In this document: in pieces, positions 1 to 64,000 of the stretch | How the letters are laid out: each line of letters starts with the position of its first letter | Numbering within the stretch: the first letter of the stretch is position 1 | Assembly: GCA_963773655.1 (NCBI GenBank) | Contig: CAVZBX010000006.1 | Coordinates: forward strand, 97,201 to 161,200 | DNA from: an uncultured Actinomycetota bacterium | GTDB taxonomy: Bacteria > Actinomycetota > Actinomycetes > Actinomycetales > Dermatophilaceae | DNA length: 64,000 nt | Reading direction: 5' to 3' | Translations under genes and position numbers: made by a program | Notes under the pieces: generated by a model | The model's input: only the letters and a program-made list of their open reading frames with translations | Databases searched by the model: none | What the model was told of the DNA's origin: nothing

Positions 1-47
1 ACCTGAGGACCGGGCACGGACCGACCGGACCGGAGGCAGCGAGTCGC

Positions 48-556
48 TCAGCCGGGAAGGACCAGCTCGTAGGCGAGCAGCCGGACGTCGGGCCGTGGGC
101 TCCAGTCCCGCTCCGGGACCCGGACGAAGCCGAGCCGCTCGTAGAGGCGGTGCGCGGCCCGCATCCAGGTGCCGCTGGAGAGGATGACGCGCGCCACCCC
201 CTCCGCCCGCGCGACGTCGAGGCAGGCGCGGGTCAGCAGCTCGCCGAGCACCACGGCCCCGGGCGGCGGGAGCGACGGCGAGCATCCGCACCTCCACCTC
301 GCCGGGCCGGCACATCTCGACGAGCGGGCTCGCGGCGGGCACGACCGTCACGGTGCCGAGGAGCGCGCCGTCGGGTGCCGCGGCGACGAGGAGCACCGCG
401 TCCCGGTGCCGCGCGCGCGGCGTCACGGAGGTGGTCGGCGTACGGATGGTCGGCGGTGATCCGGCCGTCCGCCGCGTAGGCCTCGACCGTCAGCCGACCC
501 ACCGCCTCGAGCTCGTCCTCCCGCGCCCGGCGCACCCTCGCCTCCACGCCGTCCAT
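48..556 (-). pseudogene. GNAT family N-acetyltransferase; reading frame broken twice (about 249-252 and 408-412). Pseudogene or sequencing error.
   Basis: Three minus-strand segments in three different frames join into one complete GNAT. The N-terminus is MDGVEARVRRAREDELEAVGRLTVEAYAADG (frame of ORF 233..574, ATG at 556). The middle is DAVLLVAAAPDGALLGTVTVVPAASPLVEMCRPGEVEVRMLAVAPAARGRG (second frame). The C-terminus is LGELLTRACLDVARAEGVARVILSSGTWMRAAHRLYERLGFVRV (ORF 48..254). The R-G-R-G-x-G acetyl-CoA motif spans the second break. Confidence 0.6.
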
Positions 557-648
557 CCTCGCAGGTACCCGCACACCGGACCGGCGTGACCACGGTTGGG
601 GCGCTCTGGCAGGATCGCCCCACCTCGATGAATCGACCGGAGGCGAGG

Positions 649-1348
649 ATGGCCGACACGGCAGCGGGCAGCGGGCCCGACGACGCCTCGCCCGACGACG
701 CCCCGCCCGCCGACCACGAGGACTTCTCGCACCGCGTGGAGCGACGGACCGGCAAGACGATCCGGGAGGTCGTCACGCTGCTCGTCCTGTCCCTCACGGC
801 GGTGCTCACGGCCTGGTGCGGGTTCCAGTCCTCGAAGTGGGGCGGCGAGATGTCGATCGCGTTCTCCCAGGCGAGCAGCGCGCGCGTCCAGGCGGCCAGC
901 GCCGACGGCGAGGCGCGCACCGCGCGGGGGTACGACCTGACCATCTGGGCCAACTACGTCAACGCCGTCGCGGAGGACAACACCGAGCTCACCGACTACA
1001 TCAGCGAGCGGTTCACCCCCGCGTTCCGCATCGCCTACGACGACTGGGTGGCCGGCGGCCGGACCGAGCCGGGCCCGTTCGCCGAGCCGTCCTACGTGCC
1101 GCCGGGCACGGCCGAGGCCGAGGCGCTCAGCGCCCGCGCCGACGAGAAGGTTCCAGCAGGCGCTCGAGAACAACGCCCGGGGAGACCGGTACTCGCTGCT
1201 GACGGTGCTCTTCGCGCTCGTCCTCTTCTTCGCCGCGATGTCCGGCCGCGACTTCGCCGCCTGGGTCTCCCGGGCCTTCCTCGGCATCGCCGGGGTACTG
1301 CTGGTCGTCGGCGCCGTCATCCTCTCGACCTTCCCCGTCATCGTCTGA
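649..1348 (+). pseudogene. Membrane protein of unknown function, interrupted by an apparent 1-nt insertion at about 1150.
   Basis: The first part of ORF 586..3474 reads ...LVLSLTAVLTAWCGFQSSKWGGEMSIAFSQ...ALSARADEK. After an extra G at 1150 it continues in the +1 frame as FQQALENNARGDRYSLLTVLFALVLFFAAMSGRDFAAWVSRAFLGIAGVLLVVGAVILSTFPVIV, ending at TGA 1346-1348. GGAGG at 639-643 precedes ATG 649; alternative starts are GTG 586 and ATG 628. Confidence 0.55.
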
Positions 1349-1437
1349 CGGTCCGCAGCCCGCCCGGGCGTCCGACGCCTCGTCCGACGACAGCGCGGGA
1401 ACAGGAGGCGCACAGGGTCGCCCGTGACGGTTGGCCC

Positions 1438-3474
1438 ATGCAGACCACCATGCCGCCGGCAGCCGCGGCCACGGCCTCCCCCACCGACGACGGCCCACGG
1501 CGAGGCGGCGGGCGTGCGTTCCGTGGCCGGGCGACCGAGCGGGTGCGCCGGACGCTGCGGGGCCCGGTGTCCGACCCGGCGTGGGCGCGCCCCGCGCTGC
1601 TCGCCCTCCTCCTCGGCACGACGCTGGCGTACCTGTGGAACCTCACGGCGAGCGGCTGGGCCAACTCCTTCTACTCGGCGGCGGTGCAGGCCGGCAGCGT
1701 CTCGTGGAAGGCGCTGCTCTTCGGCAGCCTCGACGCGGCGAACGCCATCACCGTCGACAAGCCACCGGCCTCCGTGTGGGTGATGGCGCTGTCCGTCCGA
1801 GTGCTGGGACTCGGCTCCTTCGCCATCCTCCTGCCCCAGGTGCTCATGGGGGTGGGGACGGTCGCCGTCGTGCACGCCACCGTGCGCCGCCGGTTCGGGC
1901 ACGGCGCCGCCCTGCTCGCCGGTGCCGCGCTCGCGCTCACGCCGGTCGCGGTGCTGATGTTCCGCTTCAACAACCCGGACGCCCTGCTCACCCTGCTGAT
2001 GGCGCTCGCGGTGTGGGCCGCGCTGCGAGCGACCGACGCCGGTTCGCTGCGGTGGATCGCCCTCTCGGGGGCCTTCGTCGGGTTCGGGTTCCTCACCAAG
2101 TCGCTGCAGGCGCTCCTCGTCGTCCCGGCGATCGCCCTGACGTGGATGCTTCTCGCGGACACCTCCATCCGCCGCCGGCTCGTCGGCGGGCTGGCCTCCA
2201 CCGGTGCGTTCCTGCTCTCGGCCGGCTGGTGGGTGGCGCTCGTCGAGCTGCTGCCGGCATCGGCCCGTCCGTACGTCGGCGGCAGCCAGACCAACTCGTT
2301 CCTCGAGCTGACCTTCGGCTACAACGGGCTCGCCCGGATCGACGGCTCGGAGGAGGGACGGGTCGGGGGCGGCGGGCCGTTCTCCGCCGGTACCGGGCTG
2401 CTCCGGATGTTCGACGCCTCCAACGGCGGCAACATCTCCTGGCTGCTCCCCGCCGCGCTGCTGCTGCTCGCCGCCGGACTGTGGTTCCGCGGGCGGGCGC
2501 CGCGGACCGACCGTCGCCGGGCCGCCTACGTCGCGATGGGCGCTTGGCTGGTCGTCACCCTGCTGGTCTTCTCGCTGATGGGTGGCATCTTCCACGAGTA
2601 CTACACCGTGGCCCTCGCGCCCGCCGTGGGCGCGCTCGTCGGGATGGGGGTCGGCGAGGCCTGGGAGCGCCGCCACACGGTGGCGGGGCCGGTGGTGCTC
2701 GCCACCGTGACGGCGGTGACGTCGGTCTGGGCGTTCGTGCTGCTCTCACGCACCACCGCGTACGGGGAGTGGCTGCGCCTCGGGGTGCTCGTCCTCGGGC
2801 TGGGAACCGCGGTGCTCCTCCTCGTCGTCGGGCAGGTGCACCGCCGTGTCGTACCGGCCGTGGTGGCCGTGGCGGTGGTCGCGGGCCTCGGCGGCCCGGC
2901 CGCGTACAGCGCCGCCACGCTCGCCACCGCGCACACCGGGTCCATCGTCACCGCCGGCCCGTCGACGGGGGATGCACCAGGTGGCGGCAACGGAGGCCCA
3001 CCCGGCGGCGGGGTCGCCGGCGGTGCACCCGGTCAGGCGCCGGGCCAGGGCCTGTCCGCAGGCGCCCCCGCCGGGGGCGGCCGGCAGGCGATGGGCGCTC
3101 TGCTCGGGTCCTCCACGCCGGACGGCGCGGTGGTGCAGACCCTCGCCGCCGACGCCGACCGGTACACGTGGGTGGCCGCCGCCGTCGGGTCGAACAACGC
3201 GGCAGGGCTCCAGCTGGGCACCGGGCTTCCGGTCATGGCGATCGGGGGCTTCAACGGGTCCGACCCCTACCCCACGCTCGAGCAGTTCCAGCAGTACGTC
3301 GAGGACGGCCGTATCCACTACTTCCTCGCCGGCGGCGGCTTCCCCGGCCAGCAGGGCGGGTCGGGTGTCGCGGACGAGATCGACAGCTGGGTCAGCGCGA
3401 ACCACACCCCGGTGACGATGGGCGGCGCGACCTTCTACGACCTCACCCAGCCTCTTGGTGCGACGGATCAGTAG
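1438..3474 (+). CDS. Glycosyltransferase family 39 (ArnT/PMT-type) integral membrane glycosyltransferase.
   Basis: The in-frame ATG at 1438 lies within ORF 586..3474. The protein has many TM helices and the ArnT/PMT-like motif AITVDKPPASVWVMA near the N-terminus. A Gly/Pro-rich linker leads to a C-terminal soluble domain (YTWVAAAVGSNNAAGLQLGTGLPVMAIGGFNGSDP) typical of actinobacterial GT39 proteins. Confidence 0.85.
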   Translation: MQTTMPPAAAATASPTDDGPRRGGGRAFRGRATERVRRTLRGPVSDPAWARPALLALLLGTTLAYLWNLTASGWANSFYSAAVQAGSVSWKALLFGSLDAANAITVDKPPASVWVMALSVRVLGLGSFAILLPQVLMGVGTVAVVHATVRRRFGHGAALLAGAALALTPVAVLMFRFNNPDALLTLLMALAVWAALRATDAGSLRWIALSGAFVGFGFLTKSLQALLVVPAIALTWMLLADTSIRRRLVGGLASTGAFLLSAGWWVALVELLPASARPYVGGSQTNSFLELTFGYNGLARIDGSEEGRVGGGGPFSAGTGLLRMFDASNGGNISWLLPAALLLLAAGLWFRGRAPRTDRRRAAYVAMGAWLVVTLLVFSLMGGIFHEYYTVALAPAVGALVGMGVGEAWERRHTVAGPVVLATVTAVTSVWAFVLLSRTTAYGEWLRLGVLVLGLGTAVLLLVVGQVHRRVVPAVVAVAVVAGLGGPAAYSAATLATAHTGSIVTAGPSTGDAPGGGNGGPPGGGVAGGAPGQAPGQGLSAGAPAGGGRQAMGALLGSSTPDGAVVQTLAADADRYTWVAAAVGSNNAAGLQLGTGLPVMAIGGFNGSDPYPTLEQFQQYVEDGRIHYFLAGGGFPGQQGGSGVADEIDSWVSANHTPVTMGGATFYDLTQPLGATDQ

Positions 3475-3944
3475 CCGGGGCCGACACCGAACAGCGGCTC
3501 GGCCGACCACCACGACACGTCCGCGTGCCCGGCACCGTCGAACTCGACGACGACGTAGGTGGTCGGCCCGTCGAGGCCACGGCAGACGCCGAGCGCACCG
3601 GACCGCACCTCGGGGACGTCCTCGCAGCGGACGGCGGCCACGGGCGGCTCCGCCATCGCCACCAGGGCCTCGAGCTCGTCGCTGCTCATCGGCCTCCCGA
3701 CCGGGCCCGGCACGGTCATGCCGAACGAGGTACCGGACTCCGGCACCATCCCGCCTCCCTCCTCGAAGTCCGGGACGACGAGTCCGAGGACGCCGAAGAA
3801 CAGCAGCGGCACCAGGGCCGACAGGAGCTGGCCGAGCAGGGCGACACCACTGAGCACGAGGGCCACGACGGCGATGGTGCGGGTGTTGTCGCGCGCGGTC
3901 CGAGCCGGCGCAACGGGCCGGGCCGGTCCCCCCGTGATCGTCAT
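3468..3944 (-). CDS. Hypothetical single-pass membrane protein.
   Basis: ATG at 3944 is in frame with the stop at 3468 (158 aa). There is one clear TM helix (IAVVALVLSGVALLGQLLSALVPLLFFGVLGLVV) followed by a soluble C-terminal domain. No recognisable family. Codon usage is consistent with coding, and the rest of ORF 3468..4832 is Arg-rich shadow. Confidence 0.5.
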   Translation of the reverse strand: MTITGGPARPVAPARTARDNTRTIAVVALVLSGVALLGQLLSALVPLLFFGVLGLVVPDFEEGGGMVPESGTSFGMTVPGPVGRPMSSDELEALVAMAEPPVAAVRCEDVPEVRSGALGVCRGLDGPTTYVVVEFDGAGHADVSWWSAEPLFGVGPGY

Positions 3945-4052
3945 GTGCGGAGTATGGCGTGACCACGGGCCCGGGGCACCCGAATCACGAGAGCTCCCCG
4001 CACGGCACCGGGCGGGGCCGGCGGCCTGCCCGCACCTTCCTACACTTCGGGG

Positions 4053-4883
4053 ATGGAGACGGTCGCGGTCATCGGGGCGGGAGCGATGGGCGCCGGGGTG
4101 GGCCGGCGCCTGCGCGACAGGGGGTGCACCGTGCTGACGCTGCTCGACGGCCGCACACCCGCGACGCGGGAGCGCGCCGAGGAGGCCGGCATGCGCGAGG
4201 CCTCGCTCGAGGAGGTGGGGCGGGCCGACCTGGTCCTGTCGATCGTGCCGCCGGCGGCAGCCGAGGCGGTCGTCGACACGGTCCTCCCCGTGCTGCCGGG
4301 CGGCCCGGTGTTCTGCGACGCCAACGCCGTCAGCCCCGCCACCACGACGCGGATGGCCGAGCGCGTCACCGCCGCCGGTGGCCGCTTCGTCGACGGTGCG
4401 GTCATCGGTGGTCCACCCGAGCAGGGCTACGACGGGCCGCGCGTCTACCTGGCCGGGCCGGACGCGACCGAGGTCGCCGCCCTGGGTCGGCTGGGGCTCG
4501 ACGTGCACGTCCTCGACGGCCCCGTGGGTGCGGCCTCGGCCCTGAAGATGTGCTATGGCGGGCTGAACAAGGGCGTCATCGGGCTCGCGACGGCGGTCCT
4601 GCTCGCGGCCGAGCGTCACGGGGCCGCCGACGACCTCGTCGCGGAGATGGGAGGAAGCATGCGATGGCTGCTCGACCGGCTCCCCACGGCGGTGCCGGGC
4701 ATGTACCCGAAGGCGTACCGGTGGGACACCGAGATGCACGAGGTGGCGGCCTTCCTCGGCTCCGCCGACTCCGCGGCGCAGCGGGTCTGGGACGGCCTCG
4801 GCGACTTCTACACCGACCGTGCGGCCGCGCACGGCGCCGGCCAGGAACTCGCCGCCCTCCGACGGCTGCTCGACCGCGGCTGA
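4053..4883 (+). CDS. NAD(P)-dependent oxidoreductase (6-phosphogluconate / 3-hydroxyisobutyrate dehydrogenase-like NAD-binding domain with a DUF1932-like C-terminus).
   Basis: N-terminal Rossmann motif VAVIGAGAMGAGVG. Overall length and the C-terminal helical domain (ASALKMCYGGLNKGVIGLATAVLLAAE) match this family. Confidence 0.8.
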   Translation: METVAVIGAGAMGAGVGRRLRDRGCTVLTLLDGRTPATRERAEEAGMREASLEEVGRADLVLSIVPPAAAEAVVDTVLPVLPGGPVFCDANAVSPATTTRMAERVTAAGGRFVDGAVIGGPPEQGYDGPRVYLAGPDATEVAALGRLGLDVHVLDGPVGAASALKMCYGGLNKGVIGLATAVLLAAERHGAADDLVAEMGGSMRWLLDRLPTAVPGMYPKAYRWDTEMHEVAAFLGSADSAAQRVWDGLGDFYTDRAAAHGAGQELAALRRLLDRG

Positions 4884-4950
4884 GGACCGCGCACCCCCCT
4901 GCCGCCCGCTTTGCCCGGCGGGTGGGCCGACGGCTACCCTGTGCGACGTT

Positions 4951-5040
4951 GGAGGCGTCGCCTAGTCCGGTCTATGGCGCCGCACTGCTAATGCGGTTTG
5001 GGCTAACCGCCCATCGAGGGTTCAAATCCCTCCGCCTCCG
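4951..5040 (+). tRNA. tRNA-Ser (anticodon GCT).
   Basis: Cloverleaf readable by hand. Acceptor GGAGGCG/CGCCTCC, anticodon stem CCGCA/TGCGG with loop CTGCTAA, a long variable arm, T-arm GAGGG-TTCAAAT-CCCTC and discriminator G. Confidence 0.9.
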
Positions 5041-5042
5041 CA

Positions 5043-5083
5043 CACGGAAACCCCCGGGAGCTTGCGACCGGGGGTTTTCCGTG
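5043..5083 (+). terminator. GC-rich hairpin immediately downstream of tRNA-Ser(GCT).
   Basis: CACGGAAACCCCCGG (5043-5057) pairs with CCGGGGGTTTTCCGTG (5068-5083) with a one-base bulge and a 10-nt loop. Confidence 0.5.
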
Positions 5084-5201
5084 GGCGGAGGCGGGGCGAT
5101 GCCGGGAGAGGATCGCGCGGGTGAGGGACGAACCCGCGCGAGCCTCGGTCCCTCCGCCTCCGCCCTCGGGGCGGGAGGGTTCCCGGGGCCGGACCTCGGC
5201 C

Positions 5202-5978
5202 TCAGTGGTTCTCCGAGAGGCTCCACATCGTCCACAGCTCGGTGCGCATCCGGCGGGGCTGGCGCAGGGTGTACACGACCGCCTCGGCGATGTCGGTCGG
5301 CTCCATGAAGTCCCCCTCGGAGGGGTCCTTGCCGCCGAACCGTCCGTCGGCCGCCGCGAACCCGGTGTTCACCCCGGCCGGTGCGATGACGGTGGTGCGG
5401 ATGCCCTCGGTGCGCAGCTCGCGGTCGAGCGCGGTGCCGAGGTTGATCTGGGCACCCTTGGTGGCGGCGTAGACCGCCTCCTTGCCGCCGCCGATCATCA
5501 GCCCGGCGACCGACCCCATGATGACGATGTCGCCGCCGTCGCCCTGGGCGCGGAACTGCCGCACCGCCGCGCGGGCCAGCCACACCGTGCCCTTGACGTT
5601 GAGGTCGACCATGAGCTCGACCTCCGCCGAGGAGTAGTCGAGCACGCCGCCGTAGAACCCGACCGCGGCGTTGGCCACCACGGAGTCGACGCGGCCGAAG
5701 GTGTCCACCCCGGCCGCGACGAGGGCGTCGGCCGTGGCCTCCAGCCGGGAGTCGCCGACGAGGGTGACGAGCCGGTCCCCGCCCCACTCCTCGCGAAGCA
5801 GGGCGAGGGACTCATCCCTGAGGTCGCCCGCGACCACCCGGCCACCGCACTCGAGGACCAGCCGCGCCGTGGCCCCGCCGATGCCGCCACCGGCACCGGT
5901 GACGACGACGACGGTGTCCTGCAGGCTGCGCCAGTGCCCGTTCGTGGCACCACCGTCGAGGTGGTAGGGGGCGGTCAC
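5202..5978 (-). CDS. Short-chain dehydrogenase/reductase (SDR), possibly a polyol (sorbitol-type) dehydrogenase.
   Basis: GTG at 5978 overlaps the upstream permease stop (GTGA). Cofactor motif VVVTGAGGGIGG and catalytic YAATK are present. It is the last gene of the sugar-ABC operon. Confidence 0.85.
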   Translation of the reverse strand: MTAPYHLDGGATNGHWRSLQDTVVVVTGAGGGIGGATARLVLECGGRVVAGDLRDESLALLREEWGGDRLVTLVGDSRLEATADALVAAGVDTFGRVDSVVANAAVGFYGGVLDYSSAEVELMVDLNVKGTVWLARAAVRQFRAQGDGGDIVIMGSVAGLMIGGGKEAVYAATKGAQINLGTALDRELRTEGIRTTVIAPAGVNTGFAAADGRFGGKDPSEGDFMEPTDIAEAVVYTLRQPRRMRTELWTMWSLSENH

Positions 5979-6790
5979 TTGATGGCGCCCATGGACAGGC
6001 CGCGGACGAGCTGTTTCTGGGCTACCCATCCGGCGATGATGACGGGGAGGGCGGCGATGGTGGCGGCGGCGGACAGGACGGCGAGGAACTGTCCGCGTCC
6101 GTCGACGAAGCTGCCGAGGAACGGTGGGGTGGTGCGGGCGGCGGAGCTGGTGAGGATGAGGGCGAGGAAGTACTCGTTCCAGGCGAAGATGAAGCTGATC
6201 AGGGCGGCGGCGGCGACGCCGGGCAGGACCAGGGGCAGCGCGATCCGGAAGATCTCCCGGCCCAGGCCGACGCCGTCGACGCGGGCGGCCTCGATGATCT
6301 CGTAGGGGACCTCGAGGTAGAACGAGCGCATCATCCACACGGTGACCGGCAGGTTCATCGCCGCGTAGACCAGGGAGAGCATGTAGATGTTGTCGAGCAG
6401 GTTGATCGTCTTGAAGATCATGAACAGGGGCAGCACGATCGCCGCGAGCGGCATGAACCGGGTGGAGATGAAGAAGGACAGGGTGTTCTGCGGGTTCTTG
6501 GTGGTGCGGATCGACAGGGCGTAGGCGGCCGGGATGGCCAGCGCCACGGCGATGATCGTGGAGATGACCGCGGCGGTCAGCGAGTTCTGCAGGTAGCCCA
6601 GCATCCCGCGGTCCATCGCCAGCTGGTAGCCCTCGGTGGAGGGGGTGAAGAACAGCTTGGGGTTGACCGAGGAGGCGACCGACTCGGGCTTGAACCCGTT
6701 GACCACCATCCAGAAGACGGGGAAGAAGAAGGCCAGGACCAGCACCCAGGTGCCCGCGGTGACCAGCCCACCCTTGGCGCGCGTGCTCAT
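5975..6790 (-). CDS. Carbohydrate ABC transporter permease (MalG-type).
   Basis: ATG at 6790 overlaps the stop of the upstream permease (ATGA). Six-TM layout with the EAA-loop region EAARVDGVGLGREIFRIALPL. Confidence 0.9.
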   Translation of the reverse strand: MSTRAKGGLVTAGTWVLVLAFFFPVFWMVVNGFKPESVASSVNPKLFFTPSTEGYQLAMDRGMLGYLQNSLTAAVISTIIAVALAIPAAYALSIRTTKNPQNTLSFFISTRFMPLAAIVLPLFMIFKTINLLDNIYMLSLVYAAMNLPVTVWMMRSFYLEVPYEIIEAARVDGVGLGREIFRIALPLVLPGVAAAALISFIFAWNEYFLALILTSSAARTTPPFLGSFVDGRGQFLAVLSAAATIAALPVIIAGWVAQKQLVRGLSMGAIK

Positions 6791-7743
6791 CGGCTTCCTC
6801 CTGCCATGAAGACCTTGAAGACGGACTTGAGCGCGATCGTGGCGACGATGATCGTCAGGATCACGGTGACCACGCCGTAGGCGGCCGCCTGGCCGATGTC
6901 CAGGCCGATGAACGCCCGCTCGTAGAGCAGGTACGCCAGGGTCTTGGTGCCGCCGGTGCCCTTGGTCAGGATCGCGATCGGGTCGAAGACCTGCAGGATG
7001 ATCACCGACCCCAGCAGCACCCCGATCTCGATGTACATCCGCAGGTGCGGCAGCGTGATCCAGGTGAAGGTCCGCCACGGGCCGGCGCCGTCGACCAGCG
7101 CCGCCTCCAGGATCCCCTTGTCCTGCCCCTGCAGCCCGGCCAGCAGGATCAGCATCATGAACGGGGTGAACTGCCAGGTCAGCACGATCACCACGGTCGC
7201 CATCGGGTGCTCGGTGCCCCACGAGACCAGCGGCAGCCCCAGGGAGCGCAGGACCCAGTTGACCATCCCGATGTTGGTGTCGAACATCGAGTACTTCCAG
7301 ATCAGCGACGCCGCCGCCGGCATGATCAGGAACGGGGTGATCATCAGCGTGCGGGCCAGGGCCCGGCCCCGGAACTGCCGGTCCAGCAGCACCGCGAACA
7401 GCAGCCCGAACAGGACCGCCAGGGTCACCGACAAGGCGGTGATCTGCACCGTGGCCACGATCGAGGGCCACAGGTCACCCGAGGTCAGGGCGCTGGTGTA
7501 GTTGTCCAGCCCGGCGAACTGCCGGTCCTGCGGGTACAGCAGGTTCCACTCCGTCAGGGAGTACCCGATCGTGGTCAGGAACGGGATCTGGGTCATCACG
7601 ATCAGGAAGACCACCGCCGGGAGCATCAGGGCCCGGTTGGTCCACAGCTCCTTGCGCCTGAGCCGCTTGCGGTCCAGGGCAGTCCTGCCCTGCACCTCGT
7701 CCAGCTCGATCGGTGGGGGGGTGTTGTCGGTCGTGGTCGTCAT
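6787..7743 (-). CDS. Carbohydrate ABC transporter permease (MalF-type).
   Basis: Complete ORF with EAA-loop EAALVDGAGPWRTFTWITLP and a typical TM pattern. Confidence 0.9.
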   Translation of the reverse strand: MTTTTDNTPPPIELDEVQGRTALDRKRLRRKELWTNRALMLPAVVFLIVMTQIPFLTTIGYSLTEWNLLYPQDRQFAGLDNYTSALTSGDLWPSIVATVQITALSVTLAVLFGLLFAVLLDRQFRGRALARTLMITPFLIMPAAASLIWKYSMFDTNIGMVNWVLRSLGLPLVSWGTEHPMATVVIVLTWQFTPFMMLILLAGLQGQDKGILEAALVDGAGPWRTFTWITLPHLRMYIEIGVLLGSVIILQVFDPIAILTKGTGGTKTLAYLLYERAFIGLDIGQAAAYGVVTVILTIIVATIALKSVFKVFMAGGSR

Positions 7744-7952
7744 CTCGGCACTCCCTCGTGCGACCTGCGGTGACTGTTCACTTCACGGTGCCTGCAGCCT
7801 GCGCCCACCCCGAACGTGCGGTGCCTGCGTGCAGTACGCGGTGCCCGCAGTCTGCTCCCGCTCGGCACGGGCGGCGACCGCTGGAGGAGGGTGGGACGGG
7901 TGCCGGGGCCGGCTCCAGGGCCGGACCCGGCACCCGCGTCACGTGGCCGGCG

Positions 7953-9317
7953 TCAGCCCTTCTGCTTGTCGCCGGCTTCCTGGGCGATGCCCTGGCACCT
8001 GCCCAGCGCGTCCTCGATCGAGGTGCGCCCCGCCAGGTAGTCCGCCACCAGCTGGGCGCACTGGTTCCCGACGTCCTGGAACTCGGGGATCGAGACGTAC
8101 TGGATGCCCACGTACGGCTGCGGGTTGACCCCCGGCTGCTCCGGGTTCACCGAGCTCATCACCTCCAGGGTCAACGGTGCGTACGCCGCGGCCGCCTCCT
8201 TGTACTCCGGGATCTCGTAGGTCGAGGTGCGCGAACCCGGCGGGACGTTGCTCCAGCCGATCTTCTCCCCGACCAGCTTGATGTACTCCTTGCTCGTGGC
8301 CCACTTCACGAAGTCGACCGCCGCGTCCTGCTGCTTGGTCGAGGCCGGCACCGCCAGGTTCCAGCTCCACAACCACCCCGACTGGTCGGTCTCGACCACC
8401 GGCATCGGCACGTAACCCATCTTGCCCTTCACCGGGGAGTCATCGGCCTCCAGCAGCGACGCCGCCACCGTGGCATCGGCCCACATCGCGGCCTTGCCCT
8501 CCTTGAGCGCGGTCAGGCACTCCGGGAAGCTGTAGGACACCGGGTCGGCCTGACCGGACTCATCCAGCATCTCCTTGTAGAAACCCACCGCCTGCTTCCA
8601 CTCCGGGGTGTCGACCGTGGCGTTCCAGTCCATGTCGTACCAGTTACCGCCGAAGGTCTGCACCACCGTGGTCAACGGCCCGAACAGGTCACCCCACCCC
8701 GGCTTGCCCCGCATGCAGATACCGGACATCTCCTTGGTGTCGACCTTCTTCGCCGCATCCGCCACCTGCTGCCAGGTCGGCGTCCCCGAGAACGTGACCC
8801 CCGCCCCGTCCAGCACGTCCTTGCGGTACATCAGGAACGAGGACTCACCGTAGAACGGCACCGCGAACAGCTTCCCCTCGAAACTGTTGACCTCCCGCAC
8901 CGGCGGCAGGATGTCATCGACGTCATAGTCCGCGTCCGAGGACAGACTCTCGGACAAGTCCACCAACCACCCGTTCGCACCCCACTGCGGAGTCTCGTAC
9001 GCCCCGATCGTCACGATGTCGTACTGACCAGCACCCGACGCCACATCAGCAGTCACCGCCGCCCGCAGATCACCCTCCTCCATCACCTGGAAGTTCACCG
9101 TCGTCCCCGGGTTCGCCGCCTCGTACTCCGACTTCAGCTGCTCCATGTCCTTCATCTGCGGGTTGTTCACCGTCGCCAAGTTCAACGTCACACTCCCACC
9201 CCCCGCAGCATCGCTCCCGTCGTCGCTGGAGACCGCGCCCGACGAGCAGGCTGCCATCGCCATGGCGGACGCCAGGGCACCCGCGCCCAGCGCCAGCATG
9301 CGCTTCTTCGCATCCAT
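7953..9317 (-). CDS. Sugar/polyol ABC transporter substrate-binding lipoprotein.
   Basis: Signal peptide plus lipobox MLALGAGALASAMAMAACSSG. Family-1 extracellular solute-binding protein length and composition. First gene of the permease operon. Confidence 0.9.
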   Translation of the reverse strand: MDAKKRMLALGAGALASAMAMAACSSGAVSSDDGSDAAGGGSVTLNLATVNNPQMKDMEQLKSEYEAANPGTTVNFQVMEEGDLRAAVTADVASGAGQYDIVTIGAYETPQWGANGWLVDLSESLSSDADYDVDDILPPVREVNSFEGKLFAVPFYGESSFLMYRKDVLDGAGVTFSGTPTWQQVADAAKKVDTKEMSGICMRGKPGWGDLFGPLTTVVQTFGGNWYDMDWNATVDTPEWKQAVGFYKEMLDESGQADPVSYSFPECLTALKEGKAAMWADATVAASLLEADDSPVKGKMGYVPMPVVETDQSGWLWSWNLAVPASTKQQDAAVDFVKWATSKEYIKLVGEKIGWSNVPPGSRTSTYEIPEYKEAAAAYAPLTLEVMSSVNPEQPGVNPQPYVGIQYVSIPEFQDVGNQCAQLVADYLAGRTSIEDALGRCQGIAQEAGDKQKG

Positions 9318-9584
9318 TCCTAACTCCTTTGGTAGGTACTCAGTCGGCTCCGGCCGAGTCCGGCCCGCTGCGTCGTCGTCCGCCCGGGCCTTTCTCGACC
9401 CGTCGGTGCCCGGACGGTCCGCCGTGGCGTGCTGACTGGAACACGACGAAATCTAGGGAGGCCCCACCTCGGCGACAACATCCACAACCGCCCCCCTTTC
9501 GATACTATTTTTCGCATCGGTGTCGCCCTGTCGCCTGCGCCGCCACGATTGACCACCACGGCGTCCGCGCCGGAGCACCGAAGT

Positions 9585-9600
9585 TGTGGTGCGTGCCACA
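9585..9600. promoter_or_regulatory. CRP/GlxR-like palindrome TGTGG-N6-CCACA in the divergent promoter region.
   Basis: The sequence tgtggtgcgtgccaca matches the TGTGA-N6-TCACA consensus at 8 of 10 arm positions. It lies between the binding-protein gene and the AraC gene. Confidence 0.3.
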
Positions 9601-9700
9601 CCGGGAGATGACGATTTCGTATCGAAACAAGGCTCCAGAGCCCCGAGGCCCTCGCGAGCAGGGCGGGCGGCCTCCCCGGGACGCCCAGCGGTCTGCGCCG

Positions 9701-10621
9701 ATGCCCCCCGCGCCCCGTCGCGAGATCATCCCCCCGCACCCGCAGACCTCGATCCGGGCCCTGATGCACGACTTCCCGAGCGAGATCTGCGGCTGGGGCG
9801 CCCATCCCGAGTACGAGATCCACCTGATCACCAAGACCCACGGCAGCTTCATCGCCGGAGACCACATCGGCACCTTCGCGCCCGGGCACGTCAGCATCAT
9901 GGGCCCGAACCTCCCGCACGACTGGGTGAGCGACCTGCCCGAGGGGCAGGTGGCCGTCGACCGTGACGCCGTCATCCAGTTCAGCGACGAGTGGTTCCAG
10001 GCCGCGACGGAACGCCTCCCGGAGCTCGGCGAGGTCTCCGAGATGCTGCACCGCGCGAGCCGGGGCATCGTCTTCTCGGGGGCCACCGCCTGGCGCGCGG
10101 CCGAGCCGATCCTCCACTGTGTGCAGAGCCGCGGGGTCGAGCAGCTGGGCCACCTCTTCCAGGTCCTCGCCCTCTTCGCGCAGGCACCGCCGGACGAGTA
10201 CGAGGTGCTCGCCAGCGAGTGGCTGGGCAGGCCCACCGACGCCGGCTCCCAGGAGGCCGTGGAGGCGGGGCTCAGCTACATCTTCGAGAACCTCACCGGC
10301 GACATCCGGCTGGCCACGGCCGCCCGGCTCGCCTACATGTCGGAACCGACCTTCTCGAAGTACTTCAAGTCGGCCACCGGCATGACCTTCTCGAGCATGG
10401 TGAAGAAGCTCCGGATCGCCCACGCCCGCCGGCTGCTCGACACCACCGACCACCCGGTGGCCCGGGTGGCGGAGATGAGCGGCTACCACAACATGGCGAA
10501 CTTCAACCGCCAGTTCCTCGGGGAGGTCGGGACGACCCCCACCAGGTACCGCGGCCTGGAGTCGACGGAGAAGCCCCCACCGGAGCTGTTCAGCCTCGGA
10601 CTGCGCGCACCCAGCGAGTGA
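9701..10621 (+). CDS. AraC family transcriptional regulator (cupin-like N-domain plus dual HTH).
   Basis: C-terminal AraC HTH reads ARLAYMSEPTFSKYFKSATGMTFSSMVKKLRIAHARRLL...GYHNMANFNRQF. The start is taken as ATG 9701; the upstream in-frame ATG 9609 is possible. Confidence 0.8.
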   Translation: MPPAPRREIIPPHPQTSIRALMHDFPSEICGWGAHPEYEIHLITKTHGSFIAGDHIGTFAPGHVSIMGPNLPHDWVSDLPEGQVAVDRDAVIQFSDEWFQAATERLPELGEVSEMLHRASRGIVFSGATAWRAAEPILHCVQSRGVEQLGHLFQVLALFAQAPPDEYEVLASEWLGRPTDAGSQEAVEAGLSYIFENLTGDIRLATAARLAYMSEPTFSKYFKSATGMTFSSMVKKLRIAHARRLLDTTDHPVARVAEMSGYHNMANFNRQFLGEVGTTPTRYRGLESTEKPPPELFSLGLRAPSE

Positions 10622-10690
10622 GCCCTCGCCGGACCGCGACGTCGCCGAGGCAGGGAGTGGCGACGCCGCGGCCGGGGGTCCGATGACCGG

Positions 10691-12160
10691 TCAACCGGCG
10701 AGCAGTGAGTCAACCGTGGCGTGGACGCCGCGTTCGCGCAAGGACCTGCGCGCGTCGAGATACGCCGATCGGAAGCGCTCGTCGTCCGCGACCTCGCCGA
10801 AGAGGTCGCGCTGCTCGATGAACGCCGCCGGGTCCTCGTCGAGGGCGGCAGCGCGCATGGCGTCGGCCTTGACGTCGACCGGCGCCTCGCCGGCCGGGAT
10901 CTCGCCGGTGCCGATCAGCCGCCAGTACTCCGCCCACGCCGCACACATCGCGGCACCGAGCACCACGGGTCGCCCGGCGGCGAGGTTGGCGCGGATGGCC
11001 GGCAGGGTGAAGGTCGGCATCCGGTTCGAGCCGTCGGTGGCCAGGCGCACCAGGGTGTCGCGGATGCCGGGGTTGGAGTAGCGCTCGATGAGCGTGGCCA
11101 TGTAGGCGTCGAGGTCGATGCCGGGCAGGTCACCGAGGGTGGGCGCGGCCTCGTCTGCCATGTACCGCTCGAGGAAGCGAACCACGTGCGGGTCGCGCAT
11201 CGCCTCGTGCACGAGCGTCTCCCCCAGCGGCGCCGCGAGGTACGCGAGCGCCTGGTGGGTGGCGTTGAGCAGGCGCAGCTTCATCAGCTCGTAGGGGCCG
11301 ACGTCGGCGACGAACTGCACGCCCACCTCCTCCAGCGCCGGCCGCCCGAGCGGGAAGTGGTCCTCGACGATCCACTGGGTGAACGGCTCCGCCGGCACCG
11401 GCCAGCGGTCCTCGACGCCGAACTCCCTGCTCAAGGACTCCCGGTCGGCATCGGTCGTGGCCGGCGTGATCCGGTCGACCATGCTGTTGGGGAAGGCGAC
11501 GTCGCTCCCGATCCACTCGGCGAGCGTCGGGTCGATGAGCCGGGCGAGCTCGGTGACGGTCCGCCGGCAGACCTCGCCGTTCCCCTGCAGGTTGTCGCAG
11601 GAGAGCACGGTGAAGGGCTCCACCCCGGCCGCACGCCGCCGGCGCAGGCCCTCGACGATGTACGCGAAGACGGTGCGCGGGTCCTCGAGGTGCCCGAGGT
11701 CGTGGACGACCCCGGGATCGCGGGGGTCGAACTCGTCGGTGGCCGGGTTCTTGAGGTAGCCGCCCTCGGTGACGGTGAGGCTGACGATGCGCACGGCCGG
11801 GTCGACCAGCCGCGCGTAGACGGCCTCCGGGTCGTCCGGACCGTAGAGGTACTCGAGCGCCGACCCGACGACCCGCGGCTCCAACGAGCCGTCGGGGTGG
11901 CGGACCACGAGGGTGTACAGCGTGTCCTGGGCGTGCATGGCATCGCGCATCAGGGTGTCGTGCGGCATCAACCCGACCCCGCAGATGCCCCACTCCTGCC
12001 CGCCCCCCACCTCCATGAGGGCGTCGAGGTACATGGCCTCGTGGGAGCGGTGGAAGTTGCCGAAGCCGAAGTGCACGATGCCGACCCGGGCGGCCGCACG
12101 GTCGTAGCCGGGGGTCGACACGCGCAGGCCGGACAGGGTGTCGCTGGACAGTGCGGTCAC
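10691..12160 (-). CDS. Mannitol dehydrogenase family protein (mannitol 2-dehydrogenase / fructuronate reductase type).
   Basis: N-terminal Rossmann signature GIVHFGFGNFHRSHEAMY; a long-chain (489 aa) polyol dehydrogenase layout. Confidence 0.9.
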   Translation of the reverse strand: MTALSSDTLSGLRVSTPGYDRAAARVGIVHFGFGNFHRSHEAMYLDALMEVGGGQEWGICGVGLMPHDTLMRDAMHAQDTLYTLVVRHPDGSLEPRVVGSALEYLYGPDDPEAVYARLVDPAVRIVSLTVTEGGYLKNPATDEFDPRDPGVVHDLGHLEDPRTVFAYIVEGLRRRRAAGVEPFTVLSCDNLQGNGEVCRRTVTELARLIDPTLAEWIGSDVAFPNSMVDRITPATTDADRESLSREFGVEDRWPVPAEPFTQWIVEDHFPLGRPALEEVGVQFVADVGPYELMKLRLLNATHQALAYLAAPLGETLVHEAMRDPHVVRFLERYMADEAAPTLGDLPGIDLDAYMATLIERYSNPGIRDTLVRLATDGSNRMPTFTLPAIRANLAAGRPVVLGAAMCAAWAEYWRLIGTGEIPAGEAPVDVKADAMRAAALDEDPAAFIEQRDLFGEVADDERFRSAYLDARRSLRERGVHATVDSLLAG

Positions 12161-12339
12161 CGGACAGTCCTTTCACGATGGGGGCCCACCCGGGATGTAA
12201 CCAAGGTCGGGGAGTCGTTGGCGAGACCCGGCCCGGTCCTCGGACGCAAAAGCATCGACGGTCGACGGAATTGCATCCAGGCCGCGGAGAGGCCCGTGCC
12301 CCCGTGCGCGCAGTCGGTGGCGTCGGCTTTGATGGGGGC

Positions 12340-14220
12340 ATGAGAGCCCGGGTCGCCTGGATCGTCGCCGCTGCGGTGGTGCTCGGGCTCGCGGCCGGTG
12401 GCGGGTGGTGGTGGTGGCGCCAGCAGGAGGCCGACCGAGACGCCGCGGCCCGGGCGGCGGTGCAGGACTACGCCGCTGCCTGGGACGGCAAGGACCTGTC
12501 CGGGGTGGCCTTCGCCGACGACGGTGCCGCCGACGACTTCGCCGCCGCCGTCGACGGGCTCGGCGACGCGGGCGTCACCGCCGGCGTCCGGGACGTCGAG
12601 CGCACCGACGACGAGGCCCGGGGGGAGGTCGACGTCGCGTGGACGCTGCCCGGTGACGTCGGCTGGAGCTACACCGTGCCCGTCGTGCTCGAGGAGCGCG
12701 ACGGCCGATGGTTGGTCCGCGGGCCGTCCGGCGGCACCGCCTGGGCCCCCGACCTCCCGGCCGGCGCGACGATGACGATCGAGCGCACCGCTCCCCAGCG
12801 CGGCGACCTGCTCGACCGCGACGGCGAGCCGCTCATGCCGTTGGGGGCCGTGTACGTCGTCCAGCTCGACCCGGTGCAGGCGACACCCGAGTCGGCCGCC
12901 GAGCTCGAGCGGGTGACGGGGGTCGACGGGCTGGTGGAGGCGCTGGCGCAACGCACGGCGGCGTCATCGCAGGCGCCCGTCCCGGTCATCACCTACCGCG
13001 AGTCCGACTACGAGGAGCGACGTGCGCGGCTGGAGGGTCTGCCTGGAGCGTTCGTCACCGAGTCCACACAGCCGCTGGCACGCACGCGCGGCTTCGGCCA
13101 GCCGCTGCTCGGCGCCTACGGGGAGGTGACCGAGGAGGTCGTCGACGCGAGCGACGGCCGGTACGTCGCCGGGGACCGAGCGGGCCTGAGCGGCCTGCAG
13201 CGACAGTACGACGCCGTCCTGGCCGGACAGCCCGGCCTCTCCGTGGTCACCGACGCCGGCACCACGCTCTTCGAGCAACCCCCCACCGACGGCACCGACG
13301 TCGAGACCACCCTCGACCAGGGCGTGCAGGCGGCCGCGGAGGAGGCGCTCGCCGACGCCGACACCGACCGACCGGCGGCGCTCGTCGCGGTCGACGTGCC
13401 GAGTGGTGAGGTGCTCGCCGTCGCCAACAGCCCGTCGAGCGGCTTCGACCGCGCCGTCACCGGCCGCTACCCGCCCGGCTCCACGTTCAAGGTCGCCACC
13501 ACGTACGCCTACCTGACCCAGGGCATCACCACCCCTGATGCCGTCGTGCCGTGCCCGCGGACGATCACCATCGACGGCCGCGCCTTCCGCAACTACGAGA
13601 ACGCCTTCATACCCGGTCGTCCGACCTTCTTCGAGGACTTCACCCAGTCGTGCAACACCGCGTTCGTCAGCCTCAGCCCGCGGCTCGGCGACGACGACCT
13701 GTCGACGGCCGCGGCGGCGCTCGGCATCGGGGGCGACTGGGGCGACACCCTGGGCGTCGCGGGCGCCTTTCCGGGCAGCATCCCCACCACCACCGGCGGC
13801 ACCGACACCGCGGCCGCCGCCATCGGCCAGGCCCGCAACGAGGTCTCGCCCCTGTCCCTGGCCGTGATGACCGGCAGCATCGGGCGCGGCACCTACGTCG
13901 CGCCGGTGCTCGTGCGCACCGAGGAGACCCCGCAGGCGCGGCCAGAGGCGCTCGACGGGCGGGCCGTGGGCCAGATCCGCTCGATGATGGCGTCGGTGGT
14001 GGCGTCGGGGACGGCCGCCGAGCTGCGGGGAACGCCGGGTGGCCCGGTCCGGGCCAAGACGGGCACGGCCCAGCACGGAGACGACAGCGGGGAGGACTAC
14101 GTCTGGGTCACGGGGTACCAGGGCGACGTGGCGTTCGCGGTCCTCATCGAGGGCGGCACGAGCGGCGGCACCGACGCCGCACCGGTGGCCCGCGACTTCC
14201 TCACCACGCTGGCCCGCTGA
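12340..14220 (+). CDS. Class B penicillin-binding protein (NTF2-like MecA_N domain plus transpeptidase).
   Basis: N-terminal TM anchor VAWIVAAAVVLGLAAGGGWWWW. Transpeptidase motifs STFK, SCN (TQSCNTAF) and KTGT (AKTGTA) are present. Confidence 0.85.
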   Translation: MRARVAWIVAAAVVLGLAAGGGWWWWRQQEADRDAAARAAVQDYAAAWDGKDLSGVAFADDGAADDFAAAVDGLGDAGVTAGVRDVERTDDEARGEVDVAWTLPGDVGWSYTVPVVLEERDGRWLVRGPSGGTAWAPDLPAGATMTIERTAPQRGDLLDRDGEPLMPLGAVYVVQLDPVQATPESAAELERVTGVDGLVEALAQRTAASSQAPVPVITYRESDYEERRARLEGLPGAFVTESTQPLARTRGFGQPLLGAYGEVTEEVVDASDGRYVAGDRAGLSGLQRQYDAVLAGQPGLSVVTDAGTTLFEQPPTDGTDVETTLDQGVQAAAEEALADADTDRPAALVAVDVPSGEVLAVANSPSSGFDRAVTGRYPPGSTFKVATTYAYLTQGITTPDAVVPCPRTITIDGRAFRNYENAFIPGRPTFFEDFTQSCNTAFVSLSPRLGDDDLSTAAAALGIGGDWGDTLGVAGAFPGSIPTTTGGTDTAAAAIGQARNEVSPLSLAVMTGSIGRGTYVAPVLVRTEETPQARPEALDGRAVGQIRSMMASVVASGTAAELRGTPGGPVRAKTGTAQHGDDSGEDYVWVTGYQGDVAFAVLIEGGTSGGTDAAPVARDFLTTLAR

Positions 14221-14252
14221 CCCGGCCACGGCGACGGACCGGCCCCGACGCC

Positions 14253-14290
14253 GACGGCCCCCGGCCCGGTGGAACCGGGAGGGGGCCGTC
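14253..14290. terminator. Hairpin between the convergent PBP and cspA genes.
   Basis: GACGGCCCCC...GGGGGCCGTC outer stem with an inner CCCGG/CCGGG pairing. Confidence 0.4.
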
Positions 14291-14307
14291 GCCGAGGACT
14301 CGGTGGG

Positions 14308-14511
14308 TCAGACGGGGCGGACCTGGTCGGCCTGCGGACCCTTCGGACCCTGGGTGACCTCGAACTCGACGCGCTGCGCCTCCTCGAGGGTGCGGTAGCC
14401 CTGGACGTCGATGGCGGAGTAGTGAACGAACACGTCGGGGCCGCCGCCTTCCTGGGCGATGAAACCGTAGCCCTTCTCGGCGTTGAACCACTTCACGGTG
14501 CCCTGTGCCAT
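14308..14511 (-). CDS. cspA: Cold-shock protein (CSD).
   Basis: [34 protein letters not shown] carries the RNP1 (KGYGFI) and RNP2 (VFVHY) motifs; 67 aa. Confidence 0.95.
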
Positions 14512-14739
14512 GTGGGAAGAACTTTCTTTCTGTGCGGATCGCAGCCGGCGCACCTCGCCCCGGCCGTGGATGCGACTCCAGCCCCCCTCGGCGTGTGCGT
14601 GTGCGACCTACGGGTACTGCGTGTTGCAACCGCAGCGAACCTAGCAGAGAGCAGGGCCGCTCGCGCCCTGTGGCGAGCACGATCCGCAGCGCGGTCCCCG
14701 GGCCGCCGGAGCGGAGCCCGCGGCGCCCACGGGCCGGCG

Positions 14740-15123
14740 TCAGCGCCCCGGGGAGCGGACGGTGAGCACGTCGCACGGCGACTCCAGCACCAGCTGCTGG
14801 GCGGTGGAGCCCGGGAGGAGCCGACCGAGCACCGGCCCGGCCCGCATGCCGATGACGAGCAGTCTCGCCCCGCACGAGGTGGCGGCGTCGAGGAGGGCGT
14901 CGGCCGGCACCTGGTCACGCCCGCCGCGGCGGACCTCGTGGGGGAACGGCTCCGCCGCGAGCCGCCGCCGGAGGTCTTCGAGGTCGGGCTCGAGCGGGGC
15001 CCCCGGGGACCCGGCCACGGTGACGACGACGAGCCGCTCACCGGTGCGTCGGGCCTCGTCGGCCGCGACCTCGAGCGCCGCCCGGCCCTCGGGGCGGGTC
15101 ACGTACCCGACGACGACGGTCAC
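14740..15123 (-). CDS. Universal stress protein family (UspA-like).
   Basis: VTVVVGYVTRPEGRAALEVAADEARRTGERLVVVTV...ARLLVIGMRAGPVLGRLLPGSTAQQLVLESPCDVLTV is the typical USP C-terminal ATP-binding region. GTG 15123 is preferred over the far-upstream start at 15174. Confidence 0.7.
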   Translation of the reverse strand: MTVVVGYVTRPEGRAALEVAADEARRTGERLVVVTVAGSPGAPLEPDLEDLRRRLAAEPFPHEVRRGGRDQVPADALLDAATSCGARLLVIGMRAGPVLGRLLPGSTAQQLVLESPCDVLTVRSPGR

Positions 15124-15250
15124 CCTTGCCTCGCCACGTCGTCCTCCGCGTCGGGGTCGGTGGCCGGCCGCCACCGCGTGTCAGTGGTATCCGTTTCCTT
15201 GCGGGGTTGTCAACGGCTCCGGTAGACCCTCCCGGGTGACTCCGACAACG

Positions 15251-16309
15251 ATGTCAGGGAGTCGGCCCCGGGCGACGATGCGCGAGGTCGCCTCCTTGGC
15301 GGGCGTCAGCCTCAAGACGGTCTCCCGGGTGGTCAACGCCGAGCCGGGCGTCTCGCCCCAGCTGCGCGAGCGCGTGACCCGTGCGGTCCGTGCCCTCGAC
15401 TACCGGACCGACCTCGCGGCGAGCAACCTCCGGCGGGGCGGGGGACGCACCCGTGTGCTGGGGGTGCTCGTGCCCGACCTCGCCGCTCCCGCCTCCGCCG
15501 AGCTGCTGGCGAGCCTGGAGGATGCCGCGAGCTCACCCGGCACCCGGCTGCTCGTCGCCTCCCTCGGCGGGGAACACCACCGGGAGGAGGAGCTGCTCCA
15601 CGACCTCGTCTCCCGACGGGTCGACGGCATCGTCCTCGTGCCCGCCGCCGAGGAGCAGGGGCACCTGCCCTCCGAGCTGCGTTCGGGGACGCCGGTGGTG
15701 GTGATCGACCGGGTGCCGCGGGGCGTGGCCGCGGACTCGGTCGCCATCGACCACGTCTCCGGCGCGCGGGACGCGGCGCGCCACCTCGCCGCGGCCGGGC
15801 ACCGCCGGGTGGCGGGGCTGTTCCAGGACCTGCCCCAGGCGGTGGCGCGGCAGCGGCTGGACGGCTTCCGCGAGGCGTTCGGGGGGCGGCGACCGCCGCC
15901 GGGGGCGGTCCGCACCGGGCTGGGTTCGGTGGACGAGGCACGGGACGCCGCGCACCGGCTGGTCGACGGCGACGACCAGCCGCCGACCGCGATCGTCACC
16001 TCGGGGCCGGCGGCGACGACGGGCGCGCTGCAGGCCCTCACCGAGCGGGGGCTCCGCCGGGCGGTCGCGCACGTCGCCCTCGACGACGTCCCGGGCTCCG
16101 CCCTGCTCGACCCGGCGCTGACCGTCGTGCGCTACGACGTCTCCCGGGTCGGGGCGGTGGCCGCCGAGCTGCTCCTCGAGCGCGTGGCCGGGCGCGGTGG
16201 CCGGGCGCGGCGGGTGGTGCTGCAGCCCTCCCTCGTGCAGCGGGGATCCGGTGAGATCCCGCCCCCGGCCGGCACCTCCACCCGCCCGATCGGCCCCGGG
16301 CCGAGCTGA
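15251..16309 (+). CDS. LacI family transcriptional regulator.
   Basis: HTH TMREVASLAGVSLKTVSRVVN followed by a periplasmic-binding-protein-like core. Start is ATG 15251 or ATG 15278. Confidence 0.85.
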   Translation: MSGSRPRATMREVASLAGVSLKTVSRVVNAEPGVSPQLRERVTRAVRALDYRTDLAASNLRRGGGRTRVLGVLVPDLAAPASAELLASLEDAASSPGTRLLVASLGGEHHREEELLHDLVSRRVDGIVLVPAAEEQGHLPSELRSGTPVVVIDRVPRGVAADSVAIDHVSGARDAARHLAAAGHRRVAGLFQDLPQAVARQRLDGFREAFGGRRPPPGAVRTGLGSVDEARDAAHRLVDGDDQPPTAIVTSGPAATTGALQALTERGLRRAVAHVALDDVPGSALLDPALTVVRYDVSRVGAVAAELLLERVAGRGGRARRVVLQPSLVQRGSGEIPPPAGTSTRPIGPGPS

Positions 16310-16321
16310 CGCGGCGACCGC

Positions 16322-16711
16322 TCAGCGGTGCGGCGGCGGGGCGTGGTCGACGTTGACCGTCGGGATGCCGACGCCGGCACGGGCGATGACGGCCAGTGAC
16401 GGCTCGCGGCCGGGGTTCGACTCGCGGTGCACAGTGAACGCGGGCACCTGGACGTAGTCGCCCGCGACCGCGTCGACCCAGCCCTCGACGCCCTCGCACT
16501 CCAGCCGGAGCACCCCACGGACCACGTAGAGCATCGAGGTGTTGGAGTCGTGGTGGTGCCAGCCGGAGACTGCGCCGGCCCCGGTGACCACCTGACCGGC
16601 CCACAGCCCCGGCACCTCGAAGGCGCGGCGGCGCAGCATCCCCGTCGTCGGGTCGGCCACGACGAGCTCGGCGTCGCGGACGACGCGCACCGGCTCGGGC
16701 AGCTGCTCCAT
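16322..16711 (-). CDS. Cupin domain protein.
   Basis: 129 aa with the cupin-like core GWHHHDSNTSMLYVVRGVLRLE...GDYVQVPAFTVHRESN. Confidence 0.8.
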   Translation of the reverse strand: MEQLPEPVRVVRDAELVVADPTTGMLRRRAFEVPGLWAGQVVTGAGAVSGWHHHDSNTSMLYVVRGVLRLECEGVEGWVDAVAGDYVQVPAFTVHRESNPGREPSLAVIARAGVGIPTVNVDHAPPPHR

Positions 16712-16933
16712 CCGAGCACGCTAGCCCGGCCGGGCCCACACCGTCAGCCCCTGCAGGACTCCGACGACACCGGTGCGGCCGGCGTGGGGGTCCCGGCGAA
16801 GGGTCCGGCAGCCGGTTCGAGTGCCCGGTCACCGGAAGCGAGCGGAGGGCGTGGGACTCCGTCGCCCGCGGCGGGCCCCCGTCATCCCCGTCCTCCGCCG
16901 AGGAACCCCGCTCGCAGGCTCCCGGGGACTCGG

Positions 16934-17020
16934 CGGAGGGCGTGGGATTCGAACCCACGATGACGTTGCCGCCATAGCGGTTTTCAAGACCGCCGCACTA
17001 GGCCACTATGCGAGCCCTCC
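16934..17020 (-). tRNA. tRNA-Ser (anticodon TGA).
   Basis: The reverse complement folds by hand. Acceptor GGAGGGC/GCCCTCC, anticodon stem GCGGT/ACCGC with loop CTTGAAA, a long variable arm and T-arm GTGGG-TTCGAAT-CCCAC. Confidence 0.9.
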
Positions 17021-17130
17021 TGGCCCGGACCGGCCGGGCGCCCGACAAGGGTATGCCCGATGCACCTGCACCGTCCCCGCCCCCCGCCCGGGCCGGCGGG
17101 TAGGGTCGGAGGCCGACGAAAGGAGCCCCC

Positions 17131-17562
17131 ATGGGCAAGCTGTCCTTCATCGCCGGCCTCGCTGCCGGCTACGTCCTCGGGGCGAAGGCCGGGCGCCAGC
17201 GCTACGAGCAGATCGCCCGCACCTCGGAGAAGGTGTGGAACTCCCAGCCCGTCCAGAAGCAGGTCGAGCGGGGCAAGGAGGTCGCGAAGACCAAGGCCGC
17301 ACCGGTGGTCGCCGACATGGTGGCCGACGCCGCCCGTGCCACCGGCGAGAAGCTGCGCCAGGGCAAGACCATCGCCTCGGAGGCCCTCTCGAGCGGCGAC
17401 GACTCCCCCACCTCAGGCACCGGTGCGGACAACAGCGCGCCGGGCGGCAGCACCCCTCCCGGCGCCTCCTCCGCCGGTGGCGGCGCCAACGGTGGGGCCA
17501 CCGCGCAGGAGCACACCGACGCCTGGTCGGCGGCCACGAGGCCGACGAGCACCTCGGACTGA
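17131..17562 (+). CDS. YtxH-like small protein with a low-complexity Gly/Ser/Ala tail.
   Basis: N-terminus MGKLSFIAGLAAGYVLGAKAGRQRYEQI is the YtxH-type amphipathic/TM start. AAAGGAG lies upstream of the ATG. Confidence 0.7.
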   Translation: MGKLSFIAGLAAGYVLGAKAGRQRYEQIARTSEKVWNSQPVQKQVERGKEVAKTKAAPVVADMVADAARATGEKLRQGKTIASEALSSGDDSPTSGTGADNSAPGGSTPPGASSAGGGANGGATAQEHTDAWSAATRPTSTSD

Positions 17563-17590
17563 CGACCGACTCCCAGCGAGAGAGCACCAC

Positions 17591-17623
17591 GACGGCGCCC
17601 GGCCCCTCCGCCCGGGCGCCGTC
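17591..17623 (+). terminator. Perfect 12-bp GC hairpin downstream of the YtxH-like gene.
   Basis: GACGGCGCCCGG (17591-17602) pairs with CCGGGCGCCGTC (17612-17623). Confidence 0.45.
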
Positions 17624-18070
17624 GCCGTTCGTGGGCGGTCCAGCACCTCGGTCGGTGCCACCGTCGGCTCTCGGTCCGGCTCCGGACACCGAGCCGGTCA
17701 CACCGTCGGCGCCCCCTGCGGCACCCCGGACGCTCCCTGCAGACGTCCGGCCCGGTGTGACCGGCTCATTCCGTGTGGGACCGGCTCCGCGGCCCGGCAC
17801 CGGGCCGCGGTGACCTCCCGACTCCACGGCTGCCTTCGTACCCGCCCCTGAACCGGGTCGTCCGCCGCCGTGGCTCCGAGAGGTCCACGTGGAGGAGGAG
17901 GGGCCGGTCGGACGCCTGATACATGCTCTGCCGACGACGTTCGATTCGCCTCCGGGCTAGACGTATCACCGGTGCCCGGCGACCCTCCTGTTCAGCGACG
18001 ATGATCATCACTACGCTGGCCGAGCCGGTGCCATCCCTGCACTGCCCGGCCCTCGGGAGGAGCCCCCTGC

Positions 18071-19759
18071 ATGGTCCAGGACCCCAGCGCCGACTTCCCC
18101 ATCTTCGCGGTCCCCGCGTCGGCCTTCCAGCGCTTCCGCGCCGTGGTCCTCGATCCTGACTCCGCCCTCCTGCGTGGCGAGGAGCAGCCGCCGCGCCCGA
18201 CCGTCTACCGTGCCGACCGGCTGATCATCCCCGGGTACCCCGGCGACGTCCCGCGCGAGGACGACGGCGCACCCTCCACCGGTGGCCCGGACCAACGCCC
18301 CGAGACACCCCTCGACCGACTGCGCGCGATCGGCGCCCGGGACCAGTTCACCGTCCGGGTGCTCAACCGCGACGTCAGCGACCTCGCGGAGGCGCTCGGC
18401 GAGGAGGACCTGATCCGTCGCCAGGCTCGGCTGGCGGTGGAGCTCGAGCCCGTCCGGGGCCGCCAGCGACCCCCCGTCGACGCCTGGCGGGTGCTCCAGC
18501 AGGCACGCGAGGAGAGCCCGGACGACGCCCCGGGCTGGAGCCTGTCCCACGTCCTCATGGCCACCGGCTACGGGTCGGGTGTCGGCTACGGGTCGGGTGT
18601 CGGCTACGGCTCCGGCGTGGGCTACGGCTCCGGCGTGGGCTACGGCTCCGGAGTGGGCTACGGCTCCGGTGTCGGCTACGGCTCCGGAGTGGGCTACGGC
18701 TCCGGAGTAGGCTACGGCTCCGGCGTGGGCATACCGGGAACCGCCGACGGACGCACCCCGGTTCGGCTGCGGATGGAGCCTCCGGCGCCCACGGGAGGTC
18801 GTTCCCCCGTCGTCGCGATCCTCGACACCGGGCTCGGCAAGCACCCGTGGTTCCCCGACGACTCCGACCTCGTTCGCCGTAACCCTCAGGTCACCCTGCG
18901 CGACGGCAGCACCGTCCACCTCGGCCTCGACTTCGGCCAGCACGACCCGGAGGACTCCGGCGTCACCATCGACCGCGTCAACGGCTTCCTCGATCCCATG
19001 GCCGGACACGGCACGTTCATCGCCGGAGTCGTCCGGCAGCACTGCCCGGATGCGACCCTGGTCAGCGTCCCCGTGATGTACGGCGACGGTGCCGCCGACG
19101 AGGTCGACCTCGTCAGCTCGCTCCAGAAGCTGCTCATCTGGCACCGGGCCGGTCTCGCCGGCAGGAAGGGTTGCCTGCCGGTCGACGTCGTGACCCTCTC
19201 GCTGGGGTACTACCACGAGACCCCCGGAGCGGTCGACGACGAGGCAGCGCTCTTCCTCGCGATCCGCGAGCTGCAGCGAGCAGGTGTCTCCGTCGTCTCC
19301 GCCGCCGGCAACGGCTCCACCACGGAGGAGTTCTGGCCCGCAGCCCTGGCCGCGCCGAATCGGGTCGTGGAGGACGCCGCGCCGATCACCAGCGTCGGTG
19401 CCCGGAACGCCACCGGCGGCCGCGTCGCCCTCTTCTCCAACACCGGTCCGTGGGTGCGGGCCTACCGGTGCGGGGTCGCCGTCGTGAGCACGATGCCGGT
19501 GACGTTCAACGGCTCCCTCGGCGCCTCCGTCGTCGTTGCCGGCTCCGCCACGCACACCCCCGCGCGGGCGACACCGGACCCCGATGACTTCTCCTGCGGC
19601 TTCGCCGTGTGGAACGGGTCGTCCTTCTCCGCACCGGCGTTCGCCGGTGAGCTGGCCCGCCTGCTCGCGCAGTGCAAGCCCCCGACGGGCGCCGAGGCCA
19701 TGGCGACGCTTGCTGCGGAGACGGTGCCCTCGCTCCTTCCGCAGGAGGGCGAGTCGTGA
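18071..19759 (+). CDS. S8 family (subtilisin-like) serine peptidase, predicted cytoplasmic, with a unique 165-aa N-domain and a (GYGSGV)x9 linker.
   Basis: Catalytic Asp in VVAILDTGLG, His in MAGHGTFIAG, oxyanion Asn in SAAGNGS and Ser in NGSSFSAPAF. No signal peptide or TM helix is visible. GGGAGGAG lies 8 nt upstream of ATG 18071. Confidence 0.9.
   Translation: MVQDPSADFPIFAVPASAFQRFRAVVLDPDSALLRGEEQPPRPTVYRADRLIIPGYPGDVPREDDGAPSTGGPDQRPETPLDRLRAIGARDQFTVRVLNRDVSDLAEALGEEDLIRRQARLAVELEPVRGRQRPPVDAWRVLQQAREESPDDAPGWSLSHVLMATGYGSGVGYGSGVGYGSGVGYGSGVGYGSGVGYGSGVGYGSGVGYGSGVGYGSGVGIPGTADGRTPVRLRMEPPAPTGGRSPVVAILDTGLGKHPWFPDDSDLVRRNPQVTLRDGSTVHLGLDFGQHDPEDSGVTIDRVNGFLDPMAGHGTFIAGVVRQHCPDATLVSVPVMYGDGAADEVDLVSSLQKLLIWHRAGLAGRKGCLPVDVVTLSLGYYHETPGAVDDEAALFLAIRELQRAGVSVVSAAGNGSTTEEFWPAALAAPNRVVEDAAPITSVGARNATGGRVALFSNTGPWVRAYRCGVAVVSTMPVTFNGSLGASVVVAGSATHTPARATPDPDDFSCGFAVWNGSSFSAPAFAGELARLLAQCKPPTGAEAMATLAAETVPSLLPQEGES
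18566..18727 (+). repeat. In-frame 18-bp tandem repeat, 9 copies, each encoding GYGSGV.
   Basis: The copies are ggctacgggtcgggtgtc x2, ggctacggctccggcgtg x3, ggctacggctccggagtg x2, ggctacggctccggtgtc x1 and ggctacggctccggagta x1. All differences are synonymous. Confidence 0.95.
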
Positions 19760-20355
19760 TGCACACCGATGCCGGAGCCGACAGCCTCGCCGTCCGGGCG
19801 GCCCAGGCATTCCGCGCCTACCGGGACGGCGACGGCTCGGGCATGTCGACCCTCGTCGACGAGGTGACCCCCCTGCTCTGGGCGGTGGCCCGCCAGCAGG
19901 GACTGGCTCAGCAGGCCGCCGAGGACACGGTGCAGAACACCTGGCTCAAGCTCGTCGAGCACGCGACGTCGATCACCGACCCGCAGTCGGTCCTCAAGTG
20001 GTTGACCACGACGACCAAGCGCGACGCCTGGCACCTGGTCGCCCGTTCGCACCGCGAGGAGCCGGCCCGGGGCGCCGACGTCCGCGACGTCGACACCGAC
20101 GAGACCTCGCCCTCCCCCGAAGACGCCGTCCTCGCCGAGGCCGACCACCGGCTGGTCTGGGACCACTTCCGCAGACTCCCCGAGCGCTGCCGGACCCTCC
20201 TGCGTGCCATCGCCTTCGTCGACCGCCCCGACTACGCCGGCGTCGCCGAGGCGCTCGGCATGCCCATCGGCTCGATCGGCCCCACTCGCGGCCGGTGCCT
20301 CGCAAAGCTGCGCTCCTCCCTCACCTCCGACCCCCGATGGGAGATGACCTCATGA
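19759..20355 (+). CDS. ECF-type sigma-70 family RNA polymerase sigma factor.
   Basis: Region 2 reads AAEDTVQNTWLKLVEH...KWLTTTTKRDAWH and region 4 reads LPERCRTLLRAIAFVDRPDYAGVAEALGMPIGSIGPTRGRCLAKLR. ATG 19759 shares one nucleotide with the S8 stop (TGATG). Confidence 0.85.
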   Translation: MHTDAGADSLAVRAAQAFRAYRDGDGSGMSTLVDEVTPLLWAVARQQGLAQQAAEDTVQNTWLKLVEHATSITDPQSVLKWLTTTTKRDAWHLVARSHREEPARGADVRDVDTDETSPSPEDAVLAEADHRLVWDHFRRLPERCRTLLRAIAFVDRPDYAGVAEALGMPIGSIGPTRGRCLAKLRSSLTSDPRWEMTS

Positions 20356-20849
20356 CCCCCACGCCCGAACACGAGTTCACCCTCGCCGCCGAACAGCTCG
20401 ACACCACGGACGCGACGATCATCGGGGCAATCCGGGAGGTACACGAGAGCCTCGACCCGGTGCCCGGGGACCTGGTGGACCGGATCAAGTTCGCGATGAG
20501 CATCGCCTCGCTCGAGGCGCAGGTGGCCGAGATCGTCTCGGAGTCGGCGATGGCGTCGGTCCGGGGCACGGACTACGACCGCGCCGACACCGTCACCTTC
20601 GCCAGCGACGGCCTCAGCGTCATGGTCACCATCGAGCACAGCGGGACGGCTCGCGCCGACATCGCCGGGTGGGCCAGCGAGGGCAACCTCGAGGTGGAGC
20701 TCCGCGAGCGCGGACGCACCCGGACCACCGTAGCGGACGACGACGGACGGTTCACCTTCGTGGGGGTGGAGCGCGGTCTGGTCAACTTCGTCCTGAGGCG
20801 ACCGGACCGCGACGCACCGCCGATCATCACGCCGGCGATCGAGCTCTAG
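20352..20849 (+). CDS. Hypothetical 165-aa cytoplasmic protein (candidate anti-sigma factor or protease substrate).
   Basis: ATG 20352 overlaps the sigma stop (ATGA). Coding-like composition. Helical N-half (DPVPGDLVDRIKFAMSIASLEAQVAEIV) and beta-rich C-half (DDDGRFTFVGVERGLVNFVL). No family recognised by eye. Confidence 0.7.
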   Translation: MTPTPEHEFTLAAEQLDTTDATIIGAIREVHESLDPVPGDLVDRIKFAMSIASLEAQVAEIVSESAMASVRGTDYDRADTVTFASDGLSVMVTIEHSGTARADIAGWASEGNLEVELRERGRTRTTVADDDGRFTFVGVERGLVNFVLRRPDRDAPPIITPAIEL

Positions 20850-20857
20850 GAGGATCC

Positions 20858-23440
20858 ATCGAGGAAGACTCCCTCACGTCGGCCGAGCGGCTGCTCGAGT
20901 CCGCCCGCCACGAGAACGAGGTGGGTCGCTTCGACCACGCGGCGGCGCTGATCGGGGACGCCTTGGGTCGTCTCGACGGCGCCACCGGCACCCGGCACGA
21001 GACCCTTCGCGTCCGGCTCCTCATCACCGGCGCCTGGAGCCGGCTCGAGACCGAGGGACTCACGGCGGCTCTGGCCGCCCTGCACGAGGCGCGCACGCGC
21101 GCACGCGCCCTCGGGGACGAGCTCCTCTCCGCGCTGTGCCGGGTCCAGGAGGGCGTCGTGCTCGGCCACGTCGGAGCCTGGCGGCAGTCCCTGGAGGCGA
21201 TGGAGCACGTCGGTGGCGGAGAGCGCCTACTCAACCCCTCGCAACGCTGCGCGCTGCACATCAACCGCGGGCTCGCCTACATCGGCCTCGGGGCGACGAG
21301 CGCGGCCGAGGCCGAGCTGGTGGTGGCCCTCGACGTCGCCGTCGAGCACGGGCTGCGCGACCAGGAGTTCAAGACCCGGCACAACCTGGCCCAGCTGGCG
21401 TATGTCGAGGGCCAGCTGCCGCGCGCCCTTGTGCTCCTGCGGCAGGCCGAGGGCATGGACGTCGCCGTCAGCCGTGACCGTGCCCGGCTCGACCACGCCG
21501 AGGTCCTCCTCGAGGCCGGTCTGGTCGATGGCGCCCGGGGCATGCTCGAGGAGGCCCTGGAGACGGCCCGGGGCCAGGGCCACCGGCTCGAGGAGGGCGA
21601 GATCAGCCTGCGCCTGGGCCGGTGCGACCTGCTCGCCGGCGACCTGGACGGTGCCCGGCGCCACCTTCACCGGGCGATCGCCGCCTACCGGTCCCGACAG
21701 GCGGACGACCTGGTGGCCGAGGCCGAGCTGATCCGCGCCGGTGTCGACGTCGCCGAGGGCCGGGACCTTCCGGGGGTCGTCATGCGGCTCGCCGCGCGGA
21801 CCGACCGGCGCAGCGAGGTCCACGGCCCCCTCACTCCCGCCGAGCGCGACGCAGTCCGGCTGGAGGCGGAAGCGCGGCTGTTGCTCGGCGACGTCGCAGG
21901 CGCCGAGCGCCGGCTGACCTCCCTCGGGGCCGGCGCCGACCGCTCCCTCGCCGGAGCGCTCCACGAGGTGCTCGTGCGCGCCCGACTCGACCTCGCTCGG
22001 GGCCGACCGGAGGCAGCCGCCGAGCGGCTCGAGGCGGGCAACCGCGTGCTGGCCGCACACCAGTTCCAGTCGGCGAGCCTCGACGTTCGCGCCGGCATGG
22101 CCCTCCACGGCCGCCGCGCGGCGGGCCTTGACGTCGAGCGGGCTCTCCTCACGCGCGACGCCGATGAGGTGCTCACCACCGTGGAGCGGTGGCGCGCCAT
22201 CTCGCACCGGATCAATCCGGTGACCGCACCCGGCGACCCCGAGCTCGCGTCGACGACCCGCGAACTGCGCCGACTGCGCCGGCTCCTCGCCGACGGGGAG
22301 GGCGATGCCGAGCCCGACCTCGAGTCCCGGGTCGCCGAGCTCGAGTCTCGCGTGGCCGAGCGCGAGTGGGGGCTCGCTGTCGAAGGCGTGGCCGCGGGTG
22401 CCGTGCACCCGGTGACGGCGCTGGAGGCCAAGGAAGCCGCAGCCGCATCCGGCACCACCGTCGTCGAGTTCTTCGAGTCCGGGGCCGACCTCTACCAGGT
22501 GGTCGTCAACGCGACCGCGACGGACGTCGTGCGCGTGGGGGCGGTGGCCGACGTCGTCACCCTGGTCACCCGGCTGCGCCGTGACCTGCGCGCGCGGGCG
22601 GGTGTCGCTCCCGGGTCTCCCATGGCGCCGGTTCTCGAGCGCGCGACCGCCTCGTCGCTCGCCGCTGTCGACTCGGCGCTGAACCCGTCGGGCGCGGCCT
22701 CCGGCCGGGTCGTCGTCGTGCCCTCGCGCAGCCTCGCCGGGATGCCGTGGAGCCTCATGCCGAGCCTGCGGGGCCGCCCGGTGGTGGCGGCGCCATCCGC
22801 CACGCGGTGGGTCCGTGGGGCTGCCGAGCACGGGGGCGCCAGAGCCGTCGAGCCGGTCGCCGCGCTCCACGGCCCCGGGCTCGCCCGCACGGCCCCGGAG
22901 ATCCGGTCTGTCCTGGAGGCGTGGCAGGAGCCCGTCCCCACCGGCGTCGCCGCGGCGACGAGCGAGACGGTCGTCGCGGCGCTCGCCTCCGCGCGCATCG
23001 TGCACCTCGCCGCTCACGGCACCCACGAGGGCCAGAGCCCCCTGTTCTCGTCGGTGCGGATGGCCGACGGGCCGGTGTTCGCCCACGAGTTCCCCCGGCC
23101 GGTGCGTGCCGAGCACGTCGTGCTCTCGGCCTGCGACGTCGGGCAGTTCTCCACCCGGCCGGGCGACGAGCCGCTGGGCCTGGCCATCGCGTTGCTCTCC
23201 CTGGGAGCCACCAGCGTCCTCGCGGCCGTGGCCCCCGTGGCCGACGACGTCGCCCACGACGCGATGGTGGCCTACCACCGGCTGCTGGCGGGCGGCGCCG
23301 ACTCGGCCGACGCCTGGGCACGGGTCGTCGAGGGTGAGCCGGCCGCCGGCGTCTTCTGCCTCTACGGCTCGGACTGGAGCGCCCACCACGGCTCCGACGG
23401 CTCGACCTTGGAGCCTCGAGCGGCACCCGGGTCGAGCTGA
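20858..23440 (+). CDS. TPR-repeat CHAT domain protein (caspase-like cysteine protease).
   Basis: About 600 aa of helical TPR-like repeats, then a CHAT domain with His in IVHLAAHGTHEG and Cys in VVLSACDVGQ. No Walker A motif. The start is uncertain: AGGAGGA at 20848-20854 is followed only by ATC 20858, CTG 20891 and GTG 20921 in frame. Confidence 0.85.
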   Translation: MEEDSLTSAERLLESARHENEVGRFDHAAALIGDALGRLDGATGTRHETLRVRLLITGAWSRLETEGLTAALAALHEARTRARALGDELLSALCRVQEGVVLGHVGAWRQSLEAMEHVGGGERLLNPSQRCALHINRGLAYIGLGATSAAEAELVVALDVAVEHGLRDQEFKTRHNLAQLAYVEGQLPRALVLLRQAEGMDVAVSRDRARLDHAEVLLEAGLVDGARGMLEEALETARGQGHRLEEGEISLRLGRCDLLAGDLDGARRHLHRAIAAYRSRQADDLVAEAELIRAGVDVAEGRDLPGVVMRLAARTDRRSEVHGPLTPAERDAVRLEAEARLLLGDVAGAERRLTSLGAGADRSLAGALHEVLVRARLDLARGRPEAAAERLEAGNRVLAAHQFQSASLDVRAGMALHGRRAAGLDVERALLTRDADEVLTTVERWRAISHRINPVTAPGDPELASTTRELRRLRRLLADGEGDAEPDLESRVAELESRVAEREWGLAVEGVAAGAVHPVTALEAKEAAAASGTTVVEFFESGADLYQVVVNATATDVVRVGAVADVVTLVTRLRRDLRARAGVAPGSPMAPVLERATASSLAAVDSALNPSGAASGRVVVVPSRSLAGMPWSLMPSLRGRPVVAAPSATRWVRGAAEHGGARAVEPVAALHGPGLARTAPEIRSVLEAWQEPVPTGVAAATSETVVAALASARIVHLAAHGTHEGQSPLFSSVRMADGPVFAHEFPRPVRAEHVVLSACDVGQFSTRPGDEPLGLAIALLSLGATSVLAAVAPVADDVAHDAMVAYHRLLAGGADSADAWARVVEGEPAAGVFCLYGSDWSAHHGSDGSTLEPRAAPGSS

Positions 23441-23453
23441 CCGGGGGCACCGC

Positions 23454-24053
23454 TCAGATGAAGATCGCCGGCTCGGCGAACAGCGCGTCGTAGGGGTCCT
23501 GCCCCAGCCGCGCGGGGAAGCGCACCTGCGCCGGGATGCCCGTGGCCACGGCCCCGGCGGGGACGTCCTTGACGACGACGGAGTTGGCGCCGATCTGCAC
23601 GTCGTCGCCGATCTCGATGTTCCCGAGGACCCGCGCGCCGGTGCCGATGGTCACCCGGTCGCCGACCGTCGGGTGCCGCTTCACCCCGCGCTGGAGCGAG
23701 CGGCCGCCGAGGGTGACCCCGTGGTAGAGCATCACGTCGTCACCGACCACCGCGGTGGCACCGATGACGACGCCCATCCCGTGGTCGATGAAGAACCTCC
23801 GGCCGATCCGGGCGCCGGGGTGGATCTCCACTCCGGTGACCGCCCGGGTGGCCGTGGAGACCAGCCGCGCCACCGGGTGCCACTGCGGTCCGCGGTCCCA
23901 GATCCGGTGCGCGAGGCGGTAGGACCAGATCGCGTGCAGCCCCGGGCTGTTGAACGCGACGTCGGCCCGCGTCTGCGCAGCGGGGTCACGGCGCATCGCG
24001 GCATCCAGGTCCTCCCGGATGACCGCGCGCGCTCGCTGGACGAAGGACGCCAT
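23454..24053 (-). CDS. cysE: Serine O-acetyltransferase.
   Basis: Left-handed beta-helix hexapeptide repeats ([40 protein letters not shown]...[25 protein letters not shown]). It lies directly downstream of cysK. Confidence 0.9.
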
Positions 24054-24055
24054 GG

Positions 24056-24986
24056 TCAGTCGACGAGCCCCTCGAAAAGGATCGTGGAGAGGTAGCGCTC
24101 GCCGAAGCTGGGGATGATGACGACGATCGTCTTGCCGGCGTTCTCGGGGCGCTTGGCGACCTCGTTGGCGGCCGCGAGCGCGGACCCCGAGGAGATGCCG
24201 ACGAGCAGCCCCTCCTCGGTGGCGGCCTTGCGGGCCCACTCCACCGAGGTCTGGGCGTTGACGTCGATGACCTCGTCGTAGATCTCGGTGTTGAGGATCT
24301 CCGGGACGAAGTTGGCGCCGATGCCCTGGATCTTGTGCGGCCCGGGCTGCCCGCCGTTGAGGATCGGGGACTCCTCGGGCTCGACCGCGATGATCTGGAC
24401 CTCGGGCTTGCGCGACTTGAGCACCTCGCCGACCCCGGTGATGGTGCCGCCGGTGCCGATACCGGCCACGACCACGTCGACCTGGCCGTCGGTGTCCTTC
24501 CAGATCTCCTCGGCCGTGGTGCGGCGGTGGACCTCCGGGTTGGCGGCGTTCGCGAACTGGCGGGCGAGCACGGCGCCCTCGCGCTCGGCGACGATCTCCT
24601 CGGCGCGCGCGACCGCGCCCTTCATCCCCTCGGACCCCGGGGTGAGGACGAGCTCGGCACCGTAGGCGCGCAGCAGCGCCCGGCGCTCCTTGGACATCGT
24701 CTCCGGCATGGCGAGGACGACCTTGTAGCCGCGGGCCGCGCCGACCATCGCCAGCGCGATGCCGGTGTTGCCCGACGTGGCCTCGACGATGGTGCCCCCC
24801 GGCCACGAGGTCGCCGCTCGCCTCGGCGGCGTCGACGATGGAGACGCCGATGCGGTCCTTGACGGAGCTGGCCGGGTTGTAGAACTCGAGCTTAGCCGCC
24901 ACCGTGGCGTCGCCCTCGATGATCCGGTTGAGCCGGACGAGGGGGGTGTTGCCGACGGCCTGGGTCACGTCGTCGAGGATGGGCAT
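24056..24986 (-). pseudogene. cysK: Cysteine synthase A (O-acetylserine sulfhydrylase), frame broken by one extra base in a 6-nt C/G run at 24795-24800.
   Basis: The N-terminus [20 protein letters not shown]...[32 protein letters not shown] carries the PLP-lysine motif. It is in one frame, and [32 protein letters not shown]...[10 protein letters not shown] (ORF 24056..24748) is in another. Removing one G restores a canonical CysK. Confidence 0.8.
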
Positions 24987-25345
24987 CGGGTCGCCTTTCG
25001 ATGGTCGGTCGCGGGCACCGGCGGCCCGGGCGGGCGACGGCGCGCTGCATCAGTCCTGCGGACGGGGCAACCCCCGGCCGCTTATGCGTATTCCAACAGA
25101 GAGTTATCCGTGTGGACAACGCGCGTCCCGGGAGTGGACGCGGACGCCCGGGCGCTCCTCGGCGGTGACCTTGACCAGCGTCACACCCGCCGGGCCGGTG
25201 CCCCCGCCGGAACCCGACACTAGACTCGCCGGGACGTGCTACTGCCGGGTAACAGTGATGCTGGACCCGTCGCCGACGTGGTCAGACCCGGCCGGCGCGA
25301 GACCGAACCGGAACCGCCCGGCGTGGGCGAAGTCAGGAGAGAGCG

Positions 25346-28300
25346 ATGAGCTGGGTCCTCGCAGTCGGACTCCTCATGAACGCGATCGCGTTGCCGCTGG
25401 CGGCGCGCCGGGTGGCGTGGATCACCCGGGTGATCCGCAGCGGCCAACCCGCACCGGACCGCGTCGAAGGCGTCCGGGAGCGCGTCGGCGCCGCCGTGAA
25501 GCGGCAGGTCGTCGAGGTCCTCGGCCAGAAGAAGCTGCTCAAGTGGTCGGTGCCGGGCGCCGCGCACTTCTTCGTGATGTGGGCGTTCTTCATCCTCGCG
25601 ACGGTCTACCTCGAGGCCTACGGCTCGCTCTTCCAGGAGGGCTTCGCGATCCCGGTCATCGGCACCTGGGGTGTGCTCGGCTTCCTCCAGGACTTCATCG
25701 CCGTGATGGGCCTGCTCGGCATCATCGTCTTCGCCGTCATCCGGCTGAGGAACTCCCCCGCGAAGCTCGGGCGACGCTCGCGCTTCGAGGGTTCGCACCT
25801 CGGCGGTGCCTGGCTGACGCTCTTCATGATCTTCAACGTCATCTGGACGATGTTCCTGTTCCGCGGCGCCGGCGTCGTCACCGGCAACTTCCCCTACGGC
25901 GAGGCGGCGTTCGCGTCGCACGCGGTCGGGTCGCGGCGCTCGAGCCGATCGGCGAGGACGCCGACCTGATGGTCGAGCACGTGGGGCTGCTGCTCCACAT
26001 CGGCGTCATGCTCGTGTTCCTCATCTTCGTGCTGCACAGCAAGCACCTGCACATCTTCGTGGCCCCCATCAACGTCCTCTTCGGACGGCGGCCGGTGGCT
26101 CTCGGCGCGGCGACCCCGCTGCTGGTCGGCGGCCGGCCCTTCTCGATGGAGTCGGTCGAGGAGATGGACGAGGGCCAGTCGCTCGGCGTCGGCGCGGTCG
26201 AGGACTTCACGTGGAAGGGCCTGCTCGACTTCACCACCTGCACCGAGTGCGGTCGCTGCCAGAGCCAGTGCCCGGCGTGGAACACGGAGAAGCCCCTCTC
26301 TCCGAAGATGCTGATCATGACGCTGCGGGACCACGCGAACGCCAAGGCTCCCTTCGTCCAGGCCGTGCAGCGCGCCGGCGGCGATGCCGAGCAGGTGCCC
26401 GCCGCGCTCCACGCAGTGCCGGCCCCGGCCCACGCGCACGACGGCGCCGGACCGTCGGCCACCGACGGGCTGACGTGGGACGCGCTCCCGCTCGTCGGCG
26501 AGACCGGCTACGACCTCGCCGACCCGTTCGGCGCGTACCAGCCGGTGGGCCCGGGGGCGGTGGTCGACGCCGACGTGCTCTGGTCGTGCACCACGTGTGG
26601 CGCGTGCGTCGAGCAGTGCCCGGTCGACATCGAGCACGTCGACCACATCATCGACATGCGCCGGTACCAGACGCTGATCGAGTCCGCGTTCCCGAACGAG
26701 CTCGCCGGGCTGTTCCGCAACATGGAGAGCAAGGGCAACCCGTGGGGCCTCGGCGCACGGGCCCGGCTCGACTGGGCCAAGGACCTGCCCTTCGACGTCA
26801 AGGTGCTCGGCCAGGACGTCGAGAAGGCGTCCGACGTGGAGTGGCTGTTCTGGGTGGGCTGCGCCGGCGCCTACGAGGACCGCGCCAAGAAGACCACCCG
26901 GGCGGTCGCCGAGCTGCTCGACACCGCCGGGGTGTCCTTCGCCGTCCTCGGTGACGGCGAGACGTGCACCGGCGACTCCGCACGCCGTGCCGGCAACGAG
27001 CTGCTCTACCAGACCCTGGCCGAGCAGAACGTCGAGACCTTCGGCGAGTTCGGCGTCACCAAGGTGGTCGTCACCTGCGCCCACTGCTTCAACACCATCA
27101 AGAACGAGTACCCCGAGCTCGGGGGCACCTACGAGGTCGTCCACCACACCCAGCTGCTCAACCGGCTCGTCCGTGAGAAGAAGCTGACGCCGGTGGCCCG
27201 GCCCGACGAGGCCCCCGGCATGTCGACGGCGAAGAACGCCGCCTCCACCGCGGGCACGGTCACCTACCACGACCCCTGCTACCTCGGCCGGCACAACGGC
27301 GTCTACGCGCCGCCGCGCGAGCTCATCGGCGCCCTGCCCGGGGTGGAGCTGCGGGAGATGCCGCGCAACGCCGAGAGGGCGTTCTGCTGCGGTGCCGGTG
27401 GGGCACGGATGTGGATGGAGGAGAAGCTCGGGTCGCGGGTCAACACCAACCGCACCGAGGAGGCCCTGGCCACCGGCGCCGAGAGGATCGCCATCGGCTG
27501 CCCCTTCTGCCGGGTGATGATCTCCGACGGCGTCACGGAGAAGGAGGCCGAGGACACAGTCGAGGTCGTCGACGTGGCCCAGATGCTGCTCGCCGCGGTC
27601 CGCCGGGGTCAGGACTCCACCGTGGCCGAGGCCCCCGTGGGCGGGCGAGGCGACCGCGGCCGCCGGCGCGGCGACCGCCACCGCGACCGCCGTCGCCACC
27701 GAGCAGGAGACGCCCGCTGACGCGCCGCCTGCGGCCGCAGCACCGTCGGACACGGCGGCTCCGCCGACCACCGGCGAGGCGGACCCGTGGGACGAGCCGG
27801 CCACCGCCGCCACGTCCGCGTCCGCGTCCGCACCCGCGGCGCCTGCCGACACCGAGCCGGACCCCTGGGACCAGCCGCCGGCAGCCGAGCAGCCGGAGGC
27901 CGGTCGCTCCCAGGGAGAGCCGGGGCCGGTCAAGGTCAAGGAGGACGCCGCCGCATCCGGCGACGACGTCGACCCCTGGGACGAACCCGCCGACGCCACA
28001 CCAGCGACCGCGACAACGGCCCCAGCCCCCGCCCCGGCCGAGACACCCACCGACGACGTCGACCCCTGGGACGAACCCGCCGACGCCACACCAGCGACCG
28101 CGACAACGGCCCCGGCCCCCGCCCCGGCCGAGACACCCACCGACGACGTCGACCCCTGGGACGAACCCGCCGACGCCACACCAGCGACCGCGACAACGGC
28201 CCCAGCCCCCGCCCCGGCCGAGACACCCACCGACGACGTCGACCCCTGGGACGAGCCCGCCGAGGCCGTGTCCGACACTGCGCCGGCATCCGACGTCGAG

Positions 28301-28498
28301 CCCGAGCCGACGGCCACCGAGCCAGTGACCGATGCGCGGTCCCCGTCCGAGGAGGCCGCGACCGAAGCCGGCACCGAGGCAGGGGCGGCCGCGCGGGAGC
28401 CCGAGGCCGACAAGAAGCCGACGGGGTCGTCAGCCGCTGCCGACGGGTCGTTCGGCGGGGACGCCGCACTCGTCGACGAGCCCGACCCCTGGGACTGA
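25346..28498 (+). pseudogene. Membrane-anchored (Fe-S)-binding reductase: N-terminal TM domain, 2x[4Fe-4S] ferredoxin motifs, two CCG domains and an acidic Pro-rich repeat tail. Two frame disruptions (about 25928-25930 and 27643-27645).
   Basis: Segment 1 is ORF 25346..25969, rich in TM helices. Segment 2 (frame of ORF 24904..27720) carries CTECGRCQSQCP and CTTCGACVEQCP plus the CCG-type motifs VGCAGAYEDR, CAHCFNT, FCCGAGGARMW and GCPFCRVM. Segment 3, back in the first frame, runs to TGA 28496-28498 through the DPWD repeats. About 1050 aa if repaired. Confidence 0.75.
27961..28262 (+). repeat. Near-perfect 90-bp tandem repeat, 3.3 copies, in frame within the Fe-S reductase tail.
   Basis: The units 27961-28050, 28051-28140 and 28141-28230 differ at one position (cccagccccc versus cccggccccc). 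A fourth partial copy runs to about 28262. Each unit encodes DDVDPWDEPADATPATATTAPAPAPAETPT. Confidence 0.95.
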
Positions 28499-28689
28499 CC
28501 GGAGTCACCTCGGCTCAGCGCACCTTCGGTGTACTCAGCGCACGCTGCACCCTGCGCTGAGCGCCACCACGGTGCGCTGAGCCGCGGTTCGCGACCGCCG
28601 CGCGGACACCGCCTCCTGCACCCGGCCCCCGGTCGGGTCGCACCCGCCGGCCGGACCGGACCAGCCCCCGAGAGCCACGGCCCGGACGC

Positions 28690-28724
28690 GAGTGAGCCCG
28701 CCGGGAACCCCGGCGGGCTCACTC
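28690..28724. terminator. Perfect about 15-bp hairpin between the convergent Fe-S reductase and osmoprotectant binding-protein genes.
   Basis: GAGTGAGCCCGCCGGG pairs with CCCGGCGGGCTCACTC around a short AAC loop. Confidence 0.5.
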
Positions 28725-28752
28725 ACCTCGCTGCAGCGGTCGTCTTCGGGGA

Positions 28753-29676
28753 TCAGCCGCCCAAGCCGTTGTCGGCGAGGAACTGCTGCGCGACCTCCTG
28801 CGGGTCCTTCTTCTCGATGTCGGTCTGCTTCAGCATGTCGGCGATGGCCTGGGTGGTCAGCTTCGCCGACACCGCGTTCAGCACGTCGCGCACCTGGTCG
28901 GCGCGGTCGGCCCGCACGAGCGGGACGATGTTCTGCGACCCGAACAGCTTCTCGGTGTCCTCGAGGGTGACGAACCCGTTCTCGGCGATCGCCGGGTCGG
29001 TGGAGAAGATGTTGGCGGCGTCGGCCTGGCCGTTGGCGAGCGCCTGGATGATGGCCTGGCCGGTGAGCGGGCGGAACTGGCCGAACTCGACCCCGTAGGT
29101 CTCCTTGAGCCCGGGGATGCCCTGCGGCCGCTCCTTGAACTCCGGCGGCGCCGCCAGCGTCAGGTCGCCCGCGACCGCCGCGAGGTCGCCGATCGTCGTC
29201 AGCGAGTACTGGTCGGCCGTCTCCTGGGTGACGTTGATCGAGTCGTTGTCCTCGGCCGCCGACTTCTCGAGCACCACGAAGTCGTCGGGGATGACCTCCT
29301 GGACGTGCGCGTACACCTCGTCGGGGTCGGTGCCGTCGTAGGTGTTGTCGTAGTACAGCGCGAGCGCGCCGGTGTACTCGGGGAAGACCTGGATCGAGTT
29401 GTCCTCCAGCGCACGCAGGTACACCTCGCGCGAGCCGATGTTCAGCTTGGTGGAGGCGTCGATGCCCTCGGCCTCCAGCGCGCCGGCGTAGATCTCGGCC
29501 AGCAGGGTGGACTCGGAGAAGTCGGCGCCGCCGACGACGATCGGGCCACCGGACTCACCAGTGGCGCCGGCCGACTGGGTATCGGCGGGTGACATCGGGT
29601 CGCTGCCGCCGCCGCAGGCGGTCAGCCCGAGGATCGAGGCCGCGAGCAGTGCGACGGCGGACGTGGTGCGCTTCAT
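28753..29676 (-). CDS. Glycine betaine/choline-type (OpuBC/OsmF-like) ABC transporter substrate-binding lipoprotein.
   Basis: Signal peptide plus lipobox MKRTTSAVALLAASILGLTACGG. Family motifs GGADFSESTLLAEIYAGALE and VFPEYTGAL are present. ATG 29676 is preceded by GAAGGGA. Confidence 0.85.
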   Translation of the reverse strand: MKRTTSAVALLAASILGLTACGGGSDPMSPADTQSAGATGESGGPIVVGGADFSESTLLAEIYAGALEAEGIDASTKLNIGSREVYLRALEDNSIQVFPEYTGALALYYDNTYDGTDPDEVYAHVQEVIPDDFVVLEKSAAEDNDSINVTQETADQYSLTTIGDLAAVAGDLTLAAPPEFKERPQGIPGLKETYGVEFGQFRPLTGQAIIQALANGQADAANIFSTDPAIAENGFVTLEDTEKLFGSQNIVPLVRADRADQVRDVLNAVSAKLTTQAIADMLKQTDIEKKDPQEVAQQFLADNGLGG

Positions 29677-29731
29677 GCGGGGGTCCCTTCGTGTCCGGGC
29701 CGGCGGGCCCGTGGAGTGACGGGTGCTTGGG

Positions 29732-30493
29732 TCATGCGTGCGTGCGGTGGTCAACCGCGGCGCCGTCCGATTCTTCCAGTGCGCCGCTTTCGTCATCGTT
29801 TCGTGACCCACCGACAGTGCGGCCGGTGAGGCCCGGGGACACCACCCGGCGCTGCACCAGCGCCAGCAGCCCCTCGAGCGAGATGGCGAGCAGGGCGACG
29901 AGCAGCGCCCCGCCCGCGGCCTCCGCGTAGTCGCCGAGCTTGATGCCGTCGATGATGAACCGGCCCAGGCCGCCGAGCCCGGGGATGGCCGCGATGGTCG
30001 CCGTGGCGACGACCTGGAGGGTTGCGGAGCGCACGCCGGACAGCATGAGCGGCAACGCGTTCGGGACCTCCACCTGCCAGAGCACCTGTCGGCCCCGCAT
30101 CCCGACCCCGTAGGCGGCGTCGCGCACCGACGGCTCGACCGCCTCGATGCCGCCGTACGTGCCGGCCAGCAGCGGAGGCACGGCGAGGATGGCGAGCACT
30201 CCGATGCTCGGCACGACGTAGGCGAGGTCGCCGGGCAGCTGCGGGCCCAGCCACAGCGACGCGGCGAGCAGCAGGCCGAGGGTGGGCACGGCGCGCACCG
30301 AGTTGGCGACCGACACCAGCCAGCGCGCCCGGCGCGTGTGCCCCACCCACAGCCCGAGCGGGACGGCGACGAGGGCCGCGACGACCATCGTCACGCCGGT
30401 GTACCAGAGGTGCTGCCAGAGCCGGAAGGGGATGCCGTCCGGCCCGGACCAGTTCTCCGGGTCGGTGAACCACTGGAGCAGCGAGGAGATCAT
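29732..30493 (-). CDS. ABC transporter permease (osmoprotectant uptake, OpuBB-type).
   Basis: ATG 30493 overlaps the upstream permease stop (ATGA). Multi-TM protein with the conserved loop VRDAAYGVGMRGRQVLWQVEVPNALPLM. Confidence 0.85.
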   Translation of the reverse strand: MISSLLQWFTDPENWSGPDGIPFRLWQHLWYTGVTMVVAALVAVPLGLWVGHTRRARWLVSVANSVRAVPTLGLLLAASLWLGPQLPGDLAYVVPSIGVLAILAVPPLLAGTYGGIEAVEPSVRDAAYGVGMRGRQVLWQVEVPNALPLMLSGVRSATLQVVATATIAAIPGLGGLGRFIIDGIKLGDYAEAAGGALLVALLAISLEGLLALVQRRVVSPGLTGRTVGGSRNDDESGALEESDGAAVDHRTHA

Positions 30494-31137
30494 GCCCGAC
30501 CTCCCGCCACGCGCTGCCAGGGCGTCAGCACCCGCGTGCCGACGACGATGAGCGCGTCGAGGGCCAGGGCGAGCAGCACGGTCGCGATGATGCCGGTGAG
30601 CAGCTCTCCCCAGATGACCCGGTTGTAGCCGTCGATGAGCAGGTCGCCGAGCTGGGAGACGCCGATGATGGACGCGACCGAGACGATGCTGACGTTGCTC
30701 ACCGCCGCGACCCGCAACCCGGCTGCGATCACCGGCACCGCGAGCGGCAGCTCCACCCCGAACAGGCGGCGCACGCCCTTGTAGCCCATCGCGGTGGCCG
30801 CCTGCTCGACGTGGTCGGGCACCGCCTTGAGCCCGTCGGCAACGGTGCGGGCCAACAGCGCGACGGTGTACACCGACATCGCCACGACGACGTTGAGGGG
30901 GTCGAGGATCTGGGTGCCGAGGATGAGCGGCATGACGACGAAGAGCGCCAGCGACGGGATGGTGTAGAGCAGGCCCGTCGTCGTGATGACGGCCGGGTAG
31001 GTGCGGTCCCACCGCTTGGCCATCCAGCCGAGCGGCACGGACACCACGAGGCCGACGACGAGGGGCACCCCCGCGAGGTAGAGGTGCCACCCGGCGAGGT
31101 AGAAGACGTCGTCCCAGTGGGAGGAGAGCCAGTCCAC
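30490..31137 (-). CDS. ABC transporter permease (osmoprotectant uptake).
   Basis: 215-aa multi-TM protein with the loop EQAATAMGYKGVRRLFGVELPLAVPVI. GTG start lies 1 nt after the ATPase stop. Confidence 0.9.
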   Translation of the reverse strand: MDWLSSHWDDVFYLAGWHLYLAGVPLVVGLVVSVPLGWMAKRWDRTYPAVITTTGLLYTIPSLALFVVMPLILGTQILDPLNVVVAMSVYTVALLARTVADGLKAVPDHVEQAATAMGYKGVRRLFGVELPLAVPVIAAGLRVAAVSNVSIVSVASIIGVSQLGDLLIDGYNRVIWGELLTGIIATVLLALALDALIVVGTRVLTPWQRVAGGRA

Positions 31138-31138
31138 G

Positions 31139-32281
31139 TCAGGCCCCGTCCTCCGCGACGCTCACCGATCCGCCGCGCACCGGGTCCTCCTCGTCGCGCT
31201 CGGGGCGCTCGGTCTCCTCGATGGCGGTGAGCACCTCGTGCGCGAACACCGTGCCGACCAGGGCGCCCGAGTCGTCGACGACGACACCGCGCCGAGCCGG
31301 CGAGGACAGGGCCGCGTCGAGCGCCCCCCGCAGGGTTCCGTGGGCCCGCGCCACCGTGCCCCCGCGGTGGAGGTCGGAGTCCTCGACGGGCCGCTGGCCG
31401 ATGCGGGCGGGCTCGACCCAGCCGAGCGGGCGGCGCTCGTCGTCGACGACGAGCAGCCACGACGCGGTGGTGGTGCCCGGCGCCTCGCCGAGCACCACCG
31501 TGCGCTCCGAGCGCAGCGGCAACCGGGGCGTCTCCTGGAACTGCAGCGCCCGGTAGCCGCGGTCGCGGCCGACGAAGTCGGCGACGAAGTCGTCGGCCGG
31601 ATGGGCGAGCAGGTACGCCGGCTCGGCCACCTGTGCGAGCCGGCCGCCGACGCGCAGCACCGCCACCTGGTCGCCGAGCTTGATGGCCTCGTCGATGTCG
31701 TGCGTGACGAAGACGATCGTCTTGCCGAGCTCGTCCTGCAGCCGGAGGAACTCGTCCTGCAGCTGCTCGCGCACGATCGGGTCGACGGCCGAGAACGGCT
31801 CGTCCATGAGCATCACCGGTGGGTCGGCGGCGAGCGCCCTGGCGACCCCGACGCGCTGCTGCTGGCCGCCGGAGAGCTGGGTCGGGTACCGGTCGCCCAG
31901 GTGCGGGTCGAGGCCGACCCGCTCGAGCAGCTCGCGCGAGCGCTCGCGGGTGCGTTTCCGGTCCCACCCGAGCAGCCTCGGGACGGTGCCGATGTTGTCG
32001 AGCACGGTCCGGTGCGGGAAGAGACCGGCGTGCTGGATGACGTACCCGATGCCGCGTCGCAGCTCGGCCTGGTCCATGCGGCCGGTGTCCTGCCCGTCGA
32101 GCGCGATCGAGCCCCGGGTCGGCTCGATCATCCGGTTGACCATCCGCAGGCTGGTCGTCTTGCCGCACCCTGAGGGCCCGACCAGGACGGTGATCTTGCC
32201 CGTGGGGGCGGTGAGCGACAGGTCGTCGACGGCGACGGTGCCGTCGGGGAACTGCTTGGTCACCGCGTCGAACCGGATCAT
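31139..32281 (-). CDS. ABC transporter ATP-binding protein with a C-terminal CBS pair (OpuBA/ProV-like).
   Basis: Walker A GPSGCGKTT, signature LSGGQQQRV and Walker B VMLMDEPFSAVD, with a C-terminal tandem CBS-like region. Confidence 0.9.
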   Translation of the reverse strand: MIRFDAVTKQFPDGTVAVDDLSLTAPTGKITVLVGPSGCGKTTSLRMVNRMIEPTRGSIALDGQDTGRMDQAELRRGIGYVIQHAGLFPHRTVLDNIGTVPRLLGWDRKRTRERSRELLERVGLDPHLGDRYPTQLSGGQQQRVGVARALAADPPVMLMDEPFSAVDPIVREQLQDEFLRLQDELGKTIVFVTHDIDEAIKLGDQVAVLRVGGRLAQVAEPAYLLAHPADDFVADFVGRDRGYRALQFQETPRLPLRSERTVVLGEAPGTTTASWLLVVDDERRPLGWVEPARIGQRPVEDSDLHRGGTVARAHGTLRGALDAALSSPARRGVVVDDSGALVGTVFAHEVLTAIEETERPERDEEDPVRGGSVSVAEDGA

Positions 32282-32308
32282 CCGTCGACCCTAACGGGAA
32301 AGCGCCGC

Positions 32309-32328
32309 CTGTCGCGGAGCCGCGACAG
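32309..32328 (-). terminator. 9-bp perfect hairpin between the DUF421-like gene and the ABC ATPase gene.
   Basis: CTGTCGCGG-ag-CCGCGACAG. Confidence 0.35.
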
Positions 32329-32367
32329 CCTGACGAAGGTGCGTGCCACGACCGTCCGGGGCGCGCC

Positions 32368-32997
32368 TCAGGTGTCGGTCCCGGGCGGTGACGGGGCCGT
32401 GAAGAACGACTCCGGGATCTCGTCGGCACCGCGCACTCCCGTCAGCAGCTGCCGGTCGAGGCGCTGGTCACGCCGCACCACGGAGAGCCCGCCGCGGGGC
32501 TCGAGGACCGCGATGCCGACGTCGTCGCGGTGCCCGACCCCGCTCTGCCGCAACAGGCCCCACAGCGCGGCCTCGCTGATGCCGGCCCGCCGCAGCTCGT
32601 CGTGGCGGGGCTCGCCGGCCACCATCAGCACCACGGCCGCGGGCCCGGTACGCCGCGCCGCCCGGCGCCGCCGCCCGTACTGCCTGACGGCCGGCATCCA
32701 CCGCCCGAAGACGCGTTCGAGCAGCACCAGCGTGCCGATGGCGACGAGACCACCCGCGAGGGTCGGGGCGTCGCCGAGGGTGGCGCGGGCGGCGATGGCC
32801 CCGACGAGCGTGACCAGCGCGATCGTCCCGGTCGAGGCGGTCGTGGCCATCCGTCTCCCCCAGTGGCGGAGCACGGCGGCCACCGCGACGTAGAGGACGC
32901 TCGCCGAGATGACGACGCCGACGGTCTGGGCGAGGGAGATGCCGAGGTGCGAGGCGATGGAGTCCACCGACCGATCATCCACCTCGGGAGCAGCCAC
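32368..32997 (-). CDS. DUF421 (YetF-like) membrane protein.
   Basis: N-terminal TM helices, then a C-terminal region ELRRAGISEAALWGLLRQSGVGHRDDVGIAVLEPRGGLSVV resembling the YetF C-domain. Confidence 0.65.
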   Translation of the reverse strand: MAAPEVDDRSVDSIASHLGISLAQTVGVVISASVLYVAVAAVLRHWGRRMATTASTGTIALVTLVGAIAARATLGDAPTLAGGLVAIGTLVLLERVFGRWMPAVRQYGRRRRAARRTGPAAVVLMVAGEPRHDELRRAGISEAALWGLLRQSGVGHRDDVGIAVLEPRGGLSVVRRDQRLDRQLLTGVRGADEIPESFFTAPSPPGTDT

Positions 32998-33065
32998 CTC
33001 GACGGGCCGGCGCTCGACGCGACGCGGGGCGTCCGCCGGGGGCCGCCCGGTCGTACCGTTGCCCC

Positions 33066-34628
33066 GTGGACCACGAGCCCCGCCCCGACGCCGAGGTCAC
33101 CGGCGACCCCGCGTCGGGCGAGGCCGAGGAGCTCCTGGACCGCACCTCCACCCGCGGACGGCTCGCGCTCACCGCGCTGACCCTCGGCAGCGGCATCGCC
33201 ATCCTCGACGGCACCGTCGTCAACGTCGCGCTGCGCACCATCGGGGCCGACCTCGGCGCGTCGCTGGCGCAGCTGCAGTGGGTCGTCAACGGCTACCTGC
33301 TCTCGCTCGCCTCGCTCGTCCTCGTCGCCGGGTCGCTGGGCGACCGCTTCGGCCGACGGCGCGTCTACGTGGTGGGGGTCGTGTGGTTCGCCGTCGCCTC
33401 GGCGCTGTGCGCCTTCGCGCAGAGCCCCACCCAGCTCGTCGCCCTGCGGGTGCTCCAGGGCGTGGGCGCCGCCCTGCTCACGCCCGGCGCACTCGCCATC
33501 ATCCAGTCCTCGTTCCGTCCGGCCGACCGGGCACCGGCCATCGGCACCTGGGCCGGCTTCTCGGGCGTGGCCGCGGCCCTCGGACCACTGGTCGGTGGCT
33601 GGATCGTCGACACCACCACGTGGCGGTGGGTGTTCGGCATCAACGTCCCCCTGTGCGCGGTCGTGGTGGCCCTGACGCTCCGTGCGGCGCCGGAGAGCCT
33701 GAGCCCGGGGGAGCGCGACCAGCGCTTCGACCTGCCCGGCGCGGCCCTCGCCGTCGTCGCACTGGGGACACTCACCTACGCGCTCACCGCGGTGGGCACG
33801 GCCCCGATGTGGCTCGTCGCGACCCTCGTGCTCGTCGCGCTCGCCTGTGGGGTGGCGTTCGTCGTCGTCGAACGACGCTCGCACCCGGCCCTCGTCCCGA
33901 TGAGCCTGTTCTCGTCGCGGGTGTTCTCGGCGGCCAACGGGATGACGCTCCTCGTCTACGGCGCACTCGGCGCGGTGACGCTCTTCGTCGTCCTCCAGCT
34001 CCAGGCCGCGGGATGGAGCGCCCTCGCGGCCGGACTCTCCAGCGTGCCGATCACCGTCGCGCTCATGCTCCTGTCCTCCCGCGCCGCCGCCCTCGCGGAC
34101 CGGATCGGACCACGCCTGCCGATGACGGTGGGCCCCCTCGTCTGCGCGGCCGGCACGCTGCTGCTCCTGCGCGTCGGGGAGGAGGCCACCTGGTGGGACG
34201 TCCTGCCCGGGATGATCGTGTTCTCGCTGGGCCTCGCGACCCTCGTCTCGCCGCTCACGGCCGCCGTGCTCGCCGCCGCGCCGGACCGCTACGCCGGAGT
34301 CGCCAGCGGGGTGAACAACGCGGTCGCCAGGGCCGGCTCGCTCCTCGCCGTCGCAGTCCTGCCCCCGCTCGTCGGGCTGGTCGGGGAGGACTACCTCGAC
34401 CCGGCGCTGATGACGAACGGGTACCAGGCGGCGCTGCTGTGGTGCACCGGCTTCCTCGTCGCGGGCGGGCTCGTCAGCTGGCTCGGCGTCGGCCCAGAAG
34501 GTTCCCGACGAGGAAGTGGGCCACCATCTCGTGCCATTCGCGAGCATGTCGCAGCATCGCGTGCGACTCGCCCTCTACCCGGATGTGACGCACCGCGACA
34601 CCCGCCTCGGCGAACCAACGGGCAATGA
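33066..34628 (+). CDS. MFS transporter, DHA2 (EmrB/QacA, 14-TM) family.
   Basis: Motif A reads LGDRFGRRRVYVVG, and the N-terminal pattern ILDGTVVNVALRTIGADLGASLAQLQWVVNGYLL is typical. The last about 50 codons are Arg/Pro-rich and overlap the convergent hydrolase gene, so the true C-terminus is uncertain. Confidence 0.8.
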   Translation: MDHEPRPDAEVTGDPASGEAEELLDRTSTRGRLALTALTLGSGIAILDGTVVNVALRTIGADLGASLAQLQWVVNGYLLSLASLVLVAGSLGDRFGRRRVYVVGVVWFAVASALCAFAQSPTQLVALRVLQGVGAALLTPGALAIIQSSFRPADRAPAIGTWAGFSGVAAALGPLVGGWIVDTTTWRWVFGINVPLCAVVVALTLRAAPESLSPGERDQRFDLPGAALAVVALGTLTYALTAVGTAPMWLVATLVLVALACGVAFVVVERRSHPALVPMSLFSSRVFSAANGMTLLVYGALGAVTLFVVLQLQAAGWSALAAGLSSVPITVALMLLSSRAAALADRIGPRLPMTVGPLVCAAGTLLLLRVGEEATWWDVLPGMIVFSLGLATLVSPLTAAVLAAAPDRYAGVASGVNNAVARAGSLLAVAVLPPLVGLVGEDYLDPALMTNGYQAALLWCTGFLVAGGLVSWLGVGPEGSRRGSGPPSRAIREHVAASRATRPLPGCDAPRHPPRRTNGQ

Positions 34629-35199
34629 CCTGGGTGCGGCGCGGGTCGGTGATCCGGTCGCGGGTTCCGTGCATGAGGAGCACGGGGGTGCCCGGCCGCG
34701 GCTGCCGGACGTCGTTCTCGACCCAGGGCGCGAGCGCGACGATCGCGGCCACGTCGGGGTCGGCGGCGAGGTGCAGCGCGACCCGTCCGCCCATCGAGTG
34801 ACCCACCAGGGCGATCGGCACACCCGGCAGCACCCGGCGGATGCGGTCGAGGGCCCAGCGGGCGTCGACGACGGGGTCGACGGCGGCGCCGTTCCACCCC
34901 CGCACCCGGTTCTTCAGCCGGAGCACGGCGAGGCGGTCGCCTCCGCGGCGCTCGACGGCCCGGGCGAACGGCAGCATCCGCAGCAGCGACACCCCCCACC
35001 ACGTCACCCGCGCCTTGCTGCGCTCGGAGCCACCGTGGAGGATGACGACGACCGCCTCCGGGTCGGGCGGCACCGAGCCGCGCAGCTCGGCGCCGCCGCC
35101 GTCGTCGCTGTCCAGGAGCACCCCCTCCCGGTCGGCGTCCCCCCACGCCACGGACGCACGGGTGACCGGCGGCGTGGCCAGGTACCTGTGCGTCGTCAC
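34474..35199 (-). CDS. Alpha/beta fold hydrolase.
   Basis: Nucleophile elbow VGHSMGG, a downstream Asp (HGTRDRITD) and His (GESHAM). Confidence 0.8.
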   Translation of the reverse strand: MTTHRYLATPPVTRASVAWGDADREGVLLDSDDGGGAELRGSVPPDPEAVVVILHGGSERSKARVTWWGVSLLRMLPFARAVERRGGDRLAVLRLKNRVRGWNGAAVDPVVDARWALDRIRRVLPGVPIALVGHSMGGRVALHLAADPDVAAIVALAPWVENDVRQPRPGTPVLLMHGTRDRITDPRRTQVIARWFAEAGVAVRHIRVEGESHAMLRHAREWHEMVAHFLVGNLLGRRRAS

Positions 35200-35573
35200 G
35201 GCGGGTCCTCGGTCGGGGTCGCGGGGCCGTCGCGAGGCTCACGGTGGACGGACTCCCTCAGCCAAGAGAAGTACCGGTCGTCGACATCCATCGCGGGGAC
35301 CGCGAGGACCTCGGGCGTGTCGTAGGGGTGTTCGGAGCGGACCCGGTCGGTGATCGCCCCGAACCGGGACGCCAGCGACTTCACGAGCAGGAGGTGCTCG
35401 TCATCGGTGGTGACCTCCCCGTGCCAGCGGTAGAACGACCGGATCCCCGGGATCACCTGGACGCAGGCCGCGAGGCGTTCGTCGACGAGGACGCGCGCCA
35501 ACCGCTCGGCGGTGGCGGCGTCGGGGGTCGTGAGGTGGACCTCGACAGCCGGGTCCTGCGCCTGGCCGGCCAC
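35196..35573 (-). CDS. cutA: Divalent-cation tolerance protein CutA.
   Basis: VEVHLTTPDAATAERLARVLVDERLAACVQVIPGIRSFYRWHGEVTTDDEHLLLVKS is the typical CutA1 core. GTG 35573 lies 5 nt downstream of the dcd stop. Confidence 0.8.
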   Translation of the reverse strand: MAGQAQDPAVEVHLTTPDAATAERLARVLVDERLAACVQVIPGIRSFYRWHGEVTTDDEHLLLVKSLASRFGAITDRVRSEHPYDTPEVLAVPAMDVDDRYFSWLRESVHREPRDGPATPTEDPP

Positions 35574-35578
35574 CGGTC

Positions 35579-36154
35579 TCAGACGTCCGCGCGGTGGAAG
35601 CTCTGGAAGCTGCGGCTCGCGGTGGGCCCGCGCTGCCCCTGGTAGTGGGACCCGTACTTGTCCGACCCGTACGGGTTCTCCGCCGAGGAGGACAGCCGGA
35701 AGAAGGCGAGCTGGCCGATCTTCATGCCCGGCCAGAGGATGATCGGCAGGGTCGCCACGTTGGACAGCTCGAGGGTGACGTGGCCGGTGAAACCGGGGTC
35801 GACGAACCCCGCCGTCGCGTGGGTGAGCAGGCCGAGGCGCCCCAGGCTCGACTTCCCCTCGACCCGGGCGGCGAGGTCGTCGGGCAGGCTCACGGTCTCC
35901 AGGGTCGACCCCAGCACGAACTCCCCCGGGTGGAGGACGAAGCCCTCCTTGGGGTCGACCTCGACCAGGCGGGTGAGGTCGGCCTGGTCCTGGGCCGGGT
36001 CGATCACCGGGTACTTGTGGTTGTCGAACAGCCGGAAGAACTTGTCGAGGCGGACGTCGATGCTGCTCGGCTGGATCATCGCGGGGTCCCACGGGTCGAG
36101 CCTGACCCGGCCGGCGTCGACCTCGCCTCGGATGTCGCGGTCGGAGAGGAGCAC
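35579..36154 (-). CDS. dcd: dCTP deaminase.
   Basis: MLLSDRDIR...[11 protein letters not shown]...GFVDPGF.G..TLELSN is the canonical Dcd sequence; 191 aa. Confidence 0.95.
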
Positions 36155-36272
36155 CCCGTCAGGCTACCCGCGGGGTGGCCCGGCGCCGTGGAGGCGGCGG
36201 TGAGTGGGGCGGCGGGGTTGGGCTAGACTTCCCGGCGCCGAGGAGGACCTCATGCGAGCCTCGACCCGGCAC

Positions 36273-36343
36273 GCCGGTGTAGCTCAATGGTAGAGCGCCA
36301 GCTTCCCAAGCTGGACACGCGGGTTCGATTCCCGTCACCGGCT
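36273..36343 (+). tRNA. tRNA-Gly (anticodon CCC).
   Basis: Acceptor GCCGGTG/CACCGGC, D-arm TAGCTCAATGGTAGAGC, anticodon stem CCAGC/GCTGG with loop TTCCCAA, and T-arm GCGGG-TTCGATT-CCCGT. Confidence 0.9.
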
Positions 36344-37252
36344 CCCGTGCATGACCGCAGGTCAGGCCCTCCACGGCCAGCCAACCCTTTGATCCCACTT
36401 CGTTCAACACGAAGCCCAAGATCGCCGGCAGAGATGTCGCCCTATGGCGGCGCGAGGACGCACGTCGACCCGCGGAGGAAACGCGGCGTCACAGTGACGA
36501 CGCGGAAGTTCGATGAGGACGCTGCAATTGCCGCGACCTGGCCGGACATCCGTGACATCACGGTGATGACGCGGATGCTCGGGGCGACGTAGCCCCATCT
36601 GGGCGGAGTGACGCGACCAATCTGTCGCACATCACCCGGCGGAGAACACCGTCGGCATGCGCGCACCGTGAGGACCTTCTCTACTGACTCAAGGCGCGCC
36701 TCCGGCGCGCGGGCCTGCGGCCCGCCGCCCAGGACCCCTGCTGTGGACCTGGTTCGAGGTCGCCGCGGTCGGGGCCTCGCGCTCGGCTCGCGTTTGGTGG
36801 ATGAGTGCGGCGCATGCTCGCGTGCCCGGTCCGGCGCCTCAGCTCGCGCGTGCTCGCCGGTGACGTCGAACCAGGCCGGAGCCGGTGTCCCGGAGGCAGA
36901 TGACGACTGATGGGTCACAGCTCCTGCGTTCCTGGGCGCGCTGGTGGGGGCCCGGGATAGCGTGCCTACCGTTTCGTGGAAGACAGCTCGAGGGGGACGC
37001 ACGTGGACCTGCCCGCCGGCTGCTGTCCGACTCCCGCCGCGACGGTGCGCCAGCGGTACCCCTCCGGGCCGAGCGCATCGCCCCGACGACGTGCCGTGGG
37101 CACCACGCCAACCGCCACCGCCCACGCTCCACGGCAGACACCACCCCCCACCAGCGGGCACGTGCGGGGGAATCCCGACGAGCCCGGATGCGGCATCCGG
37201 CTCGCCCCCGACCACGAGGTGCGAGCGACCCTACAGAGAAGATGGAACATCC

Positions 37253-37969
37253 ATGAACAAGCGACTCGCAGCCATCATGGCCGCCTCGGCCCTCACGCTC
37301 GGTGGCGCTGTCGTCACCGCCCAGCCCGCAGCCGCGGAAGGGGCCTGCACCATCACCGACTACAGCCCTCGCACGGTCAAGCTCGGCATCAGCCCCAAGA
37401 GCGTGACGTTCGACGTCCACACGGCGGGGTGCATCACGACGGGCTGGGGTGTCGACATCGACGGCACACCGCCGAGCGGGTACACCTGGCTCGTCTTTGC
37501 CTACGAAAGCCACCCCTCCGAGGTCCTCAACCCCTCCTGGGACCTGCAGAACCGCGACGCGGGCTACGCCTTCGACGTGGTGACCGAGGCCGATGACGAG
37601 AGCTGGAGCACGACCACCAGGGTCTTCCGCGACTCGTTCCGAGTGAAGCGGAACACCTACATCTCGGGCTTCAACGCCAGCCCCGAGCCGGTCCAGAAGT
37701 ATGGATGGGTCAGGCTCCGCGGCAAGCTCAACGTCGCCGACTGGGACAACGGGCGGTACGTCGCAGCGAAGTACCGCTGGGTCAACATCCAGTTCAAGCC
37801 CGCGGGCACCAACACGTGGATCACTCGCAAGATGGTCAAGACCAACGGCTACGGCTGGGTCGACACCCATGCCCAGGCGTACACGTCGGGTACCTGGCGG
37901 CTCAACTACGGCGGCAACGCCCAGTTCGGGAACAAGGTGGGCCCTGGCGACTACGTGGCCGTGCGCTGA
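37253..37969 (+). CDS. Secreted hypothetical protein.
   Basis: Sec signal peptide MNKRLAAIMAASALTLGGAVVTAQPAAAEG. The mature part is beta-rich with Trp/Tyr/Asn. GC is visibly lower than in the neighbouring genes. No family recognised. Confidence 0.6.
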   Translation: MNKRLAAIMAASALTLGGAVVTAQPAAAEGACTITDYSPRTVKLGISPKSVTFDVHTAGCITTGWGVDIDGTPPSGYTWLVFAYESHPSEVLNPSWDLQNRDAGYAFDVVTEADDESWSTTTRVFRDSFRVKRNTYISGFNASPEPVQKYGWVRLRGKLNVADWDNGRYVAAKYRWVNIQFKPAGTNTWITRKMVKTNGYGWVDTHAQAYTSGTWRLNYGGNAQFGNKVGPGDYVAVR

Positions 37970-38231
37970 CGACGCGGGCGGCCGCCCCCGACCCGAGTTC
38001 TGCGGCCGAGGCCCTGTGGGAACGGCCAACTGGCGTGTCCGCCGGACAGCGCAGGCCGGCGGGAGCTAGCCTCCCTGAGACCGCGACGGGTGCCGGAGCA
38101 CCCCCCAGAACCGCCGGGACCCGGCGGAGCCAGTGCCACCGCACCCAGGACCGCCTCATGTCCAGAGACCGCCGCCACACCCGCCACCGTGCCAGCAGGC
38201 CGGGGACCGAGCTCCCGAGCGGAGGACGACG

Positions 38232-41039
38232 ATGAAGCTCCGCGCGGCGCTCTCCCTCGTCGTCGCCGGCGCCGTGCTCGCCCTCGCCGCCCCGGTGGGT
38301 CCGGCCTCGGCGAGTGCGCCGGCGACGTCGACACCGGCCGCCGACTGGGACGGTGACGGCCACGCCGACATCGTCGCCCCGACGAGCGACGGGCAGTTGT
38401 GGTTCTACGAGGGTGACGGCGCTTCCGGCTTCGCGGGAGGGCGGGTGCGGCTCGGCGTCGGCTGGAACGCACGGGACCACATCAGAATGGTCGGAGACTG
38501 GGACGGCGTGGCCGGCACCGACATCATCGCCCGCGACCCCGGGACCGGCGCCCTGTGGCTCTACTCCGGCGACGGCCAGGGCGGGTTCCGCACCTACCAC
38601 CCGATCGGCGCCGGGTGGCAGATCTTCAGCCAGATCCTCTCCCCGGGCGACTGGGACGGCGACGGCGCCGTCGACCTCCTCGCGGTCGTCGCCGGCGACG
38701 GCGAGCTGCGGCTGTACCCCGGTGACGGAAGCGGCGGCTTCCGTTCGATGCGGGTGATCGGAACGGACTGGGGACGCTACGACGCCCTGATGGCGACAGA
38801 CGACTTCGACGGCGACGGCCTGCCCGACTTCCTCGCCCGCGACTCCGCATCCGGTGACCTCCTGCTCCACCGCGGCGACGGCGACGGCGGCTTCCTGCGT
38901 TCGACGCGGGTGGGTTCGGGGTGGCAGATCTTCACCGGCCTCCTCGGTGGCGGCGACTGGTCCGGCGACGGGCACGGCGACGTGCTCGCCCGCAAGCCGG
39001 ACGGTTCGCTGGTGCTCTACAAGGGCGACGGTGCGGGCGGCTGGATCTCGCCGTTCCCCGCGGTCAGCACGGGGTGGAACGCCGTGGCCTTCCCCGGGGG
39101 GCCGGACCCGATCACCCCCCCGGCCGACTGGAGCGGCGACGGGCTGGCTGATGTCGTCTCGCCGACCCGGGACGGACGGCTGTGGCTGTACCGCGGCGAC
39201 GGCAACTCCGGCTTCACCGGTTCCAGGACCCAGATCGGCAGCGGCTGGGACGACCGCGACCACATCCGGCTCGTCGGTGACTGGGACGGACGGACCGGCA
39301 CCGACATCATCGCCCGCGACCCACGCAACGGTGACCTCTGGCTGTACTCGGGCGATGCACGCGGTGGCTTCCGCACCTACTACCGCATCGGTCGCGGGTG
39401 GAACATCTTCAGCCAGATCTTCTCTCCGGGCGACTGGGACGGTGACGGCACCCCCGACCTGCTGGCGACCGTCATCAGCGACGGCAGCCTCCGCCTCTAC
39501 CCGGGGGACGGCAGCGGCGGCTTCCTGCCCATGCGGGTCATCGGCGCCGGCTGGCAGGCGATCGACGGCGTGAGCGCGTCCTACGACTTCGACGGCGACG
39601 GCCGACCGGACTTCCTCGCCCGCGACACGGTCACCGGCGACCTCAGGCTGTACCGCGGGGACGCCGCCGGCGGCTTCCTGCGCACGGTGCGCGTGGGCAC
39701 GGGGTGGCAGACGTTCACCGGCCTCCTCGGGGTCGGTGACTGGTCCGGCGACGGCTGCAGCGACGTCCTGGCCCGAAAGCCGGACGGCGCACTGCTGCTC
39801 TACCGCGGCGACTGCACGGGTCAGTGGTCGTCTCCCTTCCCGGCGATCGGGGCCGGATGGGACGTGATGGGCCTTCCGGGGGGAACGCCCACCTCCGCGG
39901 ATCTTCGCCTCGCGAGCAGACTCTCGGCGCGGGCCACCACCAGTCGATTCGGCACCTCGTTCTCCGGCGTCGTCATCGACGCCGCGTCCAACCAGGTGCT
40001 CTGGTCGCGCAACGGGAGCACGCTGCGCCGTCCGGCCTCGAACGTCAAGCTCGTCACCGCCGCCAACGCCCTGACGACCTTCGGCGCATCATCCCGGTCC
40101 ACCACCAGCGTCCGGCAGGGCACGTGGCCGAAGCAGGTCGTCCTCGTCGGGTCCGGAGACCCGAGCCTGTCCAGCGCGAACATCGACGAGCTGGCCGCGG
40201 CGACCGCCGCCGACCTCGAGGCTCGGGGCATCTCGACCGGCGTGCGCACCTACGTCGACGACGACGTCTTCCCCCGCACCTTCACCCCGGCCACGGGCTG
40301 GCTGTCGAGCTACGTGCCCGACGACTTCACGCCGCTGCGCGGACTCGTCCGTGACCAGCGGGACGTCTCCGACACCGCGGCCGATGCGGGGAGGTACTTC
40401 CGGGACCGCCTGCGGGCCCGGGGCATCCAGGTCGACTACGCCGGCTACCAGGACTCACCCCCCTCACAACGGACCATCGCAGGTGCCACGGGCCGCACGA
40501 CCGGTGACACGGTGAGTCGGATGCTGCTCAACAGCGACAACGAGATCGCCGAGTCGCTGCACCGCCTCGTCGCGATCGAGCAGGGTCGCGGCAACACCTG
40601 GGACGCAGCGCGCGCCGCCCAGTCCGCGGCCATCCGGTCACAGCGGCTGTCCACCGGGGACCTCTACGACGGCTCCGGGCTCTCACGGTCGGACCGCTTG
40701 AGCGCGCTGCAGCTCGCCCGGATCATGGACCGCGGCCTCGACACCCGCTACACCGAGCTGTGGCCGATGCGTTCGGCGCAGGGCATGCCCACCGCGGGCC
40801 GCACCGGGACGCTCCGTGCCGAATGGGGACGGTTCACCACAGCCCAGTCCAAGTGCGCCGTGGGGAAGGTGTGGGCGAAGACCGGGAGCCTCGCCGACGT
40901 CGTCGCCCTCACCGGCTTCACCAAGGCGACCGACGGACGGGTCAAGGCGTTCTCCTTCCTCGTGAACGGCAAGGCGTCGACCCTGTCCCTGCAACAGGAC
41001 GTCGACATGCTGGCGGCCACCGTGAACGGCTGTTACTGA
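38232..41039 (+). CDS. Secreted fusion protein: 10 FG-GAP/VCBS-type repeats (2 x 5) plus a D-alanyl-D-alanine carboxypeptidase/endopeptidase (PBP4, peptidase S13) domain.
   Basis: GGAGGA lies 5 nt upstream of ATG 38232, and the signal peptide is MKLRAALSLVVAGAVLALAAPVGPASASA. There are ten D[WF][DS]GDG-type repeats. The C-terminal domain carries SxxK (ASNVK), SxN (NSDNE) and KTG (AKTGS). Confidence 0.85.
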   Translation: MKLRAALSLVVAGAVLALAAPVGPASASAPATSTPAADWDGDGHADIVAPTSDGQLWFYEGDGASGFAGGRVRLGVGWNARDHIRMVGDWDGVAGTDIIARDPGTGALWLYSGDGQGGFRTYHPIGAGWQIFSQILSPGDWDGDGAVDLLAVVAGDGELRLYPGDGSGGFRSMRVIGTDWGRYDALMATDDFDGDGLPDFLARDSASGDLLLHRGDGDGGFLRSTRVGSGWQIFTGLLGGGDWSGDGHGDVLARKPDGSLVLYKGDGAGGWISPFPAVSTGWNAVAFPGGPDPITPPADWSGDGLADVVSPTRDGRLWLYRGDGNSGFTGSRTQIGSGWDDRDHIRLVGDWDGRTGTDIIARDPRNGDLWLYSGDARGGFRTYYRIGRGWNIFSQIFSPGDWDGDGTPDLLATVISDGSLRLYPGDGSGGFLPMRVIGAGWQAIDGVSASYDFDGDGRPDFLARDTVTGDLRLYRGDAAGGFLRTVRVGTGWQTFTGLLGVGDWSGDGCSDVLARKPDGALLLYRGDCTGQWSSPFPAIGAGWDVMGLPGGTPTSADLRLASRLSARATTSRFGTSFSGVVIDAASNQVLWSRNGSTLRRPASNVKLVTAANALTTFGASSRSTTSVRQGTWPKQVVLVGSGDPSLSSANIDELAAATAADLEARGISTGVRTYVDDDVFPRTFTPATGWLSSYVPDDFTPLRGLVRDQRDVSDTAADAGRYFRDRLRARGIQVDYAGYQDSPPSQRTIAGATGRTTGDTVSRMLLNSDNEIAESLHRLVAIEQGRGNTWDAARAAQSAAIRSQRLSTGDLYDGSGLSRSDRLSALQLARIMDRGLDTRYTELWPMRSAQGMPTAGRTGTLRAEWGRFTTAQSKCAVGKVWAKTGSLADVVALTGFTKATDGRVKAFSFLVNGKASTLSLQQDVDMLAATVNGCY

Positions 41040-41058
41040 CCCCCGGCCATACGCGGGC

Positions 41059-41652
41059 TCAGTCGCCGGGGACGACCCAGCCGAGCACCGTCACCGCGCC
41101 GATCACGGCGAGGACGACGAACGCGGCGGCGAGGATCCACGCGATGACCTGGGCGGCGTCCGTTCCGCCCTCGTCGACGGCGGGCGCGGTCCCCGCCTGC
41201 GTGGCCGCCGGCTCGGCCGCGAGTGCCTTCTCGCGCAGGGCCTCCACCCGCCGGGCGCGGGGCTCCTCGCGCACCGACGCCGGGAGCGAGGCCCACATCA
41301 GGGCGAAGTCGTCGTTCGCCTGCTGGCGCCACGCGGCCACGGCGCGGTCGACCCTCGGCCCCTTGACCCCCGCCGCGAACCACACCGCTCCGGCTCGGGG
41401 CAGGTCGCCCATGTCGTGGAGCACCTCCCCGAGCAGCCGCAGCGCCTCGGTGTCGTTCTCCTCCTCGACGTGCGCCACGAGGATGTCGCGCGCACGCCAG
41501 GCGGCGCCGCCGTCGAGGGCGTCGCGGGCCCGGTCCACCGGACCGACCTCACCGCTGCCGACAGCCACGCCACCGAGTATGCCGCCTGCCTCCCCGTACC
41601 GCCGTCGAGCGCCGCGGGGCGGCTCCGGTGCGAGTGACGTTCGGCACGCCAC
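41059..41652 (-). CDS. Hypothetical protein with a C-terminal TM anchor.
   Basis: Helical N-domain ([42 protein letters not shown]) and C-terminal helix [26 protein letters not shown]. The start is uncertain; GTG codons near 41562-41568 are possible. Confidence 0.55.
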
Positions 41653-41742
41653 CGGGGAAGCACGGAGCCCTTGCTTTTGTTACCGACGGGTAGCAGACTG
41701 GTAAGCAAGCGCTCACCTACCCCGCCGTCGAAAGGGACGACC

Positions 41743-43614
41743 ATGGGTCACTACAAGAGCAACCTGCGCGACATCGAGTTCAACCTCTTCGAGGTGCTCG
41801 GCCGCGGTGACGTGCTGGGCTCCGGGCCGTACGCGGAGCTGGACGCCGACACCGCGCGGGAGATGCTCAAGGAGGTCGCCCGGCTGGCGGAGAACGAGCT
41901 CGCGGAGTCGTTCGCCGACGCGGACCGCAACCCGCCGGTGTACGACCCGGCCACCCAGTCCGTCACGATGCCCGAGTCGTTCCGCCGGTCCTTCGAGGCC
42001 TACCGCGACAGCGGCTTCTGGAACATCGACCTCCAGGCGGAGCTCGACGGCACCGTCACCCCCCCGAGCATGCGCTGGGCCGTCAACGAGATGCTTCTCG
42101 GCTCCAACCCGGCCGTCGCCATGTTCGCCGCGTCCTACGGGTTCGCCAAGCTGCTGTACGAGCTCGGCACCGAGGACCAGAAGAAGCTGGCCCGCTGGAT
42201 CGTGGAGAAGGGCTGGCACTGCACGATGGTGCTCACCGAGCCCGATGCCGGGTCCGACGTCGGCGCCGGCCGCACCAAGGCGGTCCAGAACGAGGACGGC
42301 ACCTGGGCCCTCACCGGCGTCAAGCGCTTCATCACCAGCGGCGAGTCCGACATGGTCGACAACGTCGTGCACTTCGTCCTCGCCCGCCCCGAGGGTGCCG
42401 GCCCCGGCACCAAGGGCCTGTCCCTCTTCGTCCTCCCGAAGTACCACGTCGACCTCGAGACCGGCGAGCTCGGCGAGCGCAACGGCGTCTACGTCACCAA
42501 CCTCGAGAAGAAGATGGGCCTGAAGGTCTCCACGACCTGCGAGCTCACCTTCGGCGGCGAGGAGCAGGCCGTCGGCTCGCTGCTCGGCGGCACCCACGAC
42601 GGCATCGCCCAGATGTTCCACGTCATCGAGAACGCCCGGATGATGGTGGGCACCAAGGCCATCGCCACCCTGTCCACCGGCTACCTCAACGCGCTCGAGT
42701 ACGCCAAGGAGCGGGTCCAGGGTGCCGACCTCACCCAGATGGTCGACAAGACCGCGCCGCGGGTCACGATCACCCACCACCCCGACGTGCGCCGCTCCCT
42801 GATGCTGCAGAAGTCCTACGCGGAGGGCCTGCGCGCCCTCGTGCTGTACACCGCGACCCAGCAGGACGTCGTCGACCAGCACGTGCTCACCACCGGTGAC
42901 CACTCCTTCGAGCAGGGCTCCGCGGCCGACATCGCCAACCGGGTCAACGACCTGCTCCTGCCCATCGTCAAGGGCCTGGGCTCGGAGCGGGCGTGGGTGC
43001 TGCTCGGCACCGAGTCGCTGCAGACCTACGGCGGCTCCGGGTTCCTCCAGGACTACCCGGTGGAGCAGTACGTCCGTGACGCCAAGATCGACACCCTCTA
43101 CGAGGGCACGACGGCCATCCAGGGCCTGGACTTCTTCTTCCGCAAGATCGTCCGCGACAAGGGTCAGGCGCTGACCTACCTCGCCAGCCAGATGCAGGAG
43201 TTCGCCAAGGACCTCGGCCAGCACGACGGCCGGATCGACCGCGAGCGCGAGCTGCTCGGGCAGGGCGTCGAGGACGTCCAGGGCATCCTCGGCTTCATGG
43301 TCGGCGAGCTGATGAAGTCCGACCCGCGCCAGGGCGGCGACCTCGAGAACCTCTACAAGGTCGGCCAGAACACCACCCGGCTGCTGCTCGGCGCCGGCGA
43401 CCTCGTCGTCGGGTGGCTGCTGCTCCGCCAGGCGGCAGTGGCCCTCGACAAGCTCGCGGCCGGGGCCGAGGGCAAGGACAAGGACTTCTACGAGGGGAAG
43501 GTCGCGGCGGCCCAGTTCTACGCCCGGCAGGTGCTGCCCCGGCTGTCCGCCGAGCGTGCCGTGGCCGAGGTCACCGACAACGCGCTGATGGAGGTACCCG
43601 AGTCGGCGTTCTGA
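41743..43614 (+). CDS. Long-type acyl-CoA dehydrogenase (FadE5-like, about 620 aa).
   Basis: [20 protein letters not shown]...[16 protein letters not shown]...KRFITSGE...[25 protein letters not shown] lies upstream of ATG 41743. Confidence 0.9.
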
Positions 43615-43660
43615 GACTCCGGGTCAGGGCACTGCTCCGGCGTGCCCGACCCGTGACCCG

Positions 43661-43693
43661 CGAGGGCCCGCCCCACCACGGGGCGGGCCCTCG
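43661..43693 (+). terminator. 14-bp perfect hairpin downstream of the acyl-CoA dehydrogenase gene.
   Basis: CGAGGGCCCGCCCC-accac-GGGGCGGGCCCTCG. Confidence 0.5.
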
Positions 43694-43795
43694 TGCATGG
43701 CAGCGCCCGCCGTGGCCACCGGACATCGGCCCGGGGGGCGGGTCGCGCCCCAGGGAGCGCACCGCCCGGCGACACCGGTGTGACGTCCCGACGAC

Positions 43796-43830
43796 GAAGG
43801 GCCCGTCCGCGCCCTGCGGACGGGCCCTTC
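43796..43830 (-). terminator. 15-bp perfect hairpin downstream of the small membrane protein gene.
   Basis: GAAGGGCCCGTCCGC-gccct-GCGGACGGGCCCTTC. Confidence 0.5.
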
Positions 43831-43846
43831 CTCGGACGGGGGTCGG

Positions 43847-44110
43847 TCAGGGGTTGGGGTCGACGTCGGTGCGGTCGACGCGCGACCCGGTGTTGGGGTC
43901 GACGTGACTCTCGCGGGTGGCCGTGTAGCCGTTGTCACGGCGGCCGCGGCGGCTGGCCTGGACGACGAAGGACAGGATGATCGCGAGCACGCCGCACACC
44001 ATGAGGATCAGGCCCATCGTCGGGATGTCGATACCGGCGAAGGAGGCCTCGACGGCGAAGTAGAGGATCGCGCCGAGTGCGAGCAGGAAGATGCCGAGTC
44101 CGATGTACAT
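43847..44110 (-). CDS. Small two-TM membrane protein (DUF6458-like).
   Basis: MYIGLGIFLLALGAILYFAV...MGLILMVCGVLAIILSFVV followed by a charged tail. Confidence 0.6.
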   Translation of the reverse strand: MYIGLGIFLLALGAILYFAVEASFAGIDIPTMGLILMVCGVLAIILSFVVQASRRGRRDNGYTATRESHVDPNTGSRVDRTDVDPNP

Positions 44111-44205
44111 GGAGGTCTCCTTGGGAGGGGCCGGGGTCGGATGGCCGCTGCGAGCCTAGCGGCGGCACCCCGTGACCTGCGGAACTCGCACACCCCGGCC
44201 GCGGC

Positions 44206-44388
44206 TCAGATCCGACCCAGGCCTCCGGCCTCGCGGGGCTGCTCCGCCGGTGCCCCGAAGACCTCGCCGGCCTCGTCGAGGTCGGTGCGTTCACCCCGGC
44301 TGGCGAGCAGCGCGACGACCCCCACGACGACGACGAGCACGACGGCCGCCACGGCGACCCCGAGGACGATGGCGAGCATTCCCGACAT
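44206..44388 (-). CDS. Possible small single-pass membrane protein (60 aa).
   Basis: MSGMLAIVLGVAVAAVVLVVVVGVVALLASRGERTDLDEAGEVF... with GGGAGTGG upstream. Support is only ORF, TM helix and position. Confidence 0.4.
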   Translation of the reverse strand: MSGMLAIVLGVAVAAVVLVVVVGVVALLASRGERTDLDEAGEVFGAPAEQPREAGGLGRI

Positions 44389-44485
44389 GACCACTCCCTG
44401 GGTCCTCCCCCGGTCCCTGTCCGGGGTGTCATCCCATCTTCGACCCACGGGGGTGATCACGCCACCGGGAGGTGCGCGGCGATTG

Positions 44486-44725
44486 TCAGCCGCCCCAGCC
44501 GCCGGCGTTGCCTCCCGAGCCGCCCCGGTGGTGGAAGGTCGCGGACTGCTCGGCGCTCCACGGCGCCTCGGGGTGCGAGGAGTGGGCGTCGTGCGAGCCG
44601 GTGGTGGCGCCGCGGCGTCCGGCCCGGCGCACAAAGACCACGACGCCGGCCACGGCGAGCACCACGAGGAGGACGAGGACGACGAGTGCGAACGGTGTGG
44701 GCACGGGGCCCCCTCTCCCCGGCAC
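44486..44725 (-). CDS. Possible small single-pass membrane protein.
   Basis: TM helix FALVVLVLLVVLAVAGVVVFV followed by a His/Gly-rich tail ending GGSGGNAGGWGG. The start is uncertain. Confidence 0.35.
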   Translation of the reverse strand: MPGRGGPVPTPFALVVLVLLVVLAVAGVVVFVRRAGRRGATTGSHDAHSSHPEAPWSAEQSATFHHRGGSGGNAGGWGG

Positions 44726-44794
44726 CCTGCCGGGGCCGACCAGTGTCGCACCGTGGGCGAGCGGTGTCCACGGACCGCGCAGGGTCGGTCGGGG

Positions 44795-46159
44795 TCAGGC
44801 GATGACGCCCGGGTTGAGGATGCCCTGCGGGTCCAGGGCGGCCTTCACCCGCCGGGTGAGCTCCATGACGTCGGGGCCGAGCTGGTCGGGCAGGGCTGCC
44901 GCCTTGAGCCGGCCCACACCGTGCTCGCCGGTGATGGTGCCGCCGAGGGAGATGGCGGCGGCCATCACGGCATCGAAGGCGAGGGCACACCGCGCCACCG
45001 AGTCGGGGTCGGACCGGTCGACGATGATGATCGGATGGGTGTTGCCGTCGCCGGCGTGCGCGACGACGGGAATCTCCACGCCGTGCTCCTCGGCGACGGC
45101 GGCGATGGCCGCCAGCAGGTCCGGCAGCAGCGGTACCGGCACCCCGACATCCTCCGGCAGCACCGAGCCGCGGGCCTCGGCGGCGGGGAAGAAGAGCCGC
45201 CGCGCCTCGATGAACATCTCGCTCTCGTCGGGGTCGTCGGTGGCCGCCACCTCCTTGGCGCCGGCGAGCTCGCAGGCGGCCGTGATGGCGGCGAGCTCGG
45301 CCTCGCGCGCCGGCCCGGGTGCGTCGGTCTGGACGAGGAGCAGGGCGCCGGCGTCACGGTCCAGGCCCATCGGCCGGTGGTCCTCCACGATGTTGACCGC
45401 GGCCCGGTCCATGAGCTCGACCATCGAGGCGCGCACCGTGCGGCCGAGCTCGACGACGGCGGTGGCGGCCGCGGCGACGGTCGGGAAGGACGCCACGACG
45501 GTGGCGCGCGGCTGCTGCGCCGGCAGCAGGCGCAGCACGGCCCTGGTGACGATGCCGAGCGTCCCCTCCGAGCCGACGAACAGCTTGAGCAGCGACAGGC
45601 CGGCCACGTCCTTGATCCGCTTGCCGCCGAGCGTGACGAGGGTGCCGTCGGCGAGGACGACGTCCATCCCGAGCACGTAGTCGGTGGTCACGCCGTACTT
45701 GACGCAGCACAGCCCGCCGGCGTTCGTCGCGACGTTCCCGCCGATCGAGCAGATCTCGTACGAGCTCGGGTCGGGCGGGTACCAGAGCCCGTGCTCCTGC
45801 GCGGCCCGCTTGACCTCGACGTTGAGGGCGCCGGGCTCCACGACGGCCACCCGGGTGACGGGGTCGACCTCCACGGCCCGCATCCGCTCCAGGGAGAGCA
45901 CGACGCAGCCGTCGACCGCCATCGACCCCCCGGACAGCGAGGTCCCCGCCCCCCGCGGCACGATCCCCACCCGGTGGCGGGCCGCCCAGCGGACCGTCCG
46001 CTGCACCTGGTCCGCGCTCTCGGCCCGCACCGCGGCGACCGGCATCCCCACGCGGGGGTCGTGGGTCCAGTCGAAACGGTACTTGTCGAGGGCCTCCGGC
46101 GCCGTGACGACGACCCCCGCGGGCAGGGAGTCGACGAGCTCCTGAACGACGTCGTCCAT
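44795..46159 (-). CDS. FAD-binding oxidoreductase (GlcD / D-lactate dehydrogenase-like, FAD_binding_4 plus FAD-oxidase_C).
   Basis: VPRGAGTSLSGGS, EPGALNVEV, SIGGNVATNAGG and C-terminal ITGEHGVGRLK. ATG at 46159. Confidence 0.9.
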   Translation of the reverse strand: MDDVVQELVDSLPAGVVVTAPEALDKYRFDWTHDPRVGMPVAAVRAESADQVQRTVRWAARHRVGIVPRGAGTSLSGGSMAVDGCVVLSLERMRAVEVDPVTRVAVVEPGALNVEVKRAAQEHGLWYPPDPSSYEICSIGGNVATNAGGLCCVKYGVTTDYVLGMDVVLADGTLVTLGGKRIKDVAGLSLLKLFVGSEGTLGIVTRAVLRLLPAQQPRATVVASFPTVAAAATAVVELGRTVRASMVELMDRAAVNIVEDHRPMGLDRDAGALLLVQTDAPGPAREAELAAITAACELAGAKEVAATDDPDESEMFIEARRLFFPAAEARGSVLPEDVGVPVPLLPDLLAAIAAVAEEHGVEIPVVAHAGDGNTHPIIIVDRSDPDSVARCALAFDAVMAAAISLGGTITGEHGVGRLKAAALPDQLGPDVMELTRRVKAALDPQGILNPGVIA

Positions 46160-46261
46160 CTCCGCAGTGTCGCACCCGGCCCGGCCGCAACGCCCGGCCG
46201 CGCGGGTGCTCATCCGGTCGCCGGGGCAGCCGGCCGAGCACACGCGGCGGTTGGGGAGCGG

Positions 46262-47068
46262 TCAGAGACGACGGTCGCCGAGCACGGGGAAGGCGCGCCG
46301 GTACTCGGCGGTGGCGGCGAGGTCGACGTCCACGGAGAGCACCTCCTGCGAGTCACCGGAGGCCTCGGCGAGCACCTCCCCGGTGGCGGCGACGACCTGG
46401 CTGTGCCCACCCATCTCGAACCCGGCGTGGGTGCCGGCCGTGTTGCCCTGCACGACGACGCACTGGTTCTCGACCGCACGGGCCCGGCCGAGCAGCCGCC
46501 AGTGCTCCACCCGGGCGGCCGGCCACGCGGCGGGGACGACGAAGAGCTCGGCCCCGGCCTCCAGCAGCCGGCGGTACAGCTCGGGGAAGCGCAGGTCGTA
46601 GCAGGTCGACAGCCCGGCGCGGACGGTCGTGCCGTCACCGGCCGGGAGGTCGACGACGACGACCTCGGTGCCGGCCTCCATGAGCTTGGGCTCCCCGGAC
46701 CCGAACCCGAACCGGTGGACCTTGCGGTACACCGCGAGGCGCTCCCCCTCGGCCGACAGCAGCAGCGAGGTGTTGGCGAGGTCGTTGCCGTCGGGCCCCG
46801 GCTCGGGCAGCCGCTCCACGAAGGACCCCGCGTGCAGGGTGACCCCGGCCGACCGCGCGAGATCCGTCATCGCCGCCGCCCACGCACCGTCGAGCGGCTC
46901 GGCCCGCGCCTCCCACTTGGCGTAGTCGAACCCGGTGGGGGACCACAGCTCGGGCAGGACGACGAGGTCGTGGCCGGAGAGGCCGGCGACGAGCCCGGCG
47001 ACCCGGTCGAGCCGGGCCTCCGCGGGCTCGTCGTCCCCGTAGGCGAGCTGGACGACGGCGACGCGCAT
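46262..47068 (-). CDS. Carbon-nitrogen hydrolase family protein (nitrilase/omega-amidase-like).
   Basis: Catalytic Glu (VVLPELW), Lys (YRKVH) and Cys (LSTCYDLRFPE). Confidence 0.85.
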   Translation of the reverse strand: MRVAVVQLAYGDDEPAEARLDRVAGLVAGLSGHDLVVLPELWSPTGFDYAKWEARAEPLDGAWAAAMTDLARSAGVTLHAGSFVERLPEPGPDGNDLANTSLLLSAEGERLAVYRKVHRFGFGSGEPKLMEAGTEVVVVDLPAGDGTTVRAGLSTCYDLRFPELYRRLLEAGAELFVVPAAWPAARVEHWRLLGRARAVENQCVVVQGNTAGTHAGFEMGGHSQVVAATGEVLAEASGDSQEVLSVDVDLAATAEYRRAFPVLGDRRL

Positions 47069-47096
47069 CCCGCCATCCTCCCCCATCCGGGGTGGA

Positions 47097-49127
47097 TCAA
47101 CCCAGCCGCTCGGCCTCGTCGCGCAGCCGCGCGAGCCGCTCGTTGTACGCGCGCAGCTCGGCGTCGCCGTCGCGGTCGGCCTGGCGGTCCCGGCGGACGG
47201 TCTCGCGCTGCTCGCTGCGGTACCACTGGACCCCGACGACGACGGCGAGGACGAGCGTCGGCGCCTCGCCGATGCCCCAGGCGATCTCGCCGGCGGTGTG
47301 CTGGTCGGCGAGCGGGCTGGGCCCCCACGGGAGGTTGAGCCGGGTGAAGAAGTCGGCGGCGAGCAGCGACTCGCCGCCGGTGAGGGCGACCCCGAAGAAG
47401 GCGTGGAAGGAGATGGTCGCGAACAGGATGACGAGGAGCATCAGCGGCGACCAGCGCGGCGGCCCCGGGTCGACGCCGATGAGCACCCAGACGAACAGGT
47501 ACCCGGTGAGGAGGAAGTGCCCCATCATCAGCAGGTGCCCGGTGTGGGTGGTGAGGGCGAGCTCGAACAGCCCGGTCCAGTAGAACGCGGCGAGGCTGAA
47601 GAAGAAGAGGGCGGCGGCGACCACCGGGTTGGCGACCCACCGCATCGCCCGGGAGTGCACGACGTGGAGGATGAGCTCGCGCGGGCCCCAGGTGCGGTCC
47701 TTGCGGGCCGGCAGCGCCCGCAGGGCGAGCGTGAGCGGCGCGGCGGGCACGAGGAGCAGGGGCACGATCATCGCGACCGCCATGTGCATGACCATGTGCA
47801 TGCTGAAGAGCACCCGGCCCCAGATGCCGGGGGCGCTGCACGTGGCCCAGACGAAGAGCAGCCACCCGGCGACCCAGAGCACCGTGCGCCACCACGGCCA
47901 CGCGTCGCCCCGCCGGCGCAGCCGCACGACCCCTGCGACGTAGAGGGCCACGGCGAGCACGCTGACCGTGATGAAGAGCCAGTCGACCCGCCAGGCGGTG
48001 AACCAGTCGACGGCGGCGAGCGGGCCGGGGTCGGGGTAGCCGGTGAGCTCGAGGACGATTCCGGGGTCGGGCAGCGCGTCGGGCACCGGGGGCAGGCTGC
48101 GGGCGAGCACCGCGGAGAGACCGGTCGCCGCTCCCATGAGCGCGACCTCGGCGACCGCCAGCCGGGCGAAGGCCCGCCCGTCGCCGGGGTCGGACGTGAG
48201 CCGGGTGGCGATGTTGCGGCGGTGCAGCCAGCCCAGACCACCGAGCATCACCAGGGCCGCCGTCTTGAGGGAGACGATGAGGCCGTACGCGGTGAACAGC
48301 CCGTCGACCGAGCCGAGCCGGATCGCCGCCTGGAGGACGCCGGAGAGGGCGACGGCCGCGAAGGACCAGGTGGCGAGCACCGAGTAGCGCGAGACGGTGA
48401 CCCCCAGGTCGCGGCCGAGCCGGGGGCGCAGTGCGAGCAGGGCGAGGAGCCCGCCGACCCAGACGGTGACGCCGAGCAGGTGGAAGGCCAGGCCGTTGAC
48501 GGCGTCCTCGTGGCTGGCCGAGCCCGCCGCGTGGCCGGTGAGCGACTGGATGACCGTGCCGGTGAGGGTGAGCGCCGCGAGCCAGGCCATCGGGGCGCGG
48601 CGGGTGGTGAGGAAGGACGACACCGCCACGACGAGCGCGATGGCGGCGGTGACGAGGAGGACGCGGGTGGTCTCGAGCTCCCAGGCGAAGCTGAGGAACT
48701 GCTGCGCCAGCGTCGGGTCGGTGAGGGGGGTGCCGGCGAGGTCGGCGAAGGTGAGCAGCACCTCGAGCAGGCTCGCGAGGAGCCAGACGACCGCCGTGCC
48801 GCCGGCCCACCGCAGGGCCGTGGCCCGGCGGTCGGTGTGGGTGCGCTCGGGGGCGAGGAACGCGGCGAGGAGCAGCAGGCCGAAGGTGGCCGGCCCGGTG
48901 AGGTTGCCGAGCAGGTCGGCGACGGGCACGCCCCAGCGGACGAACGGGCCGGGGTCGGCGAGGAGCAGCGGGTCGGCCGCGCCGGTGAGGAGCGCGGCGG
49001 GGACGAGGGCGAGCAGCGCGGCCCCGACCGCCACCGCGAGGGGCCGCACGGGGCCGGAGTACTCGGGCCCGGCCGCGACGGACGCCTCGACGGGCCCGCC
49101 GCTCGTCGGTCGCGTCCGCAGGGCCAT
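47097..49127 (-). CDS. Bifunctional CopD-like copper resistance / cytochrome c oxidase assembly factor CtaG-like membrane protein.
   Basis: 676 aa with more than 14 TM helices. The N-half is CopD-like and the C-half is caa3-CtaG-like (SMHMVMHMAVAMIVPLLLV, HLLMMGHFLLTGYLFVW). Confidence 0.8.
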   Translation of the reverse strand: MALRTRPTSGGPVEASVAAGPEYSGPVRPLAVAVGAALLALVPAALLTGAADPLLLADPGPFVRWGVPVADLLGNLTGPATFGLLLLAAFLAPERTHTDRRATALRWAGGTAVVWLLASLLEVLLTFADLAGTPLTDPTLAQQFLSFAWELETTRVLLVTAAIALVVAVSSFLTTRRAPMAWLAALTLTGTVIQSLTGHAAGSASHEDAVNGLAFHLLGVTVWVGGLLALLALRPRLGRDLGVTVSRYSVLATWSFAAVALSGVLQAAIRLGSVDGLFTAYGLIVSLKTAALVMLGGLGWLHRRNIATRLTSDPGDGRAFARLAVAEVALMGAATGLSAVLARSLPPVPDALPDPGIVLELTGYPDPGPLAAVDWFTAWRVDWLFITVSVLAVALYVAGVVRLRRRGDAWPWWRTVLWVAGWLLFVWATCSAPGIWGRVLFSMHMVMHMAVAMIVPLLLVPAAPLTLALRALPARKDRTWGPRELILHVVHSRAMRWVANPVVAAALFFFSLAAFYWTGLFELALTTHTGHLLMMGHFLLTGYLFVWVLIGVDPGPPRWSPLMLLVILFATISFHAFFGVALTGGESLLAADFFTRLNLPWGPSPLADQHTAGEIAWGIGEAPTLVLAVVVGVQWYRSEQRETVRRDRQADRDGDAELRAYNERLARLRDEAERLG

Positions 49128-49153
49128 GGCACCAGCGTAGGTACTGTGGCGGC

Positions 49154-50002
49154 ATGCCGCTTCACCCCCCGGCCCCCACCGAGTTCCCGGAGGTCGTCGA
49201 CGCCTGGGCCCACGCCGTGCGCTCGGTGATCGACCTCGGCCGCACCCTCCGCCCCGACGACGCCGGCCGGCCCACCGACTGCCCGGGCTGGACCGTGTTC
49301 GACCAGGTGGCGCACGTCGCCAGCGTGGAGGCGATGGTCGCCGGTGACGCGGTGCCCGACGTCGACGTCAGCGGGCACGAGCACGTGCACCACGACTTCG
49401 CCGAGCGGATCGAGCGCTTCCTCGAGTCGCGGCGGGGCCGGGCGCTCGAGGACGTCCTCGACGAGCTCGAGTGGCGCCTCGACGAGCGGCTGGCCGTCTA
49501 CCGCGCCGACGACGTCGACCCGGATGCCGAGGTGATGGGTCCCTTCGGTCAGACCACGCTGGCCGGGCTCGTCGCCGTCCGCACCTTCGACGTGTGGATG
49601 CACGAGCAGGACATCCGCGAGGCGATCGGCCGCCCCGGTGGGCTCGACACCCCTGCAGCCGCGCTCAGCGTCGCCCGGTTCCTCGACGCCCTGCCGGTGC
49701 TCGTCGCGAAGCGGGCCGGGGTGCCGCCCGGCAACGCCGTGGTCCTCGACCTCACCGGCCCGGTCGTCGGGCGGGCCGGGGCCCGGGTCGAGGAGCAGGA
49801 GGGCAAGCCGCGCGGCATCCCGCTCTTCACGGGGGAGCCGGAGGAGCACCCGGACGTCGTGACGACGAGCCTGACGATGTCCACCGCCGTCGCGATGCGC
49901 CTGGCCGGAGGCCGCCGGGACCCCGCCGACCTCCCTGTCACCGTGAACGGCGACGAGGACGTCGCCCGCCGCGTGCTCGCCGCCCTGACGGTCACCCCCT
50001 GA
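49154..50002 (+). CDS. Maleylpyruvate isomerase family mycothiol-dependent enzyme (DinB-like N-domain).
   Basis: The N-terminal pattern W.HAVRSVIDLGRTL...PTDCPGWTVFDQVAHV is typical of the TIGR03083-type family. Confidence 0.75.
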   Translation: MPLHPPAPTEFPEVVDAWAHAVRSVIDLGRTLRPDDAGRPTDCPGWTVFDQVAHVASVEAMVAGDAVPDVDVSGHEHVHHDFAERIERFLESRRGRALEDVLDELEWRLDERLAVYRADDVDPDAEVMGPFGQTTLAGLVAVRTFDVWMHEQDIREAIGRPGGLDTPAAALSVARFLDALPVLVAKRAGVPPGNAVVLDLTGPVVGRAGARVEEQEGKPRGIPLFTGEPEEHPDVVTTSLTMSTAVAMRLAGGRRDPADLPVTVNGDEDVARRVLAALTVTP

Positions 50003-50007
50003 GCCCC

Positions 50008-50484
50008 ATGGCGCACTTCAGCACGGCCACGCGCACCCACGCCGTCGTCACCGCCTCGCAGGACGAGGTGTGGGCCGCGCTCACCGACCCCGACCTCGTC
50101 GCCCGGCTCACCCCGTTCCTCCGCACCGTCCGCGAGCGCGGGGAGCACTGGGTGTGGGAGCTGGCGCGGGTCCCGGTGCTCGGGACGTCGTTCTCGTTCA
50201 CCTTCACCGAGCGGATGACGTTCGACGAGCCGCACCACATCGAGTTCGCCCACGACCCCGAGGCGGGCCACGCCGAGGAGAACGCCGGCGTCGACGGCTG
50301 GTACCGCCTCAGCCCGGAGGAGGACGGCACCTGCCTCGAGACCTCGATGGCGATCTCGGTGGAGCTCCCGTTCCCCGGCCTCACCCGCCCCGCCGTGACG
50401 GCGGCGATGAAGGGGGTCGTCGCGCTCATGGGGCAGCGGTTCTCGCACAACCTGCTCGAGCACCTCGGCGCCCGCACCGCCTGA
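50008..50484 (+). CDS. SRPBCC (START/polyketide cyclase-like) family protein.
   Basis: 158 aa beginning MAHFSTATRTHAVVTASQDEVWAALTDPDLVARLTPFL, the typical SRPBCC N-terminus. Confidence 0.7.
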   Translation: MAHFSTATRTHAVVTASQDEVWAALTDPDLVARLTPFLRTVRERGEHWVWELARVPVLGTSFSFTFTERMTFDEPHHIEFAHDPEAGHAEENAGVDGWYRLSPEEDGTCLETSMAISVELPFPGLTRPAVTAAMKGVVALMGQRFSHNLLEHLGARTA

Positions 50485-50616
50485 CGGTCCTCCGCACCGC
50501 CTGACGGGTGCCCGGCCCCATCCCTCGGCGGTCCCGGCGGCGCGAACGACGTCCGGGCACCCGGCCGCGCGAGACGGTTCGACGCCGCGGAATGCGCCCG
50601 GGCTCCTGATAGTTGT

Positions 50617-51132
50617 ATGGTGCAACCAATCATTGCCCACGAGAGGAGGCGCCCGGTGCCGTTCCGTTCCGTCCCGTCGACCCCGACGGCCACGCTCGGC
50701 GACGAGCTCGTGCGCGTCACCAGGCTGCTGCACGTCGCCAAGGCACAGGCGCCGCGCCGCCACCCGCAGGTCGACCCGATGGCGTACCCGCTGCTGTTCA
50801 ACCTCAAGCGTCGCCCGATGCGGGTCTCGGCCCTGGCCGAGGCCGCGCACGTCGACGTCTCCACGGTGAGCCGGCAGGTGAGCACCCTGGTCGAGCTCGG
50901 GCTCGTCGAGCGGGGCCCCGACCCCGACGACGGCCGCGCCCAGGCCCTGTCGGTGACGGACGAGGGTGAGGCGCTCCTCGTCGCCATCCGCGACGGCCGT
51001 GACCGCTGGCTCCAGCAGCTCCTCACCGACTGGTCGGACGACGACGTCCGCCTGTTCTCCGACCACCTCGCCCGCTTCGCCTGCGACCTCGAGGCCTGGC
51101 TGGCGGACCCGACCCCGAGGACCACCGCATGA
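50617..51132 (+). CDS. MarR family transcriptional regulator.
   Basis: Winged HTH MRVSALAEAAHVDVSTVSRQVSTLVELGLVERGPDPDDGRAQALSVTDEG. The stop overlaps the MFS start (ATGA). Confidence 0.85.
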   Translation: MVQPIIAHERRRPVPFRSVPSTPTATLGDELVRVTRLLHVAKAQAPRRHPQVDPMAYPLLFNLKRRPMRVSALAEAAHVDVSTVSRQVSTLVELGLVERGPDPDDGRAQALSVTDEGEALLVAIRDGRDRWLQQLLTDWSDDDVRLFSDHLARFACDLEAWLADPTPRTTA

Positions 51133-52982
51133 CCGACCAGAAGACGGCCCTGACCGCGACCGCCGGCCCGGACGACGGACCGCTCACCCACCGACAGATC
51201 GTCACGATCCTCATCGGGCTGATGATGGGCATGTTCCTCGCCGCCCTCGACCAGACGATCGTGGCGACCTCGATCCGCACCATCGCCGACGACCTGCAGG
51301 GGCTGGACCAGCAGGCCTGGGCCACGACCGCCTACCTCATCACGGCGACGATCGTCACCCCGCTCTACGGCAAGCTCGGCGACATCTACGGGCGCAAGAA
51401 GCTCTTCATCTTCGCGATCTCGATCTTCATCGTCGGCTCGGCGCTGTGCTCGTTCGCGACGTCGATGTACTCGCTCGCCGCGTTCCGGGCGGTGCAGGGC
51501 CTCGGAGCCGGCGGCCTGATGTCGCTCGCGTTGGCGATCATCGGCGACATCGTGCCGCCGCGGGAGCGGGCCAAGTACCAGGGCTACTTCCTGGCCGTGT
51601 TCGGCACCTCGAGCGTCGCCGGCCCGGTCATCGGCGGCTTCTTCGCCGGCGCCGACACCATCTTCGGCATCACCGGCTGGCGCTGGGTCTTCCTCGTCAA
51701 CGTGCCGATCGGCATCGCCGCCCTCGTCGTCGTCTCGCGCACCCTCCACCTGCGCCACCAGCGCCTCGACCACCGGATCGACTGGCTCGGTGCGTTCCTG
51801 CTGTCGGCGTCGCTCGTGCCGCTGCTCATCGTGCTCGAGCAGGGCCGCGAGTGGGGGTGGACCTCCACCGCCGCGTGGGTGGCCTACGCCATCTCGGCGG
51901 TCGCCGCGCTGCTGTTCTTCCTCCAGGAGCGCCGCATCGGCGACGAGGCGATCCTGCCGCTGCGGATGTTCCGCAACAGGACGGTCGGCGTCTCCTCGGC
52001 GGCCTCGGTGGTGATCGGCGTCGCGATGTTCGGCGGGCTCGCCGCCCTGCCGCTGTACCTCCAGATCGTCAAGGGCTCCACGCCGACCGAGGCCGGGCTG
52101 CAGCTCATCCCGATGGTGGCCGGCATCATGGTCGGGTCGATCAGCTCGGGCCAGATCATCGCCCGCACGGGTCGCTACCGGATCTTCCCGGTCGTCGGGT
52201 CGGGGCTGCTCGTGCTCGGGCTGTTCGTCTTCCACTACGTCGGGTACGACACCCCGCTCTGGCAGACGATGCTCGTCATGGTCGTCTTCGGCCTGGGGCT
52301 CGGCTTCAACTTCCAGCCGCTGACCCTGGCCGTGCAGAACGCGGTGCCGCCGCAGCAGATCGGCGTCGCGACCTCGACGGCGACCTTCACGCGGCAGATG
52401 GGTGGCACCATCGGCACCGCCGTCTTCCTCTCGATCCTCTTCTCGACCGTGCCCGACAAGATCGCCGAGGCCTTCCGGGCGGTGGCCCCGACCGCCGAGT
52501 TCCAGGCGGGCGTGGCCGCCGGGCTCCAGGCACCGGCCGGCACCGTGGACAACACCGTCGCGACCGCCATCCAGCAGGCGGCCTCGAGCGGCGGGGTCAC
52601 GGCGGCCGGCGCCAGCGGCGTCCTGTCGGACTCCTCGTTCCTCACCGACCTCGACCCCCGGCTGGCCCAGCCGTTCCTCATCGGCTTCTCGGAGGCGATG
52701 GACCTGGTCTTCCTCGTCGGTGCCGCCGTCATGGTGGTCGGCTTCCTGATCATGCTGAGGCTGCCCCACGTCGAGCTGCGCTCCGGCTCGGCGTACAGCG
52801 AGCGCAACGCCGGGAGCGGCGACCCGGCGGGTGCCGCCGACGGCGCACCCGAGGCCGCCGTGACCGGCGCGCCCGAGGCCGCCGGCACGAGCACATCCGA
52901 GGCCGCGGTCACCAGCAGACCCGAGGCTGCGGTCACCAGCAGACCCGAGAGCGGCGTCACCGGGCGGCCCACGGCGGGATGA
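51129..52982 (+). CDS. MFS efflux transporter, DHA2 (EmrB/QacA) family.
   Basis: LDQTIVATSIRTIADDL, motif A GKLGDIYGRKKLF and 14 TM segments, followed by a low-complexity C-terminal tail. Confidence 0.9.
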   Translation: MTDQKTALTATAGPDDGPLTHRQIVTILIGLMMGMFLAALDQTIVATSIRTIADDLQGLDQQAWATTAYLITATIVTPLYGKLGDIYGRKKLFIFAISIFIVGSALCSFATSMYSLAAFRAVQGLGAGGLMSLALAIIGDIVPPRERAKYQGYFLAVFGTSSVAGPVIGGFFAGADTIFGITGWRWVFLVNVPIGIAALVVVSRTLHLRHQRLDHRIDWLGAFLLSASLVPLLIVLEQGREWGWTSTAAWVAYAISAVAALLFFLQERRIGDEAILPLRMFRNRTVGVSSAASVVIGVAMFGGLAALPLYLQIVKGSTPTEAGLQLIPMVAGIMVGSISSGQIIARTGRYRIFPVVGSGLLVLGLFVFHYVGYDTPLWQTMLVMVVFGLGLGFNFQPLTLAVQNAVPPQQIGVATSTATFTRQMGGTIGTAVFLSILFSTVPDKIAEAFRAVAPTAEFQAGVAAGLQAPAGTVDNTVATAIQQAASSGGVTAAGASGVLSDSSFLTDLDPRLAQPFLIGFSEAMDLVFLVGAAVMVVGFLIMLRLPHVELRSGSAYSERNAGSGDPAGAADGAPEAAVTGAPEAAGTSTSEAAVTSRPEAAVTSRPESGVTGRPTAG

Positions 52983-53070
52983 CCCTCCCCTCCTCGGAAC
53001 GTGGGTGGTGACCGTCGTCCGCGCGGCGGCGGTCATCACCCACGTTCGTGAGGGAGGCCGGGCCGGTCCC

Positions 53071-54363
53071 TCAGGGCGCGACGGGCACCTGGACGCTCCG
53101 GCCCGCGCCGGCCTCCTCCGCGGCCTCGAGCCTGCGGCGGCGCGCCAGCAGGACGACCACGGCGACGGCGCCGGCGAGCACGGGGACCAGGTAGGCGCGC
53201 TGGGCACCCCAGGCCTCGACCGCCCACCCACCGAGCGCGGAGCCCGCCGCGATGCCGACGAGGATGCCGGTGACGGCCACCGCCATCCCCTCGGTCACGA
53301 GCGCCGGGGGCACCAGGCGCTGGGCGAGGGACAGGCTCGTGATGAGCATCGGGGCGGTGGCCGACCCGGCGACGAACATGACGACGACGAGCGGCCACAC
53401 CCCGGGCGCCACGAGCGCCGGCAGCTCGAGCAGCACCATCGCGGCGGCCGCGACGACCAGCCGGGCCGTCATGCTCGAGCGGAACGACCGGCTGCCGAAG
53501 ACCAGGCCCGAGAGGGTCGACCCCAGCGCGAACGCGCCGAGCACCACGCTCGACAGGCTCGGGCTCCCCGCGGCATCCGCGTACGCCACGGCCACGACCT
53601 CGTTGGCCCCGAAGATCACCCCGGTCATGATGAGCACGCCGGCGACGACGAGCAGGCCGGGCCAGCGCACCGCCAGCCCGGGGGGCCGGTCGACGTGCGG
53701 CACGACCGGCGGCTCGGTGGCCCGCGCGGAGAGGAAGAGCACCGCACCGGCGGTGAAGAAGGTGACCGCGAGCAGCAGCCCCGCCTCGGGGAACCACAGC
53801 GTCGAGACCAGGACCGCCACGACCGGCCCCACGACGAAGGACGCCTCGTCGACGACCTGCTCGAAGGACATCGCCGTGTGCAGCCGGGCGGGGTCGTCCC
53901 GGAACACGTGCGCCCACCGGGCGCGTGACATCGGGCCGGGCTCCGGCAGGAAGGCGCTGGCGCCGTACAGGACGACGAGCACCCACGCGGGGGCGAGCAG
54001 CCACGAGGCGAGCGCCGTCGCGACACCGCTCACCGCCGCGACGACGACGAACGGCAGGGCGACGCGGCGCTGGCCGTGCTTGTCGACGAGCCGGCCGAGC
54101 AGCGGGCCGGCCACCGCGAGCACCGTGAGTCCCACGGCCGAGACGAGGCCCGCCAGCGCGTACGAGCCACGCCGCTCGCTCACCATGACGATGACGGCGA
54201 CCCCGAACATGGCGCCCCCGACGCGTGAGACCGCGGCCCCGGTGATGAAGGCCGCGGCACCGGGGACCCGGAACAGGGGGGCGTAGGGGGAGAGCACGGC
54301 GGACTCGCTGGGGCTGGGCGGCCGGGGGCCGACGACGGACGGGGCGGTGAACCGCGCCATCAT
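53071..54363 (-). CDS. MFS transporter.
   Basis: 12-TM layout with motif-A-like GRLVDKHGQRRV. The start is taken at ATG 54363 or 54360. Confidence 0.8.
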   Translation of the reverse strand: MMARFTAPSVVGPRPPSPSESAVLSPYAPLFRVPGAAAFITGAAVSRVGGAMFGVAVIVMVSERRGSYALAGLVSAVGLTVLAVAGPLLGRLVDKHGQRRVALPFVVVAAVSGVATALASWLLAPAWVLVVLYGASAFLPEPGPMSRARWAHVFRDDPARLHTAMSFEQVVDEASFVVGPVVAVLVSTLWFPEAGLLLAVTFFTAGAVLFLSARATEPPVVPHVDRPPGLAVRWPGLLVVAGVLIMTGVIFGANEVVAVAYADAAGSPSLSSVVLGAFALGSTLSGLVFGSRSFRSSMTARLVVAAAAMVLLELPALVAPGVWPLVVVMFVAGSATAPMLITSLSLAQRLVPPALVTEGMAVAVTGILVGIAAGSALGGWAVEAWGAQRAYLVPVLAGAVAVVVLLARRRRLEAAEEAGAGRSVQVPVAP

Positions 54364-54508
54364 CGCGCCCGGGTGCGACTCCCGACAAACCACTTCCCAC
54401 GGCGCCGCAACCGACCCGACCGGCGCGGCCCCGATGTCGAGGATGCCCCGTCGGCTCCGACCCAGGGGTGCACGCGGTCAGAATGGACCGCACCACCGAA
54501 GGAGAGTC

Positions 54509-54916
54509 ATGGCCAAGTTCCTGCTGCTCAAGCACTACCGGGGCCCCAAGACCTCGCTCAACGACGTGCCGATGGACCAGTGGTCCCCGGAGGAGGTCGA
54601 GGCACACATGCGGTTCATGGACGACTTCGCCGACCGTCTGCGCGACAACGGTGAGTTCGTCGACGGCCGGGCGCTGGCGCCGGACGGGATGTGGGTCCGC
54701 TGGGACGGCGAGGACAAGCCGCCGGTCGTCGACGGCCCCTTCGCCGAGACCAAGGACCTGATCGCCGGCTGGATGGTCATCGACGTCGAGTCGACGGAGC
54801 GCGCCGTCGAGCTCGCGGGTGAGCTCTCCGGGGCGCCGGCCGCCGGCGGACGACCGCTCGGTGAGTGGCTCGAGGTCCGCCCCTTCCTCGAGGCGCCCCC
54901 CACCATCACCGAGTGA
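54509..54916 (+). CDS. YCII-related (DGPF) domain protein.
   Basis: MAKFLLLKHYRG...DGPFAETKDLIAGWMVIDVES contains the DGPF motif. GAAGGAGA lies upstream of ATG 54509. Confidence 0.85.
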   Translation: MAKFLLLKHYRGPKTSLNDVPMDQWSPEEVEAHMRFMDDFADRLRDNGEFVDGRALAPDGMWVRWDGEDKPPVVDGPFAETKDLIAGWMVIDVESTERAVELAGELSGAPAAGGRPLGEWLEVRPFLEAPPTITE

Positions 54917-54927
54917 GGGCATCGCCG

Positions 54928-56067
54928 ATGGACGAGCAGGCCCTGCGGAGCCTCGTTCCCGCCGTCATCGGCGTCCTCCTCCGACGCGGGGTGGACTTCG
55001 CGTCGGCCGAGGACGCCGTGCAGGACGCCCTGGTCTCGGCCCTGGAGTCCTGGCCCGCGGACCCGCCGCGGGACCCCAGGGGGTGGCTGGTCACGGTTGC
55101 CTGGCGACGGCACGTCGACCAGCTGCGGGCGACGCAGAGCCGGCGGGCCCGGGAGGAACGCGTGCACCGCGAGCCGGCTCCGGGGCCCTCGAGGGGTACC
55201 GACGACACCTTGTGGCTGTACTTCCTGTGCGCCCACCCCGCGCTGAGCAGCGCCTCGGCGGTGGCCCTCACCCTCCGCGCGCTCGGCGGGCTGACCACCC
55301 GGCAGATCGCGCAGGCGCACCTGGTGCCCGAGACCACGATGGCGCAGCGGATCAGCAGGGCCAAGCGCACCGTCGCGGAGGCCGGGATCCAGGCGCCGGG
55401 CGACCTGGGGACGGTGATGCGCACGCTCTACCTCGTCTTCACCGAGGGCTACGGCGGCGACGTCGACCTCGCCGCGGAGGCGATCCGGCTGGCCCGGGGA
55501 CTGCGCTCCCTCACCGACGACCCCGAGGTCGCGGGCCTGCTCGCCCTCTTCCTCCTCCACCACGCCCGTCGGGTCGCCCGCACCCGACCCGACGGCGCGC
55601 TGGTTCCGCTCGCCGGGCAGGACCGGACGCAGTGGGACACCTCGCTCATCGCAGAGGGGGTCGACATCCTCCAGGAGGCGCTGGCACGCGACCGGCTCGG
55701 TGAGTACCAGACGCAGGCCGCCATCGCGGCCCTGCACGCCGACGCCCCGAGCGTCGACGAGACCGACTGGGTGCAGGTCGTCGAGTGGTACGACGAGCTC
55801 GTCGCGCTGACCGACAGCCCGGTGCACCGCCTGAACCGGGCGGTCGCCGTCGGAGAGGCCGACGGCGGACCTGCCGGGCTCGCGGCACTGGACGGACTCG
55901 ACCCTGCGCTGCCCCGTTACGCGGCGGTGAGCGCCCACCTGCACGAGAAGGCCGGCGACGTCCCCGCGGCCGCCGGTCTCTACCGGCAGGCGGCGGACGC
56001 GGCGACGAGCATCCACGAGCGCAACCACCTGCTGAAGCAGGCCGCGCGTCTGCGCGACATCACCTAG
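54928..56067 (+). CDS. ECF sigma factor with a long C-terminal TPR-like extension (ECF42-type).
   Basis: Region 2 reads AEDAVQDALVSALESWP...PRGWLVTVAWRR and region 4 reads ALTLRALGGLTTRQIAQAHLVPETTMAQRISRAKR. These are followed by about 230 aa of helical extension. It lies immediately downstream of a DGPF protein. Confidence 0.85.
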   Translation: MDEQALRSLVPAVIGVLLRRGVDFASAEDAVQDALVSALESWPADPPRDPRGWLVTVAWRRHVDQLRATQSRRAREERVHREPAPGPSRGTDDTLWLYFLCAHPALSSASAVALTLRALGGLTTRQIAQAHLVPETTMAQRISRAKRTVAEAGIQAPGDLGTVMRTLYLVFTEGYGGDVDLAAEAIRLARGLRSLTDDPEVAGLLALFLLHHARRVARTRPDGALVPLAGQDRTQWDTSLIAEGVDILQEALARDRLGEYQTQAAIAALHADAPSVDETDWVQVVEWYDELVALTDSPVHRLNRAVAVGEADGGPAGLAALDGLDPALPRYAAVSAHLHEKAGDVPAAAGLYRQAADAATSIHERNHLLKQAARLRDIT

Positions 56068-56176
56068 CCGCGACGCCGGCGCCCGGGCCCTGCCCAGGAC
56101 GTGGGTGGGAACCGTCTCCATGACGACGGTCTTCAGCCACGTTCCCGCCGGGGGTGGCGGGTCGGTACGACCGTGG

Positions 56177-57643
56177 TCAGGTGCGGGCTGAGGCCGCGCC
56201 GAGGAGGGCGGCGAGGCCGAGGGCGCTGCGCGGGTCGTAGGCGCTGCGCCACAGCCCGCCGTGCGCCGCGGCGAAGGCCTCGTCCTGCCACGGGTGGTCG
56301 TGGCGGGGGGACCCGGCCACGAGGTCGTGGACGAGCAGCGCGGCCATCAGCGTGTTCGCGGTGCCGGGCTCGAACACCTCGACCCCGAACCGGTGCGCAC
56401 CGGCGTAGGCGGCGGCGAGCGCGCGGTTCTTCACGACCGAGCGGGTCCGCGTCGGCGGGGCGACCTTGAACGACACCGTGGCCCCGGAGGCCCGGGCCAC
56501 CGTGGCGCGCCACCGCTGGATCCGCTTGGCGAGCAGGTAGTTCGGCCCCTGCTGGATGACGACGGAGTCGTTGATGCCGGGGTCCTCACCGGGGAGGTAG
56601 TTGCGGCGCAGCAGCCGCCCGCCGGACAGCGTGCGCAGCGGCACCCGCAGCACCTTGGAGGTGCGGCGCTCGGCGTAGGAGCGCACCGAGGCCTCGACCG
56701 CCTCCCCCGGCACGGCGAAGACGTCCGTGGGGGTGGCGAGGAAGGAGAGCGCGGTGTCGGGACGCTGGCCGCGCACCGCCTCGGACAGGGCGTCGACGGC
56801 GGTGGACACCCGCACGTTGGTGGCGCCGTCGGCGTACACGTAGTTGCCGAGGACGAGGGCCCCCGGGACGCCGGTGACCCACGCGGTGGCGCTCGGCAGG
56901 TCGTGGAGCAGGTCGACGCCCGCGCGCTCGCCCACCGGTCCGGACCCGGCGCGCGCCGGAAGGAGCAGCCGGCCCGCCAGCCCCGAGGTGTCGTCGAGCA
57001 GGCGGGACCACAGGTCGGGCCGGGGCAGGTCGACGGCCGCCACCGTGGCCCCCCACCGCAGCAGCGCCCGGAGCGGACCCATCTCGGCGGCGGCCCCGAG
57101 CACGACGACCGTGCGCCCGTCGAGCCGCAGCCACTCCGGGTGCTCCATCACCGCCGTCACCGCCTCGCGCAGGCTGGGCTCCACCACGCCGGCCTCGACC
57201 CAGGCGTCGAGGCGACGCCGCAGGTCGTCCCCGGCGAGGCGCTGGCCGCGGTACGGCAGCGTGAACGCGGTGTCGGGCTCGCCCCGCCCCTCGACCACCT
57301 CGGTGTCGAGCAGGTCGTGCGGGCCCCCGGTGGCGCCCCCGACGGCCGCGGAGAGCGGCGCCTCCTCACCCTCGCGCGGCACCCACCGCATCCGGCCGTG
57401 AACCGACGCCAGGCCGGCCTCGGCGATGCTGCGCGCGTCCGCGTAGCTGGGCAGCCCGGCCTCCACGACCCTGCGGAAGTGGGTGAGGTAGCCGCTGCGC
57501 CAGTTCGTCTCGCGCTGGGCGGCGGCCGACCCCACCGGGTCCACCGGGGCCAGTGCGTCGGCCACGACGGCGCGGCCGGTGGCCGACGTCGACCGACGGC
57601 CCTCGACCTCCGGGAAGACGACGCCCCGCTCGCCCTGCGCCAC
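56177..57643 (-). CDS. Conserved hypothetical protein with a Rossmann-like GxxxxxG segment, co-operonic with bkdC.
   Basis: GTG 57643 lies 2 nt after the E2 stop (57646-57648). Coding-like composition throughout 488 aa. Contains RTVVVLGAAAEMGPLRALLRWGATVAAVDL. No family recognised by eye. Confidence 0.6.
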   Translation of the reverse strand: MAQGERGVVFPEVEGRRSTSATGRAVVADALAPVDPVGSAAAQRETNWRSGYLTHFRRVVEAGLPSYADARSIAEAGLASVHGRMRWVPREGEEAPLSAAVGGATGGPHDLLDTEVVEGRGEPDTAFTLPYRGQRLAGDDLRRRLDAWVEAGVVEPSLREAVTAVMEHPEWLRLDGRTVVVLGAAAEMGPLRALLRWGATVAAVDLPRPDLWSRLLDDTSGLAGRLLLPARAGSGPVGERAGVDLLHDLPSATAWVTGVPGALVLGNYVYADGATNVRVSTAVDALSEAVRGQRPDTALSFLATPTDVFAVPGEAVEASVRSYAERRTSKVLRVPLRTLSGGRLLRRNYLPGEDPGINDSVVIQQGPNYLLAKRIQRWRATVARASGATVSFKVAPPTRTRSVVKNRALAAAYAGAHRFGVEVFEPGTANTLMAALLVHDLVAGSPRHDHPWQDEAFAAAHGGLWRSAYDPRSALGLAALLGAASART

Positions 57644-57645
57644 GC

Positions 57646-59178
57646 TCAGCCCCAGACGAGGGCGCGCGCCGGGTCGGACAGCAGGCCGGCGACGGTGGCG
57701 AGGAACCTCGACCCCAGCTCGCCGTCGACGAGCCGGTGGTCGAACGAGAGGGCGAGCGTGGTGACCCAGCGCGGCTCGATCCGCTCGTCGGCGCCCTCGC
57801 CGACGACCCACGGCTGCCGCGCGACCGACCCGATGGCGAGGATGGCCGACTCCCCCGGGTTGAGGATGGGGGTGCCCCCGTCGACGCCGAAGACACCGAC
57901 GTTGGTGATGGTGATCGTGCCGCCGGCCATGTCGGCCGGCTGGAGGCGGCCCTCACGTGCCGTCGCGGTGAGCTCGCCGATGGTCCGCGCCAGCTCGAGC
58001 AGCGACATCCGGTGGGCGTCCTTGACGTTCGGGACCACGAGCCCGCGCGGCGTGGCCGCCGCGAACCCGAGGTTGACGTAGTGCTTGAGCACGATCTCCT
58101 GGGCGGCCTCGTCCCACGTGGCGTTGACCCCGGGGTGCCGCTTCACCGCCAGGCACATGGCCTTGGCGAGGACCGTCATCGGGGTCACCTTGACGTCGCT
58201 GAAGTCCCGGTCGCGCCTGAGCCGCTCGACGAGCTCCATCGTCGCGGTGACGTCGACGGTGACCCACTCGGTGACGTGCGGCGCGGTGAACGCGGAGGCC
58301 ACCATCGCCTGGGCGGTCACCTTCCGGACGCCCTTGACGGGGACGCGCGTCTCCCCGGAGGGGCCCGGGGCCCAGCGCCCACCCCCGGACCGGCCGGCCC
58401 GGGTGTCGGCACCCTCGGGTGCGGGGCGCTCGTCGCCGCCGGAGGCCGCCGCCTCCACGTCGGCGCGGGTGACGACGCCTCCCTCGCCGGTGGGGGTCAC
58501 CGAGCCGAGGTCGACGCCGAGGTCCTTGGCCAGCTTCCGGACCGGGGGCTTGGCCAGCGCCCGCACCTGTGCCCCGGTGAGCTCCACGCGGCGGTCGCCC
58601 TCGACCGGCGCCTGGTCGCGCGGGGCGACGGCGGGGGCGGGACGCGCCGCGGCCCGGGGGGCGGGCGCGGGCTCGTCGTCGGGCACCGGGGTGGGGACCA
58701 GGTCGGTGCTGCCGAGGGCGGAGTCGGATGCCGGCTGCTTGCGGGGTCGGCGGCGGGCCTCGGTCTGCCGGACGCCGTAGCCGACGAGCACCGCGGTGCG
58801 CCCGCCCATCGAGGCGTCGGACCCGGCGTCGCCGCCGGACCCGGGACCACCGGCTGCCGCGGGGGTGCCGGCGGCCGGCTCCTCGGCGGCACCGGACTCC
58901 CGCTCGTCGGCCGGAGTCGGCGCCGGGCCGCCCCCGGTGCCGTCGTCGACCCGGAGGATCGGGGTGCCGACCTCGACGGTGTCGCCCTCGGCCACGAGCA
59001 GCTCGCCCACGGTGCCCGCGAAGGGCACGGGAAGCTCGACGAGCGACTTGGCGGTCTCGATCTCGACCACGACGTCGTTGACCTTGACGGTGTCGCCGGC
59101 CCTGACGTGCCACGTGACGATCTCGGCCTCGGTCAGGCCCTCTCCGGGGTCGGGAAGCTTGAACTCACGAAGAGCCAT
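57646..59178 (-). CDS. bkdC: Dihydrolipoamide acyltransferase (E2) of a 2-oxoacid (branched-chain type) dehydrogenase complex.
   Basis: Lipoyl domain with VVEIETAKSLVELP, an Ala/Pro-rich linker, a subunit-binding domain, and a catalytic C-terminus with SFDHRLVDG. Confidence 0.9.
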   Translation of the reverse strand: MALREFKLPDPGEGLTEAEIVTWHVRAGDTVKVNDVVVEIETAKSLVELPVPFAGTVGELLVAEGDTVEVGTPILRVDDGTGGGPAPTPADERESGAAEEPAAGTPAAAGGPGSGGDAGSDASMGGRTAVLVGYGVRQTEARRRPRKQPASDSALGSTDLVPTPVPDDEPAPAPRAAARPAPAVAPRDQAPVEGDRRVELTGAQVRALAKPPVRKLAKDLGVDLGSVTPTGEGGVVTRADVEAAASGGDERPAPEGADTRAGRSGGGRWAPGPSGETRVPVKGVRKVTAQAMVASAFTAPHVTEWVTVDVTATMELVERLRRDRDFSDVKVTPMTVLAKAMCLAVKRHPGVNATWDEAAQEIVLKHYVNLGFAAATPRGLVVPNVKDAHRMSLLELARTIGELTATAREGRLQPADMAGGTITITNVGVFGVDGGTPILNPGESAILAIGSVARQPWVVGEGADERIEPRWVTTLALSFDHRLVDGELGSRFLATVAGLLSDPARALVWG

Positions 59179-59193
59179 GTGGGGCGGTGCCTT

Positions 59194-60168
59194 TCAGTAC
59201 GCGAGCGAGCGGTCGACGGCGTCGAGGACCCGGTCGAGGTCGGGGAGGAACTCCTCCTCGAGCCGGCTGGGCGGGTAGGGCACGTTGTACCCGCCCACCC
59301 GCAGCACCGGCGCCTCGAGCGAGTAGAACGCCTCCTCGGTGACCATCGCCGCGATCTCGGCGCCCATCCCGAGGAAGGTGGACGCCTCGTGGACGACGAC
59401 GGCGCGCCCGGTCCTGCGGACGGAGCCGAGCACGGCCTCGCGGTCGAGCGGGGCGAGGGAGCGCAGGTCGACGACCTCGAGCGAGCGGCCCTCCTCCTCG
59501 GCGGCCTGCGCGGCCTGGAGGCAGGTCTTGACCATGGGTCCGTAGGCGAAGAGCGTCAGGTCGTTGCCCTCGCGCAGCACCCGCGCGGTGCCGAGGGCGC
59601 CGTCGGGCTCGTCGCCGACCTCGCCCTTGTCCCAGTAGCGCCGCTTGGGTTCGTAGAAGACGACCGGGTCGTCGGTCTCGACGGCCTGCTGGATCATCCA
59701 GTGGGCGTCGTGCGGGTTGGAGACGGACACCACGCGCAGCCCGGCGGTGTGGGCGAAGTACGCCTCGTTGGACTCGCTGTGGTGCTCCACCGCGCCGATG
59801 CCGCCGCCGAAGGGGATCCGGATGACCATCGGCATGCGCACCTGGCCGCGCGAGCGCGAGTGCAGCTTGGCGACCTGGCTGACGATGTGGTCGAACGCCG
59901 GGTAGACGAACCCGTCGAACTGGATCTCGACGACCGGGCGGTACCCGCGCAGGGCCATCCCGATGGCGGTGCCGACGATGCCGGCCTCGGCGAGCGGGGT
60001 GTCGATGACGCGGTCCTCGCCGAAGTCCTTCTGGAGGCCCTCGGTGACCCGGAAGACGCCACCGAGCTTGCCGATGTCCTCACCCATGAGGACGACCCGG
60101 CTGTCCTTCTCCATCGCCGCCCGCAGGCCGCTCGTGATGCCCTTGGCGAGGGTCGTGGCCTGGCTCAT
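59194..60168 (-). CDS. bkdB: 2-oxoacid dehydrogenase E1 component, beta subunit.
   Basis: VLMGEDIGKLGGVFRVTEGLQKDFGEDRVIDTPLAEAGIVG is the canonical E1-beta sequence. ATG 60168 overlaps the E1-alpha stop (ATGA). Confidence 0.95.
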   Translation of the reverse strand: MSQATTLAKGITSGLRAAMEKDSRVVLMGEDIGKLGGVFRVTEGLQKDFGEDRVIDTPLAEAGIVGTAIGMALRGYRPVVEIQFDGFVYPAFDHIVSQVAKLHSRSRGQVRMPMVIRIPFGGGIGAVEHHSESNEAYFAHTAGLRVVSVSNPHDAHWMIQQAVETDDPVVFYEPKRRYWDKGEVGDEPDGALGTARVLREGNDLTLFAYGPMVKTCLQAAQAAEEEGRSLEVVDLRSLAPLDREAVLGSVRRTGRAVVVHEASTFLGMGAEIAAMVTEEAFYSLEAPVLRVGGYNVPYPPSRLEEEFLPDLDRVLDAVDRSLAY

Positions 60169-61361
60169 CGGCTCGCCCCCTCGAACGAGGCGTGGTACTC
60201 GTCGAACCACGCGCGCTCACGCTCCATCACCGGGTGGGCCTCGGCGTAGACCTGGTCGAACATCTGCGAGCCGTCGGGGTCGGGCATGGCCAGGCAGCGC
60301 TCGCGCACCGAGGCGCCGAGCTCGTCGGCCTCGGCGTCGACGGCCTCGAGGAAGCCGGCGTCCACCGTCCCCGTGGTCGACAGCCAGCGCTTGAACCGCT
60401 GGATGGGGTCGCGGTGCTTCCACACCTCGACCTCGGCGGAGACCCGGTACTTCGTCGGGTCGTCGGAGGTGGTGTGCGCGCCCATCCGGTAGGTGAACGC
60501 CTCGACGAAGGTGGGCCCCTGGCCGGAGCGGGCGGCGTCGAGGGCCCGGGTGGTGACGGCGTAGACCGCGAGCACGTCGTTGCCGTCGACGCGGATGCCC
60601 GGGAAACCGAAGCCGCGGGCGCGGTGGTAGAGCGGCGCGCGGGTCTGCTTCTCGTTGGGCTCGGAGATCGCCCACTGGTTGTTCTGGCAGAAGAACACCA
60701 CCGGGCTGTTGTTGACGCCGGCGAAGACCAGCGACTCCGAGACGTCGCCCTGCGAGGTGGCCCCGTCGCCGAAGTAGGCGATGACGGCGGTGTCGCGCTG
60801 CGCGTCACCGGTGCCGACGTCGCCGTCGCGCTGCACGCCCATCGCGTAGCCCGTCGCGTGCAGCGTCTGGGCGCCGATGATGATCGTGTAGAGGTGGAAG
60901 TTCTTCTCGTTGGGGTCCCAGCCCCCGTGGTTGACGCCCCGGAACATGCCGAGCAGGTTCACCGGGTCGACGCCGCGGCACCAGGCCACACCGTGCTCGC
61001 GGTAGGTGGGGAAGGCGTAGTCCTGCGGCCGGAGGGCGCGGCCCGAGCCCACCTGGGCCGCCTCCTGCCCGAGCAGGCTCGCCCACAGACCGAGCTCCCC
61101 CTGGCGCTGCAGCGCGGTGGCCTCGGTGTCGAAGCGCCGGACGAGCACCAGGTCGCGGTAGAAGCCACGCAGGTCGTCGTCGGACAAGGAGTCGACGAGC
61201 GGGTCGAGCTCGGGGTTCGGGAGCCGCTCACCCTCCGGGCTGAGCAGCTGGACCATCTCGGGACCACCCTCGGCGAGGGGGCGGTCCGGGGCCTGCGCGC
61301 GGCTGACGTGGTGGTCGACGCCGAACGCCGTCTCGAGGGGGGCGACCTCGTTGTCGCTCAC
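60165..61361 (-). CDS. bkdA: 2-oxoacid dehydrogenase E1 component, alpha subunit (thiamine-diphosphate dependent).
   Basis: TPP-binding motif YFGDGATSQGDVSESLVFAGVNNSPVVFFCQNN and YRMGAHTTSDDP. Confidence 0.9.
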   Translation of the reverse strand: MSDNEVAPLETAFGVDHHVSRAQAPDRPLAEGGPEMVQLLSPEGERLPNPELDPLVDSLSDDDLRGFYRDLVLVRRFDTEATALQRQGELGLWASLLGQEAAQVGSGRALRPQDYAFPTYREHGVAWCRGVDPVNLLGMFRGVNHGGWDPNEKNFHLYTIIIGAQTLHATGYAMGVQRDGDVGTGDAQRDTAVIAYFGDGATSQGDVSESLVFAGVNNSPVVFFCQNNQWAISEPNEKQTRAPLYHRARGFGFPGIRVDGNDVLAVYAVTTRALDAARSGQGPTFVEAFTYRMGAHTTSDDPTKYRVSAEVEVWKHRDPIQRFKRWLSTTGTVDAGFLEAVDAEADELGASVRERCLAMPDPDGSQMFDQVYAEAHPVMERERAWFDEYHASFEGASR

Positions 61362-61697
61362 TGGGCACTCCTTCTCCGGGCTCCCGTGGTGACGGTCGCC
61401 GCGTCGGTGCCGGCCGGGTCCGGGCGAGGGTGGCCCGGTGCGGCCGACGGGGTCGTGGTGGCCGCGTGCCGGGTGGGGCTGCGGTCACTGCCGGTGTCGC
61501 CCCCACCGTACCGGCCCGGCGGGCGCCACCGGAACGCGTCGACGGCCGACCCTCACCCACCCGCCGCGTGTGCTCACGCGGTCGCCGGGGCCGCCGCCCG
61601 CGCACACGAGCCGGATGCAGCGACGGCCGAAACCGGCGGACCGGACGCCGCGCGCAGGCCTACCCTGCTGTGCGGAGCACCCGAGCGAGGAGGACCG

Positions 61698-63528
61698 ATG
61701 GCGACGCTGCCCACCCCGGCGCGCACTGCCGGCGACGGCCCCGTCGCCCGCACCGGTCCGCCCACCGACCGTCCGGCGGGCGCGGTACGCCGCGCCGCCG
61801 AGGCCCGTGAGCTGCTACGGCGCCTGGAGCCGCCGCTCGGCCGGCCGCAGCGGGTCACCGAGCTGCGCTTCTCCGGCGCCGGGCTCGTCACCGGCCTGTT
61901 CTTCCTCACCATCTCGCTGCTGCCCTCGCTGCTCCCCCGCGACGCGGTCGTCCAGGGCGTCATCTCCGGGGTCAGCCTGTTCGTGGGGTACGGCATCGGC
62001 ACCGGGGTCTCCTCGCTCTACCGCTACCTCCGCTTCCCCGAGGTGCCCCACCGGCTGCGCGCCGTGCTACTCGCCCTCACCGTCGGGGTGGTGCTCGTTC
62101 TCGCCGTGCTCGCGGTGTGGAAGCAGGTGGGGTGGCAGAACGACATCCGCCGGCTCTACGGCATGGAGCCGATCGGCCCGGGCGGCTGGCCGCTCGTCCT
62201 CGCCGTCACCCTGCTCGTCGCGGCCGGCGGGCTGGTGCTCACCCGCCTCAGCCGCGCGGCGTTCCGGCGGGTGCGGCGCCTCCTCGGCCGCCGCCTCTCC
62301 CGCGAGCTGTCCGGGCTGCTCGGGGCGGTGCTCGTGCTCGTCGTCGCGTGGGCGCTGTTCACCGGGGTGCTCGTCAACGGCTTCTTCGGCGCCGCCAACG
62401 CGCTGTCCGCCCCGCCCGACCGCACCATCAGCCCCGGCCAGCAGCCCCCCACCTCGCAGGCGCGCTCGGGCGGCCCCGGGTCGCTCGTCGCCTGGGAGGA
62501 CCTCGGGCGCGAGGGCCGCAACTTCGTCTCGGGGGGCCCGAGAGTCGAGGACATCGACGCGGTCACGGGGGGCGGGGCGAAGCTGCCGGTCCGGGTGTAC
62601 GTGGGCCTGCGCAACGCCGACACCGTCGAGGAGCGGGCCCGGCTCGTCGTCGAGGAGCTCAGGCGCACCGGCGGGTTCGACCGGAGGATCCTCGTCGTCG
62701 CGACGACCACCGGCACCGGCTACCTGGACCGCAACGGCACCGACCCGCTCGAGTTCATGTGGAACGGTGACACCGCGATCGCCGGCGTGCAGTACTCCTA
62801 CCTCCCGAGCTGGATCTCGCTGCTCGCCGACCAGGAGGCGGCGGCCACGACCTCCCGGGCCGTCTTCGACGCCGTCCAGGCGTACTGGTCCACCCTGCCG
62901 GTGGACGACCGTCCGCGGCTCTACCTCTACGGGCTGTCGCTCGGCTCCTACGGCGTGGAGAGCATCCTCGGCTCGATCAACATGATCAACGAGCCCATCG
63001 ACGGCGCCCTGCTCGTGGGGCCACCGTTCGTCAACCCCGTCCACGACCAGCTGGTCGCCGACCGGGACCCCGGGAGCCCGGCGTGGCTGCCGACCTACGG
63101 CAAGGGCCGGACGGTGCGCTTCACCGCGGAGCAGAACGGCCTGGAGCGCAGCGCGACCCCGTGGGGGCCCACCCGGATCGTCTACCTCCAGCACGCCTCC
63201 GACCCGGTCGTCTTCTTCAACCAGGACCTCGCCTTCACGCCGCCCCAGTGGCTCCGTGACGGCCAGCGGGGCCCCGACGTGTCGCCCCAGATGGGCTGGT
63301 TCCCGCTGGTCACCATGGTGCAGGTGCTGCTGGACCTGCCGGGGGCGGGGAACGTGCCGATGGGGTACGGCCACCTGTACTCCGCCACCGCCAACATGAC
63401 CGCGTGGGCGGCCATCACGGAGCCGCCGGAGTGGTCCGACGAACGCGCGTCGCGAGCTGTCGGCGGTGCTCGAGGTGCGGCCGCACCCGTACAGCAAGAC
63501 CCACCCGCTGCCGCCCGGCCAGGAGTAG
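61698..63528 (+). pseudogene. Membrane-anchored alpha/beta-hydrolase family protein (Abhydrolase_9-like), with an apparent 1-nt insertion near 63450. Not present in the supplied ORF track.
   Basis: GAGGAGG at 61687-61693 precedes ATG 61698. The N-terminal TM domain (LVTGLFFLTISLLPSLLP..., LLALTVGVVLVLAVLAVW) is followed by a hydrolase domain with LYLYGLSLGSYG (GxSxG). After ...EPPEWSDERA the frame must shift +1 to read RELSAVLEVRPHPYSKTHPLPPGQE-TAG (63526-63528). Otherwise the frame runs antisense through the next gene to the window end. Confidence 0.7.
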
Positions 63529-63575
63529 GCCCGCCCGTCGACGAGCGCGTGCCCGACCTCGGCCCGCGGACGCCG

Positions 63576-64000
63576 TCAGGAGAACGGCTCCTCGCCCGGC
63601 GGGATGACCCGCAGCCACCGGCCCTCGTACGGCTCGAGCACCACCTCGACCGCCCCACCGTCACCGACCGGCTGCTCGTCACCGGGGCCCAGTACGTCGT
63701 GGAGCACCAGCCCCTCGGCGTCCTCGAGCCGGACCGACACCGTCGCGGCGTCGCCGGAGAGGTTGTGCAGCGCGAGCATCCGCCACCCGTCGCACCGGGT
63801 CACGTGGGCGAGGACCGCCGGGGCGTCGTGGTCGAGCACCTCGATCGTGGACCAGCCGAGCTCGGGCATCTGCCGGTAGCGGCGGACGAGGGTGCGGATG
63901 AAGGTCCACAGCGAGTCGGGGTCGCGCCGCTGGTCGGCGACGTTGACCCGCTCGGGCCCGAACTCGCCCCGCGTCACCGGCCGTGCGAGCCGCCGCTTGG
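63576..64000 (-). CDS. C-terminal part of an alpha-amylase (GH13) family protein, possibly trehalose synthase-like; 5' end lies outside the window.
   Basis: ...NVADQRRDPDSLWTFIRTLVRRYRQMPELGWSTIEVL...MLALHNLSGDAATVSVRL...LEPYEGRWLRV resembles the GH13 C-terminal beta-sandwich region. The ORF stays open to the window edge. Confidence 0.55.
   Translation of the reverse strand, partial: KRRLARPVTRGEFGPERVNVADQRRDPDSLWTFIRTLVRRYRQMPELGWSTIEVLDHDAPAVLAHVTRCDGWRMLALHNLSGDAATVSVRLEDAEGLVLHDVLGPGDEQPVGDGGAVEVVLEPYEGRWLRVIPPGEEPFS

Follow-up and report, generated by a model that had tools for sequence, protein, structure and literature searches.

What does an operon that joins two proteases to a sigma factor do, and had such a gene set been seen before? 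Both questions are raised by four plus-strand genes at 18071-23440 of the window (the whole stretch of DNA analysed, 64,000 nt), which an earlier note on this DNA had read as a candidate protease-gated sigma-factor switch of uncharacterised composition. The genes encode an S8 protease (18071-19759; 562 aa; Pfam PF00082), an ECF sigma factor (19759-20355; 198 aa; TIGR02937), a two-domain, CarboxypepD_reg-like protein of 165 aa, here called orf3 (20352-20849), and a TPR-CHAT protease (20858-23440; 860 aa if ATC 20858 is the start; Pfam CHAT and TPR). The described layout of overlapping same-strand genes was reproduced in all its coordinates and junctions: the S8 stop and the sigma start share TGATG (19757-19761), the sigma stop and the orf3 start share ATGA (20352-20355), and an AGGAGGA Shine-Dalgarno sequence (20848-20854) overlaps the orf3 stop TAG (20847-20849) ahead of the CHAT frame. 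Third-position GC is ~0.9 and switches frame exactly at the boundaries of the four ORFs. Domain searches recovered Peptidase_S8 (E 5e-14), Sigma70_r2/TIGR02937 sigma70-ECF (E 3e-15) and, in the fourth protein, CHAT (E 3e-22) plus TPR. As had been predicted for both proteases, the products appear to be cytoplasmic: no signal peptide or TM-like segment was found in the four proteins with a 19-residue Kyte-Doolittle window, the highest mean of which (2.19) falls within the CHAT core fold. The claim that the locus lacks CRISPR and NTPase components likewise held: the 64 kb contained nothing resembling a CRISPR array, and Pfam showed no NTPase domain among the four proteins; an Rfam scan of 17-24 kb gave no match. 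The genes flanking the operon (PBP, LacI, cupin, cysE/cysK) are housekeeping genes.

The composition proved to be known already. The four-gene set is the published gene context of sigma-factor group ECF54 of Actinobacteria, described by Huang, Pinto, Fritz & Mascher in 2015 (PMC4518836) and re-described by Casas-Pastor et al. in 2021 (ECF Hub). According to the 2021 description, ECF54 occurs in Actinobacteria only, a CarboxypepD_reg-like protein is always encoded at +1, a subtilase gene takes position -1 or +2, and a CHAT/TPR protein is encoded close by; sigma4 contains two cysteines, and the predicted promoter is GTATCAG-Xn-CTCC. The sigma factor studied here is an actinobacterial ECF made of sigma2 and sigma4 only, and the 80 loci of other species that we gathered by sigma alignment were all from Actinomycetota (80/80), the nearest relatives being Phycicoccus, Nostocoides and Ornithinibacter. 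Its motif GSIGPTRGRCL and its sigma4 cysteines C144 and C180 are invariant among six divergent homologues. The 165-aa gene, whose own CarboxypepD_reg match is weak, stands at +1, the S8 gene at -1 and the TPR-CHAT gene at +2, and the promoter motif GTATCA-N16-CTCCT had been found independently, before the published motif was known to us. At the level of composition, locus and group do not differ. The novelty of composition suggested in the earlier note is therefore refuted, since the locus matches one described in 2015 and again in 2021, promoter motif included. Five features are apparently unreported in the ECF54 descriptions consulted, namely the two domains modelled for the +1 protein, the peptide arrays of S8, an AUC start, sigma-less units and a divergent second promoter. 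In the published analyses no anti-sigma factor was recognised, and the question whether the neighbouring genes act as regulators or are themselves targets was left undecided. A 2022 review (PMC8999054) proposed regulation by the neighbouring proteases; in the literature searched, we found no experimental test of proteolytic ECF54 regulation and no study of any member of the group.

The neighbourhood survey that had been suggested showed that the four genes are co-conserved and that both proteases retain their catalytic residues. The order S8-sigma-orf3-CHAT occurred in 58 of the 80 loci, and about 8 further loci had the four genes in another order; a subtilase stood at +2 in about 6 loci. The sigma factor is encoded in at least 499 species genomes. 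The module adjoins cysE/cysK in 23 related species, and the plasmid and phage collections searched do not contain it, save for two doubtful records; several genomes carry multiple, diversified units (L012, L014, L044 and L058). Conserved genes for an exporter, a kinase, a cyclase or another maturation enzyme are lacking at the locus. A named defence system was not recovered either: with PADLOC-DB v2, none of the four proteins significantly matched a defence-system model, none of cas type, and the marginal matches were partial (generic subtilase, 3e-5; '1TM effector', 5e-4; BovA, 2e-3 over 57 residues).

Two ECF54-type promoter-like sites precede the operon. One (17963-17989, plus strand; -35 GTATCA, 16-nt spacer, -10 CTCCT) lies some 80 nt before the S8 start, and the other (17896-17922, minus strand; GTATCA-N16-CTCCT) is divergent; these are the two motif matches in the 64 kb, against zero expected by chance. 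Among the module loci, 72 of 84 GTATC instances were followed by CTC[CT] at exactly equal spacing, and 104 of the 109 motif sites in 1.24 Mb of loci fell no more than 450 bp ahead of the first module gene. Judged from these sequences, the site at 17963-17989 is probably the promoter of an autoregulated operon. The minus-strand copy forms a conserved island in the intergenic alignment and recurs upstream of S8 in 39 of the 80 loci and upstream of sigma in 7. A HopA1-family gene lies behind this second promoter in 13 loci and is absent from the window and from most loci. Candidates for a conserved minus-strand ORF behind it, here and in close relatives, were antisense translations of a 143-aa gene and were discarded as artefacts.

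The fourth protein retains an apparently functional protease centre. Its dyad, H721 (about 23015) and C760 (23132), is intact, as the earlier note had it, and invariant in 63 of 63 homologues. An AF2 model (pLDDT 89.4, pTM 0.87) found separase as its best Foldseek match (2e-13), followed by DdvA (5e-9); Csx29 chains matched at E 9e-11 to 1e-7 (prob 1.00), with TM 0.3-0.48, and a RapF-peptide complex matched the TPR part at rank 49. At the sequence level it matched no solved chain, Csx29 included. The modelled structure thus supports assignment to the separase/Csx29/DdvA type of TPR-CHAT protein, at the level of fold class only. AGGAGGA does stand in front of this frame, as the earlier note had observed, but no canonical start goes with it: the frame has no ATG, GTG or TTG just after the Shine-Dalgarno sequence, and translation probably begins at a conserved AUC (ATC 20858). 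The first canonical in-frame start, GTG 20921, would cut off 21 conserved residues and lacks a Shine-Dalgarno sequence; GTG 20669 was rejected as well, the frame being non-coding before about 20850 by third-position GC.

The S8 protease is likewise intact at its active site. D252 (nt 18824), H313 (19007) and S518 (19622), the triad recognised in the earlier note, and the oxyanion residue N414 are invariant in 57 of 57 module homologues. The protein comprises an N-domain (aa 1-165), a peptide-repeat array and a catalytic domain (aa about 243-535), and thus looks like a zymogen with a repeat 'fuse' between its two domains. The N-domain is conserved yet belongs to no known family, with no Pfam match here or across nine S8 N-domains. 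The array consists of nine head-to-tail 18-nt units encoding GYGSGV (18566-18727, plus strand; TRF period 18, 8.8 copies, 92% matches), and the DNA copies differ at synonymous sites only. Arrays of identical 5-10-aa peptides, with lineage-specific units that differ fast from lineage to lineage and carry one subtilisin-P1-like hydrophobic residue each, are present in nearly every module S8 homologue. They are unlikely to form a left-handed beta-helix (hexapeptide-repeat fold), since the units vary in length (5, 6, 7, 8 or 10 residues) and many of them are rich in proline. The arrays have no obvious precedent among bacterial cytoplasmic proteases and are perhaps the most interesting feature of the locus.

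The protein most informative for the control of the sigma factor is orf3. Its AF2 model (pLDDT 91.7, with low confidence in the linker at about 68-71) starts with three helices, which an exposed linker joins to a CarboxypepD_reg-like beta-sandwich at the C-terminus; Arg71 in the linker is near-invariant. The family has 869 cluster representatives, and 44 of 64 members matched CarboxypepD_reg in Pfam, whereas no ASD, zf-HC2 or other anti-sigma domain was matched in any of the 64, even at E<=1. No conserved Cys/His zinc site was found in the family. Foldseek against solved structures returned nothing at E<=1e-3, with generic beta-sandwiches alone, and the family profile matched no PDB chain below E 0.05, the matches there being beta-sandwich carbohydrate binders. 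The annotation 'carboxypeptidase regulatory-like domain' notwithstanding, orf3 has no catalytic domain and is not a peptidase. Its gene lies directly 3' of sigma in about 79 of the 80 loci, overlapping it by 4 nt in 36 and by 1 nt in 10, and is translationally coupled to the sigma gene. Such start/stop overlap is typical for sigma/anti-sigma pairs. Five of the 80 loci read consist of sigma and orf3 only, and sigma-less S8-orf3-CHAT and orf3-CHAT units exist (L010, L011 and L044), one of which (L010) has a near-match of the promoter, GTATCA-N16-ATCCT. Orf3 is thus the sole component seen with each half of the module alone. On these grounds we infer that orf3 is a previously unrecognised candidate anti-sigma factor or adaptor as well as a protease substrate, which is the best reading because the gene follows sigma with a 4-nt overlap and is present with S8 and CHAT where sigma is missing. 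The sigma-less units retain the N-terminal motifs of orf3, so the N-domain could bind CHAT or S8 instead of sigma.

Several named systems resemble parts of this arrangement. In Craspase (type III-E), cleavage of the small partner Csx30 by Csx29 frees a sigma factor, and the likeness consists of a TPR-CHAT protein of one fold class, an ECF sigma and a small partner. Craspase, however, has Cas7-11/gRAMP, a crRNA, Csx31 and a CRISPR array, none of which is present at this locus; the S8 protease is extra here, and the activating signal cannot be a target RNA. Csx30 is also about three times the size of the 165-aa protein. Neither the orf3 profile nor Foldseek revealed similarity to any solved chain, Csx30 presumably being represented among the PDB chains (e.g. 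entry 8eey). The homology implied by the suggestion that the locus 'reuses the trio' of type III-E is therefore not supported: neither orf3 nor CHAT shows detectable sequence similarity to a solved chain, and what the locus has in common with Csx29/Csx30/RpoE is a logic and a fold class rather than a family. DdvA-DdvS of Myxococcus xanthus similarly places an ECF sigma under a partner tied to a TPR-CHAT domain with an intact His-Cys dyad. DdvA is a single TM protein with a periplasmic TPR-CHAT part, a zinc-binding cytoplasmic domain and RseP dependence; its anti-sigma domain is a three-helix bundle, and proteolytic release has been proposed. Here, in contrast, two cytoplasmic proteins from separate genes carry the helical domain and TPR-CHAT, and neither has a TM segment, nor is there a conserved Cys/His zinc site in the orf3 family. 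The type III-B SAVED-CHAT to PCaspase and CalpL-CalpT-CalpS systems are comparable in that they form protease cascades or encode a protease together with a sigma factor plus a small inhibitor or anti-sigma; one protease activates another there, or the anti-sigma is cut by a protease. Their trigger is a cyclic oligoadenylate sensed via SAVED, in CRISPR or CBASS loci, whereas this locus has no SAVED, cyclase or Cas10. Separase, a helical solenoid with a caspase-like domain that is checked by a bound partner or pseudosubstrate and cleaves after Arg, is the best structural match of the CHAT protein, but separase-securin is a eukaryotic system without transcriptional output, and separase is twice as large. 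It is pure inference that orf3 or the S8 repeats might act as a pseudosubstrate in the manner of separase. Finally, yeast alpha-factor/Kex2 and Bacillus Phr/Rap (RRNPP) comprise peptide precursors, S8 proteases and TPR receptors, with lineage-specific peptides, and the locus resembles them in bringing together an S8 protease, a TPR protein and short peptides repeated identically in tandem; here, however, the peptides are fused to the protease and nothing is secreted.

Taken together, we propose a canonical ECF54 member, that is, a vertically inherited, cytoplasmic, autoregulated signalling operon in which orf3 acts as an anti-sigma factor cut by one or both proteases, a reading to which we give about an even chance. 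In this scheme, the N-terminal three-helix domain of orf3 would keep sigma-ECF54 inactive and S8 would be held in a zymogen-like form. A signal sensed by the TPR solenoid would switch on the separase/Csx29-like CHAT protease, which, alone or in a cascade with S8, would cleave orf3, or S8 would do so instead; the cut would most likely fall in the exposed linker, on the C-terminal side of the near-invariant Arg71. The released sigma factor would then transcribe its own operon, giving positive feedback, and a divergent transcript, while the AUC start may keep CHAT scarce relative to its partner. Protease-released ECF sigma factors have precedents in Csx29-Csx30-RpoE, CalpL-T-S and DdvA-DdvS, as does a cascade from CHAT to a second protease. 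A further and rather improbable elaboration is that S8 doubles as a multi-copy peptide precursor whose array is read by the CHAT TPR solenoid and sets the timing of orf3 cleavage. The units (GYGSGV x9 here) would be excised by S8 itself or by CHAT, and the TPR ligand would be either the freed peptides or the array left uncut, after which orf3 cleavage would free sigma-ECF54.

A different control scheme, unlikely in our judgement, follows the published reading, in which there is no anti-sigma, S8 and/or CHAT degrade the sigma factor, the system stays off until proteolysis stops, and the CarboxypepD_reg-like protein is a protease accessory. This is what the 2022 review (PMC8999054) proposed for ECF54; it fits the lack of a recognised anti-sigma domain among the four proteins, and a regulatory-like beta-sandwich could serve as a protease adaptor. 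However, the so-called 'carboxypeptidase' protein lacks a catalytic domain, and its fixed +1 position, its start/stop overlap with sigma and the sigma-orf3-only loci point to a direct relation between the two. Moreover, the proteases occur with orf3 where sigma is absent, which makes orf3, and not sigma, the partner that stays with them.

The four genes stand behind one predicted sigma-dependent promoter, and the proteases could thus be output rather than input. In that case CHAT and S8 would attack cellular or invader proteins as a stress or conflict (abortive-infection-type) effector, with sigma and orf3 only controlling expression. The resemblance to Craspase or to the SAVED-CHAT to PCaspase cascade, with the fold class common to Csx29 and the two-protease architecture known from type III-B, is consistent with this, as are the duplicated and diversified units within genomes and the fast divergence of the S8 repeats, which is typical of arms-race loci. 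Against it stand the partial PADLOC matches (best E-values 3e-5 to 2e-3), a locus free of cas genes, CRISPR array and NTPase, the fixed cysE/cysK neighbourhood in 23 species with housekeeping flanks, and plasmid and phage collections lacking the module apart from the two doubtful records, and we regard an effector role as improbable. The same arrays have also to be weighed as products: S8 might be a self-processing precursor that frees short RiPP- or pheromone-like peptides for export or modification, with sigma and CHAT as regulators. Universal arrays of identical peptides with purely synonymous DNA differences, the subtilisin-P1-like residue in every unit and the divergently promoted HopA1-family gene of 13 loci, a family that includes RiPP lyases, are in its favour. 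That the locus conserves no exporter or maturation enzyme, that secretion signals are absent and that the HopA1 gene is missing here and at most loci make it very improbable. The protease-gated sigma switch is the most sensible reading, and this part of the earlier proposal stands on a conserved module, but its anti-phage variant is disfavoured by the PADLOC results, the cysE/cysK setting and the lack of plasmid and phage copies.

How ECF54 is controlled has been a question since 2015, for a group without a recognised anti-sigma factor. Handles on it are the +1 protein as a candidate anti-sigma, its linker with Arg71 as the candidate place of cleavage, a promoter usable as a reporter, and the active-site residues. 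If the array does serve as a TPR ligand, the operon would be a self-contained, wholly cytoplasmic switch made of peptide ligand, TPR receptor and caspase-like protease, and paralogous units of one genome would be insulated by their distinct peptides. Under the protease-gated reading, ECF54 would be a widespread, CRISPR-free, chromosomal version of protease-released sigma logic, carried by some 500 actinobacterial species or more.

ORF calling placed four forward-strand genes in the window, actinobacterial DNA of about 73% GC: S8 (18071-19759; Peptidase_S8), an ECF sigma gene (19759-20355; sigma70-ECF), orf3, encoding a 165-aa protein (20352-20849; only a weak CarboxypepD_reg match), and CHAT (frame open to 23440; CHAT plus TPR), with domains assigned by Pfam/NCBIfam. 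Third-position GC of about 0.9, whose frame switches fall exactly on the gene boundaries, supports this layout, and the junctions described in the earlier note (TGATG, ATGA and an AGGAGGA overlapping TAG) are all present. Neither a TM-like segment nor a signal peptide was found in any of the four proteins, and no CRISPR-like array was found across the 64-kb window, as that sequence-only reading had held. The active sites it had judged intact proved invariant, D/H/N/S of S8 in 57 of 57 homologues and H/C of CHAT in 63 of 63.

The module lies in a housekeeping flank, with genes for a PBP, a LacI-type regulator, a cupin and a 143-aa protein upstream, and a convergent cysE/cysK pair downstream. 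The latter, cysK-like (PALP) and cysE-like (hexapeptide transferase), occupies separate frames of one long open stretch (23454-24990, reverse strand) ending 14 nt from the CHAT stop. The 143-aa protein (17131-17562, forward strand) has an N-terminal MGKLSFIAGLAAGYVLGAKAGR segment and a low-complexity tail and looks YtxH-like by eye, with no Pfam match; its gene precedes the module in about 20 Dermatophilaceae loci, and in four of the related loci (L031, L047, L070 and L071) it is located downstream of CHAT, at a distance of about 2 kb. Farther along, a 90-nt unit is repeated four times in tandem (27947-28306; 92-100% identical) in a region with long ORFs on either strand; the 942-aa reverse-strand ORF spanning it (25894-28722) gave no Pfam match.

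The locus is a canonical member of ECF54, since its gene context, promoter and two sigma4 cysteines fit the published description. In the supplement of Casas-Pastor et al., ECF54 is a group that is 100% Actinobacteria, with a CarboxypepD_reg-like domain 'always in position +1', a subtilase at +2 or -1, CHAT and TPR proteins in the neighbourhood, no putative anti-sigma, the promoter 'GTATCAG in -35 and CTCC in -10', and a cysteine pair in some subgroups ('2C in sigma4'); by the authors' own statement, regulators and targets are not distinguishable. Before this published motif was known to the analysis, GTATCA-N16-CTCCT had been recovered de novo. Its spacing is rigid in 72 of 84 GTATC instances. 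The 64-kb window contains two matches where 0 are expected, and of the 109 sites counted in related loci totalling 1.24 Mb, 104 fall within the 450 bp that precede the first module gene. The sigma4 cysteines are C144 and C180, both unchanged across six divergent homologues; a redox input like that of SigK/RskA is conceivable. No experimental paper on ECF54 was found in the literature searched. The earlier note's claim that no known system has such a composition thus fails, because gene set, promoter and proteolysis idea are all published as ECF54; the logic of its interpretation is reasonable but not new.

A neighbourhood survey of the kind that note had proposed bore out wide co-occurrence of the four genes. 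In one genome per species, scanned with the invariant sigma4 motif GSIGPTRGRCL, a sigma relative is encoded in at least 499 genomes. The 80 loci listed are all from Actinomycetota (Dermatophilaceae, Nocardioidaceae, Jatrophihabitans, Pseudonocardiales, Nitriliruptorales, Cellulomonas, Micromonospora, Actinoplanes and Streptosporangiaceae), and 58 have the order S8-sigma-orf3-CHAT. The other architectures are sigma-orf3-S8-CHAT (about 6 of 80), sigma-orf3 only (5), sigma-orf3-CHAT (2), sigma-S8-orf3-CHAT (1) and two complete units in tandem (2). Extra sigma-less S8-orf3-CHAT or orf3-CHAT units occur in L010, L011 and L044. Two or more tandem units were noted in some genomes (L010, L012, L014, L044 and L058), with S8-CHAT as a further sigma-less form; L010 (module regions 4402-9303 and 9379-14612) is syntenic with the window and carries its extra sigma-less unit upstream, behind a near-match promoter, GTATCA-N16-ATCCT. 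In 23 species the module adjoins the same cysE/cysK pair in synteny. In an exhaustive profile search the orf3 family numbers 869 cluster representatives at E<=1e-3, of which 369 also pass E<=1e-10; almost all are close to 160 aa in length, and contigs of distant members (32-51% identity) carry matching neighbours. Plasmid and phage collections lack the family apart from two entries, one an 11.8-Mb Nonomuraea record and the other a metagenomic fragment of 7.5 kb.

Four parts can be told apart in the S8 protein: a conserved N-domain without a known family, an array of peptide repeats, a YG.PG.GGR.PV segment that is likewise conserved, and a complete catalytic domain. The array comprises nine perfect GYGSGV units (18566-18727, forward strand; aa 166-219). 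Across the related loci (L001-L091), essentially every module S8 homologue carries 3-11 identical head-to-tail peptides in this interval between N-domain and catalytic domain, with a unit of 6 aa in 35 of 54 and of 5, 7, 8 or 10 aa in the others. The unit is lineage-specific (GYGSGV, GYGEGV, GYASGV, GYMSGV, GWGDGI, GGVWGGx, SPYWRP, GSPMVN, HPYTTG, HPMTGV) and also paralogue-specific, differing between both units of one genome (L012, L014). All 161 variable positions among the DNA copies of 44 arrays are synonymous, partly by construction because arrays were selected as perfect peptide repeats; nonetheless, the copies have clearly not arisen by recent DNA duplication. A single bulky hydrophobic residue, matching the P1 preference of subtilisins, occurs in each unit.

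The CHAT model (AF2; pLDDT 89.4, pTM 0.87) combines a long helical solenoid with a caspase-like domain. Foldseek matched it best to separase (2e-13), Craspase Csx29 (9e-11) and the anti-sigma protein DdvA (5e-9), and no sequence-level PDB match was found. The frame and the AGGAGGA/TAG junction of the earlier note stand for this gene, but no in-frame ATG, GTG or TTG follows the Shine-Dalgarno before 20921. A canonical start is likewise missing at the homology onset in 27 of 52 loci, 19 of which have an in-frame ATC behind a GGAG-like Shine-Dalgarno, mostly 9-13 nt past the orf3 stop, against a background ATC codon frequency of 1.6%. CHAT therefore likely starts at a conserved AUC, in the window ATC 20858, where the junction (20847-20860) reads TAGGAGGATCC-ATC. 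Gene callers set the start far downstream, as in L005.

A second ECF54-type promoter copy, on the reverse strand (17896-17922) and directed away from the operon, precedes the first by 40-100 bp. Thirteen loci (L022, L026, L033, L036, L037, L038, L039, L040, L048, L054, L072, L074 and L083) contain a HopA1-family (PF17914) gene, which starts 7-44 nt past the -10 of the divergent promoter in the seven readable there. No HopA1 gene was found in the window, where, as in its relatives, the divergent promoter faces only the 3' end of the 143-aa gene and no target was identified; an antisense or other transcript is possible. This promoter, the peptide arrays and the AUC start are apparently unreported for ECF54.

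The orf3 model (AF2 with 64 sequences; pLDDT 91.7) has three helices (residues 5-13, 18-34 and 41-69), a lower-confidence linker (about 62-79) in which the alignment shows Arg71 as near-invariant with a small residue after it, and a beta-sandwich (80-165). Because it contains no catalytic domain, the 'carboxypeptidase' label in the review (PMC8999054) is a misnomer; structure and PDB sequence searches found no solved relative. Among the family's most conserved parts is its extreme C-terminus, P-[VI]-[IV]-T-P-x-[IV]-E-[LI]-stop, with T160 and P161 near-invariant; this stretch may act as a recognition tail or just form the final beta-strand.

In about 79 of the 80 loci orf3 follows sigma immediately, most often with an overlap of 4 nt (36 loci) or 1 nt (10), and it is the only component found with either half separately: five loci have it with sigma alone, and sigma-less units have it with S8/CHAT. 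This is the topology expected of an anti-sigma or adaptor doubling as a protease substrate. The N-terminal helices would sequester sigma; on a signal, TPR-CHAT, either by itself or together with S8, would cleave the exposed linker, where a separase-like clan CD enzyme could plausibly use Arg71 as its P1 residue, and released sigma would transcribe its own operon. Precedents exist in Csx29-Csx30-RpoE, CalpL-CalpT-CalpS, DdvA-DdvS and the SAVED-CHAT to PCaspase cascade. We give this scheme an even chance. Direct degradation of sigma by the proteases is unlikely. PADLOC, run to look for a named defence system, gave no convincing match to the module, and a role of the proteases as effectors or in defence seems rather improbable; that the locus produces a peptide is very doubtful. 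Whichever applies, the ECF54 module deserves attention, being widespread, unstudied, now directly testable and equipped with surprising peptide arrays.
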